From Bdellovibrionota bacterium (GTDB lineage: Bacteria; Bdellovibrionota; UBA2394), in contig JBMTHG010000002.1 of the NCBI GenBank assembly GCA_049436045.1, positions 1 to 47,201 of the forward strand: DNA of 47,201 nucleotides. The letters are read 5' to 3'. Under the pieces are notes generated by a model. That model was not told the DNA's origin. It searched no databases and worked only from the letters and a program-made list of their open reading frames with translations. Shown here piece after piece: positions 1 through 47,201 of the stretch; within the stretch, counting starts at the first letter, position 1, and every line of letters starts with the position of its first letter. Position numbers and translations under genes: made by a program.

Positions 1-238
1 CAGCCCGATCAGCAGGAGCATTTTCATCGCACGCGGGGTTGATGTAGACAACCTGGCGAATATCATTTTTTAACTGATTTTGAGTCATATCGACTTGTGA
101 TCTTAAGTTTTCAGATTGGTCACTGGATCGAAGTTCGAGGCCTGATCTCTTCATATAAATCGTCAGGCCCAAGGCTAAAGAAGAAACGAGAAAAGCTGTG
201 ATTAAAGTTTCTGTGAAACTAAATCCCCGATGATGCAA
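1..238 (-). CDS. Type IV prepilin-like protein (pilin or pseudopilin), N-terminal part only; the C-terminus lies beyond the window edge
   Basis: Not in the ORF track because it runs off the edge. The reverse complement of 1-238 reads TTG-HHRG/FSFTETLITAFLVSSLALGLTIYMKRSG... This has a short 5-aa leader, then G-F-x-x-x-E with Glu at +5, then a ~20-aa hydrophobic helix, which is the prepilin N-terminal cleavage/methylation signature. An in-frame TAA two codons upstream fixes the start, and AAGGAGGGGG (rc of 247-256) is a Shine-Dalgarno. Confidence 0.6.
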   Translation of the reverse strand, partial: MHHRGFSFTETLITAFLVSSLALGLTIYMKRSGLELRSSDQSENLRSQVDMTQNQLKNDIRQVVYINPACDENAPADRA

Positions 239-338
239 AGCTTAATCCCCCTCCTTATTATGTTATCATTTTCAGAAGCTTTGATGCAGTGGGCGGCATA
301 TCGCTCTAAATATTTAAAATCATTTATTTTTTTAAAAT

Positions 339-1082
339 TTGATTTCCGGGTTTACCTGCTTCGTGAAACTCGGCAAAGATTTGAGGGTGAAAATCGCAAT
401 TCGACAGATCGGTTCTGTCTGGATTTTTGTGGCTTGCCTTTTTTCTTTGCCAAACTTTGTTCAGGCGGGCTCTTTCGCCGTGAATATCGATCAAAGATTT
501 ATGAGCGACAAAAGATTCGGTGATTCGATTGGTTTTTCAGATTTCTTTCATCCAGAGTTTCAAATTGTAGGAGGATTTTACAAGTTCGCCTACGGATTTG
601 AGCCCGTATTGAGTCTGGCCTATCTTGCTGATTCTGCGAATACTTGTGCCGTATTAGAAGATGGTGTCACTTGTGATCCAGAGCCAGGTCTCAGTTTGGA
701 TCGAATTTCTTATCAAATTTTTTCGATCGGAAGTGGAATGAAATGGAGCGCATGGTCCAGAGAATATTTTTTCATCTCTCCTTATCTTCAGCCCCAGATC
801 AGTTACCGTTGGATCAGAACCGAAAGAAAAAGTGCGAATACTGATGAAAAAAATAAAATTTCAGGTGGAGATTTTGGATTTGATCTGTTGGCGGGGGCTT
901 ACATTTCATTTCTTCACGATCAAATTGAGATAAAAGAGATGAAAGAGGCTTGGTCGATAGACGACTTTGGAATGTCTGTTCACGTGAGAGGGATTTTAGG
1001 GGGCTTGTTTCGACATGGTCTCGAAAATATAAAAACAACTGGGGGATGGAGTTTCGGTCTTGGGCTTGTTGCGAAGTGGTGA
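339..1082 (+). CDS. Hypothetical small outer-membrane beta-barrel protein
   Basis: ORF track, 247 aa. The real start is probably internal (TTG 381 or GTG 387), giving the signal peptide KIAIRQIGSVWIFVACLFSLPNFVQA/GS. The protein has amphipathic strand-like segments and an aromatic C-terminus (GLGLVAKW) typical of OM barrels. I do not recognise the family. Confidence 0.5.
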   Translation: MISGFTCFVKLGKDLRVKIAIRQIGSVWIFVACLFSLPNFVQAGSFAVNIDQRFMSDKRFGDSIGFSDFFHPEFQIVGGFYKFAYGFEPVLSLAYLADSANTCAVLEDGVTCDPEPGLSLDRISYQIFSIGSGMKWSAWSREYFFISPYLQPQISYRWIRTERKSANTDEKNKISGGDFGFDLLAGAYISFLHDQIEIKEMKEAWSIDDFGMSVHVRGILGGLFRHGLENIKTTGGWSFGLGLVAKW

Positions 1083-1947
1083 TCATCTCGGTCTACGCGT
1101 GACTTATTGTGGTTCTGATTTTTTTGGATCGCAGCATCAACCAAATCGACCGAGCGTGCAGTCCACTCTCGAAGACGCATTTTTTCAAATCACGAAGCAA
1201 AAAGTTCGCTTAAGCAGTCTCAGCCGAACCGACAGTGGAGTTCATGCTTTCGATGCCGTTTTCTTTTGGCGACAGGCCTTTGATCGATGGCCGAAGCTGA
1301 AAGCTGTAGATTTTTATCGTCTTTGGGGATCCCTAAACGCTGTTCTTCCGAATGGAATTCAGATTCGCCAGCTCGGAACAATCGCGAAAGACTTTTCTCC
1401 AAAACAAGATGTGCTTTGGAAGGAGTATCGCTATCAGATTTGGCATTCAAGACGATCAAACCCTCTACTTGAAAAGCGGGTTTGGTGGGTTTATGAAGCC
1501 TTGGATTTGCTGAATTTAGAGCGAGAGCTAAAGTACCTTGAGGGAACTCATGATTTTTCTTCTTTCTCAAAATCTTCCGCACAAGCTTTAAAAGAGAGCG
1601 GAAAATCAACGATTCGCACGATCCTTTTGACGAAGTTAAAGCTTCACCAAGATCCGGCTTTCCCAGAGGCCAGACGTCTCGAGTTGATCTTTCGGGCCGA
1701 TGGCTTTCTTCGGCATATGGTTCGAAATTTGGTAGGAACATTGATCGAGCAGGCTCGAAAAAATGAGGGAAACATTCTCAAGGTTTTAAAGGCCAAAAAT
1801 AGAAAAATGGCCGGGTATAGGGCCCCTGCAGAGGGCTTAGTTCTCTACAAAACCCAGCTAAAAAGAGGCGTTTTTAGAGGTCTTTATCCAAAACAGCTTC
1901 GCTATTCTCTAAAATCCATCGAGCCTCAGGTTTTGGATCGGCTTTAG
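1060..1947 (+). CDS. truA: tRNA pseudouridine(38-40) synthase TruA
   Basis: LRVTYCGSDFFGSQHQ N-terminus, the catalytic-Asp motif SRTDSGVHA, and FLRHMVRNLVGTL near the C-terminus. The exact start is uncertain (several TTG codons at 1060-1069) and overlaps the stop of the preceding ORF. Confidence 0.85.
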   Translation: MGLLRSGDHLGLRVTYCGSDFFGSQHQPNRPSVQSTLEDAFFQITKQKVRLSSLSRTDSGVHAFDAVFFWRQAFDRWPKLKAVDFYRLWGSLNAVLPNGIQIRQLGTIAKDFSPKQDVLWKEYRYQIWHSRRSNPLLEKRVWWVYEALDLLNLERELKYLEGTHDFSSFSKSSAQALKESGKSTIRTILLTKLKLHQDPAFPEARRLELIFRADGFLRHMVRNLVGTLIEQARKNEGNILKVLKAKNRKMAGYRAPAEGLVLYKTQLKRGVFRGLYPKQLRYSLKSIEPQVLDRL

Positions 1948-2122
1948 GCTGATTTCACCGCATTTTCCCACTTGACCGAAGCAGGGGCAAAATCTACTTG
2001 TATGGGTCATGAAATCGAAATCTTCGACGAAAAATCGTTTTTTGGGCTGGCAGAACACCCCGATTCAGCAAGCTAGTTTTGGCTCATCCACAAGAGGTGG
2101 AAGTTACAATCATCGTTTTAAA

Positions 2123-2590
2123 ATGAAGCACTCGACCGGAGATGTTCAAGAAGTTTCAATGAGTTGGTATTTATTAGATGCTTCAAAACTTCCGGTTGGT
2201 CGATTGGCGAGTTTGGCGGCAACTTTGCTGATGGGAAAACATAAGCCAACTTTCACGATTGGTGCAGGCTCTGGAGACGGTGTCATCATTGTGAATGCTG
2301 AGAAAGCTTTTTTCACATCAAACAAAGCCGACAAAAAACTCTATTATCGTCACACAGGATTTATGGGCGGTCTAAAAATGCAAACAGCAGGAGAGGCTTT
2401 ATCAAAAGATCCCTCCAAAGTTTTGCATGATGCTGTTCAAGGGATGATGCCCAAGAATCGATTGAGTCGTTATCAATTGACTCGTTTGAAAGTTTATGTG
2501 GGAGCAGATCATCCAATGAAGGCGCAAAAGCCTCAAGAGATCAATCTGGATCAAAAATCCATTTTAAAAAATGTTGGGAAGGTAGCTTAA
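2123..2590 (+). CDS. rplM: 50S ribosomal protein L13
   Basis: WYLLDASKLPVGRLASLAATLLMGKHKPTFT...YYRHTGFMGGLK...MLPKN-like MMPKNRL...LKVY is the L13 signature. ATG 2123 (MKHSTGD...) is preferred over the ORF-track start at 2009, whose extra 38 aa have no L13 counterpart. ATG 2159 is also possible. Confidence 0.9.
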   Translation: MKHSTGDVQEVSMSWYLLDASKLPVGRLASLAATLLMGKHKPTFTIGAGSGDGVIIVNAEKAFFTSNKADKKLYYRHTGFMGGLKMQTAGEALSKDPSKVLHDAVQGMMPKNRLSRYQLTRLKVYVGADHPMKAQKPQEINLDQKSILKNVGKVA

Positions 2591-2591
2591 G

Positions 2592-2987
2592 ATGGCCAGT
2601 CAATCCAAAGTTTATCATGCGGTCGGAAAGCGCAAGACTTCGATAGCTCGTGTATATATGCAAGCAGGGCAAGGCGAGATTACGATCAATGGAAAAGCAG
2701 CAAAAAATTATTTTCCAAAGCTTTATACCGAATCCCTTCAATTGCCCCTCAATATTGCGGGTTCAAAAACGACTTTTGATATTCGGATCAATGTGATGGG
2801 AGGAGGCAGCTCCTCTCAAGCGGATGCCTGTAAGTTTGGAATTTCGAAGGCTCTTTGTCTTCATGACGCCTCGAATCGACCAGCTTTAAAGAAGGCTATG
2901 CTTTTGACGCGAGACTCTCGAGTTGTGGAGCGAAAAAAATACGGCCACAAAAAAGCTCGAAAGAGTTTTCAGTTTTCAAAGCGTTAA
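2592..2987 (+). CDS. rpsI: 30S ribosomal protein S9
   Basis: GKRKTSIARV... GGGSSSQADA ...TRDSRVVERKKYGHKKARKSFQFSKR is the classic S9 sequence, including the C-terminal FSKR. It starts 1 nt after the rplM stop. Confidence 0.95.
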   Translation: MASQSKVYHAVGKRKTSIARVYMQAGQGEITINGKAAKNYFPKLYTESLQLPLNIAGSKTTFDIRINVMGGGSSSQADACKFGISKALCLHDASNRPALKKAMLLTRDSRVVERKKYGHKKARKSFQFSKR

Positions 2988-3140
2988 AATCCTTCATTCT
3001 TTTCTGGAATTCTTCTCTCCGGCAAGATTTGCGGCTGTGTTTTGGGCTTTTGACTCATAGCTTCAAAAAAATTTTTGCATGTCAAATCTTTGTCAGGGCT
3101 CTGCAGCTTAGTCTTCATGGTATACTAATTGCATCCTCTT

Positions 3141-4718
3141 ATGGCAGTTGATTTAAAACTCTCAATGAAACTCGGGCAGCAGATGGTGATGACACCTCAG
3201 CTGCAGGCGGCGATCAAGCTTTTGCAGATGAATCGGATGGAACTCGCTGAGACGATTCAAGGCGAGCTTCTTGAAAATCCTCTATTAGAAGAGGCCCAAG
3301 AACTTTCTGAGTTAGATCAAAAAAAGGCAGAAGTAGAGAGGCAGGGAGCTGCTGAAGACACTCGAGAGATTGAGCCCGAAAAAAACAAGGACCCAGATTT
3401 CGATTGGGAGGCCTATCTCGAACAAAGTTTTTCTTACACGGGAAAAAGTGCTGGGGGTTTAGGTTTTGATCCAAATCAAGAGGATGGTCCAGGCTTTGAA
3501 TCCATGACGGCCAAGACCGATACTTTGGTGGATCACATGCTCAGGCAGTTGGCCTTAAGTGATTTAGACGAAAAAGAAACGCAAATCGCTGAAGTTTTGA
3601 TTGGTTCACTCGATGAGCAGGGCTATTTGCGGGAGCCTGTCGAAGAGATTTCGAAAAGAAGTGAGTTTGATCCAGCGCAAACAGAGTTTGTTTTGAGGTT
3701 GATCCAGGAGTTTGATCCGCCGGGAGTAGCCGCTCGCGACTTAAGAGAATGTTTGTTGCTTCAGTTAAAGCATGTGAAGTTTCGTTTCAAATCTCATCAG
3801 GAGTTATTGAAGCAGTTGATTGAGGATCATCTACCTAATTTAGAGAAAAAGAATTTTAAGATTGTCGCGAAAGAGATGGATTTGGAGATGGACGAATTGG
3901 CAGAGCTCTTAGAGATGCTTCAAATGCTCGAGCCTCGCCCGGGTCGACCTTTCGATCAGACTGAAAATCCCTATATCACTCCTGATATTTATGTTCACAA
4001 GATGAATGATGAGTTTGTGATTACGATGAATGAAGACGGGCTGCCGAAATTAAGGATCAGTCAGCTTTATCGCACGATTCTCAAAACCATGCCTGAAGCA
4101 AAAAAGCTGGTTTCAAAAGCTTCTGATCTTGGATCAAAAAGTATTGAAGAAGAGCTCACTTTGTTGGCGGAAAAAGCTTCGGCCGAGGTCTCTTCAGATA
4201 AAGAAGATCCTAAAACTTATATTCAATCAAAGCTCAGAGGGGCTCTGTGGTTGATTCGCTCCATTCATCAACGTCAGCGCACGATTTATAAGGTGACTGA
4301 GAGTATCGTGAAAAGTCAGCGAGAGTTTTTGGAGCAGGGCGTGGGCCATCTCAAGCCCATGGTTCTTAAAGATATTGCGGCCGATGTTGGGATGCATGAA
4401 TCGACAATTTCTAGGGTTACCTCAAATAAGTTTGTTCATACGCCTCAGGGCATTTTTGAGTTGAAATACTTTTTCTCGAGTACGATTCAGAAAACGAATG
4501 GTGATGGAATTGCTTCAGAGAGCGTCAAAGAAAAAATTAAGATTCTTGTGCGCGCCGAGGATGAGTCTAATCCCATTAGTGATCAAGGAATCGTTGATGC
4601 TCTCCGTAAGCAAGGCATCGAAATCGCGCGACGCACAGTGGCTAAATATCGAGAGATGTTGGGCATCTTGCCATCATCTCAGAGAAAGTCGTTGGTCAAA
4701 GCGAAGCGAATGAGATAA
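3141..4718 (+). CDS. rpoN: RNA polymerase sigma-54 factor RpoN
   Basis: Region I is MKLGQQMVMTPQLQAAIKLLQMNRMELAETIQGELLENPLLEE, followed by an acidic region II. The C-terminus carries the HTH (ESTISRVTSNKFVHTPQGIFELKYFF) and the RpoN box (ARRTVAKYREMLGI). ATG 3141 is preferred over the ORF-track TTG 3129. Confidence 0.95.
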   Translation: MAVDLKLSMKLGQQMVMTPQLQAAIKLLQMNRMELAETIQGELLENPLLEEAQELSELDQKKAEVERQGAAEDTREIEPEKNKDPDFDWEAYLEQSFSYTGKSAGGLGFDPNQEDGPGFESMTAKTDTLVDHMLRQLALSDLDEKETQIAEVLIGSLDEQGYLREPVEEISKRSEFDPAQTEFVLRLIQEFDPPGVAARDLRECLLLQLKHVKFRFKSHQELLKQLIEDHLPNLEKKNFKIVAKEMDLEMDELAELLEMLQMLEPRPGRPFDQTENPYITPDIYVHKMNDEFVITMNEDGLPKLRISQLYRTILKTMPEAKKLVSKASDLGSKSIEEELTLLAEKASAEVSSDKEDPKTYIQSKLRGALWLIRSIHQRQRTIYKVTESIVKSQREFLEQGVGHLKPMVLKDIAADVGMHESTISRVTSNKFVHTPQGIFELKYFFSSTIQKTNGDGIASESVKEKIKILVRAEDESNPISDQGIVDALRKQGIEIARRTVAKYREMLGILPSSQRKSLVKAKRMR

Positions 4719-4728
4719 ATCTAAAGCT

Positions 4729-5787
4729 ATGAGCCGGTTTCGAAAACATCGATCAGCTTTTAGTCAGCGCTTAAGGCGATTATCTTGGATTAAAAAGTGG
4801 TTCGACAAAAATCCTGAGCCGCTAACTCTTCTATTAATGACGAAGGGTAATCTCGAGGTTGAAAAGCTTCACTTAAGCGGAAGAGGTGTTCGCAATTTAA
4901 AGTTAATCGCTGTGGGCACTTTGACCTTATTCGTCGTGAGCAGCGGAATTTTTGTTTACTTTGTTTTAAGCCTTCCTCAAAGGTCCATGGTCGAAAAAGA
5001 GAATGTGGCATTGAAACAAGAGTTGAATCGACTTCAACACAATTTAGACGGTCTTCAAGCCTCTCTCGATCGGATTCAAAGATTTAATCAAAAGCTCAGA
5101 GCTCTTACTGAGGTGGATCGTGAATTCGCAAAACGTCAGGGACCTTTAGGCCAGGGTGGTGGAGATCGCAATGAAGACGCTGAGGCTTCAGATTTTGGTG
5201 ATTTTTCATTCGAAGAAGTGAGTTATTCTGGGGCGGATTCAGCTCCGGTAGTGATTGATCGACGCGATCAATTTTTGATTCAGAAATTAAATTCTTGGAC
5301 GAGACGTTTGTTTCAAACGGCTGAGTTAGAGAGCCAAAGCGTGGAGGAACTTTTTGAAGTTCTCAAAGGAAGAAAATTGCAACTGGCGTCGACCCCATCG
5401 ATTTTGCCGGTTCGTGGCTGGGTGACCTCTCATTTTGGCTATCGAATTGATCCGTTCTCTGGCCGAAGAGCTTTTCATAAGGGCATGGACATTTCTGCAA
5501 GAAAGGGAGCTCCGATTGTGAGTCCGGCAGAGGGAGTGGTGAGCTTTGCCGGGCCTTATGGATCTTTTGGAAATACCGTCATGGTATTTCACGGCTATGG
5601 AATTTCAACTCTCTATGCACATGCCGAAGATGTTCTTGTAAGGGCTGGCCAGAGAATCAATCGCGGAGATATTTTAGGAACAGTGGGAAATACCGGACGC
5701 TCTACGGCCACACATTTACACTATGAGGTCATCGTTCATGGTGTTCGTGTGGATCCCAGAAAGTATGTTCTTGATCGTCAACTATAA
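4729..5787 (+). CDS. M23 family metallopeptidase (LytM/EnvC-like murein endopeptidase), membrane anchored with a coiled coil
   Basis: An N-terminal TM segment (LIAVGTLTLFVVSSGIFVYFVL) is followed by a coiled-coil stretch. The C-terminal LytM domain has HKGMDI (HxxxD) and TATHLHYEV (HxH) zinc ligands. Confidence 0.85.
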   Translation: MSRFRKHRSAFSQRLRRLSWIKKWFDKNPEPLTLLLMTKGNLEVEKLHLSGRGVRNLKLIAVGTLTLFVVSSGIFVYFVLSLPQRSMVEKENVALKQELNRLQHNLDGLQASLDRIQRFNQKLRALTEVDREFAKRQGPLGQGGGDRNEDAEASDFGDFSFEEVSYSGADSAPVVIDRRDQFLIQKLNSWTRRLFQTAELESQSVEELFEVLKGRKLQLASTPSILPVRGWVTSHFGYRIDPFSGRRAFHKGMDISARKGAPIVSPAEGVVSFAGPYGSFGNTVMVFHGYGISTLYAHAEDVLVRAGQRINRGDILGTVGNTGRSTATHLHYEVIVHGVRVDPRKYVLDRQL

Positions 5788-5856
5788 GGCATCCAGATAA
5801 AAATTGCATAAATGTGTGACTGTTAGAGGCTCTTTCGGTTAAGCTGAATTCGAAAA

Positions 5857-8529
5857 ATGGCAAATTCCTTTCTTAAAAAGTTACTGGGGTTCACAAGCGA
5901 GCGAGAGGTAAAAAAACTAATACCTCGGGTCAATCAGATCAACAATCTAGCCGCTGAGATAGAAGCTCTTTCAGACGAAGCCTTAAAAAACAAAACCATA
6001 GAATTTAAAGAGCGACTGGCGGGCAAGGAAAGTCTCGACGATATTTTGCCCGAAGCCTTTGCCTGTGTTCGTGAAGCTGCGTGGCGATCGCTGAAAATGC
6101 GGCATTACGATGTGCAATTAATTGGGGGAATGGTTTTACATAGCGGCCGAATCGCCGAGATGAAAACGGGCGAGGGAAAAACTTTGATGGCAACTCTGCC
6201 TCTCTATCTCAACGCTCTCGAAGGAAAAGGCGCTCACCTCGTCACGGTGAACGACTATTTGGCGCGGCGTGATGCGGATTGGATGCGACCGGTTTTTGAA
6301 AGTTTGGGGTTAACGGTAGGGGTGATCGTTCACGGCCTTTCGGATGCTCAACGTCAAGAGGCCTATGCGTGTGACATCACTTATGGCACAAACAATGAGT
6401 TTGGCTTTGATTATCTGCGAGACAATATGAAAGTCACGACGAATAGTTTGGTTCAGAGAGATCTACACTATGCCATCGTGGATGAGGTCGATAGTATCTT
6501 GATCGACGAAGCTCGAACGCCTCTCATCATTTCTGGCCCCGTCAATGAAACGACAGATAAATATAAGCTCATCAATCAGGTAATTCGATTTTTAAAGCGA
6601 GACGTTCACTTCATCATCGACGAAAAAGTTCGATCTGTGCATCTGACGGATGAGGGTGTTGAGGAATTACAGCGGCGCCTGCGCATCGAAAATTTGTATG
6701 ATCCCGAGCACATCGAATTAGTGCATCATGTGGATCAAGCGCTAAAGGCGCATTTCATTTTTAGGAAAGACATTGATTATGTTGTAAAAGATGGAGAGGT
6801 CGTGATTGTCGATGAGTTTACTGGACGGATCATGCCAGGCCGACGATATAGTGACGGTCTTCATCAGGCGATTGAAGCAAAAGAAGATGTTGAGGTAGCC
6901 CAAGAAAATCAAACTCTAGCATCGATCACTTTTCAGAATTACTTTCGAATGTTCAAAAAGTTGGGCGGCATGACAGGAACAGCAGAGACCGAGGAAGAAG
7001 AATTTTCTTCGATCTATAATTTGGCGGTCGTCGCAATTCCAACTCATCGACCGATGATTCGAAATGATTATGCCGATGTTGTTTTTAAAACTGAAGCGGC
7101 AAAGTTTCGTGCCATCGTAAAAGATATCAAAGAGAGAAATTTAAAGGGCCAGCCGATTTTGGTGGGCACCACTTCAATCGCAAAATCTGAGCGCTTGAGT
7201 GAGTTGCTTGAACGGCAGGGCGTGAAGCATGTGGTTTTGAATGCCAAACAGCACGAGCGAGAAGCTCAGATTGTGGCTCAAGCTGGCCAGATGGGTTCTG
7301 TCACGATCGCGACAAATATGGCGGGTCGAGGAACGGATATTGTGCTCGGACCTGGAGTGAAAGAGGCGGGAGGTCTTTATATTTTAGGCTGTGAACGACA
7401 TGATTCACGTCGAATCGACAATCAGCTTAGAGGCCGTGCCGGTCGACAGGGCGATCCGGGAGAAAGTCGTTTTTATCTTTCGCTTGAAGATGATCTGATT
7501 CGAATTTTTGCCGGTGATCGAATGCTAAAGATCATGAACTTTTTGGGCATGGAGGAAGATGAGCCCATTGAAGCAAAGATGATTTCAAATGCGATTGAGG
7601 ATGCGCAAAAGCGAGTCGAGGCGCAGAATTTTGATCGACGAAAACACCTTCTGAAATATGACGACGTCATGAATTATCAACGAAAGATTGTTTATTCATG
7701 GCGAAGAAAAATTCTTTTCAAAGAAGAGATTGAGTCTGAAGTTCTTGAAGTGGCTCATGAGTGTTTAGAGACGATTATCAATGAGTGCATTCCCGCTCGA
7801 GCCAAAATGGATCAATGGGATTGGAGCTCTTTAACGCAAGAGACCGAAAGACTTTGTTCAAAAGACTTAAACCTCCCGACGATAAAGGCTCAAATCGAAA
7901 GCGGAAAATTAAGTATTAACAGCGATCAGGATCTTTTCGAGGCCATGTTTGACGAGTGGCTACTTCTCTACAAAAAGCGAGAAGAAGAGCTTTCGCCGGT
8001 TATTTTGCGACGCTTAGAGCGAATGCTTCTCTTGCATACGCTTGATGATCGATGGAAAGAGCATTTGCTTGATATGGATCATTTGCGAGAGGGAATTAAC
8101 CTGAGGGGCTACGCTCAGAAAGATCCTATTTTAGATTATCAAAATGAGAGCTTTCGACTTTTTCAGAATATGTTTTTGAGAGTCAAAATGGAGTTTCTAG
8201 AGAAGCTTCATCGAGTTCAAATTCAAGTTGAAGCGAGTCCCAATGAGTCAGAGTCTGAAGTCTCTGAGGAGCGAAGAAGTCGTTTGGAGTCAGAGCTGGA
8301 TCGCCAACAAGAAGAGCGCGCCGAGAGGGCTCGAAGGCTGGGAGAAATTGGGGCGCGATCAGCGGAATCCTCAAAAGTGGCCGCACCGATGAAGCGATCT
8401 GAGGAAAAAGTAGGTCGAAATGACCCTTGCCCTTGCGGTAGCGGTAAAAAGTTCAAAAAGTGTCACGGAGCAAACTCCCAAGGCTTTGAGCCGAGCGCTA
8501 ACGTAAAAAGTGCTGCCAAAAATAAATAA
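5857..8529 (+). CDS. secA: Preprotein translocase ATPase SecA
   Basis: The DEAD-like motor motifs are [28 protein letters not shown] and [10 protein letters not shown]. The C-terminal zinc-binding motif is [18 protein letters not shown]. About 20 aa follow the zinc finger. Confidence 0.97.
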
Positions 8530-8722
8530 TTCCAGAGTTTATCGTTAAAACGCCAAGAGAGATCATTCCTGAGCTCGTAAGAATTCTCACCCAAGAACGG
8601 CTTAGGGGGGTCAGAACGACCAAAACGCAGCACAGCATGGCATAAACAAAAAGCCCGATGGAAGCGATACTTAGCCACTGCATCAACGACATGCCCTGAC
8701 TATACTTTAAAGCGAAACGCAT
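8498..8722 (-). CDS. Possible small two-TM membrane protein (hypothetical)
   Basis: ORF track, 74 aa, with two hydrophobic helices ([22 protein letters not shown] and [17 protein letters not shown]). It fills an otherwise 250-nt secA-gap spacer but overlaps the secA 3' end by 32 nt and has no convincing SD. Weak call. Confidence 0.25.
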
Positions 8723-8744
8723 GAGAAGAAAGTCTTGTCGGGCG

Positions 8745-8773
8745 TTGACAGTCGAATGAGGCTTTTTTAGCCT
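8745..8773 (+). promoter_or_regulatory. Candidate sigma-70 promoter of the gap-pgk-tpiA-secG-murB operon
   Basis: TTGACA (8745-8750), then a 17-nt spacer, then TAGCCT (8768-8773). The gap ATG at 8780 lies 7 nt after the -10 element, and there is no SD in between. Confidence 0.35.
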
Positions 8774-8779
8774 TCGGGC

Positions 8780-9823
8780 ATGATTGAAACTCGATATTCC
8801 CCCTCTTCTAAGATTCGCTTAGGAATCAATGGTTTTGGCCGAATTGGCCGTTGTGTTTTGCGAGCACTGACTCAGACAAAAGCTTATAAAGAGGGTTTGG
8901 TAGAGGTGGCAAAGATCAACGATCTCACCGACGCCAAAACTCTCGGACATCTTCTGAAATATGATTCTAATCATGGTGTTTTTGCGAGCGAGGTGAAAGT
9001 TCAAGACTCGCGAATCATTTGCGATGGTAAGCCCATTGAAGTGATTGCCAGACCAAAAGCGGAAGATCTCGATTGGAAGAGTTCGGAGGTTGATATTGTT
9101 TTAGAATGTACGGGTCGCATGAAGAGCCGAGAGGAGGCCTCTGCTCATTTAAAATCAGGTGCGAAAAAAGTTATTATTTCAGCGCCGATGAAAGACGCCG
9201 ACAAAACCTTGGTGATTGGTATCAACGATCAAGATTTACAGGCCTCAGATTCTATTGTGAGTAATGCCTCTTGCACCACGAATTGCTTGGCGCCTGTGGC
9301 TAAAGTTTTGGATGAAAATTTCGGAATTCTTCGAGGCTCGATGACGACAGTGCATGCTTACACGAATGATCAAAAAATTCTCGATCTACCGCATTCCGAT
9401 TGGCGGCGAGCACGTGCGGCTGCTGTGTCGATGATTCCAACAACAACGGGAGCCGCCAAGGCGGTTGGTTTAGTGCTGCCTCACCTAAAAGGCAAAATTG
9501 ATGGGATTGCCATTCGAGTTCCAACCCCCAATGTTTCGTTGGTCGATTTCAACGTCGAGTTAAAAAAGAAATCTTCTATCGAAGAAATCAATGCGGTCAT
9601 GAAAAAAGCTTCTGAGTCAGATTTAAGAGGAGTTTTAGCTTATTCTGATGAGGAACTTGTTTCGATTGATTTTCGAGGTCGATCAGAGTCATCGGTGTTT
9701 GATGCTCCCTCAACGAATGTTTTAGATGGCAATTTTGTAAAAGTACTATCTTGGTACGACAATGAGTGGGGTTTTTCTTGTCGAATGATCGATTTGGCCT
9801 TTCTTTTGACATCAAAATTTTAA
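8780..9823 (+). CDS. gap: Glyceraldehyde-3-phosphate dehydrogenase (type I)
   Basis: INGFGRIGR Rossmann motif, the active site SNASCTTNCLAP, and WYDNEWGF near the C-terminus. Confidence 0.95.
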   Translation: MIETRYSPSSKIRLGINGFGRIGRCVLRALTQTKAYKEGLVEVAKINDLTDAKTLGHLLKYDSNHGVFASEVKVQDSRIICDGKPIEVIARPKAEDLDWKSSEVDIVLECTGRMKSREEASAHLKSGAKKVIISAPMKDADKTLVIGINDQDLQASDSIVSNASCTTNCLAPVAKVLDENFGILRGSMTTVHAYTNDQKILDLPHSDWRRARAAAVSMIPTTTGAAKAVGLVLPHLKGKIDGIAIRVPTPNVSLVDFNVELKKKSSIEEINAVMKKASESDLRGVLAYSDEELVSIDFRGRSESSVFDAPSTNVLDGNFVKVLSWYDNEWGFSCRMIDLAFLLTSKF

Positions 9824-9841
9824 AAAGAAAGATGAGCCGAG

Positions 9842-11104
9842 ATGAAAATTTTATCTTTAGATGATTTGCCCTGGGAAGATTTGCCACAAAAAAAACGTCG
9901 AGTTTTTCTGAGAGCTGATTTTAATGTTCCGATTCAGTCTGGAGAAGTGCTTGACGATTTTCGAATCAAGCAGGTGATTCCTACGATAGAAAATCTGCTT
10001 CAACGAGGGGCGGTTGTCGTGATTGGCACGCATCTCGGTCGACCACAAAAGCTTGGGCTCGATAAAAGATCCAAGTTAAGTCTCTTGCCGGTAGCGGAGC
10101 GTCTGACCCAGTTAATGAATCGAGATCTCATTTTTTCAGAAGAAAGTTTAGGTTCTGGAGTGAGAAAGCTGATTCAAGATTCAAAGCCGGGTGAGACAGT
10201 GATTCTTCTTGAGAATTTAAGGTTTTATGAAGGGGAAGAGGCGAATGATTCTAGCTTTGCCGAAAAACTTTTTGAGAATTGCGATGTTTATGTAAATGAC
10301 GCCTTTGGAGCCTCTCATCGTGCGCATGCTTCGATTGACGCCATCACTCGCTATGCGCGCTTGAGAGCTGCTGGCTTTCTTTTATCAAAGGAGTATCAAG
10401 TTTTAGAGCAGGTTTTAAGCTCTCCGAAAAAACCTCAAATGGCAGTGTTGGGTGGGGCAAAAATCGAAGATAAGATTCAAGTGATTGAGCGGCTCATTGA
10501 TAGCTGCTCGGAGATTTTTATTGGCGGTCGAATGGGTTTAAGTTTTTTAGCAGCCAAGGGTGTTTCACTTGGAGCGACCAAGCTTGAATCCTCAGCCATC
10601 CAGATGGCCAAGAGAATTTTGGCAGACGCAAAGAAAAAATCTGTTCAAATTCACTATCCTCAAGATGCTAGAGTCGCTCAGGCGATCGACGCCAAAGACT
10701 GTCGAATAAAATTGATCGATCAGATTGATGCGAGCGAAGGAGTTTTTGATCTTGGTCCTCAAACGATGGAGGTTTGGAAATCACATTTAAAAAATGCGAA
10801 GAGCATCGTTTGGAATGGCCCACTTGGCGTTTTTGAAAATCCTGTTTTTGCTCATTCCACTTTGGAGCTTGTAGACTTTTTGGTGGAGAAAAATACCGAC
10901 ATTCAAAGCGTCGTAGGTGGGGGAGAAACGGTGGCGGCTGTTACTCAGCGAGAAGCTTTAGAAAAACTTTATCATGTCTCTACCGGTGGCGGGGCCATGC
11001 TGGAGCTCATCGAGGGGCGAAATTTACCTGGCATAGAGGCTTTAAAATTGCGTGATCGAGAAGTGGCAGAGCTAAAACAGTTTGTCTCACTCAAATATAC
11101 GTAG
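9842..11104 (+). CDS. pgk: Phosphoglycerate kinase
   Basis: RADFNVP, HLGRP, VNDAFGASHRAHAS, GGAKIEDKI and STGGGA(M)LE motifs, at the typical ~400-aa length. Confidence 0.95.
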   Translation: MKILSLDDLPWEDLPQKKRRVFLRADFNVPIQSGEVLDDFRIKQVIPTIENLLQRGAVVVIGTHLGRPQKLGLDKRSKLSLLPVAERLTQLMNRDLIFSEESLGSGVRKLIQDSKPGETVILLENLRFYEGEEANDSSFAEKLFENCDVYVNDAFGASHRAHASIDAITRYARLRAAGFLLSKEYQVLEQVLSSPKKPQMAVLGGAKIEDKIQVIERLIDSCSEIFIGGRMGLSFLAAKGVSLGATKLESSAIQMAKRILADAKKKSVQIHYPQDARVAQAIDAKDCRIKLIDQIDASEGVFDLGPQTMEVWKSHLKNAKSIVWNGPLGVFENPVFAHSTLELVDFLVEKNTDIQSVVGGGETVAAVTQREALEKLYHVSTGGGAMLELIEGRNLPGIEALKLRDREVAELKQFVSLKYT

Positions 11105-11117
11105 TTAGATATTCTTA

Positions 11118-11945
11118 ATGATCGAACTCGAAAAAGACGTTTTCATTTTTGGAAATTGGAAGATGTCGCAAGATTTGCGCGGCTTTCAAGAATTTGTAGC
11201 GGCTTGGCCTACGATAGAATCGGAATTTTCATCCTCAGGAAACTGGTCAAAAATCGAAGCTGCTATTTTTGCAAGTTTTATTCAAATTCCAGCTCTCAGA
11301 GCCTTTCGATTAAAATCATTGATGATTGGCGCGCAAGATTGTTCTTCAGAAGCTCAGGGAGCTTTTACGGGTGAGGTTTCGGCATCTTCTTTAGCGGAGT
11401 TTGGAGCCCAAGGTCTTCTCGTTGGCCACTCGGAGCGTCGAAAAAGAGCCTCAGAGACGCCAGAGAGCCTCCTCTCGAAACTCAAAAATGCGAAAGAGGC
11501 AAATCTGCAGATCGTCTATTGTGTCGGAGAGTCTGAAGCAGAAAGAGATAAGGGCCAAGTTTTTGAGGTTTTAAAGCAGCAGCTGGCCGTATTAAACGAG
11601 CTTTTGCCAGCTTCAATTTTGATCGCCTATGAGCCAGTTTGGGCTATTGGAACGGGCAAAACACCAAGTCTGGCTGAGATCCAAGAGGTGCATCAATGGA
11701 TTCAAAAGTCTTATCCCGATATTCCCATCCTTTATGGTGGCAGTGTAAAGCCAGAGAATGCTCGCGAAATTTTAGGTGTTCCAGGGGTTCGAGGCCTCTT
11801 GATCGGAGGCGCTAGCTTGCAGAAAGAAAGCTTTAAAAGCCTTCTTGAATGTGCTTTAGATTATCTTGATTCAAAGTTTGGGCATTCCAAGGCAGTTGAG
11901 AAGCCCGAAGAAAAAGAAAAAGATTCGAAGGTGAAGAAAGATTAG
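11118..11945 (+). CDS. tpiA: Triosephosphate isomerase
   Basis: GNWKM, GHSERR, AYEPVWAIGTGKT and GGSVKPEN motifs. A ~25-aa Lys/Glu-rich C-terminal tail is extra. Confidence 0.9.
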   Translation: MIELEKDVFIFGNWKMSQDLRGFQEFVAAWPTIESEFSSSGNWSKIEAAIFASFIQIPALRAFRLKSLMIGAQDCSSEAQGAFTGEVSASSLAEFGAQGLLVGHSERRKRASETPESLLSKLKNAKEANLQIVYCVGESEAERDKGQVFEVLKQQLAVLNELLPASILIAYEPVWAIGTGKTPSLAEIQEVHQWIQKSYPDIPILYGGSVKPENAREILGVPGVRGLLIGGASLQKESFKSLLECALDYLDSKFGHSKAVEKPEEKEKDSKVKKD

Positions 11946-11948
11946 CTC

Positions 11949-12338
11949 ATGATTGATTTTTTAATTTCGATGCAAATTCCATTGGTAGTTCTTCAGGTCA
12001 TTATCTCTCCGCTTTTAATTGGACTGATTTTGCTTCAATCTGGCAAAAACGACGATATCGGCTCAGCACTTGGAGCTGGCGGCGGCGGGGGCACTGTTTC
12101 GGGGACGGGCGGAACTTCTAAGGTTTTGGTAAAGGCGACTGTTATTTTTGTAATCATCTTTATGGTGAATTCAATTTTGTTGGCAAAAATTTATAAAGAA
12201 GTCACTTCTTCAAGCTTCGGAACATCTGTGTCTGAGCCTTTGGCTCCTTCAGAGAACGTCATGCCTGCGCCAACAGAGGCAGGTCAGACAAATCCTTCGG
12301 CTCCAAGCTCTGGAGAAGCTGCTCCAAAAAATCCGTGA
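11949..12338 (+). CDS. secG: Preprotein translocase subunit SecG (with a Pro/Ala/Ser-rich C-terminal tail)
   Basis: Two TM helices flank a Gly-rich loop (LILLQSGKNDDIGSALGAGGGGG). It sits in the classic position directly after tpiA. Confidence 0.75.
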   Translation: MIDFLISMQIPLVVLQVIISPLLIGLILLQSGKNDDIGSALGAGGGGGTVSGTGGTSKVLVKATVIFVIIFMVNSILLAKIYKEVTSSSFGTSVSEPLAPSENVMPAPTEAGQTNPSAPSSGEAAPKNP

Positions 12339-13222
12339 GCCTTCGTCGCTATACGACTATGAAGATCGGCGGAAATGCCGATCAAATCATTCGATACTCA
12401 GATTTAGAGCGAGAACCTCAGCGCTGGATGGATTTGCCAAGCCCCATTCGAATCTTAGGAAACGGCAGTAATAGCTTGATCGATGATCGGGGCCTCAAAG
12501 GCAGCGTTGTTTTGATGCGCTCTGAATCTGCTAATTTTGAAATTCTAAAGGAATCCGAGTCGCATTTATTAATTCGTGCCTCGGCGGGCACTTATCTTCC
12601 GAGCCTTGCAAAAAGTCTCGCTAAACAGTCTTGGTCGGGAACCGAATTTATGGTGGGAGTGCCCGGAACTCTTGGGGGCGCTATCGTGCAAAATGCAGGA
12701 GCGAACGATCAAGAAATGAAACAGATTGTCAGAGAGGTCGTGGCCCTGGATTTGGCTCAGCGAACTTTGCTGAGCTTTACGAACGAGCAATGCGAGTTCT
12801 CTTATCGGCATAGTTTTTTTAAAAATAATCCCTCGTATCTGATTCAAAGTGTGACACTTGAGTTAGCAAGAAGAGATGCCTTGGATTGTCAGGCAAGTCT
12901 CGATCGAAATCTGAATTATCGAAAACAAAAAACGCCTTGGGCGCAGGCCTCTTTGGGCTCGATGTATACTCGCTTAGAAACAGATTCCGGAATCATTTAT
13001 CCGGGAGCTTTGATTGAGTCTTGTGGTCTCAAATCATTTCGCGTTGGCGGAGCTTTTGTTTCTGAAAAGCATGCCAACTATTTCATCAACTCAGGCGAGG
13101 CAAGTTTTGAAGACATGTATCGACTCATGCTTTCGGTCGAAAAGAAAGTTTTTGAGGAGACGGGTGTTCGACTTCAAAGAGAGATTGAAGTTTGGTCAGA
13201 TCGACTTGCTGAGTTTGCTTAG
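12335..13222 (+). CDS. murB: UDP-N-acetylenolpyruvoylglucosamine reductase MurB
   Basis: TTMKIGGNAD, ILGNGSNSLIDD, GVPGTLGGAIVQNAGA and SYRHSFF motifs. The GTG start overlaps the secG TGA (GTGA at 12335-12338). Confidence 0.85.
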   Translation: MSLRRYTTMKIGGNADQIIRYSDLEREPQRWMDLPSPIRILGNGSNSLIDDRGLKGSVVLMRSESANFEILKESESHLLIRASAGTYLPSLAKSLAKQSWSGTEFMVGVPGTLGGAIVQNAGANDQEMKQIVREVVALDLAQRTLLSFTNEQCEFSYRHSFFKNNPSYLIQSVTLELARRDALDCQASLDRNLNYRKQKTPWAQASLGSMYTRLETDSGIIYPGALIESCGLKSFRVGGAFVSEKHANYFINSGEASFEDMYRLMLSVEKKVFEETGVRLQREIEVWSDRLAEFA

Positions 13223-13911
13223 TGAATTCCTGAAAAAAAGCGGCTAAATCGCAGAAATGGAAAATGGTTTTTATCAAATGAAAACCAGATAAAGCTACCT
13301 TCTCCCAAGAATTGATCGCGCTCAACAAAGCCCCAAAATCGAGAATCGTGGCTATTGTCACGATTATCGCCCATCACGAAATATTGGCCGGGGGGCACGA
13401 CGACGGCCTCCATGTCTGGAGCGAATTTGCCATTCATATGCATGACATAGTAGGTGTGGTCTCCATTTGTTTCTTTAAATAAAGACAGTCGCTTTGGATC
13501 ATACTCGGGAGCAAGATCCGCGAGAATTGATTGGTCTTCGACTTTTTCAAGTGGAAGTGGCCTGCCATTTAAAATGACTCGTTTATCTCGAATCTCGACC
13601 GTATCTCCCGGAACGCCAATCACTCGTTTGATATAATCTTTGTCGGGTTCAACGGGATATTCAAAAACCGCAACTTCACCTCGCTGAGGGTCAGCTCTTT
13701 TGACGAGAGACTTTCTCGTATAGGGAACATGCCAATCATAAGAAAACATTTTCACAAAGATGAATTCTCCAACTTTAATCGTGGGAATCATTGAGCCGGT
13801 AGGAATATGACGGGGAGAGGCGACCACCGATCGAAAGAAAAAAGCTACAATGGCAGCAATGCCAAGAGTTAAAATCCATTCTTTAAAAATGTAGCGAAAA
13901 TTTATTTTCAT
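13219..13911 (-). CDS. lepB: Signal peptidase I
   Basis: An N-terminal TM segment is followed by the catalytic Ser box GSMIPTI, the Lys box YIKRVIGVPGD, and GDNRDNSHDSRFWGFV. Confidence 0.9.
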   Translation of the reverse strand: MKINFRYIFKEWILTLGIAAIVAFFFRSVVASPRHIPTGSMIPTIKVGEFIFVKMFSYDWHVPYTRKSLVKRADPQRGEVAVFEYPVEPDKDYIKRVIGVPGDTVEIRDKRVILNGRPLPLEKVEDQSILADLAPEYDPKRLSLFKETNGDHTYYVMHMNGKFAPDMEAVVVPPGQYFVMGDNRDNSHDSRFWGFVERDQFLGEGSFIWFSFDKNHFPFLRFSRFFSGIH

Positions 13912-13923
13912 CTCGAAATGATT

Positions 13924-14958
13924 TTAGCTCTTAGTATCTGAGAAAGTCGAGGCGGATTCAATAATGTCACCTTTAAGACCTTCGTAAAATGAGGCATTTT
14001 GTTCATTCTTAAAGCGAGAAAGACGAGACTCCTTCCAGCGCTTTCCGTCAGCGCAAAGCCACTTCTCACAGCGGCCTTTGCCTCCCAGGTCTTTGGATAA
14101 GATTCGAGCCTCTGAGGATTTAAACTGAGAAGCAGACTTGCCGACGACCAAAAAACTATAAAGAAGATTTTTTTGCCGATATCCAAGAGATCGCACCAAT
14201 TCCCAAAACTGATTCGGGGCCTTAAAGGCGCGCTCTTCATGACACCACTCATTGGCGGCTAAAGCAGGGCAAGCTTGTTGATGTGTGCAGGGCAGGAGAA
14301 TGTTTAGATTTTGGCTCAAATAATCTCTTAACTTTAAAAACTTGTGATTGATTTCGCGAGATGAGGGTTCAATAAAAATCCACAGACTTTCTTCTGAAGC
14401 CTTTTTCATTTGCTGTTCTAACTGCTGCCAAATTGGATTGGAATGAAACTCATCATCAGATGAGCGAAAGAGAATTTCATTCCACACATTTGCCATGACA
14501 GTGATTCGAGGAGCTTGATCTTTTAGATGTGATAGAAATTCGATAGAGGCGGGCAAGAAATCTTTAAAGTATTGCATCGACCATTTCATCACCGATTGAT
14601 CTTGATCTAAGCTATAGAGTTTTTCGATTTTGATTTTTTTCTCTTTAAAAAAATCCATAGCGCCTAAGGTGGCTCCTAAAGTTCCCGCGCCAAAATCAAG
14701 AAAATCAATCGAGCCAAGACTGCTGTTTAAGTAGGAATATTGCCAAAGCTCCTCCAAAACTTTTCTAGTCTTTAGGGCATTGATAAATCCAAAATATTGA
14801 GAATAGGGGCGATATCTGAGACTCGACCACTCTGGGTTTATAAACTTCTGATAAGCTTCACTGATTTCTTTCAATTCCAAGATTTCTCTTTTGGAGAGCT
14901 TTTCTTCAAAGAACCTTTTCTCAAGTTCTGGCGATAATGAAATCTTCTTGATTCTCAT
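13924..14958 (-). CDS. Rsm22-family class I SAM-dependent methyltransferase (putative)
   Basis: SAM-binding loop FLDFGAGTLGATLG. The C-terminal Cys/His cluster LLPCTHQQACPALAANEWCHEE resembles the PC-H-x-CP...WCHF cluster I associate with Rsm22-like proteins. Confidence 0.55.
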   Translation of the reverse strand: MRIKKISLSPELEKRFFEEKLSKREILELKEISEAYQKFINPEWSSLRYRPYSQYFGFINALKTRKVLEELWQYSYLNSSLGSIDFLDFGAGTLGATLGAMDFFKEKKIKIEKLYSLDQDQSVMKWSMQYFKDFLPASIEFLSHLKDQAPRITVMANVWNEILFRSSDDEFHSNPIWQQLEQQMKKASEESLWIFIEPSSREINHKFLKLRDYLSQNLNILLPCTHQQACPALAANEWCHEERAFKAPNQFWELVRSLGYRQKNLLYSFLVVGKSASQFKSSEARILSKDLGGKGRCEKWLCADGKRWKESRLSRFKNEQNASFYEGLKGDIIESASTFSDTKS

Positions 14959-14988
14959 GAGTTGTGAAAGCCTTTAAGATAAAATGAA

Positions 14989-16077
14989 ATGAAAGTCATG
15001 CTATTAAAGCCCAATCTTTTGCTTCCGAGCAATGGGGGAGATATTTCAATCATCGAGTATTTTAGCCTCTTTCAGACCTGGGGTTGGAAGGTCGAGATTC
15101 ATCTTCTGGTGAACAACAAGATAAGAGAATATTTAGAGACTCATCAAGATTTATGGAAAGTTAAGATAACAAAGCGAGGCTATCAAATTCGAGATCTTGA
15201 GATCGATCTTCATTCTCAAGATCATATTGACCATCATGAAGTTCATCATCAGCAGATTTTTGAGGGTTTCTTTGAGAAGCTTTTGAGTGAGAGGCGGCCA
15301 GATGTAGGCTTCGGCCATTATACCGATTTTTTCGCCACGAGCAGTCTTTGTCGTTGGAATCCGAATCGTTCTTTTATTTTTCAAACAGATAATGAGTTTC
15401 CTCGCCTCGATCAGCTTCAATCTTTTAAGGCAATTCACGAGAGTTTTTCAAAGATAAAAAATTTTTTAGTGGCCTCTAGCTTTATGAAATCTCAAGTACA
15501 AAAGGCTTATCCAGATTCGAGTGTTTTTGAACTTCTTAATGTTTTAGCTATTCTTGATTCCGATGATGAAATTTCTTTTGATTCAAACCGCTATTGGACT
15601 TTTGTGAATCCAGTTCCTGTGAAAGGCAGAGATTTTTTTCTGTCGTTAGCAAAGGCTTTGCCAGAGGTGAATTTTCAAGTTGTCGAAAACTGGGGGCAAA
15701 GCTCTGATCTATCCTTGAATCTAGAAAATGTTCGAGTTCGACAGGCCGAACGAGATATTCGCAGAGTTTTTAAATCTGCGAAGGGGCTTCTCATGCCCAG
15801 TATTTGGGAGGAGGCATTCGGGCGACTTCCATTAGAGGCGATGCACTTTGGTCTTCCGGTTCTTGCCAGCAATCGAGGAGCTCTTCCGCAGACCTTGGGC
15901 GGGGGAGGCTCTGCTCTAGATTTAGATGTTAAGCTCTGGGCTGAAAAGATAAACGAAGTTGACGCTTTGCAGGAAGATTGGATCAAGCGGGCCAAAGATC
16001 GAGTGCATCAATATCGACAAGATCGCGACTTGAGTCTGAAAAATTTTAGAGACCTCATCGAAAATATTGTCAGATAA
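14989..16077 (+). CDS. Glycosyltransferase, GT-B fold (GT4 / glycosyl transferases group 1)
   Basis: The C-terminal domain motif LLMPSIWEEAFGRLPLEAMHFGLPVLASNRGALPQTLGGGG is the E-x7-E type signature of group-1 transferases. Confidence 0.75.
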   Translation: MKVMLLKPNLLLPSNGGDISIIEYFSLFQTWGWKVEIHLLVNNKIREYLETHQDLWKVKITKRGYQIRDLEIDLHSQDHIDHHEVHHQQIFEGFFEKLLSERRPDVGFGHYTDFFATSSLCRWNPNRSFIFQTDNEFPRLDQLQSFKAIHESFSKIKNFLVASSFMKSQVQKAYPDSSVFELLNVLAILDSDDEISFDSNRYWTFVNPVPVKGRDFFLSLAKALPEVNFQVVENWGQSSDLSLNLENVRVRQAERDIRRVFKSAKGLLMPSIWEEAFGRLPLEAMHFGLPVLASNRGALPQTLGGGGSALDLDVKLWAEKINEVDALQEDWIKRAKDRVHQYRQDRDLSLKNFRDLIENIVR

Positions 16078-16134
16078 CGCAGTGCTCTCAACAAAGAAAT
16101 CTTCGACTTGGGCGAGAGGCTGATAAAATAAGTT

Positions 16135-16713
16135 ATGTCTGAAGAGAAAGACTTTTTTAAAGTTCCGTGTGAGTTTCAGCTCAGATTTCGTGAACTGACT
16201 CAAGAGGAGGCGGATCTTTTTCATGCAAGCCCCTCAAGGCCATCTCCTTATTCGGCGCTTCGAACTGAACTCAAAGCGCTCACAGAATCTATCAAGTTTG
16301 GAGATCCTTATAAGACTTTGATTGAAAAAGCTTTTCAGCTTTTGATCAATATGGATCAGCGATTGGAGAGAATGGAAGAGCAGGTTTATTCTGTGACTTC
16401 AGATGTCGCAGATGATTTGGTGGGCTATCAGTGGACGATCGCCGAAATCGGAGCTCTCGGCATTCAGCTCGATAAGAAATATGTTTCGCCACAGAATTCA
16501 AATAGTATCTTTCTCTTAGACTTTATCATTCCGTCGCTGCCGGAGCAGCGAGTGATTGCGACGGCTAGTTTGAAAGACTTGGATTCGAGCTCTTATGTCT
16601 TTTTCTTCAAATCGATTCATGATGCCGACAGAGAGTTGATTCATCAATTCGTGGCATCAAGAGAAAGAGAGATTCTGCGCGATCGATCGGCACGCAAAAA
16701 AGGCGAAAACTAG
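16135..16713 (+). CDS. Hypothetical protein, possibly a divergent PilZ-like c-di-GMP binding protein
   Basis: ORF track, 192 aa. The N-terminal FFKVPCEFQLRFRE and a later TIAEIGALGIQLD segment loosely recall the PilZ RxxxR and DxSxxG elements, but the spacing is atypical. The C-terminal FFKSIHDADRELIHQFVASREREILR is like PilZ C-terminal helices. Only the coding call is reasonably supported. Confidence 0.45.
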   Translation: MSEEKDFFKVPCEFQLRFRELTQEEADLFHASPSRPSPYSALRTELKALTESIKFGDPYKTLIEKAFQLLINMDQRLERMEEQVYSVTSDVADDLVGYQWTIAEIGALGIQLDKKYVSPQNSNSIFLLDFIIPSLPEQRVIATASLKDLDSSSYVFFFKSIHDADRELIHQFVASREREILRDRSARKKGEN

Positions 16714-16767
16714 TCTTCAGCTCTTCTTTAACTTGAGTCTTTTTCGCTTTTAAGATTTTGTATTTCG

Positions 16768-17547
16768 ATGAAAGAGATCTCGATCGTTTCATGGAATATC
16801 AATGGGTTGCGAGCCGTTTTAAAGAAAGGCCTGAACGACTTTCTTGAGCAGCGAAAGCCAGATGTTGTTTGCTTGCAAGAGATTAAATGCTTTGAAAATC
16901 AGTTAGATGAAAAAGAGAAGTCGGAGCTCGAACAAGCTTATCAGCTTTATTGGCATCCTGCCGAGCGCCCCGGATACAGCGGTGTGATGAGTCTTGATCG
17001 AGGATTGGTCAAAGGCACTCAATTTGGTTTTGGCCTCAAAAAATTTGATTCTGAGGGGCGCGTGCTCATTCATGATTTCGGCGATTTTGAGCTTTTGAAT
17101 TGCTATTTTCCAAATGGTGGAGCGAGTGAAGAGAGACATTTTTTTAAAATGGATTTTCTGAAAGAATTTCTTCAATTCCTAAAAAAGCGGCAGAAAGAAA
17201 AGCCTTTGATTGTGACGGGCGATATCAATATCGCTCACAAAGAAATAGATATTCATGATCCTGTTAGACTGGATGGTGAGAGCGGATTTAAACCTGAGGA
17301 GAGGGCTTGGATGGATGAATTGCACGCTGCAGGTTTTCAAGACGTCTTTCGTCATTTTTTTCCTGACCAGCAAGATGAGTATAGTTGGTGGTCTTATCGG
17401 GCGGGTGCACGTCAAAGAAATAAAGGCTGGAGAATCGATTATTTCATCGCTTCAAATCAGATCTTAGATCGAGTTTCTTCGATTCAGCATTTGCCTAAGA
17501 TTCTAGGTTCAGATCATTGCCCTTTAGAGCTAAAAATTCAGGTCTAG
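16768..17547 (+). CDS. xthA: Exodeoxyribonuclease III (AP endonuclease)
   Basis: VSWNINGLRA, CLQEIK, GDINIAH, WSYR...GWRIDY and SDHCPL motifs. Confidence 0.9.
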   Translation: MKEISIVSWNINGLRAVLKKGLNDFLEQRKPDVVCLQEIKCFENQLDEKEKSELEQAYQLYWHPAERPGYSGVMSLDRGLVKGTQFGFGLKKFDSEGRVLIHDFGDFELLNCYFPNGGASEERHFFKMDFLKEFLQFLKKRQKEKPLIVTGDINIAHKEIDIHDPVRLDGESGFKPEERAWMDELHAAGFQDVFRHFFPDQQDEYSWWSYRAGARQRNKGWRIDYFIASNQILDRVSSIQHLPKILGSDHCPLELKIQV

Positions 17548-19049
17548 GCTTTGAAGGCGTCGGCTTCAGGCAATGAGTTTTCTTGATATTCTTTGCCATC
17601 AAAGCTCAAAAGTCGGAATTGATTTTGAATATTCGTTTGAATATGAACCGGTCTCTTCCAGCACTTTTGAAGGTGCATGAGGGTATCTTTGGCCTTTGCC
17701 AACTGAATCTCACTCGCTTCATAGCGATGCCAAAGATAAAGCTCACCACGATTTTTATAATTGGCATCGACAACGAAAATTCGAGGGTGCCCTCGATTCG
17801 TGAGTTGAAATAAAAGCTGTTGCTTTATTTTTTCAAACTCGCGGGATGCAATTTCATACTCATCCGACTTGGGGTTTTTCTGAAAAGTAAAGAGCTTGTG
17901 TTCGGCGCAAAACTCTGGCGTTAAAAATTCGTCGATAAACATCACATCATTATAGACTTTTCTGACTTCAAAAATCTTTTGTCTTCCAAGCCCTAGATTT
18001 TTATTCCAAGATTTCTTTTCTGTCAGGTTTGGGCAGTTATCATATTCAAGACCAAATTTTCCAGTATTCCATCTCTCTTCAATATCTCTGAAGAGTTCAA
18101 TTCCAATCTTATAAGGATTAAATCTTCCTCCCGCCATCGACACTGTTCCGGCATGAGAGTTGGCATAGTCGATAATTTCAGAATCTTCTAATTTATGCCG
18201 AGTCATGATGTGAGAGTGCCAATAACTTGCCCAGCCCTCGTTCATGATTTTCGTCTGCGCCTGAGGAAGAAAATAATAAGCTTCTTCGCGAATGATCTCT
18301 AGAGTCTCTCTTTCCCAGTTTTCTAGTGGGGCATATTGAATCAAAAATCCAAGAATATCTTGATCAGGTTTTTCAGGAATTCTTTTTTGTTTTTCAAGGG
18401 CATCGATGAGCTTTTGTTTTTGCTGCTCAAGAAACTCAGGTGGATTGATGAACTTATCCATATAATCTTTTGATTTAAGTTTTCCTGGACTAAGACGAGA
18501 TGGATCAATTTCAAAGTTTTCTGGCATGGCACTTGCGATCTTGCCAAAGCGCGCATCTGGATCAATGAGATTATCGATCGAGAGGCAGACATCAATAAAA
18601 GACTCAACACGCTCAACGCCGAGGCGCTCCATAAAACGGCGAATCTTCACACCATGATTTGCCATCATATCGACAGCTTTTCGGTGAGTGTGAGAGAAAA
18701 ACATATTGTTCTTAAAAAAATCAGCGTGTCCATAAACATGAGCCATCACCAATTTTTGATCCATCGTAGTGTTGCCCTTCATCAAATAGGCAATGACAGG
18801 ATCATTGTTGATCACCATTTCATAAATTTTCGAGAGCCCGTAGTTGTAGCTTTTTGAGAGGCGTTCGTAGTCCATTCCAAATGACCAATGAGGATATCGA
18901 TTCGGAAAACCGCCATAAGCGGCCAGCTGATTCATTTCATCGTAATCAACGATTTCAAAAATTGTAGTGTAAAAATCTAGACCATAAGAGACGGCGATTT
19001 TTTCAATCTCTTCTTTGTGCTGTGCAAGTTCTAGAGGCAGATCAGCCAT
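17544..19049 (-). CDS. spoVR: SpoVR/YcgB family protein
   Basis: [38 protein letters not shown]...[14 protein letters not shown] is the SpoVR family core. It is the third gene of the prkA-yeaH-spoVR triad. Confidence 0.9.
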
Positions 19050-19094
19050 AACTTATTTTATCGTGAATTTCTTAAAGCGTCGACCTGAAGGCCA

Positions 19095-20213
19095 TTAATA
19101 ACCTTTATTTAAGAACTCTTTAATCGAGTCGTAGATGGCCTCTTTGTTGGGAATCCTAGACGCAATGATTCTTTCGGCTGAGGCCTCTTTGCTGAAATGC
19201 TCCGTCAGATCTCTGAAAAATTGCCCGCTTCCATAGAGACTCTCGACTTGACCGTAGCAGAACATATTGACCTTAGGCAGAATCTTGTCTTTCAAAAGAT
19301 GAAAGCACTTTTGAGAATCATCAGCGCTCCAATTGTCGCCATCTGAGAAGTGAAAGGGGTAGATATTCCACTCTTGCGGAGGAAAGTGTTTCTCAATCAT
19401 TTCTAAACAGAGCTGATAGGCTGAAGAAATGATCGTTCCTCCTGATTCTCGGGTTGAGAAAAAAGTCTCTCGATCAACCTCATGAGCGGCAGCATCGTGA
19501 ATAATGTATCGAGTTTGAATCCCTTTATATTGAGATCTCAGCCATGTATCGATCCAGAATGACTCTGCGCGTACGATTTCTTTTTGCTCGTCGCCCATAG
19601 AGCCTGAAACGTCCATCATAAAAATAATAACGGCAGAGTTGTTCTCAACAGGCTTAATTTTATAAGACCGATAACGAAAGTCTCGAGATTGGGGAATGAT
19701 TCGCGGATCTTCTTGATCGTAGTCTCCCATGCTGATGTTTCTCTTTAAGGCCTCTTTATAAGTGCGTTTGAAATGAAGAAGAGATTTAGGCCCCAGCTGA
19801 TGAATCGAGTTGTATTTTGTTCTCTCAGCAAGAATATTTTTATCACCCCGCGGCTGAATTCGTGGAAGGCCAAGTTCTGTTCCTAGAATTTCAGCCATCT
19901 CTTCAAAGCTGATGTCGACCTCTTGAATGTGAGCTCCAGGGGTGTTGCCCGCTTGGCCAGCACCATCTTGCGGATCTCCGGCCTGGCCCAGCGAATCGCC
20001 CTCTTTTCCATCGCCAGCTCCAACTCCTTGTTGATCATTTTTGCCAAACTCAAAGTGGGGGAGATCAATGCTCGGAACAGGAATGCTGATGTATTCTTTG
20101 CCTTTTACGCCGAGCATTTCGCCATGAGAAATATACTTTCGCAGATCTTTTTTGATCTTGCCTTTGATGATATTTCTAAAGCGAGCGTGATCGCTGTTGA
20201 TTTTTAAAAACAT
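19095..20213 (-). CDS. yeaH: YeaH/YhbH family protein (DUF444, vWA-like)
   Basis: N-terminal [18 protein letters not shown], a Gly/Asp-rich linker, and the MIDAS-like FMMDVSGSM motif. It starts 8 nt after the prkA stop. Confidence 0.85.
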
Positions 20214-20221
20214 GATTTCGT

Positions 20222-22315
20222 CTACGATTTATCTCTGACGTCTCCCCGAGCAAAAATAGAAGCCACAAAGTTAAGCACATCGGTAGCGCTTTCGTCACTG
20301 TATCCGAAGTTCTTCACTAATCGTGATTTAACAACGTCTATTTTTTCTTGGGTCTCTTTATCTACGACATTTGAAACTAAGCTTGTGAGCTTGATCGAAT
20401 CTTTTTGATCTTCAAAGAGTTTCAATTCAAGCGCCTTATGAAGCCTCTCATTTGTTTTGTAGTTAAAAGTTTTTCCATCAACGGCGAGAGCTCCGATGTA
20501 GTTCATGATTTCTCGTCTGAAGTCATCTTTTCTTGAATCTGGAATATCTATTTTCTCTTCGATGCTTCTCATGAGCTTTTCGTCTGGCTCTTCATATTGA
20601 CCCGTGAATTTATTTTTCACTTTTTCTTTCTGAGTATAGGCCTTCACAGCATCAATATAATTGGCACAAAGTTTTGTGATCGAGTCTTCATCGGCCGAAA
20701 TCGCTCTTTGAACCTCGTTTTTTACAATATCTTCATATTCACTTCTCACGATGCCGAGCAATTCTCGATAGCGCTTTTTGATTTCTTCATTCGAAATTAG
20801 CGAGTGAGCTTTTAAGCCACCTTCGAGTTCATTGAGAACCATGAAAGGGTTAATCGACTGAGCTTCATTTGAAACTAAAGCGTTTGAAATCTTATCTTGA
20901 ATATATCGAGGTGAGATTCCTTCAAGCGCTTCTCTTTTAACCTCTTTTCGAAGCTCTTTGATGTTGTCTTCGGTGAATCCTGGAAGAGTTTTGCCATCAT
21001 AGAGTTTGAGTTTTTGAATCAAGCTTAGATTAGCTTTGCTTGGCTCCTCAAGACGGGTGAGTACGGCCCACATCGCTGCCATCTCTAAAGTGTGAGGAGC
21101 GATATGTTTTCCTTTTACACGAACTTCATTGTAATCTTTTTTGTAGATCTTGATCTCCTCATTCCACTTGGTGATGTAGGGGATATCAATCTTCACCGTT
21201 CGATCGCGAAGTGCTTCCATGAATTCATTGTTTTGCAGTTTTCGATATTCCGGCTCATTCGTATGGCCGATGATCACTTCATCAATGTCGGTTTGAGGAA
21301 ACTTCTTTGGCTTGATTTTGTGTTCTTGCGAAGCGCCTAACAGATCATACAAGAAGGCTACATCTAGCTTTAGAACTTCAATAAACTCAATCAATCCACG
21401 ATTGGCCACGTTGAATTCGCCATCAAAATTAAAGGCTCTCGGGTCAGAGTCACTTCCGAAAAGAGCGATTTTTCTGTAGTTTAAGTCGCCCGTGAGCTCT
21501 GTGGAGTCTTGATTCTTCTCATCTTTGGGTTGAAAAGTCGCAATTCCGCTTCGTTTCTTTTCAGAGAGCTCAAGACGACGAATTCTCACATTTTCTAAAA
21601 CTTTTCGATAATCGCCGCCGTAGTGCTCTAAAAGCACTTGATAAATGAATCGACAAAATGGATTAAGTTCTCCCTCAATTCGAATCTTGTCTTCAGCAGC
21701 TCGATCTTTATTGAGGGTGTTAAGAACCTCAGCACGAACTTCTGGTGGCAAAAGCTTTAAGGGCTCTTCGTTCATGGGGCTTTGTGCTTCTAAGACACCT
21801 TCACCAAAAATGGGTTTGCCCTCAAAATAAATGGGTTCTTTGAGAACCCAGCTGTAGGTGAAAAGTCGACCAGCTTGAGTTTTTGAATAATGCTCCATTC
21901 CCTTTTTCAAAAGTCTTACGATCGTCGATTTTGAGCTGCCGACTGGACCATGAAGCAAAATCACTCGTCGCTCGGGGCCGTATCCTTTTGCGGCCGCTTT
22001 TAAAACGCTCACGAGTTTCATCAACGGCAAATCAAGACCAAAGATGGCGTCTCTGCCGTGATCGATCGGATCATCAAAAAAATTATAATGAATAATAGGC
22101 TTCTTGGCGTCGATGTACTCGCGGGTTCCGTAAGACATAATCATGTCATAGAGACGTTGATGAGCATTGCGGGCGATGCCGGGCTCTTCTTCAATCAGCT
22201 TTAGATAATCCCAAAAACTTCCCGTCCAATTCATCTCACGATAGACATCGAGATGTTTGGGATCAGATAGAATTGATTCAATTCGGGATTGAAGACCAGA
22301 GTCGCCTCTTTGCAT
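20222..22315 (-). CDS. prkA: PrkA/YeaG family serine protein kinase (AAA+ N-terminal domain)
   Basis: Walker [13 protein letters not shown], at the typical ~650-700 aa length. The PrkA C-terminal region is conserved, and the gene has the expected synteny with yeaH and spoVR. Confidence 0.92.
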
Positions 22316-22356
22316 GACGAAGTTCCTTCCTACTTTATAGAGTTCCGCTTCCTTAT

Positions 22357-22385
22357 ATTATCGCCTTTTTGTCTGTCTTCGTCAA
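22357..22385 (-). promoter_or_regulatory. Candidate sigma-70 promoter of the prkA-yeaH-spoVR operon
   Basis: On the minus strand: TTGACG (22385-22380), then exactly 17 nt, then GATAAT (22362-22357). An AGGAAGG SD lies just before the prkA ATG at 22315. Confidence 0.45.
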
Positions 22386-22506
22386 AAAAGCCCAAAGATC
22401 ACGATAGAATGCAATTGACACCAAGCTCCGGTCGCGACGAGAATCTAAGGATCGTTTAATTAGATTAATGCCTTAGAAAAAAAAGGCGCAAAAATTGGGA
22501 GGAATT

Positions 22507-22791
22507 ATGACTAAAGCTGAACTCGTTGCCCACCTTGCTAAGCAGCAACCTGAACTTTCAAAGAGAGCCATTGGAGAGCTTCTTGATGGAACTTTTGAAT
22601 ATTTAGCGAAGGGCATCAAAAAAGATCGCCGCTTTACTTATCCTGGATTTGGAACCTGGACGATGAAAACACGAAAAGCTCGTAAAGGTGTTAATCCTCA
22701 GACTGGTCAAAGAATTACGATCAAGGCTTCTAAGACCTGTACTTTCAAGCCCAGTATTGATTTCAAAAAAGCTTTAAATCGTTCGAAATAA
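22507..22791 (+). CDS. hup: HU/IHF family nucleoid-associated DNA-binding protein
   Basis: MTKAELVAHLA...GFGTWTMKTRKARKGVNPQTGQRITIKASKTCTFKPS is the HU fold signature. ATG 22507 is preceded by GGGAGG. The ORF-track start at 22495 is less likely. Confidence 0.9.
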   Translation: MTKAELVAHLAKQQPELSKRAIGELLDGTFEYLAKGIKKDRRFTYPGFGTWTMKTRKARKGVNPQTGQRITIKASKTCTFKPSIDFKKALNRSK

Positions 22792-22814
22792 GCTTTCTGT
22801 ATTCATTTCAAAAG

Positions 22815-22841
22815 CCCCCCTCCACGAGGGGGGTTTTTTTT
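22815..22841 (+). terminator. Rho-independent terminator of hup
   Basis: CCCCCCTC (22815-22822), CAC loop, GAGGGGGG (22826-22833), then a run of T. Confidence 0.8.
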
Positions 22842-22880
22842 GCTCGAAAAATCGAAAAGCTTTGAATAGGCTTTGCCGCG

Positions 22881-23588
22881 ATGCTTCAAGTTTTCTGCGA
22901 TTTTGATGGAACTATTTCTGAAGAAGATAGCTTAAAGCTTTTGTTCCATCATTTTTTGCCCGATCAGTGGCCGGCCTTGCAGGCCCAAATGTACTCCAAA
23001 AAAATTTCAGAGAAAGAGGCTCTTTCTTTAGCTTTAGAACTAATGCCGGTTTCGCCAAAAGAGGCTCGTGATTGGATCTTAGATCGAGTGAAGTTGGATC
23101 CGAGTTTTTTTGAGTTTGCGAATTGGTGTCGAAAGCAGGGTTTCGATCTTCAAATTTTGAGTGGGGGCTTTGATATTTTCATTCATGCTTTGTTTGAAAG
23201 AGACATGATCTTTCACCAGAAAGTGACTTCAAATCAGTTAAGAGATGCCCATTCTTGGAACCTACGAAAATCTTCGGATTCTCGTGACATTTGCGAAGAC
23301 TTTACTCATTGCAAGTGTGCCAGCATGAAGCAACTCACTCGACCAGATGCAAGCTTGGTTTATATCGGAGACGGCTGGACGGATTTTTGCCCGGCCAAAA
23401 AGATGGAATATGTCTTTGCCAAAAAAGATCTGAAAGATTTCATGAAGAGATCAGATAAAAAATTTTTTGAGTTCTCAAACTTTTTTGACATTCAAAAAAC
23501 TTTGGAGGCTCTTCTCACTAAAAATCAAATCGGTAGCCTAGGCTTAAGCGATGAATCTTCGATTTTGATTGAGCCTCTTGAAGCTTGA
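22881..23588 (+). CDS. HAD-IB family phosphatase, MtnX-like
   Basis: CDFDGTIS nucleophile motif, FLPDQWPAL, ILSGGFDIFI and YIGDGWTDFCPA. The architecture and length (235 aa) match my recollection of Bacillus MtnX. No other methionine-salvage genes are nearby. Confidence 0.7.
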   Translation: MLQVFCDFDGTISEEDSLKLLFHHFLPDQWPALQAQMYSKKISEKEALSLALELMPVSPKEARDWILDRVKLDPSFFEFANWCRKQGFDLQILSGGFDIFIHALFERDMIFHQKVTSNQLRDAHSWNLRKSSDSRDICEDFTHCKCASMKQLTRPDASLVYIGDGWTDFCPAKKMEYVFAKKDLKDFMKRSDKKFFEFSNFFDIQKTLEALLTKNQIGSLGLSDESSILIEPLEA

Positions 23589-24945
23589 ATCCTGCGCGAT
23601 TGCCCTCGCCACTAAAGCTTTTTGATAGGTCTTCAAATCGGTAGCCGAGAATAATCTCCTGATCTTTTAAGCCGAGGCTTTTTAAATCCCAGGCCAGACT
23701 TCCACCATACTGAAGAAGCATTTTTTGAGAATTGGGAGTTCCGGTTTGAATGATACCCTGTTCCGTTGATTGAAGTGGACCTTCACTAAATTGATAAAAC
23801 AATAGAAGACCCAAATATCCCTGAAGGCTTAAGAAATAGGGGGATTGCAGTTTCGGACGAAAGGCAATCTCGCCGTAATAGCCAATATTGCTGAACAAAA
23901 TTGGCTGAGCGAGATTTTTATCTCTGAGCTGATTCACGCTAAAAAGATGCCACTGAAATCGAGCCGCTAGTTCAGGCTGAAGAAGCCACTTTTTGATTTG
24001 AAAATCGCGTGAAGCAAAAATTTCGACAGACAAGCGGTGCCATTGGGCTAAAGCATCAGCCGCCTCAATTTGGGCATTATTTCTTTTCACATCAGCTTGA
24101 AGAGCGCTGACCTCATATTGAGCACGCGCCCCCGCATCGACAGAGCCAAACCATCTCCGAAAAATCGAAAACCCAAACTGAAGGTCGATTCCTTCTAAAC
24201 TATAATCGATCAATGGAATGTTGGGGTAAGCCCCACCAACCAAAGTAAAAACTCGCTCTTGATATTGTTGCCAGCCCAGATCAAATTCTAGGGAATACTT
24301 CCACTCCTCAGGTGACTTTGTTTTTTCTGTCACAGACTCGGTGGGAGTGGTTATGAGTTCAAGGCTATCTACTTTTTTTAAAGTGGCGGGAATCTCAATT
24401 CGCTGCTGACTTTTTTGGTCTTCGAGCTCTAAGGCTTCGGTTTGAACAGCTTCTCGTTCGAGCGAAGGGGTATAAGACTGTTCGGTCGATCGCGAAACCT
24501 CTGTTTGTGAGCTAAGATCGCCTAAATACTCTTTTCTGATAAAGCCTTTAATAGGGTATTGATTCTCAAGAAAATACTCGACTTGAAAAAATTCTGCTTC
24601 CTCTCCAAGCACTTTTAGTTTGTCGGCTTGTCGAACCAGCAAGAGCACGCGAGCCTCATTACTGGGTTGGGCTAAAATCTGAGCGACCCGACTTTTGATC
24701 TGAGTTTCAAAGGGAAAGCTTAAGATTGGGGCGCTCTCTTGAGATTCCATTTTTGTTTCAGCAGCCTCAGTTTGAACAGCAGCCGACTCTTCAGAGGGCG
24801 ACGGTTCCTCTTTAGAAGATGGTTCCTCTACGGAAGATGGCTCCTCCACGACGAAAACAGTTTCGGCGAAACTTAAACTAGAAGCGATAATCAAAGCGAA
24901 GCAACAGTGAATGTATAAAAATAGTTTTTTCAAGAGATGCATCAT
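23518..24945 (-). CDS. Secreted composite protein (called OMP-1 here): acidic Pro/Ser/Glu repeat, SH3-like domain, C-terminal outer-membrane beta-barrel
   Basis: Signal peptide LLKKLFLYIHCCFALIIASSLSFA/ETV. A tandem VEEPSS/VEEPSS/KEEPSPSEES repeat follows. The SH3b-like stretch is RVAQILAQPSNEARVLLLVRQADKLKVLGEEAEFFQVEY...KGFIRKEYL. The last ~260 aa are strand-rich and end in LSLGYRFDF (terminal Phe). The start is ATG 24945 or 24942; the ORF track gives GTG 24951. Confidence 0.6.
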   Translation of the reverse strand: MMHLLKKLFLYIHCCFALIIASSLSFAETVFVVEEPSSVEEPSSKEEPSPSEESAAVQTEAAETKMESQESAPILSFPFETQIKSRVAQILAQPSNEARVLLLVRQADKLKVLGEEAEFFQVEYFLENQYPIKGFIRKEYLGDLSSQTEVSRSTEQSYTPSLEREAVQTEALELEDQKSQQRIEIPATLKKVDSLELITTPTESVTEKTKSPEEWKYSLEFDLGWQQYQERVFTLVGGAYPNIPLIDYSLEGIDLQFGFSIFRRWFGSVDAGARAQYEVSALQADVKRNNAQIEAADALAQWHRLSVEIFASRDFQIKKWLLQPELAARFQWHLFSVNQLRDKNLAQPILFSNIGYYGEIAFRPKLQSPYFLSLQGYLGLLLFYQFSEGPLQSTEQGIIQTGTPNSQKMLLQYGGSLAWDLKSLGLKDQEIILGYRFEDLSKSFSGEGNRAGFKLQEAQSKSKIHRLSLGYRFDF

Positions 24946-26509
24946 CCTCACTCATGAAATCATAGCCAATTTGGCCCGAGATATTCGAGCGAAAACGATA
25001 AGAAAGGCTTAAATTTGCATAAAAATCTAAAGACTTTACCCGAATGGGATCTTGCGAGGAGATAGAGCGTGCGATTTCACGCTGACTTCTAAAGAATTGA
25101 AAGTTGCCCTCGATGAAGTATTTCTCATTGGGAATCCAAGAAATATTCTGATTCAGGCTATAGAAGCTGGATTGAAATCTCTTTTGATAAGAGAGGCTAG
25201 TGTCGGTGTCGATATTTTTTGGCCAATTGAGCCGAAGGCCAAGATCACCTCCATAGGCGTTTTTCTTGTTGATGAGCCCAAGATTTTCCTCTTCGGGCTC
25301 TGAGGGATCTGACTCGGGTGTTGGATTTAAAAAGATTTTATCAGAGTCAAAAGTTCGTCTTTCATAGCGCCCAGCAATATAAGGCTGAGCGAAGCGATTG
25401 ATTCGATACGAAACTTTTGTATCTACTCGGTAGCGATGAGATTGATCCAGGCGATCTCCCACTCGCTCTCTTTGAAGGCTTCCATCGTCTGTGAGGTATT
25501 GAACAGAAGAGGCTAAGAGATAGCGATCGATGCGAAATTGAGAAAGACCAAAATTTAATATCCAATTTTTGCTGGGGCGATAAAAAGCTCGCAAGCTAAG
25601 GTGGCTGCTGGATAAAGATTTATCTTTTATCGTGGGCAATTCAAGATGTGAATAATGAAAGAGACTCAGTTCAGGAATCGGAGTGAAATGGCTTCGACTA
25701 AAAAGACTAAATCGATTTAATCCGCCCTTAAAAGTTTCGACATAAAGATTTGAATCAAACAAAAATTTCACCTTTGAATCTTCAGCGAAGTCGGGAATGA
25801 AGTGAAAGGGAATGCCAAACGCAATTCTTTCATGGCTCAGATGTTTTGTGCGCGGATCAGGAGCCAAGCCAGCATAAACTCCTAAGGTCTTCGATTTTTT
25901 CTCATTCCAAGCCCAGTCTGTTCTTAAGCCATCGATGATAATGCCGCCCTCTAAAGATTGTCTTCCCAGCCTGGCCTGAAATAGCTGATTTCCCAATCGG
26001 AAGTCTTTCTCAGCGTAGAGATCGTTGAGATGAAGTCGATATTTTTTGCTTCCATAAAGAGTTCTAGAGTTCAGCAAATGAAATCTAAAATCGCCATCGA
26101 TGAAGGCTCGAAAGTAAGAGGATTTAAACTCTGCTTTTAAGCCAAGGCTTTGAAGAAGAGTGTTTCCGCTTTTAGTATCTTTTGCAGAAACTCCCTCGCC
26201 ATCAGAGCTAATGATTCGCTCAGCGATGATCTCATCGCCTTGAATGATTCTCTCAACACAGCACTGACCATCGGAGCAAGAGACATCATCTCTTTCTTTG
26301 CCATAAGCCACAAAGAGAGGTTCAAGATCGGCGATGTTCTCGGCGTCGCAGTTATCTGTGTCATAAACCTCAAGCACACTCACGCTTGCGAAATTGTCAG
26401 TGAGAAATAGCATCCAAGCGTCAGCATTTCCCTTCAAAGAATTTTCAGCCTGAAGAGGTCTGCTGAAAAGTAATCCGAAAGCGATGATCAAAAAATAAAA
26501 AAACCTCAT
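24878..26509 (-). CDS. Large predicted outer-membrane beta-barrel protein (called OMP-2 here), candidate porin partner of the multiheme cytochrome
   Basis: Signal peptide MRFFYFLIIAFGLLFSRPLQA/ENS, using ATG 26509, which overlaps the cytochrome TGA as ATGA. An N-terminal segment carries 4 Cys (CDAEN...CSDGQCC). About 430 aa of alternating amphipathic strands follow (e.g. LSLRAFYRPSKNWILNFGLSQF, YRVDTKVSYRINRF, FYANLSLSYRFRSNISGQIGYDF), ending in LLLRFDYRF. Confidence 0.65.
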   Translation of the reverse strand: MRFFYFLIIAFGLLFSRPLQAENSLKGNADAWMLFLTDNFASVSVLEVYDTDNCDAENIADLEPLFVAYGKERDDVSCSDGQCCVERIIQGDEIIAERIISSDGEGVSAKDTKSGNTLLQSLGLKAEFKSSYFRAFIDGDFRFHLLNSRTLYGSKKYRLHLNDLYAEKDFRLGNQLFQARLGRQSLEGGIIIDGLRTDWAWNEKKSKTLGVYAGLAPDPRTKHLSHERIAFGIPFHFIPDFAEDSKVKFLFDSNLYVETFKGGLNRFSLFSRSHFTPIPELSLFHYSHLELPTIKDKSLSSSHLSLRAFYRPSKNWILNFGLSQFRIDRYLLASSVQYLTDDGSLQRERVGDRLDQSHRYRVDTKVSYRINRFAQPYIAGRYERRTFDSDKIFLNPTPESDPSEPEEENLGLINKKNAYGGDLGLRLNWPKNIDTDTSLSYQKRFQSSFYSLNQNISWIPNEKYFIEGNFQFFRSQREIARSISSQDPIRVKSLDFYANLSLSYRFRSNISGQIGYDFMSEDDASLEKTIFIHSLLLRFDYRF

Positions 26510-28674
26510 GGGAGAGCACTCCCTCGCCGGATATTCCAATCAATCGGAACATGACAGTTTTCACAGTTGGCCACATTTCGGCCCGAAGCATTGCTGTGCT
26601 GAGGAATATGGGGAACAAATGAATCGGAGTGACAAAAGAAGCAATCACTTGGAAGACCTTGGTAGATATTGTTCACATGACAAGAAGAGCACTCTAGATA
26701 GCGATGAATTCCAGTGAGTCGAAAGCCCGTGGTGTTATGCTGAAAGTGAGTGGGGAGCCAAGATGTTTGATAATGGCAATCGCCGCAGGTGTTGCCCATC
26801 TGCCCCAGATGGATATCATCTTTCTCATGGCACCAGGCACAGAACTCTCCAGTGCCTTGAAGATTGTTGTTCGTCGCATGACAGTCACTACATTCGAGTT
26901 GGTCGTGAAAACCTTCTAATTTAAAAAAGCCAAGATCATGCACCTTCTCTGCGTACTCAAGCTCAAAGCTATTCGTGCTATGACAGCTTTCACAATTGCT
27001 TCCCATTTCACCCTGATGAACATCATAGTGGCAATTCACACACTCGGTGGCGAGTTTTGCGCCAGCAATAAGCTTCACTTGATAGTCGCCCAACAGATGA
27101 TTTTCGTGACACTTTTGGCATGATAGCTCTGTATGTCTTCCCGTGAGTTTCCATCTTCCGATTTCTTCGTGCTTAAAAGACTTTACTTGCTTGAAGCCTT
27201 CGGTCACGTGACAGCTTGAACATTCATTTGACATGGCAGAGCCATGAGGATCGGCATGACAGGATTGGCAATTTGGATTGTCATTATTAGCCGGCATGTT
27301 TTTAAAAACCTGATCCACATGACAAGATAAACAAGCCACTTCGCGATGCTCTCCCGTGAGCGCGAAGTCTGTATTTTTATTATGATCAAATTGAATCCAA
27401 GAAAAGCTAGTCGTCACATGACAAAAAGAGCAGCTTTGATCAATCTCACGCTCGGGGTGAACATTTCGATGACAATCAGAACATTCATCAAACTTGAGAT
27501 TGGTGTAGCTTCCGGTGAAGTGACACTGTTGACAGTCAATCACCATATGTTTTCCATCAAGCGGAAACTCAGTCTTGGCGTGGCGCTCTAGATCAAAAGA
27601 AGAATCATAAAATTTTCGAGTGGGGGAGTGACAGCTTTCGCAGCTTTGATCTGCGAATTGACCGTTGTGATAATCGCCGTGACAATCTGAGCACTGATCA
27701 AATTGATCTGCAGGAACTTTGAAACTTTTTTTGTCTTGATAATGGCAACTCTCGCACTCAACGGCTTCATGATATCCCTCTAATGGAAACTTAGTTTTGC
27801 TATGATCAAATCCATTGGCTGCGATTTGGCCCTCTAGCAAGAGATGATCCCACTTTCGATAAACGCTGTGGCAGTTTGTGCACTCATTTCCAAAGGAGCC
27901 TTTGTGAGGGTCAGAATGGCAATCGGTGCACTGATCAAACTCAAGTGGAGCGAAAGTGGTGACTCGCTTCGTTTTTGGATCGGGTTCATGACATTCGGAG
28001 CATTCTACTTTTTTGTGCAAGCCTTCAAGTTTATAGCGAGTGGTGTCGTGATTGAATGGCATTTTCTTTCTGAGGCGCTTCCAATTCTCAATTCCTGTTG
28101 AATGACACTGCGTACACTCCAAAAGCTTTTTGTCTTTGAATTCGTGTTGGTAGTCATCTTGATGACATTCATAGCAAGTGGTGGGCGCGTTGAGATACGA
28201 GCGGGTTTCTGTTTTTGCTTTCGTCTTGTAATGCTCACGATAAGTCGTGTGGCAGTCATAACATTCCGTTTTGGCGTGTTGGCCGCGAAGAGGGTAGCCT
28301 GTATCCTTTTCGTGATTAAATTCATCGAGCCAGTTTTCTGGCGCAAAAATATCAAAGTCTAAACCTTCATGCTCCATATGACATGAGGAGCATTCGGTCT
28401 TGCCGGCGTGGTAACCCCAATTTTTTTCAATTCGAACTTTTATGTCGAGGTGACAATCCATACATTTTGCATTGTCGAGGTCTCCGCCCAAGGTATTGAT
28501 GTGACAGTTTGAGCAACCTTTTAGTGTGTCATACTCGGCATGACTTTTTGAAAGAGGGCCGGGAGATTGAGTGATCAGTTTTTTTAAGAATTCCTGAGCC
28601 TCCAACTGAACGGGCAGTTGAATAAAGATCAGCGCAAAAACAATCTGAAAAAACCCTCTCATCCCCAAGTCCAT
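26506..28674 (-). CDS. Secreted multiheme c-type cytochrome with 27 CXXCH motifs (nine triheme c7/c3-like modules)
   Basis: I counted 27 CXXCH motifs in the 722-aa translation, and every Cys I can see lies in one. The signal peptide is MRGFFQIVFALIFIQLPVQLEA/QEF. The recurring module is F-x-H-x5-7-L-x-G-x-H-x3-5-CxxCH ... CxDCH-x-D-x-H-x-G-x4-6-CxxCH. The start is ATG 28674 or ATG 28662. Confidence 0.9.
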   Translation of the reverse strand: MDLGMRGFFQIVFALIFIQLPVQLEAQEFLKKLITQSPGPLSKSHAEYDTLKGCSNCHINTLGGDLDNAKCMDCHLDIKVRIEKNWGYHAGKTECSSCHMEHEGLDFDIFAPENWLDEFNHEKDTGYPLRGQHAKTECYDCHTTYREHYKTKAKTETRSYLNAPTTCYECHQDDYQHEFKDKKLLECTQCHSTGIENWKRLRKKMPFNHDTTRYKLEGLHKKVECSECHEPDPKTKRVTTFAPLEFDQCTDCHSDPHKGSFGNECTNCHSVYRKWDHLLLEGQIAANGFDHSKTKFPLEGYHEAVECESCHYQDKKSFKVPADQFDQCSDCHGDYHNGQFADQSCESCHSPTRKFYDSSFDLERHAKTEFPLDGKHMVIDCQQCHFTGSYTNLKFDECSDCHRNVHPEREIDQSCSFCHVTTSFSWIQFDHNKNTDFALTGEHREVACLSCHVDQVFKNMPANNDNPNCQSCHADPHGSAMSNECSSCHVTEGFKQVKSFKHEEIGRWKLTGRHTELSCQKCHENHLLGDYQVKLIAGAKLATECVNCHYDVHQGEMGSNCESCHSTNSFELEYAEKVHDLGFFKLEGFHDQLECSDCHATNNNLQGTGEFCAWCHEKDDIHLGQMGNTCGDCHYQTSWLPTHFQHNTTGFRLTGIHRYLECSSCHVNNIYQGLPSDCFFCHSDSFVPHIPQHSNASGRNVANCENCHVPIDWNIRRGSALP

Positions 28675-28733
28675 ATTTTACGAGAATTGGGGCCGAATCA
28701 CATTAAAAATATTGAATTAAATCAATGTCTTGA

Positions 28734-29381
28734 TCATGGTTTTTGCGGCGCCTGATCAAGATCGGCAAAGCTTGAGCTGAGTCTCGGTAAAAAGGGATGA
28801 ATGCTTGCACACAACTCCTTGTTAAAGGCTGTAAAACCCATTGTTGGTTTAGTTTTGAGAATCTCACTGATACTCATCCACTCCGAGCGATTCACTTTGA
28901 GCCGAATAAAAGGCACGGCTTTTTCTTCTCGCGTCCAAATGACACGAAGCTGAGCTTGAGCTGGAGTTTCATTTTGTTTGGCCTCTTCAGGAGTTTTCTC
29001 CCAATAAGGTGAAGAAGGCTTATTTTGATGCAGCAAAGCAAAAAACGAGAAATCAATTTCATCAATATCAGGATTTTCTCGAAAAGCCCGAGCAGGTGGA
29101 AGCTCTTCTCGATTTTGGCGCGGCGTGTTTTTTCCATAAAGAAAAGCGTGCAGAAATCTGCAAAAGATCTCTTGGTCTGGAATTACATTTTTTGTGACGA
29201 CGGAGTCTTCATACCAAACAGAGGTCTCCAGAACTTTTCCTTTTTTGCGAACCCCTTCTAGAGAATGCCGTCTCTCTTTGTGAAGAGAGCTAAGCGCCCA
29301 ATAGTTTGCTAGATCCTTTTTCTCTTTTGCGGAGGCCGTATTAAAAAAGACGAAAGCCAAGAGGAATACAAAGAAACGCAT
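28734..29381 (-). CDS. Hypothetical secreted protein (~215 aa)
   Basis: The ORF-track entry (28734-29453) is trimmed to ATG 29381, which gives the clean signal peptide MRFFVFLLAFVFFNTASA/KEKK. This start lies 4 nt after the stop of the upstream 65-aa ORF. No family recognised. Confidence 0.5.
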   Translation of the reverse strand: MRFFVFLLAFVFFNTASAKEKKDLANYWALSSLHKERRHSLEGVRKKGKVLETSVWYEDSVVTKNVIPDQEIFCRFLHAFLYGKNTPRQNREELPPARAFRENPDIDEIDFSFFALLHQNKPSSPYWEKTPEEAKQNETPAQAQLRVIWTREEKAVPFIRLKVNRSEWMSISEILKTKPTMGFTAFNKELCASIHPFLPRLSSSFADLDQAPQKP

Positions 29382-29385
29382 AACT

Positions 29386-29583
29386 TCATTTTGGCTGACT
29401 TTCTTTCGAGTCTCCAGAAAAAGCTTTAAATTTGTGAATTGAGTCTCGATCACGAGAAAGCTGAAAGTCTTGGAACTGTCTAATCAGTTCTAAAAGACTT
29501 GATTCAAGCTGCCAGATTTCTTGCAAAAGCTTGAGTTCTAAGCTTTCGATTTCTTCTCGCCATTCTTCACAAAGACATTTCAT
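29386..29583 (-). CDS. Small hypothetical coiled-coil protein (65 aa)
   Basis: The ATG overlaps the comM TGA (ATGA, rc of 29580-29583). A strong GGAGG SD lies 8 nt upstream. There is a heptad-like Leu/Glu pattern (EEIESLELKLLQEIWQLESSLLELIRQF). Confidence 0.4.
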   Translation of the reverse strand: MKCLCEEWREEIESLELKLLQEIWQLESSLLELIRQFQDFQLSRDRDSIHKFKAFSGDSKESQPK

Positions 29584-31010
29584 TCTCTTTCCTCCAGTTT
29601 CTCAAAAAAGTTTTTAAGATTTTGACTCTCAGTATCATTCACCTGATTGACACCAAAAAACTTAGACCACGTCAGAAGCATCTCGACCCAAAGGCGTTGC
29701 TGCCGAGCATTTTTGAAGGCCGAAAGATCAATTTCATGAAGTTGAGGTCGATTTTTTTCTGCCCATGAAAGACGTTCGCAAATTTTTTGAAACTCAAACT
29801 CGGGGGCTTGTGGCTCATCTTTGAAAGTCCACCACAAAACTCGATGAAAACGCTCGAGCAGAGGCTCAGATAGCCTCGCCTGATAAGAATAAAATTGAGC
29901 TGAGCTACAAACGCAGGCCTTTTTTGATCCATGCTTTCCGCAACGACAGGGATTCATGGCGGCAAGCAGTTGAATATCTGCCGGAAAACTTTTCTTGCCG
30001 CCTTGGCGATGGATGCAGAGTTTTTTTTCTTCGAGAGGCTCGCGAAGAGCTTCTAAAACATTGCGCTGAAACTCGGGCAATTCATCGAGAAATAAAATAC
30101 CACGATGGGCGCGGCTGATGGCTCCGGCATAGATTTGACGATGACCGCCTCCTACAATTGAAGCCGCAGAGCTTGTGTGATGAGGGGCTTCAAATCCTCT
30201 TTGAGACAAATCTTTAAATTCAAGGTTTTTAGTTTCAGCAGGAGAAGAATATTTAAACTTTTCTGACCAAAACTTTGGCGCGAGTGGCCGCTGAAGATCT
30301 TGAAGAGCATGACACCAGGAGCTCTTTCCCACGCCTGGGCTACCGTTAAGAAGAACATTCCATCGGCCTAAGCTGGCGAGCGACCAAAACAAAAATTGAT
30401 CATGGCTGCCACGCATTTTATTCCAGCGCGTTTGCAATTTTGGATCGGGCCATGACGATCGAGATAAATCAGAGCTGACTTCGATTGTAAAAGCTTCTTT
30501 TGGCTCTAAGAGCTCAGCAGCGCTATCGCAAAAATGCACTTTGCTTTTCAAGAAGGGCAGAATCTTTTCGAGATTGTTTTTGGAGTTTGAAAAAAAGATT
30601 GAATCAGCTTGGGATTCCTGAGCCAACAGAACATGGCCAAGAATCGATTCTGTTTCTCTGATTTTTCCGTTGAGCTCCAGTTCACCCCAGAAAAAATATT
30701 TTTTTTCGATAAGAGGAATGTGACCAAGTACCTGCAATATTGCATGAAAAATTCCAAGGTCTAAATGACTGCCTTCTTTTGAGAGGTCTCCCGGCTTGAG
30801 ATAAACTAAGACTTTTTGATTGGGTAATTCGATTCCCACTTGATGAAGGCTAGCCAAGATTCGATCTTTGCCCTCCCGAACCATATTTTGAGGAAGGCCA
30901 ATAATATCGAATCGGGGAAGTCCTTTTCGTAATAAAACTTGAATTTCTATTTCTTGTAAGCCATGGGAGGTGTAGCAAGTCGTCCAGGCTTGAGCGAATG
31001 ATGCAGTCAT
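29580..31010 (-). CDS. comM: YifB/ComM family Mg-chelatase-like AAA+ ATPase
   Basis: An N-terminal Lon-protease-like/ChlI domain is followed by Walker A NGSPGVGKSS, Walker B ILFLDELPEF, and the LLAAMNPCRCG motif. Confidence 0.9.
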   Translation of the reverse strand: MTASFAQAWTTCYTSHGLQEIEIQVLLRKGLPRFDIIGLPQNMVREGKDRILASLHQVGIELPNQKVLVYLKPGDLSKEGSHLDLGIFHAILQVLGHIPLIEKKYFFWGELELNGKIRETESILGHVLLAQESQADSIFFSNSKNNLEKILPFLKSKVHFCDSAAELLEPKEAFTIEVSSDLSRSSWPDPKLQTRWNKMRGSHDQFLFWSLASLGRWNVLLNGSPGVGKSSWCHALQDLQRPLAPKFWSEKFKYSSPAETKNLEFKDLSQRGFEAPHHTSSAASIVGGGHRQIYAGAISRAHRGILFLDELPEFQRNVLEALREPLEEKKLCIHRQGGKKSFPADIQLLAAMNPCRCGKHGSKKACVCSSAQFYSYQARLSEPLLERFHRVLWWTFKDEPQAPEFEFQKICERLSWAEKNRPQLHEIDLSAFKNARQQRLWVEMLLTWSKFFGVNQVNDTESQNLKNFFEKLEERE

Positions 31011-31101
31011 CTCGCACTGAATTGCAAGATTCTAGGTAGTCTTAAGTTCGCCATTTAAGGCCGCCTCGAGATGTATCCGAAAAAAAAACACGAAATTTTC
31101 G

Positions 31102-31136
31102 AAAAAAAAGCCCGAGTGTCCAAGCTCGGGCTTTTT
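31102..31136. terminator. Bidirectional Rho-independent terminator (functionally ends the minus-strand lipoprotein genes)
   Basis: A8, then GCCCGAG (31110-31116), an 8-nt loop, CTCGGGC (31125-31131), then T5. Read on the minus strand, the hairpin is followed by T8. Confidence 0.7.
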
Positions 31137-31205
31137 AGGGTGTCCACATTTACACAGAGAAAGATATCTTACACAAAGTAAAAACACACAAAGAAAAAGC
31201 GTCTG

Positions 31206-31991
31206 TTATTTTGAACTTTTGTTCGAAGACCAAAGAGATCCACGAGAAGGAATCCTAACAAAATTCACTTGTGATCGTCTGTTCGGCTCTTCTACCACTG
31301 ATTCTATTCCCTCTGATTCTGTCGAGGCTGTTTCTGCATTAGAAACCTGAGTTTTGATTTCGACAACTCCTTCATCTTCTGCAGGGCGCGCCAAAAGATG
31401 GGGAACTTGATCGGCCGCATCGGCCACTTCATTCGAATTCTCGACCTTCCCTTCTGCCGAGCTGGCTTTCCTTTGCTCGTTAATCTTATCTTTAGCTTTT
31501 CGCAAAGTGGCTTCGAGACTTACGATTTTTTCAACGAAGCAATCTTCATCAAAGCTTAAGTTGGCAGCTTCTGTTTTTGGAAAGAGCTGTGACAAAGTCG
31601 CCATCATTCCGATTTGAGTTAACTGCTGCTTTTCAGACGAATCTCGCAAGTAATCAAAGAGCTGAGCTTGGCTGGCTTCGAAAGACTTTATTCGGGCATG
31701 CTCAAGTTCCATTTTTTCTTGATGGCGCTTCTCTTCGCGTTTCTCTCTTGCTTCTTCTCGTTTAATCATTTCTTGTTGAAAAGCACTTAGGCCTTCAGAG
31801 TTTCCTTTTTCTTTTCCAGGAACGCTACCTTCTGTATTGGCTCCTGCTGTCGATTTAGTCTTTGGAGCTAATGCCTGGCTATTTGAAGCGCTCGAGTTTT
31901 GAGCCGCATTTTTTTTAACATCTCTCGGTGTCGCACAAGCAATAAAAATTTGAGATATACCGACGATCATTATTAGATTTACTACTTTCAT
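31206..31991 (-). CDS. Hypothetical lipoprotein, Ser/Asn/Glu-rich with a coiled-coil segment
   Basis: ATG 31991 is preceded by an AGGGGGA SD 7 nt upstream. The lipobox is MKVVNLIMIVGISQIFIAC. The charged coiled coil is QQEMIKREEAREKREEKRHQEKMELEHARIK. The ORF-track start at 32051 (ATGA overlap with the upstream gene) is an alternative. Confidence 0.55.
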   Translation of the reverse strand: MKVVNLIMIVGISQIFIACATPRDVKKNAAQNSSASNSQALAPKTKSTAGANTEGSVPGKEKGNSEGLSAFQQEMIKREEAREKREEKRHQEKMELEHARIKSFEASQAQLFDYLRDSSEKQQLTQIGMMATLSQLFPKTEAANLSFDEDCFVEKIVSLEATLRKAKDKINEQRKASSAEGKVENSNEVADAADQVPHLLARPAEDEGVVEIKTQVSNAETASTESEGIESVVEEPNRRSQVNFVRIPSRGSLWSSNKSSK

Positions 31992-32047
31992 TGTTAATCC
32001 CCCTTTAAGATTTTTTTGATTTTTAAAATTCTTTAGATTTTTTCTGG

Positions 32048-32818
32048 TCATCTCTGACTCTCTGTAGCTGTTTCGAAAATCACATTAAGCCCGCTTAATT
32101 CAGCCGCCTGATGTGCATTGGCAATCAAACACTCAACATCCTCATCGATTCGCGGAGGGGCTAGTTTGGCACCTCCATCTTGTTTTTCTTCTGAGGCCGA
32201 TGAGTTTTTGAAAAAGACGATTCTATCGGCCTCTGAATTTGCAGATGTTAGAACTAATCGGGGAGCCTCTGCATCCACTGAAGATGGCTCTGAATCGACT
32301 GAAGTCGCTGAAAAAGTTGAAATTTCTGCTCGTGGTGAGCTCACTGATCCAGAAGAGCTTTCTTTTTCTTCTCCAGTAATAGAGCCGACTAGAGACTTCG
32401 TATTGTCGATGATCTTTTCACCTTTTTCGAAAATCGATCCGTTTAAAACCGAAGCAAACAAAAGCATCATTCCCATGCCTTGAAACTGACTCCAGGCATC
32501 AGAGCGAGTGAGTGGTGCGCCCGCATAAGGGCTATTCGCTCTCGGAACAAAGCCAGTGTTGGCTTCCGAATTCCCTTGAATTCCAGAATTTTGCGAATTT
32601 CCAGAGTTTGATGATGGTAAACCAGAGTTTGAATTCGCGCGAGACTTGCCACGAGATTCGGCATCTTTGGCAAATTTTTCTCCCGCCGTGATTCTTGGTC
32701 CAGCGTCGCTACGGTATATGGTTTGATCTGAAGCTGGTACCGTGTTGGAACTGCAAGCAACTAACAATGGACTCGCCACTATGAGAAGCAGTGCAGTTCG
32801 CTTAAATTGAGCGAACAT
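32048..32818 (-). CDS. Hypothetical lipoprotein, low-complexity Ser/Asn/Gly-rich
   Basis: Signal peptide plus lipobox MFAQFKRTALLLIVASPLLVAC/SSN, with an AAAGGGGG SD upstream. It has an SNSGNSQNSGIQGNS low-complexity region and one internal hydrophobic stretch (GMGMMLLFASVLNGSIF). Confidence 0.55.
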   Translation of the reverse strand: MFAQFKRTALLLIVASPLLVACSSNTVPASDQTIYRSDAGPRITAGEKFAKDAESRGKSRANSNSGLPSSNSGNSQNSGIQGNSEANTGFVPRANSPYAGAPLTRSDAWSQFQGMGMMLLFASVLNGSIFEKGEKIIDNTKSLVGSITGEEKESSSGSVSSPRAEISTFSATSVDSEPSSVDAEAPRLVLTSANSEADRIVFFKNSSASEEKQDGGAKLAPPRIDEDVECLIANAHQAAELSGLNVIFETATESQR

Positions 32819-33128
32819 AGAGACCCCCTTTTTGTTTAGTTCAAAGAGAAAGCGCTAGCGTTGACGAATTCAATCGCTTCAAAAAATTTTAAAATTTTCT
32901 GTGGTTGGCTCTCGAATTTGGACAGTGAAAGACAACCCAACTATTACTCAATCCCTTTGTGCCTATCTTTGACCTTTGAAAGTCTAGAATAAGCCGTGGC
33001 CTTCATATGCAAAGATGATGCCAAGCAGAAACAGGCGCTAGGTAGCTTTTTAAGCCGTTTTGAGAGGGGTGGGCGAGAACTCGCTCGTGAAACTAGGGGT
33101 GAAGATGTCCCAGTTCAATGATTTCAAC

Positions 33129-33161
33129 AAAAAAGCCCCTCCGACGAGAGGGGCTTTTTTT
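33129..33161. terminator. Bidirectional Rho-independent terminator downstream of dnaK
   Basis: A-run, then AGCCCCTC (33134-33141), a 6-nt loop, GAGGGGCT (33148-33155), then a T-run. It lies ~50 nt past the dnaK stop. Confidence 0.75.
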
Positions 33162-33211
33162 GACACGTAATCAATCTGCCACAAAAGCAGATCGAGTGAT
33201 TAAGATTTCTA

Positions 33212-35125
33212 TTAAGATTCTTTTCGCTCTGTAAACTCAGCATCGATGATCTCATCAGAAGATGCACCAGATTCCGAACTTGAGCCCTCAGAAGCGCTAC
33301 CAGAAGCAGCGTCTTGAGCTCCAGAAGCTGAAGTTTTATACATCTGCTCTGCGAGCTTATGATTTGCTGAAGTCAAAGCCTCTGAAGCCGCTTTGATATC
33401 TTCTAATTTCTCGGCTTTCATGGCCTCTTTAGCTTTTTCAAGAGCTTTGCTTAAATCGTCTTTTAGAGCGGCGTCGATCTTGTCGCCTTGTTCATTCAAT
33501 GTTTTTTCAGATTGAAACACAAGGTGATCGAGTTGATTTCTTGCGACCACAAGCTCATGACGTTTTTTATCTTCTTCTCGATTCGCCTCAGCATCTTTAA
33601 TCATTTGATTGATTTCATCTTTGCTTAGGCCGCTTGAGCTTTCGATTCGAATATTTTGCTCTTTACCCGTGGCTTTATCTTTTGCAGACACGCTCACAAT
33701 TCCATTCGCATCAATATCGAATGTCACTTCAACTTGAGGAACGCCGCGAGGTGCCGCTGGAATTCCCTCTAAGAAAAATCTTCCTAGAGTTCGGTTGTCT
33801 CGAGCCATTTCACGCTCTCCTTGAAGAACATGAATCTCAACACTCGTTTGATTGTCAGCCGCTGTTGAGAACACCTCACTTTTTCTCGTAGGAATCGTTG
33901 TGTTTCTCTCAATGAGCTTCGTCATAACGCCACCGAGCGTCTCGATGCCCAGTGAAAGAGGAGAGACATCGAGCAAAAGAACATCTTTCACGTCACCTTT
34001 GAGAACGCCAGCCTGAACTGCTGCGCCGATCGCCACAACTTCATCAGGGTTCACTGATTTATTTGGCTCTTTACCAAAAAAGTCACGAACCGCTTGTTGA
34101 ATTCGAGGAATTCGTGTGCTTCCTCCAACAAGAATAACTTCGTTAATCTCACTGGGTTTTACGCCAGCATCTTCAATCGCTTTTTTGCAGGGCTCTAAAG
34201 ATTTTTTAACCAAATCTTCGATCAATGATTCAAACTTGCTTCGAGTAAGTTTGATATTGAGATGTTTAGGCCCTGAGGCATCAGCTGTGATGAAGGGTAG
34301 GTTGATTTCAGTTTCAAGCGTCGTGGAGAGCTCAATCTTTGCTTTTTCAGCTGCTTCACGAAGACGCTGCACAGCCATTTTGTCTTGCGAAAGATCAATG
34401 CCCTGATCTTTTTTGAACTCCGCAATCAGCCAGTCCATGATGCGAACGTCAAAGTCATCTCCACCAAGGTGGGTATCACCATTGGTTGATTTTACTTCAA
34501 CGACATTATCGCCAACTTCAAGAATTGAAACATCAAAAGTTCCACCACCTAAGTCATAAACCGCGATCAGCTCATCTTTTTTCTTATCAAGACCATAAGC
34601 GAGAGCGGCCGCCGTTGGTTCATTAATGATTCTCTTCACTTCGAGACCCGCAATTGCACCCGCATCTTTTGTTGCTTGTCGTTGCGAATCATTAAAGTAA
34701 GCAGGAACCGTGATCACGGCTTCTGTGACCGGCTGACCCAAATAATCTTCAGCGGCTTTTTTTAGTTTCATCAAAACTTGCGCCGAAATTTCTTGAGGGC
34801 TGTAATCTTTTCCTTGAATTTTAAATCGAGGATCGCCTTTGTCACCTTTGACAATTTCAAAAGGAACTCGGCTCGATTCTTTTTGACCTTCTTCGTATGA
34901 TCGACCGATAAAACGTTTTGCCGAAAAAATCGTATTTTGAGGATTCGTTACGGCCTGTCGTCGAGCCACTTGGCCGACTAATTTAGAGCCGTCTTTGGTA
35001 AACGCCACCACCGAGGGAGTCGTTCGTCCGCCTTCTTCATTCGTGATGACCTTGGGTTCACCACCTTCCATAATTGAAACCACTGAGTTCGTGGTTCCTA
35101 AGTCAATTCCTACACATCTTCCCAT
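33212..35125 (-). CDS. dnaK: Molecular chaperone DnaK (Hsp70)
   Basis: [19 protein letters not shown] and [11 protein letters not shown] motifs with the EEVD-less bacterial C-terminus. No grpE or dnaJ is adjacent. Confidence 0.98.
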
Positions 35126-35263
35126 TTTAATAGTTCTCCTTTATAAACTTTTTTGGCCGAAAACCTTTTAATCTGGTCTATTGGCCTTGGAGAGACAGTA
35201 ATTCATAAAGCGAGAAGGTCAACCTTGCTTACTTAAGAAACTTAAAAAAAGTCGATGATCTGT

Positions 35264-38200
35264 CTACGGATTGGGCTCTGAATCACTGCCCACAAGCCGA
35301 AGTTCGCGGTCATATCGGCGATCTAGCTCCGTTAGGCGTTTTAGACTGAGCTCGGGCTCATCCGGTCGAACGGGAGTTCCTGAAATCAAAGCCTGCCAAT
35401 ACGCTTTAAGACAGCCACCAAGGCTATCACTTTTGAAGAGTCGCTTCCAAAACCAAACGAAATCATCCACGACACCTAAGCTTAAAGGCGTAAGTATAAT
35501 TCCAAAAATCGTGGCAAAGGCAATTCCCCAGCCAAGAGCTAAGGCCATTGGTTTTAGAAAAGCATCTCCACCGCCCCAGCCGTAAGCTGTCGGCATCAAA
35601 CCTAAGACCGTGGTCGAAGAGGTAAGCAATACGGCTCGAAGTCTCTGAACACTTCCCTCCATCAGAGCATCAAAATAGCTCATTTCTTTGGCCAGAGAGT
35701 TGATTCGATCAATCAAAACAATGCCCACATTCACCGCCACCCCCACGAGGCCCACCACACCAAAGAGAGCCAAAAAGCTTAGTGGTCGATCATGCAAAAT
35801 GAAAACAAAAATGACACCCGCCAAACCCATGGGAATCGAAGTGATCAAAACAATAAAGGGCTGCCAAATATTGCCTAGCGTGAGAATGACAATGAAGAGC
35901 ACGCCTGCGAGAGCCAAAAGCAAACTTTGTTTCAAGGATTCAAAGCTCTCCGCGGTATCTCTATTTTCGCCCAAGACTTCGATCTCAAGTCCAGGATACT
36001 TAGCCTTCCATTCATCAAAGTAGCCCGCCAAAATTTTATTGGCCTCTTCGGCGGTTCGAACAACTTGCTTGTTCTCTTCTTCAGGCTGTTTTTGAAACTT
36101 TTTAAAGAAGGCTTTAAATTTATTCATCGCGCCTTCGACTTTTTCGGCTTCTTCTAAATCTGCATAAACTGTCACGACTCTTCGTGTTTGGTAGTGATTC
36201 ACACTATAGAGACCACGACTTGGATCTTGAGCATTCATCATAGAGAGAATCGGCGCTCGCTCTCCAAATGGAGTGAGCACAGTCATCTTCTTCAGGCTAT
36301 CTTCTGGAATTCCATCTTCATCGATTTTTACTCGAAGACTTGTTTTTTCGACATCGCTTCGAATTTCACCGAGAAGGGCACCGTCTACGGCCATCTGCAA
36401 ACCAAGAGCAAGAGAGGTCGGGTTGACCCCAGTTTGGGCGGCTTTTCTAAAATCAATCTCATAAATCGACTGAGTTTTTCCGAGAAGATCGGTGTCGCCA
36501 ATCGATTTTATTCCTTTCATATTTTCCAAAACGCCTCGAGCATCTTGTTTCACTTTTCGAAGTAGATCGAGGTCTTCATGGGCAAAATAAATATTCACGG
36601 GGCGACCCACGGGTGGGCCTGCACCGGCAAGCTCTACATAGACATTATCCATACCGCTAATTTTCTTGGCCTCGGCTTCAATCTCATTGGCGATTTGATT
36701 GATGTCTAAACTTCTATCGACCTCAGGCACCATGTCGACCGTGATAAAGGCATAGTTGCTTCCGGTTCGTCGCGACTCTCGACCTTCGGTTTGAATCGCT
36801 CCAATTTTCGTGGAGAAAGATAAAACTTCTGTTTTTGGATACTCTTGCAGTTTGAGTTCAATCGGCAAAATCTTTTCAGCCATGTCTTTTAGAGAGAGCT
36901 CAGTCTTTCCCTCAAAGATGACAAAAAAAGTATTCACCCCATCTCGCGGAAATAATTTGAATTGTCCAAAAAAGTGATAAGAGGCAAGGGCTATCAAAAA
37001 GAAAGCGATTCCAGAAACTCCGACAAAATAGCGGCGTCGCATCGCCCAGACGATGAGACCTCGATAGTAATCTCGAATTCTTTCAAAGGGATGTCGCCTT
37101 TTCGCATTCAACTTTGGAGCATTTGCAAAATCTCTCATGTGATTGGGCAGAAGAAAAAAGGCCTCTAAGAGCGATACCAAAAGACAAAGAATCACAATCG
37201 AGGGAATGAACTTCACAAACTTTCCAAAAATTCCAGTCATGAAAACGAGGGGTAAAAAGGCGAGAACGGTGGTCATCACAGAGCCTAAAACCGGTTTTAA
37301 AACTTTTTTCGTGCCCTCCACAGCGGCGGAGAGTTTATCTTTTCCTTTTTCGAGTTCTGTAAAAATAGATTCCGAGACCACAATGGCATCGTCGACGAGC
37401 ATCCCCAAGACCACCACGAATCCAAACATCGTCAGTAAGTTGAGAGAGAAGTCGAGTGGCGGCATCAAGAGCACAGCACCCAAAAACGAAAAAGGAATTC
37501 CAATAGCCACGATCAGGGCAGTTCGCCAATCCAAGGCGAGCAGAAGCATCAAGAAAACAAGAATCCCTCCAATCATCACGCTTGAGGCAAGAGCTTTGAG
37601 TCGAGCTTTCACAAACACGGAAGTGTCGCGGCCATAGCTCACTTGCCATTTTTCGTTCTCAGGAAGTTGCTGATTCACTTGATCTAAAAACTTTTGAGCT
37701 CGTTCTTTAACGGCATCAACGATCAAAATTTGATCAGCGCTTTCTTTGGTCACAATGCCCAAACTCAAAGAGGGTCGACCTTTCATGCGGTCGTATTCTT
37801 GCCGCTCTTGAATGTCTAAACGAATATCACCGAGGTCTTTCACTCGAAAAACTCTGCCATCAACATTCGCTCGCAAAATGACATTTTGAATGCGATCGAG
37901 ATTTGTTAACTCACTTTCGATGCGGTAGCGAACGGCACCATCTTTTTTTACGATTTCGCCAGCGGGAACAGCGACATTTTGTTCTCGAAAGGCTTTCACA
38001 ATCTCGTCGATTGAAATTCCAAACTGAGACAGTTTTTCGGCTGAAAAATTAACGATGAACTCTAAGTTGCCCTCATTTAACTGCACTTCACCTACGCCTG
38101 AGACCTCTTCTAACTCACGCTGAAGCCGCTTTGCCATTTCGCGAAGTTCCAGATTAGGTTCATAATCAGAGCCAACCTCTCCGCCCTTTGAAAGATTTAT

Positions 38201-38614
38201 CTGTAACTTGGGATTTCTTGAGGTTTTTAGCTCTTGAACCAGGGGTCGATCTGTAATCTCAGGAGGCAAATTTTGAACTCGATCAACGGCGCGTTGAACT
38301 TCAGTAACGACTTCATCTTTATCGGGATAATCGGGCTCGATCACGATTGCGATGTTAGAAACCCCTTCCGTCGAGGTGCCAAAAATATCTCGAATGCCAA
38401 ACACTCCCTTTACTTCTTTTTCAATGGGGTTTGTTACAAGTCGCTCGACTTGTTCTGGCGAAGCCCCCGGAAAGACCGTGGAGATATTCACCACATCAAA
38501 ATCAATGTTTGGAAAGTCTTCTCGTGGCAGATTTTTCAGAACCACGAGTCCGACAATCACCACAAAGGCTGTAGTTAAATTTGCAAAAAGAGATTGTTTA
38601 AAAATTGAATTCAA
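35264..38614 (-). CDS. RND superfamily efflux transporter permease (AcrB/AcrD/AcrF family)
   Basis: 1116 aa. The N-terminus (FANLTTAFVVIVGLVVL...FPGASPEQVERLVTNPIEKE) is typical of AcrB-like proteins. There are 12 predicted TM segments in a 1+5/1+5 arrangement with two large loops. No adaptor or outer-membrane factor gene is adjacent. Confidence 0.92.
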   Translation of the reverse strand: MNSIFKQSLFANLTTAFVVIVGLVVLKNLPREDFPNIDFDVVNISTVFPGASPEQVERLVTNPIEKEVKGVFGIRDIFGTSTEGVSNIAIVIEPDYPDKDEVVTEVQRAVDRVQNLPPEITDRPLVQELKTSRNPKLQINLSKGGEVGSDYEPNLELREMAKRLQRELEEVSGVGEVQLNEGNLEFIVNFSAEKLSQFGISIDEIVKAFREQNVAVPAGEIVKKDGAVRYRIESELTNLDRIQNVILRANVDGRVFRVKDLGDIRLDIQERQEYDRMKGRPSLSLGIVTKESADQILIVDAVKERAQKFLDQVNQQLPENEKWQVSYGRDTSVFVKARLKALASSVMIGGILVFLMLLLALDWRTALIVAIGIPFSFLGAVLLMPPLDFSLNLLTMFGFVVVLGMLVDDAIVVSESIFTELEKGKDKLSAAVEGTKKVLKPVLGSVMTTVLAFLPLVFMTGIFGKFVKFIPSIVILCLLVSLLEAFFLLPNHMRDFANAPKLNAKRRHPFERIRDYYRGLIVWAMRRRYFVGVSGIAFFLIALASYHFFGQFKLFPRDGVNTFFVIFEGKTELSLKDMAEKILPIELKLQEYPKTEVLSFSTKIGAIQTEGRESRRTGSNYAFITVDMVPEVDRSLDINQIANEIEAEAKKISGMDNVYVELAGAGPPVGRPVNIYFAHEDLDLLRKVKQDARGVLENMKGIKSIGDTDLLGKTQSIYEIDFRKAAQTGVNPTSLALGLQMAVDGALLGEIRSDVEKTSLRVKIDEDGIPEDSLKKMTVLTPFGERAPILSMMNAQDPSRGLYSVNHYQTRRVVTVYADLEEAEKVEGAMNKFKAFFKKFQKQPEEENKQVVRTAEEANKILAGYFDEWKAKYPGLEIEVLGENRDTAESFESLKQSLLLALAGVLFIVILTLGNIWQPFIVLITSIPMGLAGVIFVFILHDRPLSFLALFGVVGLVGVAVNVGIVLIDRINSLAKEMSYFDALMEGSVQRLRAVLLTSSTTVLGLMPTAYGWGGGDAFLKPMALALGWGIAFATIFGIILTPLSLGVVDDFVWFWKRLFKSDSLGGCLKAYWQALISGTPVRPDEPELSLKRLTELDRRYDRELRLVGSDSEPNP

Positions 38615-38800
38615 AGGTCTTTCTCTCTCAAAGCGCAGGTCTTTTTTTAATGATGGATGGCATCAAAACTTAGCCTGATCTCCAATATAGAATAAATCTC
38701 TGAGAGCTTTAGATAAAGGGGCAAGACTATGAATTTCAGAGGCCTATACTTGTGTCACAAAAATCGTGCTTTCATTCATAAAGCTGTTTAAACTTCTCTT

Positions 38801-39652
38801 ATGTTTCCGGTTGTTATTCCTGTCGCAGGTGTAGGAACGAGGTCGCTGCCGGCCTCGAAAGCGATTCCTAAAGAAATGATGCCTCTTTTTGATAAGCCCA
38901 TCATTCAATATATTGCGGAAGAGGCGGTTGAAGCGGGCGTCAAAGAGATCATCTTTGTGACCTCAAAAGGCAAGACAGCCCTTGAGGATCATTTTGACGC
39001 GGCCCCTGAGCTTGAAAGTTTTTTAAAAGAAAAAAACAAGACAAGCTTGCTCGAGGAGGTTCAGCGAGTCTCGCGAATGTTAAAAGTTCAAAGTGTCAGG
39101 CAAAAAGAAGCTCTCGGTCTGGGTCATGCGGTCGGGATGGCGTCTGGAATGATTTCTAGCTCTCATTTTTTTGTGATGCTCGGCGATGAAGTGACCGATT
39201 CAACGCCAAATAGTTTGCAACAACTGCTTCAGGTCTATGAGTCTTTAGGAGATCAAAGAGAAGAGGCAGGTGTTGTGATGCTCATGTCGGTGCCTGACGA
39301 AGATGTTTCAAAATATGGAATTTGTGAGCTGCAAGATAGAAAAATCCTTCGATGCGTTGAAAAACCTAAAGCTCATGAGACCAATTCACGATGGGCGATC
39401 ACTGGGCGATATCTTTTGCCCCGAAAAGTTTTTGAACATATCGAAAGCTCAAAGCGAGGAGCTTTGGGAGAGATTCAGCTCACCGATGCGCTTGATGCTC
39501 TAGCGAAAGAAGGAAAGCTCTATGCCTGCCAGTTTCAAGGCTTGCGTTTAGATGCTGGCGATCGGCTCGGATTTTTGGAGGCGAATCTACATTTTTATTT
39601 AAAATCCTCTCTCCAAGAGGATGTGAGAAAAATTTTAAGAAAGTATCAATAG
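38801..39652 (+). CDS. galU: UTP--glucose-1-phosphate uridylyltransferase
   Basis: VIPVAGVGTRSLPASKAIPKEMMPLFDKPIIQYIAEEAVEAG N-terminal signature, VEKP and the LTDAL motif. Confidence 0.9.
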   Translation: MFPVVIPVAGVGTRSLPASKAIPKEMMPLFDKPIIQYIAEEAVEAGVKEIIFVTSKGKTALEDHFDAAPELESFLKEKNKTSLLEEVQRVSRMLKVQSVRQKEALGLGHAVGMASGMISSSHFFVMLGDEVTDSTPNSLQQLLQVYESLGDQREEAGVVMLMSVPDEDVSKYGICELQDRKILRCVEKPKAHETNSRWAITGRYLLPRKVFEHIESSKRGALGEIQLTDALDALAKEGKLYACQFQGLRLDAGDRLGFLEANLHFYLKSSLQEDVRKILRKYQ

Positions 39653-39662
39653 AGGTGAACTC

Positions 39663-40373
39663 ATGATTTTAAAAGTTTTATTGCTAGCATCTTTTTTTCA
39701 AATGGAGGGAACTTGGGAGCCGAGAGATTTAAAAGTTCTTGATGAGGCAAGATTGCGAAAAACTTTAGAGCAAACCTACGGCGAGTTTATGCCCGCACGA
39801 CCTTCGGTGTGGAAGGTTTCGATTGAAGGAAAGACAGAGAATTGGACTTGGAATGGCTATTCATTTGAGTGCCCAAAGACAGAACCTGCCTCGCCAAATC
39901 TTTGCGAAGAGTGGACGCCCCAGAGCTTTCGTTGGTTTTTGTCGGGCCAGAAGTGGCTAGAGCCCTGGATTCAAATGCGAGCCGATTCGTTTTTTCTGGG
40001 GCGTCCCGAAATTCAGGCACGAGATTTAGATAAGGCGGTCGAGGCGAGTCTTCAAGAAGACTCTGAGATTGACCCCAACGCGCCAGAGGAAGATGAACTT
40101 GAGTTCATTCCAGAGTGGGAGGCAAATCGGATGGCTTCAGAGCGTTGGAATTGGACAGATCTAGAGGGTAAAAATTCTCGATTCTATATTTCTCTTCGAA
40201 ATCAATGGATCGAGCGAGTTGATCCAGACTCTCTCTCCTCTGAATACTTAAAGTGGGAGCGAAAGAAAAAATGGTCAAAGCCAACGCTCACGAAGCTCGT
40301 TCTTGATCGAAATGGAAAGCGAGTGAGCTTTGAGTTGGTAAGAGAGATCAAGCCCAACAAGAAGAAAAAATAA
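39663..40373 (+). CDS. Hypothetical Trp-rich protein, probably secreted
   Basis: ORF track, 236 aa, starting 10 nt after galU. It has a short hydrophobic N-terminus (MILKVLLLASFFQ), many Trp residues and a Lys-rich tail. No family recognised. Confidence 0.45.
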   Translation: MILKVLLLASFFQMEGTWEPRDLKVLDEARLRKTLEQTYGEFMPARPSVWKVSIEGKTENWTWNGYSFECPKTEPASPNLCEEWTPQSFRWFLSGQKWLEPWIQMRADSFFLGRPEIQARDLDKAVEASLQEDSEIDPNAPEEDELEFIPEWEANRMASERWNWTDLEGKNSRFYISLRNQWIERVDPDSLSSEYLKWERKKKWSKPTLTKLVLDRNGKRVSFELVREIKPNKKKK

Positions 40374-40462
40374 ATTTAAAGTTTTCGGTTTTTAAACCGC
40401 ATTTTCCGGATTTCTTCCTCGTTAATTGTCGAGCCTCGTCCTTTTAGTCGGCTTTATGTTTG

Positions 40463-40477
40463 GGAGCTCAGTTTGCA
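40463..40477 (+). promoter_or_regulatory. Candidate sigma-54 (-24/-12) promoter upstream of the flp-like pilin gene
   Basis: GG (40463-40464), then 10 nt, then GC (40475-40476), within tGGGAGCTCAGTTTGCAc. The -12 element TTTGCA matches the TTGCW consensus, but the -24 element is poor apart from the GG. The predicted start site near 40488 leaves a ~17-nt leader containing GGAG (40495-40498). Confidence 0.3.
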
Positions 40478-40504
40478 CTCTCTTTGAAAGAAAAGGAGAC
40501 AAAT

Positions 40505-40756
40505 ATGAGATTTCAATCAATTCAAAATCGAAAAAAACGAGTCGGCCAAACTTTAACAGAATATCTGCTGCTTTTATGTTTGATTGTCGTGGCTTCAATT
40601 CCGATTGTGGGCATTTTATCAAATGTTCTTCGAGATCAGTTGAAGGTGGCGTCGGAGCGACTGGGTGGAGAGACCGCTGAGTCTAACAGCAAGAACTATC
40701 TGAAACCCGCCAGTGGAAAAGTGGTGAGAGGTCTCGATGATTTCTGGAAGCAATAA
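40505..40756 (+). CDS. flp: Flp/Fap family type IVb pilin-like protein
   Basis: ATG 40505 has a GGAG SD 6 nt upstream. MRFQSIQNRKKRVG/QTLTEYLLLLCLIVVASIPIVGIL matches the Flp prepilin G/xxxxEY cleavage motif followed by a hydrophobic helix. The ORF-track start at 40460 is less likely. Confidence 0.65.
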   Translation: MRFQSIQNRKKRVGQTLTEYLLLLCLIVVASIPIVGILSNVLRDQLKVASERLGGETAESNSKNYLKPASGKVVRGLDDFWKQ

Positions 40757-40925
40757 AGCTCAGATTTTGATCGAGTTTCTTTTAACTCTTGGGCCCTTGA
40801 TTTTGACTCTTATCTTATTTCAGATGGCTCACCGAGCTTTCGAGGGTGTTCGTGCAGATGCTCGAAATTATTGGGAATTTCGAAATTCGGCCGTAGGGGG
40901 TGACGAAATCAAGACTTGGAGATAA
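40737..40925 (+). CDS. Possible TadE-like mini-protein (62 aa)
   Basis: KAQILIEFLLTLGPLILTLILF resembles the TadE/pseudopilin N-terminal segment (x-x-x-x-E-F/Y plus a hydrophobic helix). It is far shorter than usual TadE proteins and overlaps the flp 3' end by 20 nt. Weak call. Confidence 0.3.
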   Translation: MISGSNKAQILIEFLLTLGPLILTLILFQMAHRAFEGVRADARNYWEFRNSAVGGDEIKTWR

Positions 40926-40938
40926 AAGCTTCCACTCT

Positions 40939-42039
40939 ATGTTGGCGAAAAATGAAGGCTCCATGGAACTCGCGTTTGAGGGCGGTTTAGCTCAGATTTT
41001 TAAAAAATCAGCCGGTGATACTTTTCGCGCTGAAAAAATACTGCTTCCTCAATATCAAGGATTGGTTGAGTTTGAAAATCTTCAAAGGCGCGAGTTTGAG
41101 ATTTTAAGCCGGCTCAATCATCCGAAAATATTAAAATGCTTTGAGCTAAACTTAGAGAGCCCAAAGCCGGGCGTTTTCACTCATGTTCTAGAATTGGAAT
41201 GGATCGAGGGCCTCTCTGTGCGAGATCTTATTTTTCAAGCGCGCTCTTGGAATTTAGAAGATCGAAAAAGTCTGGCCTTCAACTTTTTGAGACAAAGTTT
41301 AGAGATTTTTTCGTACTTAGAATCTCAGCACTTGATTCACTCTGACTTGAGTCCAGAAAATTTCATTCTCAATCGAGAGGGCAAACTTGTTTTGATCGAC
41401 TTTGCCTCTGCCTTTTTTGAAAATGATCCACCTTCAAAAAATTCAGCTCAGCTCACGGGTAAGAAAAGCTATCGAGCGCCTGAGCTACGTGAAGATGAAA
41501 GACCGACCTTTGCCGCTGAAACTTATAGTTTAGGCCGCATTTTTGAGGAGATTTTGGGACCAAAAAGTCTTCAGGATTCTCAGATCAAAAATTTGGCACA
41601 CCAACTGGTTTTTGATCGACAAGCAGTTCAGATCAATCAAATTCCTGAGGCCACCACAGATTTTTTTCAGAAAATTTTATGGAAAGACTTGAGTTCAAAA
41701 TCGCTGAAGCAGGTGACCTCTAAATTACAATCGGCAGGCTCATGGAAATGGTCATATTCTTTTTTGCCGATGATTTGGCTTTCTCTCTCAAGCCCCATCG
41801 AGATTCGAGCAGTGAGTGTGAACTCTATGCCTCCGACGACACTTTGCATCGAGGCTTTGAGTGTTTGTCATCAAGATACTCCGATAAAAAATATAAATTT
41901 AGCTCTGGGAGAATGGAGCGCAGAGTTTTTCTCAATCGGAGATCCTGATCAGAAATGGTCAAGAATTCTTAGCGTCAAACGGGATAAACCTTTGAAGTTC
42001 TTTGAAGACTTTCGCAATACTGTTAGTCTTAAAGAGTGA
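40939..42039 (+). CDS. Hanks-type Ser/Thr protein kinase-like protein (non-RD), with a C-terminal TM segment and an extracytoplasmic domain
   Basis: Subdomain equivalents are FRAEK (Lys), EFEILSRLNHPKILK (Glu), LIHSDLSPENFIL (HxD...N; HSD rather than HRD), IDFASA (DFG-like), YRAPEL (APE) and ETYSLGRIFEEIL. A hydrophobic stretch (WSYSFLPMIWLSLSS) and ~90 further aa follow. The start is ATG 40939; the ORF-track GTG 40900 is an alternative. Confidence 0.7.
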   Translation: MLAKNEGSMELAFEGGLAQIFKKSAGDTFRAEKILLPQYQGLVEFENLQRREFEILSRLNHPKILKCFELNLESPKPGVFTHVLELEWIEGLSVRDLIFQARSWNLEDRKSLAFNFLRQSLEIFSYLESQHLIHSDLSPENFILNREGKLVLIDFASAFFENDPPSKNSAQLTGKKSYRAPELREDERPTFAAETYSLGRIFEEILGPKSLQDSQIKNLAHQLVFDRQAVQINQIPEATTDFFQKILWKDLSSKSLKQVTSKLQSAGSWKWSYSFLPMIWLSLSSPIEIRAVSVNSMPPTTLCIEALSVCHQDTPIKNINLALGEWSAEFFSIGDPDQKWSRILSVKRDKPLKFFEDFRNTVSLKE

Positions 42040-42890
42040 CATCTATCATTCATCAAGATGTGAAAGACATCCGAGGTCAGTTGATTCTCAAATCCGGTTC
42101 AGATGTCATTGAGTGGTCAAAGAAAAATATTTTTTCAACGGATCACCAAAAAAAGAAGACGAAATTCAAAGAAGCCGCCTTTTTTGTAGAAGATTGTGAG
42201 AGTATTTTTGGTCTTGAGCCTTACAAACGGGTTTTAGAGAATTGGACTCCTAATTTTCGAGAGTGGCTTGGTGAAATCTGGGCGCCCTCGGTTTTATTTG
42301 AAGAGCTTCGATTGCTAAAGACCTTCGATGTTTATTCTTATCAACATGTCTTGGTGGTATCGGTGGTGGGAGCGCGACTTTTAGAGATTTGGATTGCCGC
42401 AACGCCAACCGTGAAGCGAAGTTTCATGGCTTTGGTCTTTCACCGCTTGGGCAAAACTCGTTGGATGGCGGGCCTTGCTCAGAAATCCGAGGAGCTCGAT
42501 CAGGCAGAGCGTCGAATCATTTTGGAGCAACCCCTCATTAGCTTTGTTTTAAATGCTCATTATTGGGGCGATGCCAACCATCTTTGTGCGAAAGTCGCTC
42601 TTCAGCAGCACGAAGATCGGCTCGGAAAGGGCTATCCCCTGCAGATCAAAACGAATTCCTTGGTTCTCGATGTGTTAAGAATGTTGGATCGTTTTGACGC
42701 GATGATCTCTTCTCGTCCTTTTCGTTATCAAAAGTTGAGTCCTCGGGCGGCCCTCGATGTAATCAATCAAGATGCCCAAGATGGCAAAATGGAGGCCGAT
42801 GTTCTGAGAGCCTTCACGGATCTCATTCGTAACGAAAAAATCAAAGACTATAAAAAGCTAAAATTGGGCAAGATCGGCAGACCAGAATAA
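42036..42890 (+). CDS. HD-GYP domain-like protein with a degenerate HD dyad
   Basis: Aligned by eye to the HD-GYP core: YQHVLVVSVVGARLL (first His), FHRLGK in place of LHDIGK, QQHEDRLGKGYP in place of HHExxDGSGYP (GYP retained), and LDRFDAMISSRPFRY (ADxxDA...RPY). The GTG start overlaps the kinase TGA (GTGA at 42036-42039). Confidence 0.7.
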   Translation: MTSIIHQDVKDIRGQLILKSGSDVIEWSKKNIFSTDHQKKKTKFKEAAFFVEDCESIFGLEPYKRVLENWTPNFREWLGEIWAPSVLFEELRLLKTFDVYSYQHVLVVSVVGARLLEIWIAATPTVKRSFMALVFHRLGKTRWMAGLAQKSEELDQAERRIILEQPLISFVLNAHYWGDANHLCAKVALQQHEDRLGKGYPLQIKTNSLVLDVLRMLDRFDAMISSRPFRYQKLSPRAALDVINQDAQDGKMEADVLRAFTDLIRNEKIKDYKKLKLGKIGRPE

Positions 42891-42924
42891 AAAGCTATGC
42901 TATGTTTTCTCAAAGGAGAAAATC

Positions 42925-43329
42925 ATGGCTCAGGCGACTGCCCGATCAAAAAAAACTAGTTCAAAAACCAAAAAAACTTCGACCGGAAAAAGCGGTGATT
43001 CGATAAAAAAACGCTTAGAAAATTTGTCGATCACGGTGATTAAAGCTGAAAAAGATGCTGAAAAGAGAATTCAAAAAATTCTCAAAGTCACTGATCAATA
43101 TCGAAAGGATCAAATGAAAAAAGTTCATCAGCTGATTGCAGAGGCAAAAAAATTAAAGTCATCAGATTTGATGAAGCGTGCTACCAAGATGCGATCTGAG
43201 ATTGAAAAGACGGCGAACACCGGCTTAAAAACAATCTTAAAAAGTTTGAATATTCCCTCTCAAACTGAGATCGAAAAATTAAAGGCGCGAATCAATCATC
43301 TAGAAACTGAACTCAAGAAAAAAGTTTAG
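42925..43329 (+). CDS. Lys-rich coiled-coil protein, phasin-like (PHA-granule-associated type C-terminus)
   Basis: GGAG SD. The basic N-terminus is KKTSSKTKKTSTGK. The C-terminal LNIPSQTEIEKLKARINHLETELKK resembles the L-N-x-P-S/T-x-x-E/D-I/V-x-x-L...L-E motif I associate with phasin-family proteins. Confidence 0.4.
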   Translation: MAQATARSKKTSSKTKKTSTGKSGDSIKKRLENLSITVIKAEKDAEKRIQKILKVTDQYRKDQMKKVHQLIAEAKKLKSSDLMKRATKMRSEIEKTANTGLKTILKSLNIPSQTEIEKLKARINHLETELKKKV

Positions 43330-43402
43330 GCCAGTTTCTTTTTTGTTTGAGCTTTGAACTAAATCTTTTTTAATTTTTTGAGACTGTGTAGAAAGCTTTG
43401 AC

Positions 43403-46084
43403 ATGAAAAATTCTCAAGCGATCTACGTTGTCGATGCCAGTTCGTTTATTTTTAGAGCTTATTATGCTTTAGCGCCCCTTTCTTCAAAGGGGCGACCTTC
43501 CCATGCCGTCGCGGGCTTTGCCTCGATGCTTTTAAAGCTGATTCGCGATAAGCAGCCCTTATCTTTGGTCGTCGTTTTCGATTCAAAAAAGCCGAGCTTT
43601 CGAAAAGAGATTTTTCCCGATTACAAAGCCAATCGAGAGGTGCCGCCACCTGATCTTTCAGGTCAAATTGAGGCTGTCATAAAAATGTGCCATCAGGCGG
43701 GGCTATCTTGTCTGCAAGAAGAGGGCATTGAAGCAGATGATTGGATTGCGACTTTTGTGCGGCGTTATGAGTCGGCTCATCCCGTGGTCATTGTTTCTGC
43801 CGACAAAGATTTAACTCAGCTCATTGATGAACAGGTGTCGATGTATGATACTTTTCGTGAAAAGATTTGGAGCGCCAAAGAGGTTGAAGAAAAGTGGGGA
43901 GTTCAGCCCTCTCAAATGCGAGATCTGCTCGCGCTGACTGGAGACACTTCAGACAATATTCCAGGCATCGAGGGAGTGGGGCCAAAGACAGCCTCGAAGT
44001 GGTTGCAAGATTTTAAAGATATTCAGGGGATTTTTAAGAATCTCTCAAAACTTTCTGAAAAAATGCAGGCGAAGATCGGCTCCTCTAAAGAAGCTCTCGA
44101 TCTGAGTGTGAAGTTGGTGTCGTTAAAAGATGATATGAAGCTTCCATTTAAGGAGCTGCCAGAGCTTCATATTCCACTTAAAAAAGAGCTGCGGGATTTT
44201 TTAATCGACTGGGATTGTCATCGAATCCTCGATCAAAATTCAGATTTGCTTGGTGATGGTGAGATTCGATCGGCTTCGCTCAATACAAAAAAAGAGTCTT
44301 CGATAAAAAAAATTCTCGTTGAGTCTGAGGAAGATTTAAAGCGCTTAGAAGCTGAGATTTTAAAGGCAAAGTTAATTGCCTTTGATTGTGAGACCTCTTC
44401 TTTTAATCGAGAGGAAGCCGAGTTGGTGGGGATCTCATTTTGCACTCATGAGGCTGAGGCTTGGTATTTGCCCTATCGTCACGGAAAGTCTGAGATTTCA
44501 GAGAAGGTAAAATTCGATTTTCTCGAGCGCATCTTTCAAAAAAAAGATCTTCGCTTTGTGGCTCACAATTCAAAATATGATTTAGAGATTTTCAAAAAAG
44601 AAGAAATTCCAAATGGCTTTTTTTGTCATGACACGATGATTCTGTCTCATCTTTTAAACGCCGACAGAAGGTCTCATTCTTTAGACAATCTAGCGAAGGA
44701 CTTTTTGAACGAAGAAAAGGGTGATCTGAAAAAGCTTTTGGATGGAGAGCAAAACTTTGCGAGTTTAGACCTGAAGGTGGCCACCCAATATGCCGCTCAA
44801 GATGCAGCTCTTACTTTTCAACTTTTTGAGCTTTTTTATCCGAAGATAAAGGCAGAAAAAGAAGTTTTTTGGCTCTATGAAAATGTCGAGCTACCTCTAG
44901 TGCCTGTTTTGGCAGAGATGGAAAGAGCCGGCATTCTTTTAGACACGAAGGTCTTGAAAAAACTTTCAGAAGAGATGCACGAGGATCTTTCGCGAATTCA
45001 AAAAGAAATTTTTAAAGAGGTCGGGTTCGAGTTTAATATTGGTTCGCCAAAACAACTTCAAGATGTGCTCTTTGAGAAGTTGAAATTGCCAACGGGCAAG
45101 AGAACAAAAACGGGATTTTCGACAGATGAAAAAGTTCTGTCTGAACTCGCGATAGAACATAAAGTTCCTCGGCTGATTTTGGAGCAAAGAAAGCTAGCGA
45201 AACTGACCTCGACTTATGTGGATGTTTTGCCGGAGCTTGTCTCAAAAAAGGATCATCGACTTCACACGCACTATCATCAAACGGGCACCGCCACTGGCCG
45301 ACTCAGCAGCTCAGAGCCTAACCTCCAAAATATTCCTGTCAGAACCGAGGCGGGAACAAAAATACGAAAGGCTTTTGTTCCTGAAAAAGGTTTTGAACTT
45401 TTGAGCGCTGACTACTCTCAAGTAGAGCTTCGTTTAATGGCGCATTTCTCTGGAGACAAGACGATGATTGATGCCTTCAATCGTGGAGCCGACATTCATT
45501 CCGAAACGGCGACTGCGATTTTCGGAACGGCGGATCAAGAGCATCGCTCTCGGGCCAAGGCGATTAACTTCGGGGTGATTTATGGCATTTCATCTTTTGG
45601 TCTCTCTCAGCAGTTGGGAATTTCTCGCTCCGATGCCAAAGATTTTATCGATTCTTATTTTGATCGCTTTCCAAAAGTGAAAGAGTTTATGGACTCGGCC
45701 ATCGAAGTGACTCGAAAAAAATTATATTCTGAGACATTGTTTGGAAGACGGCGACCTCTGCCTGATATCAAGAGCAAAAATCCAAGTTTGCGGCAGATGG
45801 CCGAGAGAATGGCCATCAATGCACCTCTTCAGGGAACGGCCGCCGACATCATGAAGTGGGCCATGAATCAGATCTTCAGGGCTCTAAAATCTGCCAAGCT
45901 TCAAAGTCGGCTTTTGCTTCAGGTGCACGATGAGTTGATTTTTGAAGTGCCCGAAAAAGAGCGAAATGAGCTCGAGAGCATCATAAAACACGGAATGGAA
46001 GACTTATCGAAGACTCCGATAAAGAAGCTTAAAGTTCCTTTGGTGGCTGAATTGGGCCATGGAAAAAGCTGGGCCGAGCTTTGA
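43403..46084 (+). CDS. polA: DNA polymerase I
   Basis: A 5'-nuclease domain (DKDLTQL, LTGDTSDNIPG) and a 3'-5' exonuclease domain (FDCETSS, YAAQDA). The polymerase motifs are RLHTHYHQTGTATGRLSS, DYSQVELR, INFGVIYG and QVHDEL. Confidence 0.97.
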   Translation: MKNSQAIYVVDASSFIFRAYYALAPLSSKGRPSHAVAGFASMLLKLIRDKQPLSLVVVFDSKKPSFRKEIFPDYKANREVPPPDLSGQIEAVIKMCHQAGLSCLQEEGIEADDWIATFVRRYESAHPVVIVSADKDLTQLIDEQVSMYDTFREKIWSAKEVEEKWGVQPSQMRDLLALTGDTSDNIPGIEGVGPKTASKWLQDFKDIQGIFKNLSKLSEKMQAKIGSSKEALDLSVKLVSLKDDMKLPFKELPELHIPLKKELRDFLIDWDCHRILDQNSDLLGDGEIRSASLNTKKESSIKKILVESEEDLKRLEAEILKAKLIAFDCETSSFNREEAELVGISFCTHEAEAWYLPYRHGKSEISEKVKFDFLERIFQKKDLRFVAHNSKYDLEIFKKEEIPNGFFCHDTMILSHLLNADRRSHSLDNLAKDFLNEEKGDLKKLLDGEQNFASLDLKVATQYAAQDAALTFQLFELFYPKIKAEKEVFWLYENVELPLVPVLAEMERAGILLDTKVLKKLSEEMHEDLSRIQKEIFKEVGFEFNIGSPKQLQDVLFEKLKLPTGKRTKTGFSTDEKVLSELAIEHKVPRLILEQRKLAKLTSTYVDVLPELVSKKDHRLHTHYHQTGTATGRLSSSEPNLQNIPVRTEAGTKIRKAFVPEKGFELLSADYSQVELRLMAHFSGDKTMIDAFNRGADIHSETATAIFGTADQEHRSRAKAINFGVIYGISSFGLSQQLGISRSDAKDFIDSYFDRFPKVKEFMDSAIEVTRKKLYSETLFGRRRPLPDIKSKNPSLRQMAERMAINAPLQGTAADIMKWAMNQIFRALKSAKLQSRLLLQVHDELIFEVPEKERNELESIIKHGMEDLSKTPIKKLKVPLVAELGHGKSWAEL

Positions 46085-46193
46085 TGGCTGATCTAATTCG
46101 GGCCCAAAAAAAATCAGAAAAAAAAATTTAAAAAAATCTGATTTATCTAGTTGATTTCAAATCGCATCTTGGTGTTCAACAATAAAACACAGG

Positions 46194-46227
46194 GCCTGAA
46201 CACTCAGGCTTTTTGTTCTTTGAAAGT
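46194..46227 (+). promoter_or_regulatory. rrn leader antitermination elements: boxB-like hairpin followed by a boxA-like sequence
   Basis: GCCTGA (46194-46199), ACAC loop, TCAGGC (46204-46209), followed by TTTTTGTTCTTTGAAAG. TGTTCTTTGAAA matches the boxA consensus as I recall it from many rrn leaders. It lies ~150 nt upstream of the mature 16S 5' end. Confidence 0.4.
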
Positions 46228-46332
46228 TAGATAGTAGTGAAACCTCGATTAATTTCGAGATCTTGCGCTTAGTTACGCTCTTATTTGAGAGCAAACTAAG
46301 TCGAACACAATTTGCGTGATTCGGCCAAAATA

Positions 46333-46358
46333 TTGAGCTTTGCTTCGGCAAAGCTCAA
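46333..46358 (+). other. Perfect 11-bp hairpin with a UUCG tetraloop in the 16S leader
   Basis: TTGAGCTTTGC-TTCG-GCAAAGCTCAA, 15 nt upstream of the 16S start. It is probably a leader folding or processing element. Confidence 0.5.
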
Positions 46359-46373
46359 CTCTTCAGAAATTTA

Positions 46374-47201
<828 letters not shown>

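Follow-up and report, generated by a model that had tools for sequence, protein, structure and literature searches.

A 27-heme c-type cytochrome gene and the outer-membrane β-barrel gene that overlaps its stop codon form a genuine conserved module whose two members are inherited together in different phyla. The pair lies in a 47,201-nucleotide stretch of Bdellovibrionota DNA, the whole of which is referred to here as the window. We consider it reasonably probable that the cytochrome and the barrel, termed OMP-2, make up a predicted porin-cytochrome conduit that carries electrons through the outer membrane and probably spans the entire periplasm as well. If this prediction is correct, a single polypeptide would link the inner membrane with the cell surface in an uncultured Bdellovibrio relative. 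Porin-cytochrome conduits as a kind are already known; what is new is a predicted reduced PCC3-like pair of cytochrome and barrel that recurs across many phyla.

Gene organization

The pair is embedded in six minus-strand ORFs. comM (29580-31010), encoding a YifB/ComM-family Mg-chelatase-like AAA+ ATPase, heads the putative transcription unit, and upstream of it lies an intrinsic-terminator-like hairpin on the same strand (~31100-31136; GCCCGAG...CTCGGGC with a T8 tail). An ATGA overlap, with GGAGG 9 nt upstream, joins comM to orf65 (29386-29583), which encodes a small cytoplasmic protein that is probably coiled-coil. A gap of 4 nt leads to p215 (28734-29381, with its start at Met25), whose product is secreted, ~215 aa in length, and bears a signal peptide, and a further 59 nt separate p215 from the cytochrome gene (26506-28674). 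The stop codon of the latter overlaps OMP-2 (24878-26509) as ATGA, and OMP-2 in turn overlaps OMP-1 (23518-24942/24945) by 65-68 nt. Inspection of the sequence, junction by junction, bore out the first-pass annotation on the ORFs, their spacing and the terminator, and a motif count gave the 27 CXXCH that it lists. Signal peptides are present in both OMPs, each of which ends in an aromatic residue (...DYRF in OMP-2, ...FDF in OMP-1).

The window also contains a partial 16S gene (46374-47201). The host belongs to a Bdellovibrionota / Bacteriovoracaceae-like MAG lineage, judging by the MAG record labels of the closest loci. Pfam scans of ORFs of ≥120 aa, together with a motif scan, found neither a quinol dehydrogenase nor a ccm gene nor a further multiheme cytochrome in the 47-kb window.

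The cytochrome and its barrel partner

The 722-aa cytochrome contains exactly 27 CXXCH motifs, 54 Cys and 59 His, and has a Sec signal peptide with no lipobox. Module alignment resolved it into nine c7-type triheme modules in tandem, with 26.7 aa to each heme; three extra conserved His occur in each module, so that all hemes appear to be bis-His. The protein matched Pfam Cytochrome_C7 (E=4e-28), and all 27 heme motifs were invariant across 18 relatives with identities down to 38%. The best PDB match of its profile was 3OV0, the GSU1996 dodecaheme (E=1e-15), and MtrA (6R2Q_A, E=8e-7), MtrC and MtrF were matched as well. An AF2 model reached pLDDT 74, scoring highest in the N-terminal head region, and a search with this model returned no structural neighbors. 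The head (SPGPLSKSH...CSNCH; 28501-28569, minus strand) is marked by motif conservation in relatives, in which P38, G39, L41 and H45 are invariant. In L027, L033, L037, L040, L076 and L077, too, the first cytochrome carries SPGxLSxxH...CxxCH N-terminally.

OMP-2 is a 543-aa outer-membrane β-barrel. Its AF2 model, of moderate confidence (pLDDT 64), has 22 strands by DSSP with the canonical alternation of long loops and short turns. Foldseek with this model returned only generic outer-membrane barrels, some of them general porins, with MtrB at rank 8 (TM 0.35). The sequence matched nothing in Pfam (including MtrB_PioB), NCBIfam or PDB, nor did it match the MtrB sequence; no substrate-channel family was matched in these searches. 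Family alignment revealed the motif GRQ..x..DG...G.FGGL.PDP and the C-terminal ...DYRF. More distant barrels were recovered with hhalign probabilities of 92-97%; these are 420-470 aa in length and lack a lineage-specific insert of ~80 aa (26162-26398, minus strand), which was defined by invariant alignment columns. The insert falls between predicted strands 1 and 2, corresponding to predicted extracellular loop L1, where model confidence is low, and includes four Cys that are invariant (C54, C78, C83 and C84). The barrel family is rare: a search of 1.84 billion representative proteins gave only 33 clusters at E<=1e-3. A multiheme cytochrome adjoined the barrel in every locus recovered. OMP-2 serves here as founding member of the family, whose genes always sit beside such cytochromes.

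Conservation of the pair across phyla

A survey of relatives found an OMP-2-family barrel adjoining one or more related multiheme cytochromes in 41 of the 44 loci that could be assessed outside Chloroflexota, the three exceptions being Planctomycetota or Gammaproteobacteria loci. In contrast, such a barrel was next to the cytochrome in none of 22 assessable Chloroflexota loci. This correlation with the diderm state relies on taxa as labeled in MAG records, with Chloroflexota taken as having no outer membrane, as is generally held for this phylum. In the window's own lineage, the barrel directly followed the cytochrome in all loci with enough DNA. The two genes touch or overlap in each relative that was examined, in several phyla, and the same pairing recurred in unrelated contexts (L007/L018, L008/L023 (Nitrospinota), L017, L019-L022, L024, L029, L030 and L044). 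In Acidobacteriota, Bacteroidota, Planctomycetota and Aminicenantes the barrel adjoins much larger cytochromes, and the order in Aminicenantes L076 and L077 is cytochrome, barrel, cytochrome. The sole metagenome match seeded with the barrel (L078) has a 27-heme cytochrome directly upstream.

Outside the window's lineage, the gene directly 5' of the cytochrome mostly encodes a membrane protein with two WX3HX13H motifs, found upstream of the cytochrome in ~45 loci. Two such motifs are the signature of the "IMP" in the predicted PCC3 and PCC4 conduits (PMC5566968). This IMP is a membrane protein of the di-heme-b type that frequently carries additional domains, 4Fe-4S together with nucleotide-binding or flavin ones, by fusion; those seen were Fer4, cNMP_binding, DUF4405/Ferric_reduct and Pyr_redox. 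The N-terminal head motif is common to all related multiheme cytochromes, including those encoded directly after an IMP gene, and is presumed to be the docking end for an inner-membrane partner. An IMP, a quinol dehydrogenase, ccm/ccs genes and a surface cytochrome were all absent from the 47-kb window and, in every own-lineage locus, from the surrounding ~10 kb.

A predicted conduit

Several observations support the view that the cytochrome and OMP-2 act as a conduit: the ATGA coupling, the invariance of all heme sites, the retention of the pair across phyla, the missing barrel in Chloroflexota loci, and the IMP encoded upstream of the cytochrome in most relatives. Moreover, the 22 strands modeled for OMP-2 are inside the range of 18-22 given for Pcc porins (PMC4245776). 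Counting against the conduit are the moderate confidence of the OMP-2 model, a Foldseek result that does not single out MtrB, the lack of structural neighbors for the cytochrome model, the absence of an IMP, quinol dehydrogenase, ccm/ccs genes and surface cytochrome nearby, and the three barrel-less loci outside Chloroflexota. On the precedent of MtrAB and PioAB/MtoAB, the heme chain would have one end inside the barrel lumen and would reach the cell surface there. The SPGxLSxxH head would face the inner membrane and exchange electrons with an IMP-type partner, which in this organism would have to be encoded outside the 47-kb window. Hemes are spaced ~0.9-1 nm apart in the GSU1996 and MtrA structures. 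At that spacing, 27 hemes would extend roughly 22-27 nm, a length sufficient for one polypeptide to connect inner membrane and cell surface, so that neither a diffusible periplasmic shuttle nor a separate surface cytochrome would be needed. Electrons could flow either way, in export to Fe, Mn or humic acceptors or in uptake.

Alternatively, the barrel may be an anchor or assembly factor that tethers a wholly periplasmic 27-heme wire or capacitor, with electrons taking another route. Such an arrangement would be consistent with the missing surface cytochrome and lipobox, with the capacitor role proposed for the high heme count of PCC3 (PMC9900912), and with the Chloroflexota loci, in which IMP and cytochrome genes pair without a barrel, showing that the cytochrome can work barrel-free. 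We nevertheless regard it as rather unlikely, since the strict partner of the cytochrome is a large ~22-strand barrel, as expected of a sheath and not of a small anchor, and since the taxon in which the barrel is missing is Chloroflexota. The cytochrome, barrel, cytochrome order in Aminicenantes is, in addition, typical of trans-membrane Pcc conduits (PMC4245776).

Flanking genes

The conduit reading leaves four genes to be accounted for, which may be co-transcribed neighbors. comM (Pfam Mg_chelatase 4.5e-57, ChlI 4.6e-28; 251 bits against TIGR00368, under that model's cut-off) adjoins the cytochrome only inside the syntenic lineage, and orf65 is conserved in several lineage members at 42-51% identity. 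p215, found only in the window's lineage, has two invariant Cys and, in alignment, conserved His39 and His78; it had no match in Pfam, NCBIfam or PDB and shows no relationship to the genes that precede the cytochrome in L007. Behind its signal peptide, OMP-1 has an SH3b-like domain (nt ~24523-24675) set between two linkers, the first of them Pro/Ser/Glu-rich, and then a β-rich C-terminal domain of ~260 aa ending in F. The SH3b match is weak (Pfam E=0.07 for the single sequence; profile against 2KYB and 2KT8, E=2-3e-4). Ten OMP-1 orthologues aligned at 22-28% identity, and the protein is probably a small barrel that also has a domain binding the cell wall in the periplasm.

The first-pass annotation treated all six genes as one functional cluster with two barrels. 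Overlaps or short gaps throughout, with a terminator only upstream of comM, might be taken to indicate such a system, as might the comM-orf65-p215-cytochrome-OMP-2 block, which is unbroken in ~14 lineage members while flanking junctions do break, and the recurrence of the OMP-2/OMP-1 overlap in several relatives. However, the whole ~20-kb DnaK-PrkA/SpoVR region is syntenic in this lineage, making adjacency there little informative, and it is only in this lineage that the four genes co-occur with the cytochrome; all four are absent from distant cytochrome-barrel loci. Furthermore, a 4.7-kb sugar-biosynthesis (NeuB/DegT) cassette separates OMP-2 from OMP-1 in L004, OMP-1 is not homologous to the OMP-2 family, and ComM/YifB is a housekeeping ATPase family. 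Cooperation of all six products is thus distinctly unlikely. The pair alone is conserved well beyond local synteny. The functional unit comprises fewer than six genes, namely those of the cytochrome and OMP-2, for which a conduit remains the best reading. OMP-1, the second barrel of the original proposal, is accessory or merely syntenic and outside the conserved core. The idea of unrelated neighbors, a periplasmic cytochrome beside ordinary nutrient porins, draws on the lack of a diagnostic family match for OMP-2 and the general porins among its fold matches, but is highly improbable and effectively refuted by an adjacency kept over several phyla, in unrelated contexts and with start/stop overlap; the barrel family is, besides, rare, with a multiheme cytochrome beside each recovered member.

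Comparison with known systems

The initial suggestion that no system of such architecture has been described was too strong, given known two-gene clusters and PCC3 (PMC4245776, PMC5566968, PMC9900912). PCC3 is a predicted complex of neutrophilic Fe(II) oxidizers (Slit_1446-1449 in Sideroxydans lithotrophicus ES-1; He et al. 2017, PMC5566968; PMC9900912; PMC11429942), whose periplasmic cytochrome has 21, 24 or 27 hemes and is proposed to span the periplasm (PMC5566968, PMC9900912). Judged by its description, the PCC3 cytochrome shares with the window cytochrome a heme number that is a multiple of three, a low number of aa per heme and repeated modules. The PCC3 genes run in the order IMP, periplasmic cytochrome, (extracellular cytochrome), porin, and relatives of the window cytochrome are likewise preceded by an IMP; the window cytochrome is also 29-30% identical to the first cytochrome of the PCC3-ordered Gammaproteobacteria loci L047 and L049. 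Since the window combines a periplasmic multiheme cytochrome with a porin but, unlike PCC3, lacks both an extracellular cytochrome and an IMP over its 47 kb, it holds a reduced PCC3-like module. OMP-2 (543 aa, ~22 strands) is small relative to PCC3 porins, with up to 42 predicted transmembrane segments; the 883-aa porin of L049 showed a marginal relationship to the OMP-2 family (hhalign 34%). The host, moreover, is a Bdellovibrionota member and not an iron oxidizer as for PCC3.

Like MtrAB, PioAB and MtoAB, the window pairs a porin with a Sec-exported multiheme cytochrome in two genes with no obligatory surface cytochrome, and as in mtrAB the cytochrome gene precedes the porin gene; the heme counts differ (27 versus 10). 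MtrB has 26 strands in the 6R2Q structure. The ~22 strands of OMP-2 compare with 28 predicted trans-membrane motifs in MtrB (PMC4245776). Two-gene sets of porin and periplasmic cytochrome include PioAB/MtoAB as well as the pcc clusters of Anaeromyxobacter and Kuenenia, and for these last two, which have no outer-membrane cytochrome, larger periplasmic cytochromes are proposed to cross the membrane alone (PMC4245776). Geobacter-type Pcc clusters, comprising OmbB-OmaB-OmcB and the Ext clusters (Shi et al. 2014, PMC4245776), also place porin-like proteins of 18-22 predicted strands beside multiheme cytochromes, and the Aminicenantes gene order resembles theirs. In contrast to the window cytochrome with its 27 hemes, Pcc periplasmic cytochromes carry 5-14, and the 12-heme lipoprotein cytochrome of the Geobacter type is absent from the window.

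The window cytochrome scored 15.6 bits against NCBIfam nanowire_3heme (cut-off 40). Its tandem c7-type triheme domains are nonetheless shared with GSU1996, GSU0592 and GSU2210, the c7-type polymer 'nanowire' cytochromes of Geobacter sulfurreducens. GSU1996 has one His-Met heme per domain, whereas the hemes of the window cytochrome are apparently all bis-His. GSU2210 has nine c7-type domains and 27 hemes.

Layout of the gene cluster

A Sec-exported protein carrying a linear array of 27 hemes is translationally coupled to a ~22-strand barrel in the window. The two genes belong to a set of six minus-strand ORFs at 23518-31010, all of which were present as the first-pass annotation had described them, and we read their junctions from the sequence. 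comM (29580-31010) and orf65, a 65-aa ORF (29386-29583), share an ATGA overlap with GGAGG upstream, while a 4-nt gap separates orf65 from p215 (28734-29381) and 59 nt separate p215 from the cytochrome gene (26506-28674). The cytochrome stop codon and the start codon of OMP-2, the partner barrel (24878-26509), likewise overlap as ATGA, and OMP-2 overlaps OMP-1 (23518-24945) by 65-68 nt. A hairpin with a T8 run lies upstream of comM at ~31100-31136. Apart from the cytochrome, no ORF of the window has two or more CXXCH motifs; ccm genes, a quinol dehydrogenase and a further multiheme cytochrome are all absent from it, as had been noted before. The remainder is housekeeping in character, encoding L13/S9, RpoN, SecA, GAPDH-PGK-TIM, SecG, MurB, LepB, PrkA-DUF444-SpoVR, HU, DnaK, an AcrB-type pump, PolA and a partial 16S.

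The 27-heme cytochrome

The cytochrome (722 aa) possesses exactly 27 CXXCH motifs, 54 Cys and 59 His, corresponding to 26.7 residues per heme. Nine modules follow one another in tandem, each with the pattern F(D/N)H..T.F.L.G.H....CxxCH ... CxxCH.D.H.G....CxxCH. Since each module contributes three extra conserved His, all 27 hemes should be bis-His. About 30 orthologues were found in metagenomes (52-81% identity, 700-770 aa), and all 27 of the 27 heme sites were invariant among relatives down to 38% identity.

The protein scored 97.5 against Pfam Cytochrome_C7 (cut-off 24.8), and a profile of 50 relatives searched against the PDB identified 3OV0, the GSU1996 dodecaheme c7-polymer, as the best solved structure (E=1e-15); the same profile also matched MtrC, MtrF and MtrA. 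The NCBIfam model TIGR04257 (nanowire_3heme) gave only 15.6 bits, below its cut-off of 40. Judged by sequence, the cytochrome is c7-like, yet it falls outside the curated nanowire_3heme domain family. A phmmer search of the PDB with the single sequence returned no match, and Foldseek found no structural neighbours for the AF2 model (pLDDT 74, pTM 0.34).

Cytochromes of related clusters can be far larger. Single ORFs with at least 112 CXXCH (L045:2510-10771) and at least 98 CXXCH (L039:3194-10633) occur in Bryobacteraceae/Bryobacterales MAG loci, each ORF continuing past the end of the retrieved DNA; both counts exceed 85 hemes, the maximum quoted by He et al. 2017 (PMC5566968).

OMP-2 represents a rare barrel family

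OMP-2 had no sequence match in Pfam, NCBIfam or the PDB. The first-pass annotation had named MtrB_PioB-type porins, among other porin families, for comparison; a search of OMP-2 against the MtrB_PioB family (PF11854) returned nothing at E<=1, and none of 34 OMP-2 family members matched PF11854 at E<=0.01. Likewise, the OMP-2 family profile did not find MtrB (6R2Q_B) in the PDB. The family is rare, with 33 matches at E<=1e-3 among 1.84 billion representative proteins in a profile search, and is marked by the invariant signature GRQ..DG...G.FGGL.PDP.

The AF2 model of OMP-2 is a beta-barrel in which we counted 22 strands (pLDDT 64), with long loops and short turns alternating and both termini periplasmic. 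Foldseek with this model retrieved generic outer-membrane barrels of all sizes, MtrB among them at rank 8 with a TM of 0.35, which was no better than for other barrels, so that the comparison was non-discriminating. By sequence, OMP-2 thus stands apart from MtrB/PioB/MtoB, and its strand number may differ as well. In the 6R2Q structure, the MtrB barrel has 26 strands and encloses a decaheme MtrA-type cytochrome. MtrB has also been described as possessing 28 predicted trans-membrane motifs (PMC4245776). No CXXCH-bearing ORF was found at the coordinates of OMP-2 or OMP-1, which distinguishes both OMPs from Cyc2-type porin-cytochrome fusions, where the barrel protein itself carries a heme-binding motif.

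Residues 38-116 of OMP-2 (26162-26398) form a clade-specific insert of ~80 aa between predicted strands 1 and 2. The insert is missing from distant family members and bears four invariant Cys (C54, C78, C83 and C84); it may serve as a surface loop stabilised by disulfides or as a plug.

The cytochrome and the barrel are inherited together

In the window's own lineage, which consists of uncultured Bacteriovoracaceae/Bdellovibrionota MAGs, the order comM-orf65-p215-cytochrome-OMP-2-OMP-1 is kept. Since the whole DnaK...HAD-HU-PrkA-SpoVR region is also conserved there, gene adjacency within this lineage proves little. The decisive support for the pairing is provided by distant relatives in different genomic contexts. 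In two such loci, L007 and L008, the cytochromes are 36-37% identical to that of the window, and the gene overlapping the cytochrome stop codon is an OMP-2 homologue (hhalign probability 92-93%).

The first-pass annotation had proposed a survey of relatives for conservation of the pair. We performed a cytochrome-seeded scan with one genome per species, which yielded 69 loci, and searched these with an OMP-2 family HMM iterated three times. A barrel adjoined the cytochrome(s) in 41 of the 44 assessable non-Chloroflexota loci, so the adjacency held well beyond the lineage. These loci came from Bdellovibrionota, Nitrospinota, Myxococcota, Acidobacteriota, Aminicenantes, Bacteroidota, unclassified MAGs and, in one case, Planctomycetota. 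Chloroflexota gave no barrel with this HMM in any of their 22 assessable loci. A metagenome scan seeded with the barrel sub-family alignment returned one locus, with a 27-heme cytochrome directly upstream of the barrel. Overall, barrel-partner cytochromes carry from 6 to at least 63 hemes. A search for a C-terminal barrel-docking motif shared by all barrel-linked cytochromes found none. A mirror-tree comparison, in which the identities of the cytochromes were correlated with those of the barrels (r=0.96 overall, with a weak correlation in distant pairs), was set aside as uninformative beyond clade structure.

Two variants of the arrangement deserve mention. In Aminicenantes (L076:5985-8697 and L077:6905-9617), a compact unit places an OMP-2-family barrel between a 6-heme and a 9-heme cytochrome, resembling the classical three-part Pcc order. 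In a Bdellovibrionales contig (L032:3-2959), a barrel fragment of the family lies upstream of a 27-heme cytochrome, pointing to a reversed gene order or to cytochrome-barrel modules in tandem.

The pairing does not extend to the other four genes. The view that the six ORFs form one functional cluster was not upheld, as comM, orf65, p215 and OMP-1 accompany the cytochrome-OMP-2 pair in no distant locus. Within the lineage, the block from comM to OMP-2 is uninterrupted throughout whereas the flanking junctions are interrupted, providing weak evidence for an operon.

Relatives encode an inner-membrane partner

Beyond the lineage of the window, ~45 loci have, immediately upstream of the cytochrome gene, a gene for a membrane protein (IMP) in which the WX3HX13H motif occurs twice. 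Two such motifs are the signature of the conserved IMP of PCC3 and PCC4, which are predicted porin-cytochrome conduits; the PCC3 protein has five TM helices (He et al. 2017, PMC5566968). The IMPs of the related loci bear this signature, and are either stand-alone (~200-345 aa) or fused to other domains, namely cNMP-binding and 4Fe-4S domains with weak DUF4405/Ferric_reduct matches, or Fer4 and Pyr_redox domains. No IMP gene was found in the 47-kb window or in any locus of its lineage. The N-terminal head SPGxLSxxH, common to all first cytochromes of these clusters, is kept in the window cytochrome.

Fusions that join a di-heme-b-type membrane domain (2xWX3HX13H) to two 4Fe-4S clusters and a cNMP-binding-like domain were found at L007:4643-6610, L017:3446-5425, L019:4635-6944, L021:3614-5593 and L024:4915-6915, each directly upstream of a 23-30-heme cytochrome. 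These proteins could be cytoplasm-to-periplasm electron exporters.

Comparison with known conduits

The closest known system to the window pair is PCC3, itself only predicted. For its periplasmic cytochromes, heme counts of 21, 24 or 27 and a proposed periplasm-spanning role have been reported (PMC9900912), and its genes are ordered IMP, periplasmic cytochrome, extracellular cytochrome and porin, as in Slit_1446-1449 (PMC11429942). The window shares with it a repeat-built cytochrome of 27 hemes and a porin gene directly downstream. It differs in lacking an extracellular multiheme cytochrome and an IMP, two of the four PCC3 components, and in its smaller barrel, which showed marginal similarity to a PCC3-ordered porin (hhalign 34%). 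Sequence comparison with Slit_1446-1449 was indirect, through the PCC3-ordered MAG loci L047 and L049. The PCC3 gene order is reproduced in L049, and also in Bacteroidota and Acidobacteriota loci, there with an OMP-2-family barrel.

PioAB/MtoAB and the two-gene Anaeromyxobacter pcc clusters (PMC4245776) would, by analogy, share the working principle of the window pair, although the latter has approximately three times the hemes and an unrelated barrel. The ~22 strands of OMP-2 fit the 18-22 range of the Geobacter Pcc (OmbB-OmaB-OmcB) porins, but the Geobacter periplasmic cytochromes carry 5-14 hemes rather than 27, and the window encodes no outer-membrane lipoprotein cytochrome. A "gigantic" porin-cytochrome cluster of a Lentimicrobium, reported in 2026 as lacking synteny to characterised modules (PMC13013709), is similar to the system described here.

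Proposed mechanism and alternatives

We consider it probable, if far from certain, that the heme chain of the cytochrome and OMP-2 form a trans-envelope electron conduit. On the model of MtrAB and PioAB/MtoAB, the chain of hemes would thread the OMP-2 barrel, and the conserved head of the cytochrome may contact a protein of the IMP type whose gene lies elsewhere in the genome. The cytochrome appears long enough to bridge the periplasm and the outer membrane, and electrons could flow in either direction.

The main alternative holds that OMP-2 merely anchors a purely periplasmic wire or capacitor. The cytochrome signal peptide has no lipobox, so the protein should be soluble in the periplasm unless a partner holds it. 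We regard this alternative as rather unlikely. That the two genes are unrelated neighbours is effectively excluded by the conserved adjacency of the pair, which is inherited as a unit.

The proposed conduit can be placed in a broader scheme, which we offer tentatively. One polypeptide with 27 hemes might by itself form a continuous wire between the inner membrane and the cell surface, with one of its ends enclosed by a dedicated barrel of 22 strands whose family had not been recognised before. This arrangement might represent the minimal form of an ancient modular IMP/heme wire/barrel system common to at least eight phyla, with the barrel added only in organisms that possess an outer membrane. 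In one Bdellovibrionota lineage, the module would have been fixed by vertical descent within a housekeeping region and would have lost its link to the IMP gene, which would suggest a constitutive envelope function. Such a function could be, for example, extracellular respiration or a redox exchange with minerals or prey; the group is not known for extracellular electron transfer.

We know of no earlier description of such a conduit in Bdellovibrionota, within a limited literature search. If the conduit is real, it would be the simplest known to span the envelope, with one cytochrome and one barrel, and candidate extracellular electron transfer would reach this phylum. A single modular family would join PCC3 of iron oxidisers, the "gigantic" porin-cytochrome clusters of Bacteroidota (PMC13013709), the giant cytochromes of Acidobacteriota and the IMP-cytochrome pairs of Chloroflexota. 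The SPG-head cytochrome, the GRQ..DG..GL.PDP barrel and the 2xWX3HX13H IMP would provide an easily scored genomic marker, and the compact two-gene unit would be attractive for heterologous expression, to learn if a long wire of hemes can do the work of periplasmic shuttles.

Accessory and neighbouring genes

comM encodes a YifB/ComM-family ATPase; a tetrapyrrole or heme role was rejected given this family assignment, its link to the cytochrome being lineage synteny only. orf65 is conserved and probably a real gene. p215 starts at Met25 of a longer ORF, with the signal peptide MRFFVFLLAFVFFNTASA, and its secreted product has two invariant Cys. No relatives of p215 were detectable outside the lineage, and comparison with the genes upstream of the L007 cytochrome revealed no relation.

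In OMP-1, which is unrelated to OMP-2, the signal peptide is followed by a linker of low complexity, an SH3b-like domain (E=2-3e-4 for a profile searched against the PDB), another linker and a C-terminal beta-rich domain of ~260 aa ending in Phe. It is fast-evolving (22-28% identity). Its 3' end overlaps that of a convergent HAD-family phosphatase gene (22881-23588, plus strand) by 71 nt, at 23518-23588. In a CG11 'Deltaproteobacteria' MAG (L004:11913-16546), a sugar-biosynthesis cassette (NeuB, hexapeptide transferase, WbqC, DegT and methyltransferase) is inserted so that it separates the orthologue of OMP-2 from that of OMP-1.

The slot between dnaK and comM (31206-32818) contains two secreted low-complexity ORFs of 281 and 256 aa with no family match; it is variable among relatives, with an HNH gene and a transposase gene there in L005 and L006. 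On the other side of the cluster lies a triad of PrkA, DUF444 (YeaH-like) and SpoVR-like genes (17544-22315), which all lineage relatives conserve, with PrkA at 80-83% identity.

Follow-up and report, generated by a model that had tools for sequence, protein, structure and literature searches.

Gene organization of the OMP-2 locus

The window analyzed here is a stretch of 47,201 nt from a Bdellovibrionota bacterium (GCA_049436045.1 JBMTHG010000002.1:1-47201). It contains one CXXCH-rich ORF within the 47 kb, which encodes a 27-heme c-type cytochrome and is directly followed by the gene for the outer-membrane protein OMP-2. The genes and features of the cluster are:

28734..29381, minus strand: first gene of the cluster, conserved small secreted protein with 2 Cys and the signal MRFFVFLLAFVFFNTASA, about 215 aa long when counted from M25
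26506..28674, minus strand: 27-heme c-type cytochrome, 722 aa (27 CXXCH; PF14522 match)
26519..26523, minus strand: GGGAG, Shine-Dalgarno-like motif 9 nt 5' of the OMP-2 ATG (sequence; similar motif in most orthologous loci)
26506..26509, minus strand: ATGA junction, OMP-2 ATG on the cytochrome TGA (sequence; all 8 orthologous loci)
24878..26509, minus strand: OMP-2, predicted precursor (543 aa) of a beta-barrel in the outer membrane, from an unannotated family (ORF and translation; AlphaFold2 model)
26447..26509, minus strand: OMP-2 signal peptide, residues 1-21, MRFFYFLIIAFGLLFSRPLQA (translation; helix in the model)
26396..26440, minus strand: barrel strand 1, residues 24-38 (DSSP E24-38 of the AlphaFold2 model)
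26162..26395, minus strand: Cys-rich insert between strands 1 and 2, residues 39-116, 78 aa (model and alignment)
24881..26161, minus strand: barrel strands 2-22, residues 117-543 (AlphaFold2 model; hhalign against the distant family)
23518..24945, minus strand: downstream gene, beginning about 68 nt inside the 3' end of OMP-2

On the minus strand, the OMP-2 ATG (26509-26507) and the cytochrome TGA (26508-26506) share 2 nt and the two genes share 4 nt; the ATG lies in the reading frame of the mechanical ORF 24878-26539. The GGGAG motif falls within the last codons of the cytochrome gene (R-R-G-S). Both the start/stop overlap and a GGGAG about 9 nt upstream in the cytochrome 3' end had been described in an earlier note on this DNA and are present as claimed, the distance being exactly 9 nt (26523-26519). 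The ATGA junction is kept in all 8 orthologous loci, between which OMP-2 protein identity is about 32-40%, and with it the tight linkage to a multi-heme cytochrome gene that had also been pointed out. Most of these loci carry a GGAG-like motif 7-11 nt 5' of the OMP-2 start, and a distant Gemmatimonadales relative shows a GTGA overlap. As ATGA overlaps are commonplace, the junction indicates tight operon linkage and is no proof of stoichiometry; the matched stoichiometry deduced from it before does not follow. Overlaps of the same 4-nt ATGA type occur at two further same-strand gene pairs in the window (32048-32051 and 42036-42039).

The cytochrome has a Sec signal without a lipobox Cys and contains 59 His and no extra Cys. 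PF14522 (Cytochrome_C7) matches it in 4 stretches with an E value of 3.8e-28, and its CXXCH motifs form nine groups of three with a period of 70-85 aa, corresponding to nine tandem c7-type triheme repeats. Exactly 27 CXXCH motifs were counted in all full-length cytochrome orthologs (7/7), which suggests a length constraint.

For the small secreted protein, no Pfam or NCBIfam match was found. Its orthologs lie upstream of the cytochrome gene in loci L001, L002, L005, L014 and L015, and the order small protein, 27-heme cytochrome, OMP-2 is seen in every locus reaching far enough upstream. The downstream gene is found in L001, L002, L005, L015 and L016 and is missing in L014. Its product starts with a signal peptide, followed by a linker rich in Pro, Glu and Ser and by an SH3b-like segment, which was assigned by eye and has no Pfam match; the C-terminal part is a barrel of about 260 aa with GYRFDF at its end. 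Neither an inner-membrane quinol-oxidising partner nor other redox genes were found in the 47-kb window.

Predicted structure of OMP-2

The 543-aa translation of OMP-2 begins with the Sec-signal-like segment given above, followed by EN, and ends in LLLRFDYRF, which confirms the signal peptide and the terminal RFDYRF reported earlier. The putative cleavage site was placed between LQA and E from the sequence pattern. An AlphaFold2 model of OMP-2 shows 22 strands (pLDDT 77.6), and 22 strands were also obtained for the distant homolog P0014 with high confidence (pLDDT 93.1). The earlier note had expected a barrel of more than 20 strands, against which a count of 16 or fewer would have spoken; the two models agree with that expectation and support the assignment of OMP-2 as a large outer-membrane beta-barrel. 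The C-alpha diameter of the barrel was estimated at 39-41 A. In the P0014 model the connectors between the strands have merely 2-15 residues, so that the predicted barrel is open, with nothing of its own filling the lumen.

Strand 1 of OMP-2 is colinear with strand 1 of P0014 in the alignment after deletion of the insert, and G27 and D38 are conserved in both the OMP-2 subfamily and the distant homologs. Residues 117-543 contain conserved G-R, (V/I)DG and GL-x-P-x-P-x-T motifs and form a charged lumen face with 28 K/R and 22 D/E. Conservation is higher for lumen-facing than for lipid-facing residues (0.63 versus 0.56, p=0.016).

The presence of four Cys in the N-terminal part of OMP-2, as noted before, was verified: the protein has exactly four, C54, C78, C83 and C84, with the spacing C-x23-C-x4-CC. 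Their placement before the barrel had to be revised, since the model and the alignment locate the segment as a loop insertion after strand 1 and ahead of strand 2. By standard topology, the insert would be extracellular loop 1. All four Cys are kept in 7 of 10 aligned full-length family members; among the three most divergent ones, two members have two Cys and one has three. The confidence of the model is low in this region (pLDDT 55-73). A profile search of 1.84 billion cluster representatives revealed no homolog of the insert segment outside the subfamily; judged by this search, the Cys-rich insert is specific to the Bdellovibrionota subfamily.

Distant relatives of OMP-2 and their gene neighborhoods

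OMP-2 matches no Pfam or NCBIfam family; a match to porins with an established, unrelated function, which would have contradicted the earlier proposal of a barrel sheathing a cytochrome, was not obtained either. The 1.84 billion cluster representatives yielded no more than about 5-9 full-length relatives. On sequence grounds, OMP-2 is a member of a rare, previously unannotated barrel family. Source names were looked up for 33 profile matches; every relative with a retrieved source name was listed as "hypothetical protein" or without a name and came from a MAG or metagenome. The distant members have 400-560 aa and originate from Desulfobacterota-like, Gemmatimonadales and other MAGs. They are homologous to OMP-2 across the whole barrel (hhalign probability 100 and 99.9, E 3e-41 and 2e-36).

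Multi-heme cytochrome genes (10-66 hemes) directly adjoin the distant barrel genes in all seven contexts examined:

L006: neighboring cytochrome with at least 45 hemes
L007: neighboring cytochrome with 66 hemes
L009: neighboring cytochrome with at least 16 hemes
L010: neighboring cytochrome with 64 hemes
L011: neighboring cytochrome with 16 hemes
L012: neighboring cytochromes with 36 and 10 hemes, GTGA overlap
L013: neighboring cytochrome with 30 hemes, TGATG junction, gene order reversed

The cytochrome of the window is homologous to those of the distant loci (30-32% identity, E 1e-88 to 1e-92). Because both the barrels and the cytochromes are homologous across the loci, the pair has been inherited together. 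All 8 orthologous loci and all 7 distant contexts have co-oriented, adjoining genes for a barrel and a Sec-exported multi-heme cytochrome. The synteny of the close orthologs runs into housekeeping genes, and conservation within the clade alone is therefore weak evidence. Ahead of the module, L007 and L010 carry a gene for a membrane protein of 320 aa in which the W-x3-H-x13-H motif occurs twice; a tblastn search found no homolog of this protein in the window.

Comparison with known systems

The MtrAB, MtoAB and PioAB conduits resemble the OMP-2 locus in that an outer-membrane barrel gene adjoins the gene for a Sec-exported multi-heme cytochrome. The principle proposed here would also be the same, a heme chain insulated in a barrel across the outer membrane, and MtoAB and PioAB, like the OMP-2 locus, lack a dedicated surface cytochrome. 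In contrast, MtrB has 26 strands (24-32 are predicted for Mto/Pio) versus 22 predicted in OMP-2, and its partner is a decaheme cytochrome of the MtrA/DmsE family, whereas a 27-heme c7-repeat polymer is encoded beside OMP-2. The window cytochrome reaches 38 bits against TIGR03508, the decaheme MtrA/DmsE family, where the cut-off is 192. No PF11854 (MtrB_PioB) match was obtained by hmmscan in 57 family members (E up to 10 for 5 members, E up to 1 for 47 distant members). In Foldseek, MtrB (6r2q_B) ranked tenth for OMP-2 with TM-scores of 0.33/0.29, a generic similarity no better than that of FimD, AlgE and MOMP, and MtrB was absent among the top 50 matches of the P0014 model. The N-terminal CXXC of Shewanella oneidensis MtrB is formed by C42 and C45 (PMC12175506). 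None of the 10 aligned family members has a CXXC motif, and the likeness of the Cys patterns suggested before does not hold. With no PF11854, no CXXC and 22 instead of 26 strands, the comparison with an MtrB-type porin was rejected.

TonB-dependent receptors also have 22 strands and, among the Foldseek matches of the OMP-2 model, reached the highest TM-scores when these were normalised to the query (0.43-0.46). Their loops are much longer than those of OMP-2, whose extra module lies in loop 1 and not at the N-terminus. OMP-2 has no PF07715 or PF00593, no plug or TonB box, and strand 1 follows directly after the signal; this assignment was rejected as well.

The Geobacter porin-cytochrome systems (OmaB-OmbB-OmcB, ExtABCD, ExtEFG, ExtHIJKL) share with the locus a barrel that has no Pfam family, counts about 20 strands in 400-550 aa and is encoded next to multi-heme cytochromes, in a lineage that is "deltaproteobacterial" in the old sense. 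There, however, the porin is flanked by a periplasmic octaheme cytochrome and an outer-surface lipoprotein cytochrome, compared with the single 27-heme cytochrome without lipobox at the OMP-2 locus. No OmbB- or Ext-type name occurred among the 33 name-checked profile matches from the 1.84 billion representatives, and no NCBIfam match was found.

Very long repeat-built cytochromes with a porin encoded alongside are also a feature of the predicted clusters that include PCC3 and PCC4. The inner-membrane component of PCC3 and PCC4 has five helices and carries the WX3HX13H motif twice (He et al., 2017, PMC5566968), a signature borne by the membrane protein of L007 and L010. For the periplasmic cytochrome of PCC3, with its 21-27 hemes, a periplasm-spanning arrangement has been proposed (PMC5566968). 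PCC3/PCC4 and clusters of multi-heme cytochromes with a five-helix inner-membrane protein were predicted in Fe(II) oxidisers (PMC5566968; Gallionellaceae pangenome, PMC10734462). PCC3 differs by an additional extracellular cytochrome of 10-63 hemes and by porins predicted to have up to 42 transmembrane segments, whereas the window lacks both an extracellular cytochrome and the protein of the inner membrane and its barrel has 22 strands; PCC4 differs by three small cytochromes (4, 5 and 10 hemes). A full PCC3 cluster in the window was rejected, since it holds one cytochrome and the motif-bearing membrane protein occurs only in L007 and L010.

Tandem triheme c7-type domains on one chain are found in GSU1996 and GSU0592 (12 hemes each) and in GSU2210, which with 27 hemes has the same total as the window cytochrome. 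These Geobacter c7 polymers, including GSU2210, are regarded as soluble periplasmic electron stores and not as conduits, and a barrel partner is not discussed for them (PMC10138318). A phmmer search against the PDB gave no match at E<1e-3, 3OV0 included.

Possible function of the OMP-2 module

Since all seven distant relatives examined, which come from other phyla, also have their barrel gene beside a multi-heme cytochrome gene, the locus is best read as having a porin-cytochrome function. We consider it fairly probable that OMP-2 is the outer-membrane part of a porin-cytochrome-type module of two co-inherited genes. With the OMP-2 ATG on the cytochrome stop codon, both proteins would be made from one mRNA, translational coupling being probable. 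The Sec-exported cytochrome would form an extended wire of hemes, roughly 25 nm long as scaled from the length of the 12-heme GSU1996. The barrel may fold around, or dock, a segment of this cytochrome, and the heme chain so held would bridge the periplasm and the cell surface and carry electrons across the outer membrane; we infer both the insertion and the direction of electron flow. Since the locus encodes this one cytochrome and none for the surface, contact with the extracellular partner would be made by the chain itself, either directly or inside the barrel or at its mouth. A 22-strand barrel would be narrower than the 26-strand MtrB, and it is plausible that a c7-type chain would fit. 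The lumen of the insert-less homolog P0014 is open; in OMP-2, also with 22 strands, the poorly modelled loop-1 insert could fold inward and plug the lumen. The periplasmic storage role ascribed to the Geobacter c7 polymers also speaks against a conduit, as does the finding of no quinol-oxidising inner-membrane partner and no other redox genes in the window. This 78-aa module is probably held by two disulfides and probably serves as a surface cap or docking element peculiar to the Bdellovibrionota subfamily.

OMP-2 might instead be a specific pore that admits a small redox substrate (a metal ion, a chelate, a sulfur or selenium species, or a shuttle) to a purely periplasmic 27-heme cytochrome, which would act as reductase, oxidase or capacitor and never enter the barrel, the loop-1 Cys module constricting or gating the pore. 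The Foldseek matches are ordinary porins, specific channels and TonB receptors (TM 0.3-0.55), the conserved charged lumen would suit a selective channel too, the insert could act as a constriction element, and the c7 polymers of Geobacter are considered periplasmic. However, the homologs without insert are open 22-strand barrels with short loops, which if empty would leave a large unregulated hole. The strict adjacency to cytochromes of 10-66 hemes across phyla (7/7), often with overlapping stop and start codons, would rather be expected of subunits that form a single complex, and the conserved exact heme count suggests that the spanning distance matters. We regard a substrate channel as unlikely.

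The finding of FimD/PapC usher barrels among the top Foldseek matches could also point to a translocon that secretes, displays or assembles the cytochrome without being its permanent sheath. The 64-66-heme partners of the distant relatives outstrip any periplasm, so much of these proteins would lie outside the cell. On the other hand, the similarity to ushers is of a generic kind (TM 0.33-0.52, about 9% identity), and usher barrels comprise 24 strands and come with a plug and with N- and C-terminal domains, which OMP-2 lacks. The cluster contains no chaperone or energy-coupling gene. A folded heme-loaded chain about 2-2.5 nm wide in transit would moreover be practically the sheath arrangement at steady state, and we judge an export or assembly pore distinctly improbable. 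Finally, OMP-2 could have a structural or general role in the outer membrane that is unrelated to the cytochrome and merely share its operon, the overlap reflecting routine compaction. This would agree with the frequency of 4-nt overlaps, two more being present in the window, and with the synteny of the close relatives over the whole region, housekeeping genes included. This explanation is already disfavoured, because the adjacency recurs in remote homologs with otherwise unrelated neighborhoods, even in reversed order (L013), and because both partners are homologous across the distant loci; we give it hardly any weight.

Implications

The occurrence of an undescribed barrel family beside a very long cytochrome suggests a previously uncatalogued type of outer-membrane electron conduit. 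Against this stands that the known Bacteriovoracaceae are aerobic predators that are not known to perform extracellular electron transfer; a literature search found no report of it in this family. A more far-reaching and quite unlikely version of the conduit reading is that the single 27-heme polypeptide is a wire of fixed length in a minimal 22-strand sheath in the outer membrane. If true, the sheath would surround the most conserved middle domains 5-6 (hemes 13-18), with about 12 hemes reaching into the periplasm and about 9 projecting from the cell surface, and the disulfide-bonded loop-1 module would form a surface collar. In other phyla, the OMP-2 family would then sheath cytochromes of 64-66 hemes, and these would exceed in length all known trans-membrane wires made of a single chain. 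The Bdellovibrionota, a phylum known for predation and not for metal respiration, would in this case have a one-cytochrome electron route to minerals, shuttles or even prey cells.

Start/stop junction between the cytochrome and OMP-2

The OMP-2 gene directly follows the gene of a multi-heme c-type cytochrome. Together with their neighbours they form the following cluster:

28734-29381 (-): small secreted protein
26506-28674 (-): partner cytochrome, 722 aa, 27 hemes
24878-26509 (-): OMP-2, predicted outer-membrane beta-barrel precursor, 543 aa
23518-24945 (-): downstream gene, predicted protein with a C-terminal barrel

The minus-strand junction reads ...CGGCGAGGGAGTGCTCTCCCATGAGG..., where the TGA stop of the cytochrome ORF (26508-26506) is overlapped by the ATG of OMP-2 (26509-26507). 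This ATG opens a frame of 543 codons ending at 24878 and is preceded by GGGAG at 26523-26519, 9 nt 5' of it. OMP-2 carries a Sec-type signal (MRFFYFLIIAFGLLFSRPLQA, followed by EN), contains exactly four Cys (54, 78, 83 and 84) and ends with ...LLLRFDYRF, a C-terminus of the outer-membrane type. All features described in the earlier note (ATGA, GGGAG, signal, four Cys and the RFDYRF ending) are present; the matched stoichiometry that it deduced from the ATGA overlap was an over-reading. Taken alone, a 4-nt overlap is not remarkable and is found in two other same-strand gene pairs of the window. The overlap of the cytochrome and OMP-2 genes is more than chance because it is conserved across loci: eight loci include the junction, and every one of them shows the ATGA arrangement, mostly with a GGAG-type motif 7-11 nt 5' of the barrel ATG.

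This motif sits within the DNA for the conserved C-terminal tail of the cytochrome. In the window (26512-26530, -) and at the equivalent positions of the orthologs, the DNA encoding the tail (…W-x-I/V-R-R-G-S-G…) carries the ribosome-binding motif of OMP-2, and therefore part of the peptide conservation may reflect the embedded Shine-Dalgarno sequence and not protein function. A promoter and terminator scan of the cluster gave counts equal to the shuffle expectation.

The partner cytochrome

The cytochrome of the window contains 27 CXXCH motifs and no further Cys. Exactly 27 motifs were counted in each of the seven full-length orthologs (window, L001, L002, L003, L005, L014 and L015) despite a sequence divergence of 42-48%. 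A triheme unit of 70-85 aa with the pattern F-x-H...L-x-G-x-H...CxxCH is repeated nine times in tandem. The protein matches Pfam Cytochrome_C7 (E 3.8e-28), and its 59 His are enough for bis-His ligation throughout. This architecture is that of the Geobacter "nanowire" cytochromes GSU1996 (12 hemes) and GSU2210 (27 hemes). GSU1996 is ~12 nm long; scaled from this protein, a chain of 27 hemes would reach ~25 nm and could span the periplasm and the outer membrane. Both Geobacter cytochromes are considered to reside in the periplasm (PMC10138318). Across the seven orthologs, conservation is clearly highest in triheme domains 5-6 (residues 359-496), which contain no indels, a pattern which weakly hints that the constrained part is the middle of the heme chain and not the C-terminus.

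Close relatives and flanking genes

OMP-2 has no Pfam or NCBIfam family match, and PDB sequence searches with the family profile and with the cytochrome gave no match. A search of 5.8 billion proteins revealed four relatives, and searching 1.84 billion cluster representatives with a profile added just ~5 full-length members and some fragments. The family is rare, and its members were placed in MAGs of Bacteriovoracaceae/Bdellovibrionota by genome and metagenome scans. Identity among the full-length barrels is 32-40%, while it is higher among the orthologous cytochromes (52-58%). The combined superfamily alignment (A6) used as query returned just the known close orthologs and one weak match, with no named relatives.

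The small secreted protein (~215 aa; ~215-230 aa in the different loci) has two conserved Cys, with no heme motif and no family match. It precedes the cytochrome in every locus reaching far enough upstream and is the first cluster gene in L001, L002, L005, L014 and L015. The downstream protein (~450-510 aa) is encoded 3' of OMP-2 in most orthologous clusters and is absent from L014. Its signal peptide is followed by a Pro/Glu/Ser-rich low-complexity linker, an SH3b-like segment (…LLVRQADKLKVLGEEAEFFQVEY…) and, at the C-terminus, a barrel of ~260 aa ending with GYRFDF. No Pfam or NCBIfam match was obtained for it; it could be an additional component of the outer membrane, or an anchor to peptidoglycan. 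Its gene begins, in a different frame, before OMP-2 has ended: the two overlap by ~68 nt (24878-24945, -), and this stretch encodes the hydrophobic core of the signal peptide in full. Comparable overlaps measure 35 nt in L002 and 86 nt in each of L005, L015 and L016. This dual-coding stretch over the last strands of the barrel is unusually long and conserved.

The rest of the window encodes housekeeping functions (DnaK, YifB, PrkA/YhbH/SpoVR, an RND pump and PolA), and no second cytochrome was found elsewhere in the 47 kb. Two further regions were noted:

17544-22315 (-): PrkA / DUF444 (YhbH) / SpoVR triad, a few kb from the cluster
31206-32818 (-): two adjoining ORFs (281 aa, 256 aa) overlapping by 4 nt, Ser/Asn/Glu-rich and lipoprotein-like, no family matches

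The triad holds the same position in L001, L005, L015 and L016, and the synteny of the clade therefore reaches well past the cytochrome cluster.

A wider barrel family with cytochrome neighbours

The same profile search returned ~25 weak matches of 400-560 aa, which are homologous to OMP-2 over the entire barrel (profile-profile probability 100, E 3e-41). Common to OMP-2 and these distant barrels are the motifs G-R, (V/I)DG and G-L-x-P-x-P-x-T; the Cys-rich region is missing from the distant barrels. They belong to no Pfam family; none of 47 matched MtrB_PioB, and eight of the 47 gave sub-threshold BBP2_2 matches. The ten that were looked up are annotated just as "hypothetical protein", and the MAGs are labelled Deltaproteobacteria, Nitrospinae and Gemmatimonadales. 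A multi-heme cytochrome gene directly adjoins the distant barrel in all seven contexts examined.

Cytochrome genes and Fer4 + Pyr_redox_2 genes at the distant-relative loci
L006: at least 45 CXXCH (1-3031, gene cut by contig end); Fer4 + Pyr_redox_2 4654-5859
L007/L008: 66 CXXCH, 1576 aa (L007 2231-6961); Fer4 + Pyr_redox_2 8275-9627 (L007)
L009: at least 16 CXXCH (gene cut by contig end); Fer4 + Pyr_redox_2 2521-3705
L010: 64 CXXCH (3419-7993); Fer4 + Pyr_redox_2 10462-11760
L011: 16 CXXCH
L012 (Gemmatimonadales): 36 and 10 CXXCH, GTGA overlap; Fer4 + Pyr_redox_2 1-1672
L013: 30 CXXCH, gene order reversed, TGATG junction, beside ResB/CcsA; Fer4 + Pyr_redox_2 3002-4360

The window cytochrome and these giant cytochromes are homologous (30-32% identity, E ~1e-90) and have in common an N-terminal SPGPL..H motif and the c7-type repeats. 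Since both partners are homologous across the loci, barrel and cytochrome represent a pair co-inherited across phyla. This pairing is the best evidence that the two are functionally linked, and it is independent of the local synteny in Bdellovibrionota.

The Pfam matches of the giant cytochromes of L006, L007 and L010 are only repeated c7/c3 and MtrC-like domains. The Fer4 + Pyr_redox_2 gene, which recurs near the pair in six distant loci, encodes an iron-sulfur flavoprotein that may act as a cytoplasmic or membrane-side redox partner. In L013, system II cytochrome c maturation genes (ResB, CcsA-type) and a thioredoxin-like gene are located beside the pair (4420-7964). A membrane protein of 320 aa, in which the motif W-x3-H-x13-H occurs twice, precedes the pair in L007 (1268-2227) and L010 (2433-3398); used as tblastn query, it found no counterpart in the window.

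Structure of the barrel and its Cys module

The AlphaFold2 model of OMP-2 was built from a 10-sequence alignment (mean pLDDT 77.6, strands mostly 85-95, pTM 0.65) and shows 22 strands. Strand 1 (residues 24-38) is followed by a 78-residue segment (39-116, pLDDT 55-73) with all four Cys, and 21 more strands extend from there to the C-terminus. P0014, a distant homolog lacking the insert (47 sequences, pLDDT 93.1, pTM 0.81), was likewise modelled with exactly 22 strands. Its connectors are all 2-15 residues long; the barrel is therefore open, and the protein has neither a loop nor a plug that could fill the lumen.

Once residues 41-114 are removed from it, the OMP-2 alignment is colinear with the distant family over its whole length from residue 20 onwards (probability 99.9, E 2e-36). 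This shows the Cys-rich module to be inserted into the connector between strands 1 and 2, and not a segment in front of the barrel, where the earlier note had placed it. Outer-membrane barrels with an even number of strands have, in their standard topology, both termini in the periplasm, so that this connector would be extracellular loop 1; the alternation of long and short connectors is consistent with this topology. Of 10 members, 7 have all four Cys, and the three that diverge most have two or three. These counts would fit an exposed domain with two disulfides, or one or two in the divergent members.

Conservation is higher on the polar (lumen) face than on the lipid-facing side (0.63 vs 0.56, p=0.016), with 26 vs 14 invariant residues, and the lumen face of OMP-2 carries 28 K/R and 22 D/E. 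From simple barrel geometry, the C-alpha diameter is estimated at ~39-41 A with 22 strands vs 46-48 A with 26.

Comparison with known porin-cytochrome systems

The known porin-cytochrome conduits are Mtr/Mto/Pio, Geobacter Pcc/Ext, the predicted PCC3/PCC4 and Uet. The MtrB analogy drawn in the earlier note did not hold up: the MtrB/PioB profile gives no match to OMP-2, the barrel has 22 strands, the CXXC motif is absent and the fold similarity is generic, and membership of OMP-2 in MtrB/PioB was rejected. Foldseek against the PDB found just generic barrels for both models (TM 0.3-0.55), with MtrB at rank ten for OMP-2 (TM 0.33) and outside the top 50 for P0014. We also rejected a TonB-dependent receptor, as plug and TonB-box domains are absent, and an usher-like translocon: the top Foldseek matches to FimD/PapC are generic (TM 0.3-0.5, ~9% identity) and OMP-2 has none of the usher accessory domains.

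According to these models and searches, the OMP-2 family is unannotated and structurally distinct: its barrels have 22 strands and minimal loops, and one branch carries an insert in loop 1. The family may be distantly homologous to OmbB/Ext or PCC-type porins. The partner of OMP-2 is a single, very long c7-polymer cytochrome. The 320-aa protein of L007 and L010 has exactly the W-x3-H-x13-H pair, a di-heme b-type signature, described by He et al. (2017) for the inner-membrane component of predicted PCC3/PCC4 and "MHC + IMP" clusters (PMC5566968). True MtrAB homologs were reported in one paper for magnetotactic Bdellovibrionota, but these belong to a different family from the OMP-2/cytochrome pair. 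In the searchable literature we found no report of the OMP-2 barrel family, nor of such a system in Bdellovibrionota/Bacteriovoracaceae.

Proposed function and significance

The best-supported interpretation is that OMP-2 and the cytochrome form a putative module of the porin-cytochrome type, with a barrel from a new family. This barrel would sheath or dock a part of the heme wire, so that electrons could cross the outer membrane; the ATGA junction would ensure co-expression of both proteins, and the Cys module of loop 1 would be a surface element peculiar to the Bdellovibrionota branch. With 22 strands and a pairing that extends across phyla, the core inference of the earlier note, a barrel of more than 20 strands partnering the cytochrome, is supported in kind.

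Among the alternatives, the most likely is that OMP-2 is a substrate channel feeding a periplasmic cytochrome, followed by an export or assembly pore. That both genes are mere operon neighbours ranks behind these two and is disfavoured, since the linkage of barrel and cytochrome across phyla counts against it.

Porin-cytochrome conduits are the main known route for electrons across the outer membrane of Gram-negative bacteria. To our knowledge, surveys of extracellular electron transfer (FeGenie, Mtr/Pcc homology searches) detect only families already described, and the OMP-2 family, which has no Pfam or NCBIfam model, is therefore missed by current annotation. In several phyla, the consistent partners of this family are among the longest multi-heme cytochromes (27-66 hemes). 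The putative module, if confirmed, would add a new, compact type of sheath (22 strands, single cytochrome) and would provide a simple two-gene system to test barrel assembly around a heme wire, and alignments A2 and A4 would be a profile directly usable for metagenome screening. It would also extend putative extracellular electron transfer to the Bdellovibrionota.

Follow-up and report, generated by a model that had tools for sequence, protein, structure and literature searches.

The 47,201-nt window (the whole stretch of DNA analysed) comes from an uncultured Bdellovibrionota bacterium that is no relative of Geobacter. On its minus strand lies a gene for a 722-amino-acid (aa) multiheme cytochrome, followed directly by a gene for a predicted outer-membrane barrel and flanked by two further genes for exported proteins (Table 1). 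Translation of the plus strand over the cytochrome gene is riddled with stop codons.

Table 1. Features of the cytochrome locus, with positions in the window
Feature	Position	Strand	Basis
722-aa cytochrome gene, 27 CXXCH	26506..28674	minus	ORF with ATG start; invariant motifs in orthologues; Pfam
Signal peptide, residues 1-26, predicted cleavage between LEA and QEF	28597..28674	minus	Only hydrophobic window; orthologue junction
Module 1, residues 36-99, hemes 1-3; atypical, NrfB/c3-like, distal His 45, 89, 102	28378..28569	minus	Best Pfam matches NrfB-like and c3_2
Module 2, residues 100-191, hemes 4-6	28102..28377	minus	Pfam c7 27.1 bits, above cut-off of 24.8
Module 3, residues 192-269, hemes 7-9	27868..28101	minus	Pfam c7 26.8 bits, above cut-off
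Module 4, residues 270-349, hemes 10-12	27628..27867	minus	c7 16.9 bits, below cut-off
Module 5, residues 350-419, hemes 13-15	27418..27627	minus	Class III 17.9 bits, c7 11.8 bits
Module 6, residues 420-489, hemes 16-18	27208..27417	minus	c7 20.6 bits
Module 7, residues 490-565, hemes 19-21; one extra invariant His (H526)	26980..27207	minus	c7 19.5 bits
Module 8, residues 566-634, hemes 22-24	26773..26979	minus	c7 16.9 bits
Module 9, residues 635-708, hemes 25-27	26551..26772	minus	Motif spacing, per-module Pfam scan
Conserved C-terminal tail I-x-W-x-I-R-R-G after module 9	26509-26550	minus	
Gene for predicted 543-aa outer-membrane beta-barrel	24878..26509	minus	ATGA junction, AlphaFold2, Foldseek, gene-pair conservation
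Second outer-membrane-type protein, 474 aa	23518..24942	minus	Sequence features
Secreted ~215-aa protein, two invariant Cys, invariant His39	28734..29381	minus	Sequence features

The cytochrome contains 27 CXXCH motifs, compared with the 0.33 expected by chance from its own composition, and all 54 of its Cys residues lie within them, as the first-pass annotation had counted; the density of about one heme site per 26 aa that it had given is likewise close to our figure of 26.7. No CX3-4CH, CXXCK or other unusual heme motif was found among the 722 residues, which include 59 His. The mature protein would be ~696 aa long, with a mass of ~80 kDa without hemes and ~96.5 kDa with 27 of them. An assembly or duplication artefact is unlikely because the ORF is unbroken and runs colinear with its counterparts in 30 orthologue clusters and the DNA lacks long internal repeats, the only internal matches being 18-28 nt long and lying over Cys-His codons.

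Export is indicated by the sole hydrophobic stretch of the protein (residues ~3-26), and an (A/G)-Q cleavage site is present in all orthologues, within the junction (A/G)-Q(D/E)FLK. There is no lipobox, since the first Cys does not occur before residue 54, and a hydrophobicity scan detected no membrane anchor besides the signal peptide. The N-terminal Sec signal peptide without lipobox proposed earlier agrees with these features; the cytochrome gene is real and intact, and its product is secreted.

The spacing of the motifs divides the cytochrome into nine triads of 64-92 aa, a somewhat wider range than the ~70-85 aa first estimated by eye, and from its sequence the protein should carry 27 hemes in these nine repeated units. 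The modules are 29-46% identical in pairwise comparison. The motif that had been described for each module holds as a loose consensus and fails if taken literally: L-x-G-x-H precedes the first CXXCH in eight of the nine modules, F-x-H is found in six, and CxDCH in only four. In modules 2-9 a His follows the second CXXCH at a distance of 4-11 residues (at +4 in four modules); the ligand layout of module 1 differs. Module 6 is the best conserved of the nine among orthologues.

The 30 orthologue clusters (52-81% identity) preserve all 27 CXXCH motifs without exception, together with 28 His outside them, among which are three distal His per module. In contrast to these recurring His, no conserved Met recurs from module to module in the 30 clusters, the one invariant Met being M460, and we therefore rejected a Geobacter-type arrangement with one His-Met heme per triheme domain. 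Because the orthologues keep the 27 motifs together with the 28 further His, all 27 hemes are probably bis-His ligated. In relatives of only 35-39% identity all 27 motifs are still colinear, and 30-heme relatives have the 27-heme layout plus one module.

Profile searches with the whole protein gave scores above cut-off for Pfam Cytochrome_C7 (PF14522; 97.5 bits over seven stretches, cut-off 24.8), class III cytochromes (PF02085; 54.6 bits, cut-off 22.9) and c3_2. When modules were isolated, Cytochrome_C7 was the best family for seven of the nine, and only modules 2 and 3 passed its cut-off, single-module c7 scores elsewhere being 11-21 bits. In the PDB, the Geobacter dodecaheme 3OV0 is the best match for the profile of the modules as well as for that of the family (29 bits for the whole-family profile), with MtrA (6r2q_A) next; 3OV0 is thus the nearest solved structure, if a remote one. 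Consecutive modules align to consecutive 3OV0 domains, modules 2-3 corresponding to 3OV0 residues 24-170. The hhalign probability for the module profile against PpcA was only 26%. An AlphaFold2 model of the cytochrome, which lacks the hemes, was unusable (pLDDT 38). Membership in the Geobacter c7-polymer family was rejected, as NCBIfam TIGR04257 (nanowire_3heme) scored 15.6 bits over two stretches against a cut-off of 40. The Geobacter-like design put forward in the first-pass annotation stands in part: by its sequence signatures, the secreted cytochrome is a polymer built of triheme modules of c7/c3 type, but it does not belong to the Geobacter family.

Geobacter sulfurreducens encodes several polymers of c7-type triheme domains, among them GSU1996 (PDB 3OV0, 12 hemes), GSU0592 and, reportedly, the nine-domain, 27-heme GSU2210; a capacitor role has been proposed for such polymers. 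They share with the cytochrome the tandem triheme modules, the identical order and spacing of the three CXXCH motifs, a density of ~26.5 aa per heme (318 aa and 12 hemes in 3OV0), and secretion as soluble proteins. In the Geobacter domains, however, a conserved Met ahead of the second CXXCH ligates one heme per domain. This Met, seen in the 3OV0 alignments, has no counterpart in the 27-heme cytochrome, where His would be the sixth ligand throughout and the third distal His follows the second CXXCH. The cytochrome also differs in being found in Bdellovibrionota and coupled to a dedicated outer-membrane barrel. With cytochrome c7 (the PpcA family) and tetraheme c3 it has in common three hemes in ~70 aa and two His before the first CXXCH, but these His are 10-12 residues apart rather than 2, and the position of the third distal His differs.

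The barrel gene had been overlooked in the first-pass annotation. Its ATG overlaps the TGA of the cytochrome gene (ATGA), and its product has a signal peptide, a C-terminal end reading RFDYRF, and a ~75-aa insert with conserved Cys (residues ~39-116) after the first strand, which could plug the lumen of the barrel itself. AlphaFold2 predicted ~22 long strands (pLDDT 77.6, pTM 0.65), and all of the best 50 Foldseek matches listed for this model are outer-membrane barrels; among them, the best query-normalised TM-scores (0.44-0.46) belong to ferric enterobactin receptors of the FepA/PfeA type, which are 22-stranded, and MtrB ranks tenth. Judged by this model, the 543-aa product is a beta-barrel. 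Its sequence has no match above noise in Pfam, NCBIfam or the PDB, MtrB and PioB included, and its family is small, with 33 matches among 1.8 billion representative proteins. The 474-aa protein encoded nearby begins with a signal peptide and has an acidic low-complexity stretch, a region with weak SH3 likeness and, at its C-terminus, a barrel whose last residues are YRFDF. The ~215-aa secreted protein has no Pfam or NCBIfam match; 59 nt separate its gene from the cytochrome gene, which lies downstream. Both are clade-specific accessory genes of the cluster.

The pairing of cytochrome and barrel is conserved. All 14 Bdellovibrionota loci with downstream DNA have the barrel gene immediately after the cytochrome gene, of which there is one per locus. 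A similar order is seen in Myxococcota, Bradymonadia, Bacteroidota, Calditrichota and others: downstream of one, two or three genes for polymer cytochromes lies one for a protein of 440-570 aa that has a signal peptide and ends in GYRF or YAYHF. Proteins of these other phyla are homologous to the 543-aa barrel (hhalign 97.2%, E = 3.7e-11, and 96.8%, E = 2e-10), and the polymer cytochromes beside them carry 20-76 hemes. Coupling and conservation of the barrel gene make it less likely that the cytochrome is a wire or capacitor confined to the periplasm and more likely that it forms the core of a porin-cytochrome conduit. Since the barrel gene stands beside the cytochrome gene in every relative too, the cytochrome most likely serves as the wire in an uncharacterised system for moving electrons across the envelope.

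We therefore favour, with a probability of roughly 0.55, the reading that cytochrome and barrel form a two-component porin-cytochrome conduit, an uncharacterised variant of known systems. The Sec-exported c-type cytochrome of ~96 kDa, with its nine tandem modules of c7/c3 kind, would hold 27 low-spin bis-His hemes in a continuous chain; the translationally coupled barrel of ~22 strands would sheathe one end of that chain so that electrons could cross the outer membrane, and the other modules would extend over the periplasm toward an inner-membrane donor or acceptor. The layout would be that of MtoAB/PioAB or of two-gene Pcc clusters with a wire ~2-3 times longer. We infer rather than observe that the heme sites are occupied, that the two proteins form a complex with the cytochrome inserted into the barrel, which way electrons flow, and the redox or external partner. 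An extended shape of ~25 nm is likewise suggested by analogy, at 3 nm per c7 domain. Several points count against the conduit: the insert of the barrel could plug its lumen, the barrel has no detectable sequence relation to MtrB/PioB, and extracellular electron transfer is not known from cultured Bdellovibrionota. Nor does the 47-kb window encode an inner-membrane quinol dehydrogenase, a surface cytochrome or any other real CXXCH gene; CXXCH occurs elsewhere only once each in two short ORFs, both of which lie opposite larger genes on the other strand.

It is unlikely, in our estimate, that the cytochrome is purely a periplasmic carrier or electron store (a 'capacitor') and the barrel an ordinary porin or a protein with some other role. 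A cleavable signal peptide without lipobox or membrane anchor would suit such a carrier, the closest solved relative is the periplasmic dodecaheme 3OV0, 27 bis-His hemes would hold 27 electrons, and the cluster lacks a gene for a surface cytochrome. This account must contend with the ATGA coupling, with a gene pair strictly kept in all 14 loci, and with a small and specific barrel family. Moreover, homologous barrels stand beside polymer cytochromes in several other phyla, and a barrel kept across phyla is hard to explain if it is functionally unrelated.

Less probable again is a barrel that acts as an export or assembly pore: the cytochrome would pass through it to be exposed on the cell or set free, and would then serve as an extracellular wire or as a soluble reductase or oxidase. 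Among the top Foldseek matches are the FimD usher and the AlgE exporter, but the TM-scores of that search are low (0.3-0.46) and its matches are scattered across many classes of barrel, which identifies no specific usher-like fold, and searches of Pfam and NCBIfam found no usher-type plug or chaperone domains. The second outer-membrane protein and the secreted 215-aa protein could be assembly factors, and a single barrel gene in other phyla may come after several genes for large cytochromes; against this, a simple barrel pore is ill suited to a folded cytochrome with 27 hemes. A catalytic role for the cytochrome, as a multiheme reductase of an oxyanion, a metal or sulfur, say, and not as a wire, is very improbable, as the weak partial NCBIfam matches to ExtN/ExtO cytochromes of selenite/tellurite operons and to NrfB reach at most 46 bits against cut-offs of 145-640, the conserved distal His for every heme leaves no obvious open coordination site, CXXCK and other unusual motifs are lacking, and 26.7 aa per heme leaves no room for a substrate pocket.

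A more far-reaching form of the conduit model can be offered tentatively, as a conjecture that draws on analogy: the 27-heme polypeptide might be threaded at one end through its own ~22-strand barrel and, as a two-protein wire of ~25 nm, connect the inner membrane directly to the cell surface, representing an unrecognised, ancient porin-cytochrome type common to Bdellovibrionota, Myxococcota, Bacteroidota, Calditrichota and others, with extracellular electron exchange as part of the host's lifestyle. The cultured relatives of the Bacteriovoracaceae-like host lineage are predators. If true, the model would point to electron exchange of such a lineage with minerals, humics or even prey cells outside the cell.

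The two-component conduit that we favour can be set against known porin-cytochrome systems, whose gene clusters have in common a porin gene together with that for a periplasmic multiheme cytochrome (PMC4245776, PMC5566968), and in the window, too, the gene for a porin-like barrel adjoins a multiheme cytochrome gene. Assignment to the MtrAB/MtoAB/PioAB family was rejected: the DmsE/MtrA model TIGR03508 gave 38.3 bits against 192.2, and the barrel has no match to Pfam PF11854 or to MtrB in the PDB. There is nonetheless a likeness to the MtrAB type, in that the module profile matches MtrA at 34.5 bits and MtrB is among the Foldseek matches listed. The Geobacter OmaB-OmbB-OmcB and MtrCAB type was also set aside, the gene for an outer-surface multiheme (lipoprotein) cytochrome, usual in most of these clusters if not all, being absent from the window.

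In size and construction the cytochrome recalls PCC3 of Proteobacteria, in which the periplasmic cytochrome is built of repeats (median 21 hemes, median 26 aa per heme) and which has been proposed to bridge the space between both membranes (He et al., 2017, PMC5566968). Both combine a porin with a repeat-built periplasmic cytochrome of very many hemes and very few aa per heme. PCC3 clusters also encode a cytochrome outside the cell, with a median of 34 hemes, and a conserved protein of ~300 aa in the inner membrane, and their porins have up to 42 predicted strands (PMC5566968). Judged by gene content, membership was rejected, as the present cluster has neither an extracellular cytochrome nor a multi-pass membrane protein, and its barrel is predicted to have ~22 strands. 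The heme density matches that of wire-like cytochromes, which could span the periplasm and of which ~26 aa per heme is taken as a mark (PMC5566968).

Similar in layout are MtoAB/PioAB and the two-gene pcc clusters without surface cytochrome, which exist in Anaeromyxobacter and Ca. Kuenenia (PMC4245776): here, too, a multiheme cytochrome gene adjoins a barrel gene with no gene for a surface cytochrome, and the predicted ~22 strands of the barrel would fall inside the range of 18-22 given for Pcc porins (PMC4245776). Unlike in these and the MtrAB-type systems, the gene order is cytochrome followed by barrel, and the cytochrome, with 27 hemes in 722 aa, is far larger than MtrA, MtoA and PioA with their 10 hemes and than the periplasmic cytochromes of Pcc, which have 5-14 hemes and do not exceed 400 aa (PMC4245776).

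The main new finding of our context analysis is a neighbour: the first-pass annotation had described the 27-heme cytochrome without a partner gene and missed the barrel encoded next door. A barrel gene directly follows the cytochrome gene in 14 of the 14 orthologous loci that extend downstream, all from Bdellovibrionota MAGs and mostly labelled Bacteriovoracaceae, and in the window the TGA of the cytochrome gene overlaps the ATG of the barrel gene (…CCCATGAGG…). The names and synteny of these MAGs are also the basis on which the host lineage is inferred. A 27-heme relative at 38% identity also has an ATGA-type barrel neighbour. In distant relatives from Myxococcota, Bradymonadia, Bacteroidota, Calditrichota and unclassified MAGs, the gene that comes after one to three adjacent polymer cytochrome genes encodes a signal-peptide-bearing protein of 440-570 aa that ends in GYRF or YAYHF; the three-cytochrome clusters listed in the table (L023, L025 and L026) come from Bacteroidota-like and unclassified MAGs. 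When the window barrel was compared with these 440-570 aa proteins profile to profile, hhalign gave 97.2% (E 3.7e-11, 342 columns) in one comparison and 96.8% (E 2e-10) in another; by this measure, the proteins of the distant phyla are homologous to the window barrel.

Coordinates of features in the window and of cytochrome-barrel clusters at related loci (the latter in their own numbering)
Feature	Position	Strand	Details
PrkA kinase, DUF444 (YeaH-like) and SpoVR-like trio	17544-22315	minus	
Second outer-membrane-type protein	23518-24942	minus	signal peptide, acidic EEPSS-type low-complexity stretch, C-terminal barrel, end YRFDF
Barrel	24878..26509	minus	543 aa
Cytochrome ORF	26506..28674	minus	ATG start, 722 aa
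Secreted ~215-aa protein	28734-29381	minus	two invariant Cys, invariant His39
ComM/YifB-like Mg-chelatase-family ATPase gene and 65-aa ORF	29386-31010	minus	
Ser/Thr protein kinase gene overlapping HD-domain (HD_5) gene	40900-42890	plus	
16S rRNA gene	46374-47201	plus	5' 808 positions, cut by window end; Rfam 779.6 bits
Three cytochrome genes, then one homologous barrel gene	L026 5929-13691		20+37+19 = 76 CXXCH
Three cytochrome genes, then one homologous barrel gene	L025 1929-8375		20+31+10 CXXCH
Three cytochrome genes, then one homologous barrel gene	L023 5968-12003		20+25+10 CXXCH

The ORF table had begun the barrel at an upstream TTG; with the start taken at the ATG, the protein opens with a signal peptide (MRFFYFLIIAFGLLFSRPLQA, followed by ENS…) and closes with …LLLRFDYRF, an aromatic C-terminus of the sort typical of outer-membrane barrels. 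An AlphaFold2 model built from 10 sequences (pLDDT 77.6, pTM 0.65, hence of moderate confidence) is all-beta with ~22 long strands, give or take two, and an insert of ~75 residues with conserved Cys after strand 1. Compared with the PDB by Foldseek, this model had 346 matches at E<=0.001, the best 50 of which are all outer-membrane barrels; the matches listed include FimD, MOMP, AlgE and TonB-dependent receptors, with MtrB at rank 10. The best query-normalised TM-scores among the matches listed (0.44-0.46) belong to 22-stranded receptors for ferric enterobactin of the FepA/PfeA type. At the sequence level, the barrel had no match in Pfam, NCBIfam or PDB sequences, the barrels of other phyla had none in Pfam or NCBIfam, and barrel profiles found nothing among PDB sequences. 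The family is small: an exhaustive profile search of 1.84 billion representative proteins gave 33 matches at E<=0.001, only 8 of them at E<=1e-10 and the weak ones carrying no Pfam annotation, and word-indexed homologue searches, that with a nine-sequence profile included, recovered only four proteins.

Two more genes are kept in the Bdellovibrionota clade only. That for the secreted 215-aa protein is invariably the immediate upstream neighbour of the cytochrome gene and has no counterpart in the clusters of other phyla, and that for the second outer-membrane-type protein follows the barrel gene, displaced by ~5 kb at one related locus (L005) by a NeuB/WbqC/DegT sugar-biosynthesis cluster. Neither the 215-aa protein nor, beyond a weak bacterial SH3 match (13.7 bits), the second outer-membrane-type protein matched a family in Pfam or NCBIfam. 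The stop of the ComM/YifB-like gene overlaps the start of the 65-aa ORF (again ATGA-type), which ends 4 nt before the 215-aa gene; this ORF has a coiled-coil look by eye, and a gene of 61-71 aa is called in orthologous loci. The only promoter-like and terminator-like sites found were weak, so the six genes from the ComM/YifB-like ATPase through the second outer-membrane-type protein may be transcribed as a single unit.

The window is otherwise housekeeping (SecA, RpoN, GAPDH-PGK-TPI, DnaK, PolA, an AcrB-type pump, PrkA-DUF444-SpoVR and the start of a 16S rRNA), and no other CXXCH occurs in a real gene of the 47 kb; elsewhere, two short ORFs overlapping larger opposite-strand genes have a single motif each. 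The PrkA-DUF444-SpoVR trio holds an unchanged position relative to the cytochrome cluster in orthologous Bdellovibrionota loci. At a distant 27-heme locus (L041), a Ser/Thr kinase gene lies directly upstream of the cytochrome gene; that such kinase genes occur both there and in the window is probably a coincidence.

The cytochrome gene itself is real and striking, as first observed. Its minus-strand ORF encodes exactly 27 CXXCH motifs, against 0.33 expected by chance from the protein's own amino-acid composition, and 54 of 54 Cys lie inside them, which bears out the earlier count; there are 59 His, and no CX3-4CH or CXXCK variants in the sequence. The plus-strand translation of the same interval has many stop codons, and GC content is 44.5% for the gene and 43.3% for the window. 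The N-terminus is the sole hydrophobic segment and ends in LEA, with QEF following, and the orthologous cytochromes have typical signal peptides throughout, ending in (A/G) before Q(D/E)FLK. As the first Cys does not come before residue 54, there is no lipobox, and the secretion signal without lipobox proposed at first reading thus agrees with the hydrophobic N-terminus, the cleavage sites of the orthologues and the Cys positions. The mature protein has ~696 aa and a mass of ~80 kDa without hemes or ~96.5 kDa with 27.

Motif spacing likewise returns the nine triheme modules of the first-pass annotation, as triads of 64-92 aa that are 29-46% identical among themselves. The module can be generalised as [F/W]..F-x-H-x(3-5)-[FYW]-x-L-x-G-x-H-x3-CxxCH-x(9-25)-CxxCH-x(3-10)-H-x(5-16)-CxxCH; of the motif first suggested by eye, L-x-G-x-H holds in eight of the nine modules and F-x-H in six, but CxDCH in only four, and the ligand layout of module 1 deviates and is NrfB/c3-like. 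Internal repeats, which that annotation had proposed to look for, are present in the protein, and long ones are absent from the DNA, where the only matches are of 18-28 nt and lie over Cys-His codons. The repeats are therefore ancient and not an artefact of assembly or duplication, and recent duplication or assembly expansion of the gene is rejected. An AlphaFold2 model of the whole cytochrome from a 30-sequence alignment was unusable (pLDDT 37.9).

A search of 5.8 billion proteins yielded ~30 orthologue clusters, with 52-81% identity and lengths of 696-769 aa, and none of them departs from 27 CXXCH. When they are aligned, each of the 27 motifs is invariant, as are 28 other His, namely three per module and H526, and the only invariant Met does not recur per module. 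Because of these invariant non-motif His, and because no Met is kept module by module, all 27 hemes are predicted to be bis-His ligated. The layout remains colinear (27/27 motifs aligned) as far as 35-39% identity, and 30-heme relatives have the same 27 motifs plus one extra module. The wider kin comprise more than 1,700 polymer cytochromes from many phyla, which have 21-49 motifs and one heme to every 23-29 aa; existing labels are 'hypothetical' or 'cytochrome c3 family'.

The profile searches suggested with the first-pass annotation place the whole cytochrome above the Pfam cut-offs for Cytochrome_C7 (97.5 bits, seven stretches), Cytochrom_c3_2 (70.8) and class III (54.6). Among cytochrome polymers in the PDB, the family profile finds only the Geobacter dodecaheme 3OV0 (E 3e-6) and its AB fragment 3OUQ, and modules 2-3 align with two consecutive 3OV0 domains (residues 24-170) with six of six motifs in register. 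A 59-module profile also has 3OV0 as its best structure (E 2e-9, ~17 bits per domain), followed by Mtr complex chain A (6R2Q, 34.5 bits). Taken singly, seven of the nine modules have c7 as their best Pfam family, only modules 2 and 3 exceeding the cut-off alone, and hhalign of the module profile to PpcA (an approximate query sequence) gave a probability of only 26%, so we make no claim that each module by itself belongs to c7. The NCBIfam model for the Geobacter polymers, TIGR04257 (nanowire_3heme), whose cut-off is 40 bits, gives 15.6, and the third distal His of the cytochrome follows the second CXXCH, whereas 3OV0 has a Met before that motif. Judged from these alignments, the cytochrome and the Geobacter polymers share a design principle but are remote homologues, and the cytochrome falls outside the Geobacter polymer family. 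Of the likeness to Geobacter c7 polymers first drawn, the design principle thus stands, in line with the Pfam c7 and 3OV0 matches, and family membership does not; that interpretation as a whole had, moreover, overlooked the barrel. We also note that the PDB sequence-search table labels 6r2q_A, which we take to be the decaheme MtrA, 'Cystathionine beta-synthase', and the Foldseek table gives 6r2q_B as 'Structure of the Mtr complex'; the former label is apparently wrong, through an error of the depositor or of the table.

What defines a porin-cytochrome cluster is that a gene for a porin and one for a periplasmic multiheme cytochrome occur together (PMC4245776). From its sequences, the cytochrome-barrel pair fits this general definition, yet it differs from each described type in its 27 hemes, triheme c7-like modules and new host phylum, in having neither a surface cytochrome nor a conserved inner-membrane protein, and in a barrel family without annotation in Pfam, NCBIfam or the PDB. 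Given both the fit and the differences, we propose that the two proteins would form a two-component conduit, in which the barrel would sheathe the heme chain at one end and the remainder of the chain would bridge the periplasm. Four c7 domains measure 12 nm; by analogy, nine modules would be ~25-27 nm long, and a constraint on length would fit the conserved number of modules. Rival readings would make the cytochrome a periplasmic electron store or the barrel an export pore. We reject a third, that the cytochrome is an enzyme, since a distal His is conserved for each heme and the protein contains no unusual motif.

If the pairing is functional, the proposed conduit would represent a widespread type of electron conduit across the envelope, so far unannotated in databases, in which a single protein would stand in for the periplasmic shuttle and the trans-membrane decaheme of Mtr/Pcc systems, and perhaps for their surface cytochrome too. 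It would also extend candidate extracellular electron transfer to Bdellovibrionota of groundwater, lakes and bioreactors, and provide a new marker pair for metagenomic surveys. The strictly kept module number (27 hemes down to 35% identity) suggests the idea, open to test, of a 'molecular ruler' for the width of the periplasm. Our coverage of the literature is limited, and some metagenomic survey may have mentioned this cytochrome-barrel family before.

No new principle is involved, as genome studies have described, since 2014-2017, porin-cytochrome clusters whose periplasmic partners are very rich in hemes. In Pcc systems the porins are predicted to have 18-22 strands, and the periplasmic cytochromes carry 5-14 hemes, the largest being 400 aa; two-gene clusters without a surface cytochrome exist, and MtrAB alone carries electrons across a bilayer (PMC4245776). 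The periplasmic cytochromes of PCC3 clusters, whose medians are 21 hemes and 26 aa per heme, have been read as periplasm-spanning wires (PMC5566968). The cytochrome-barrel pair is best classed among porin-cytochrome systems, as a variant whose cytochrome is a polymer of c7-like modules.
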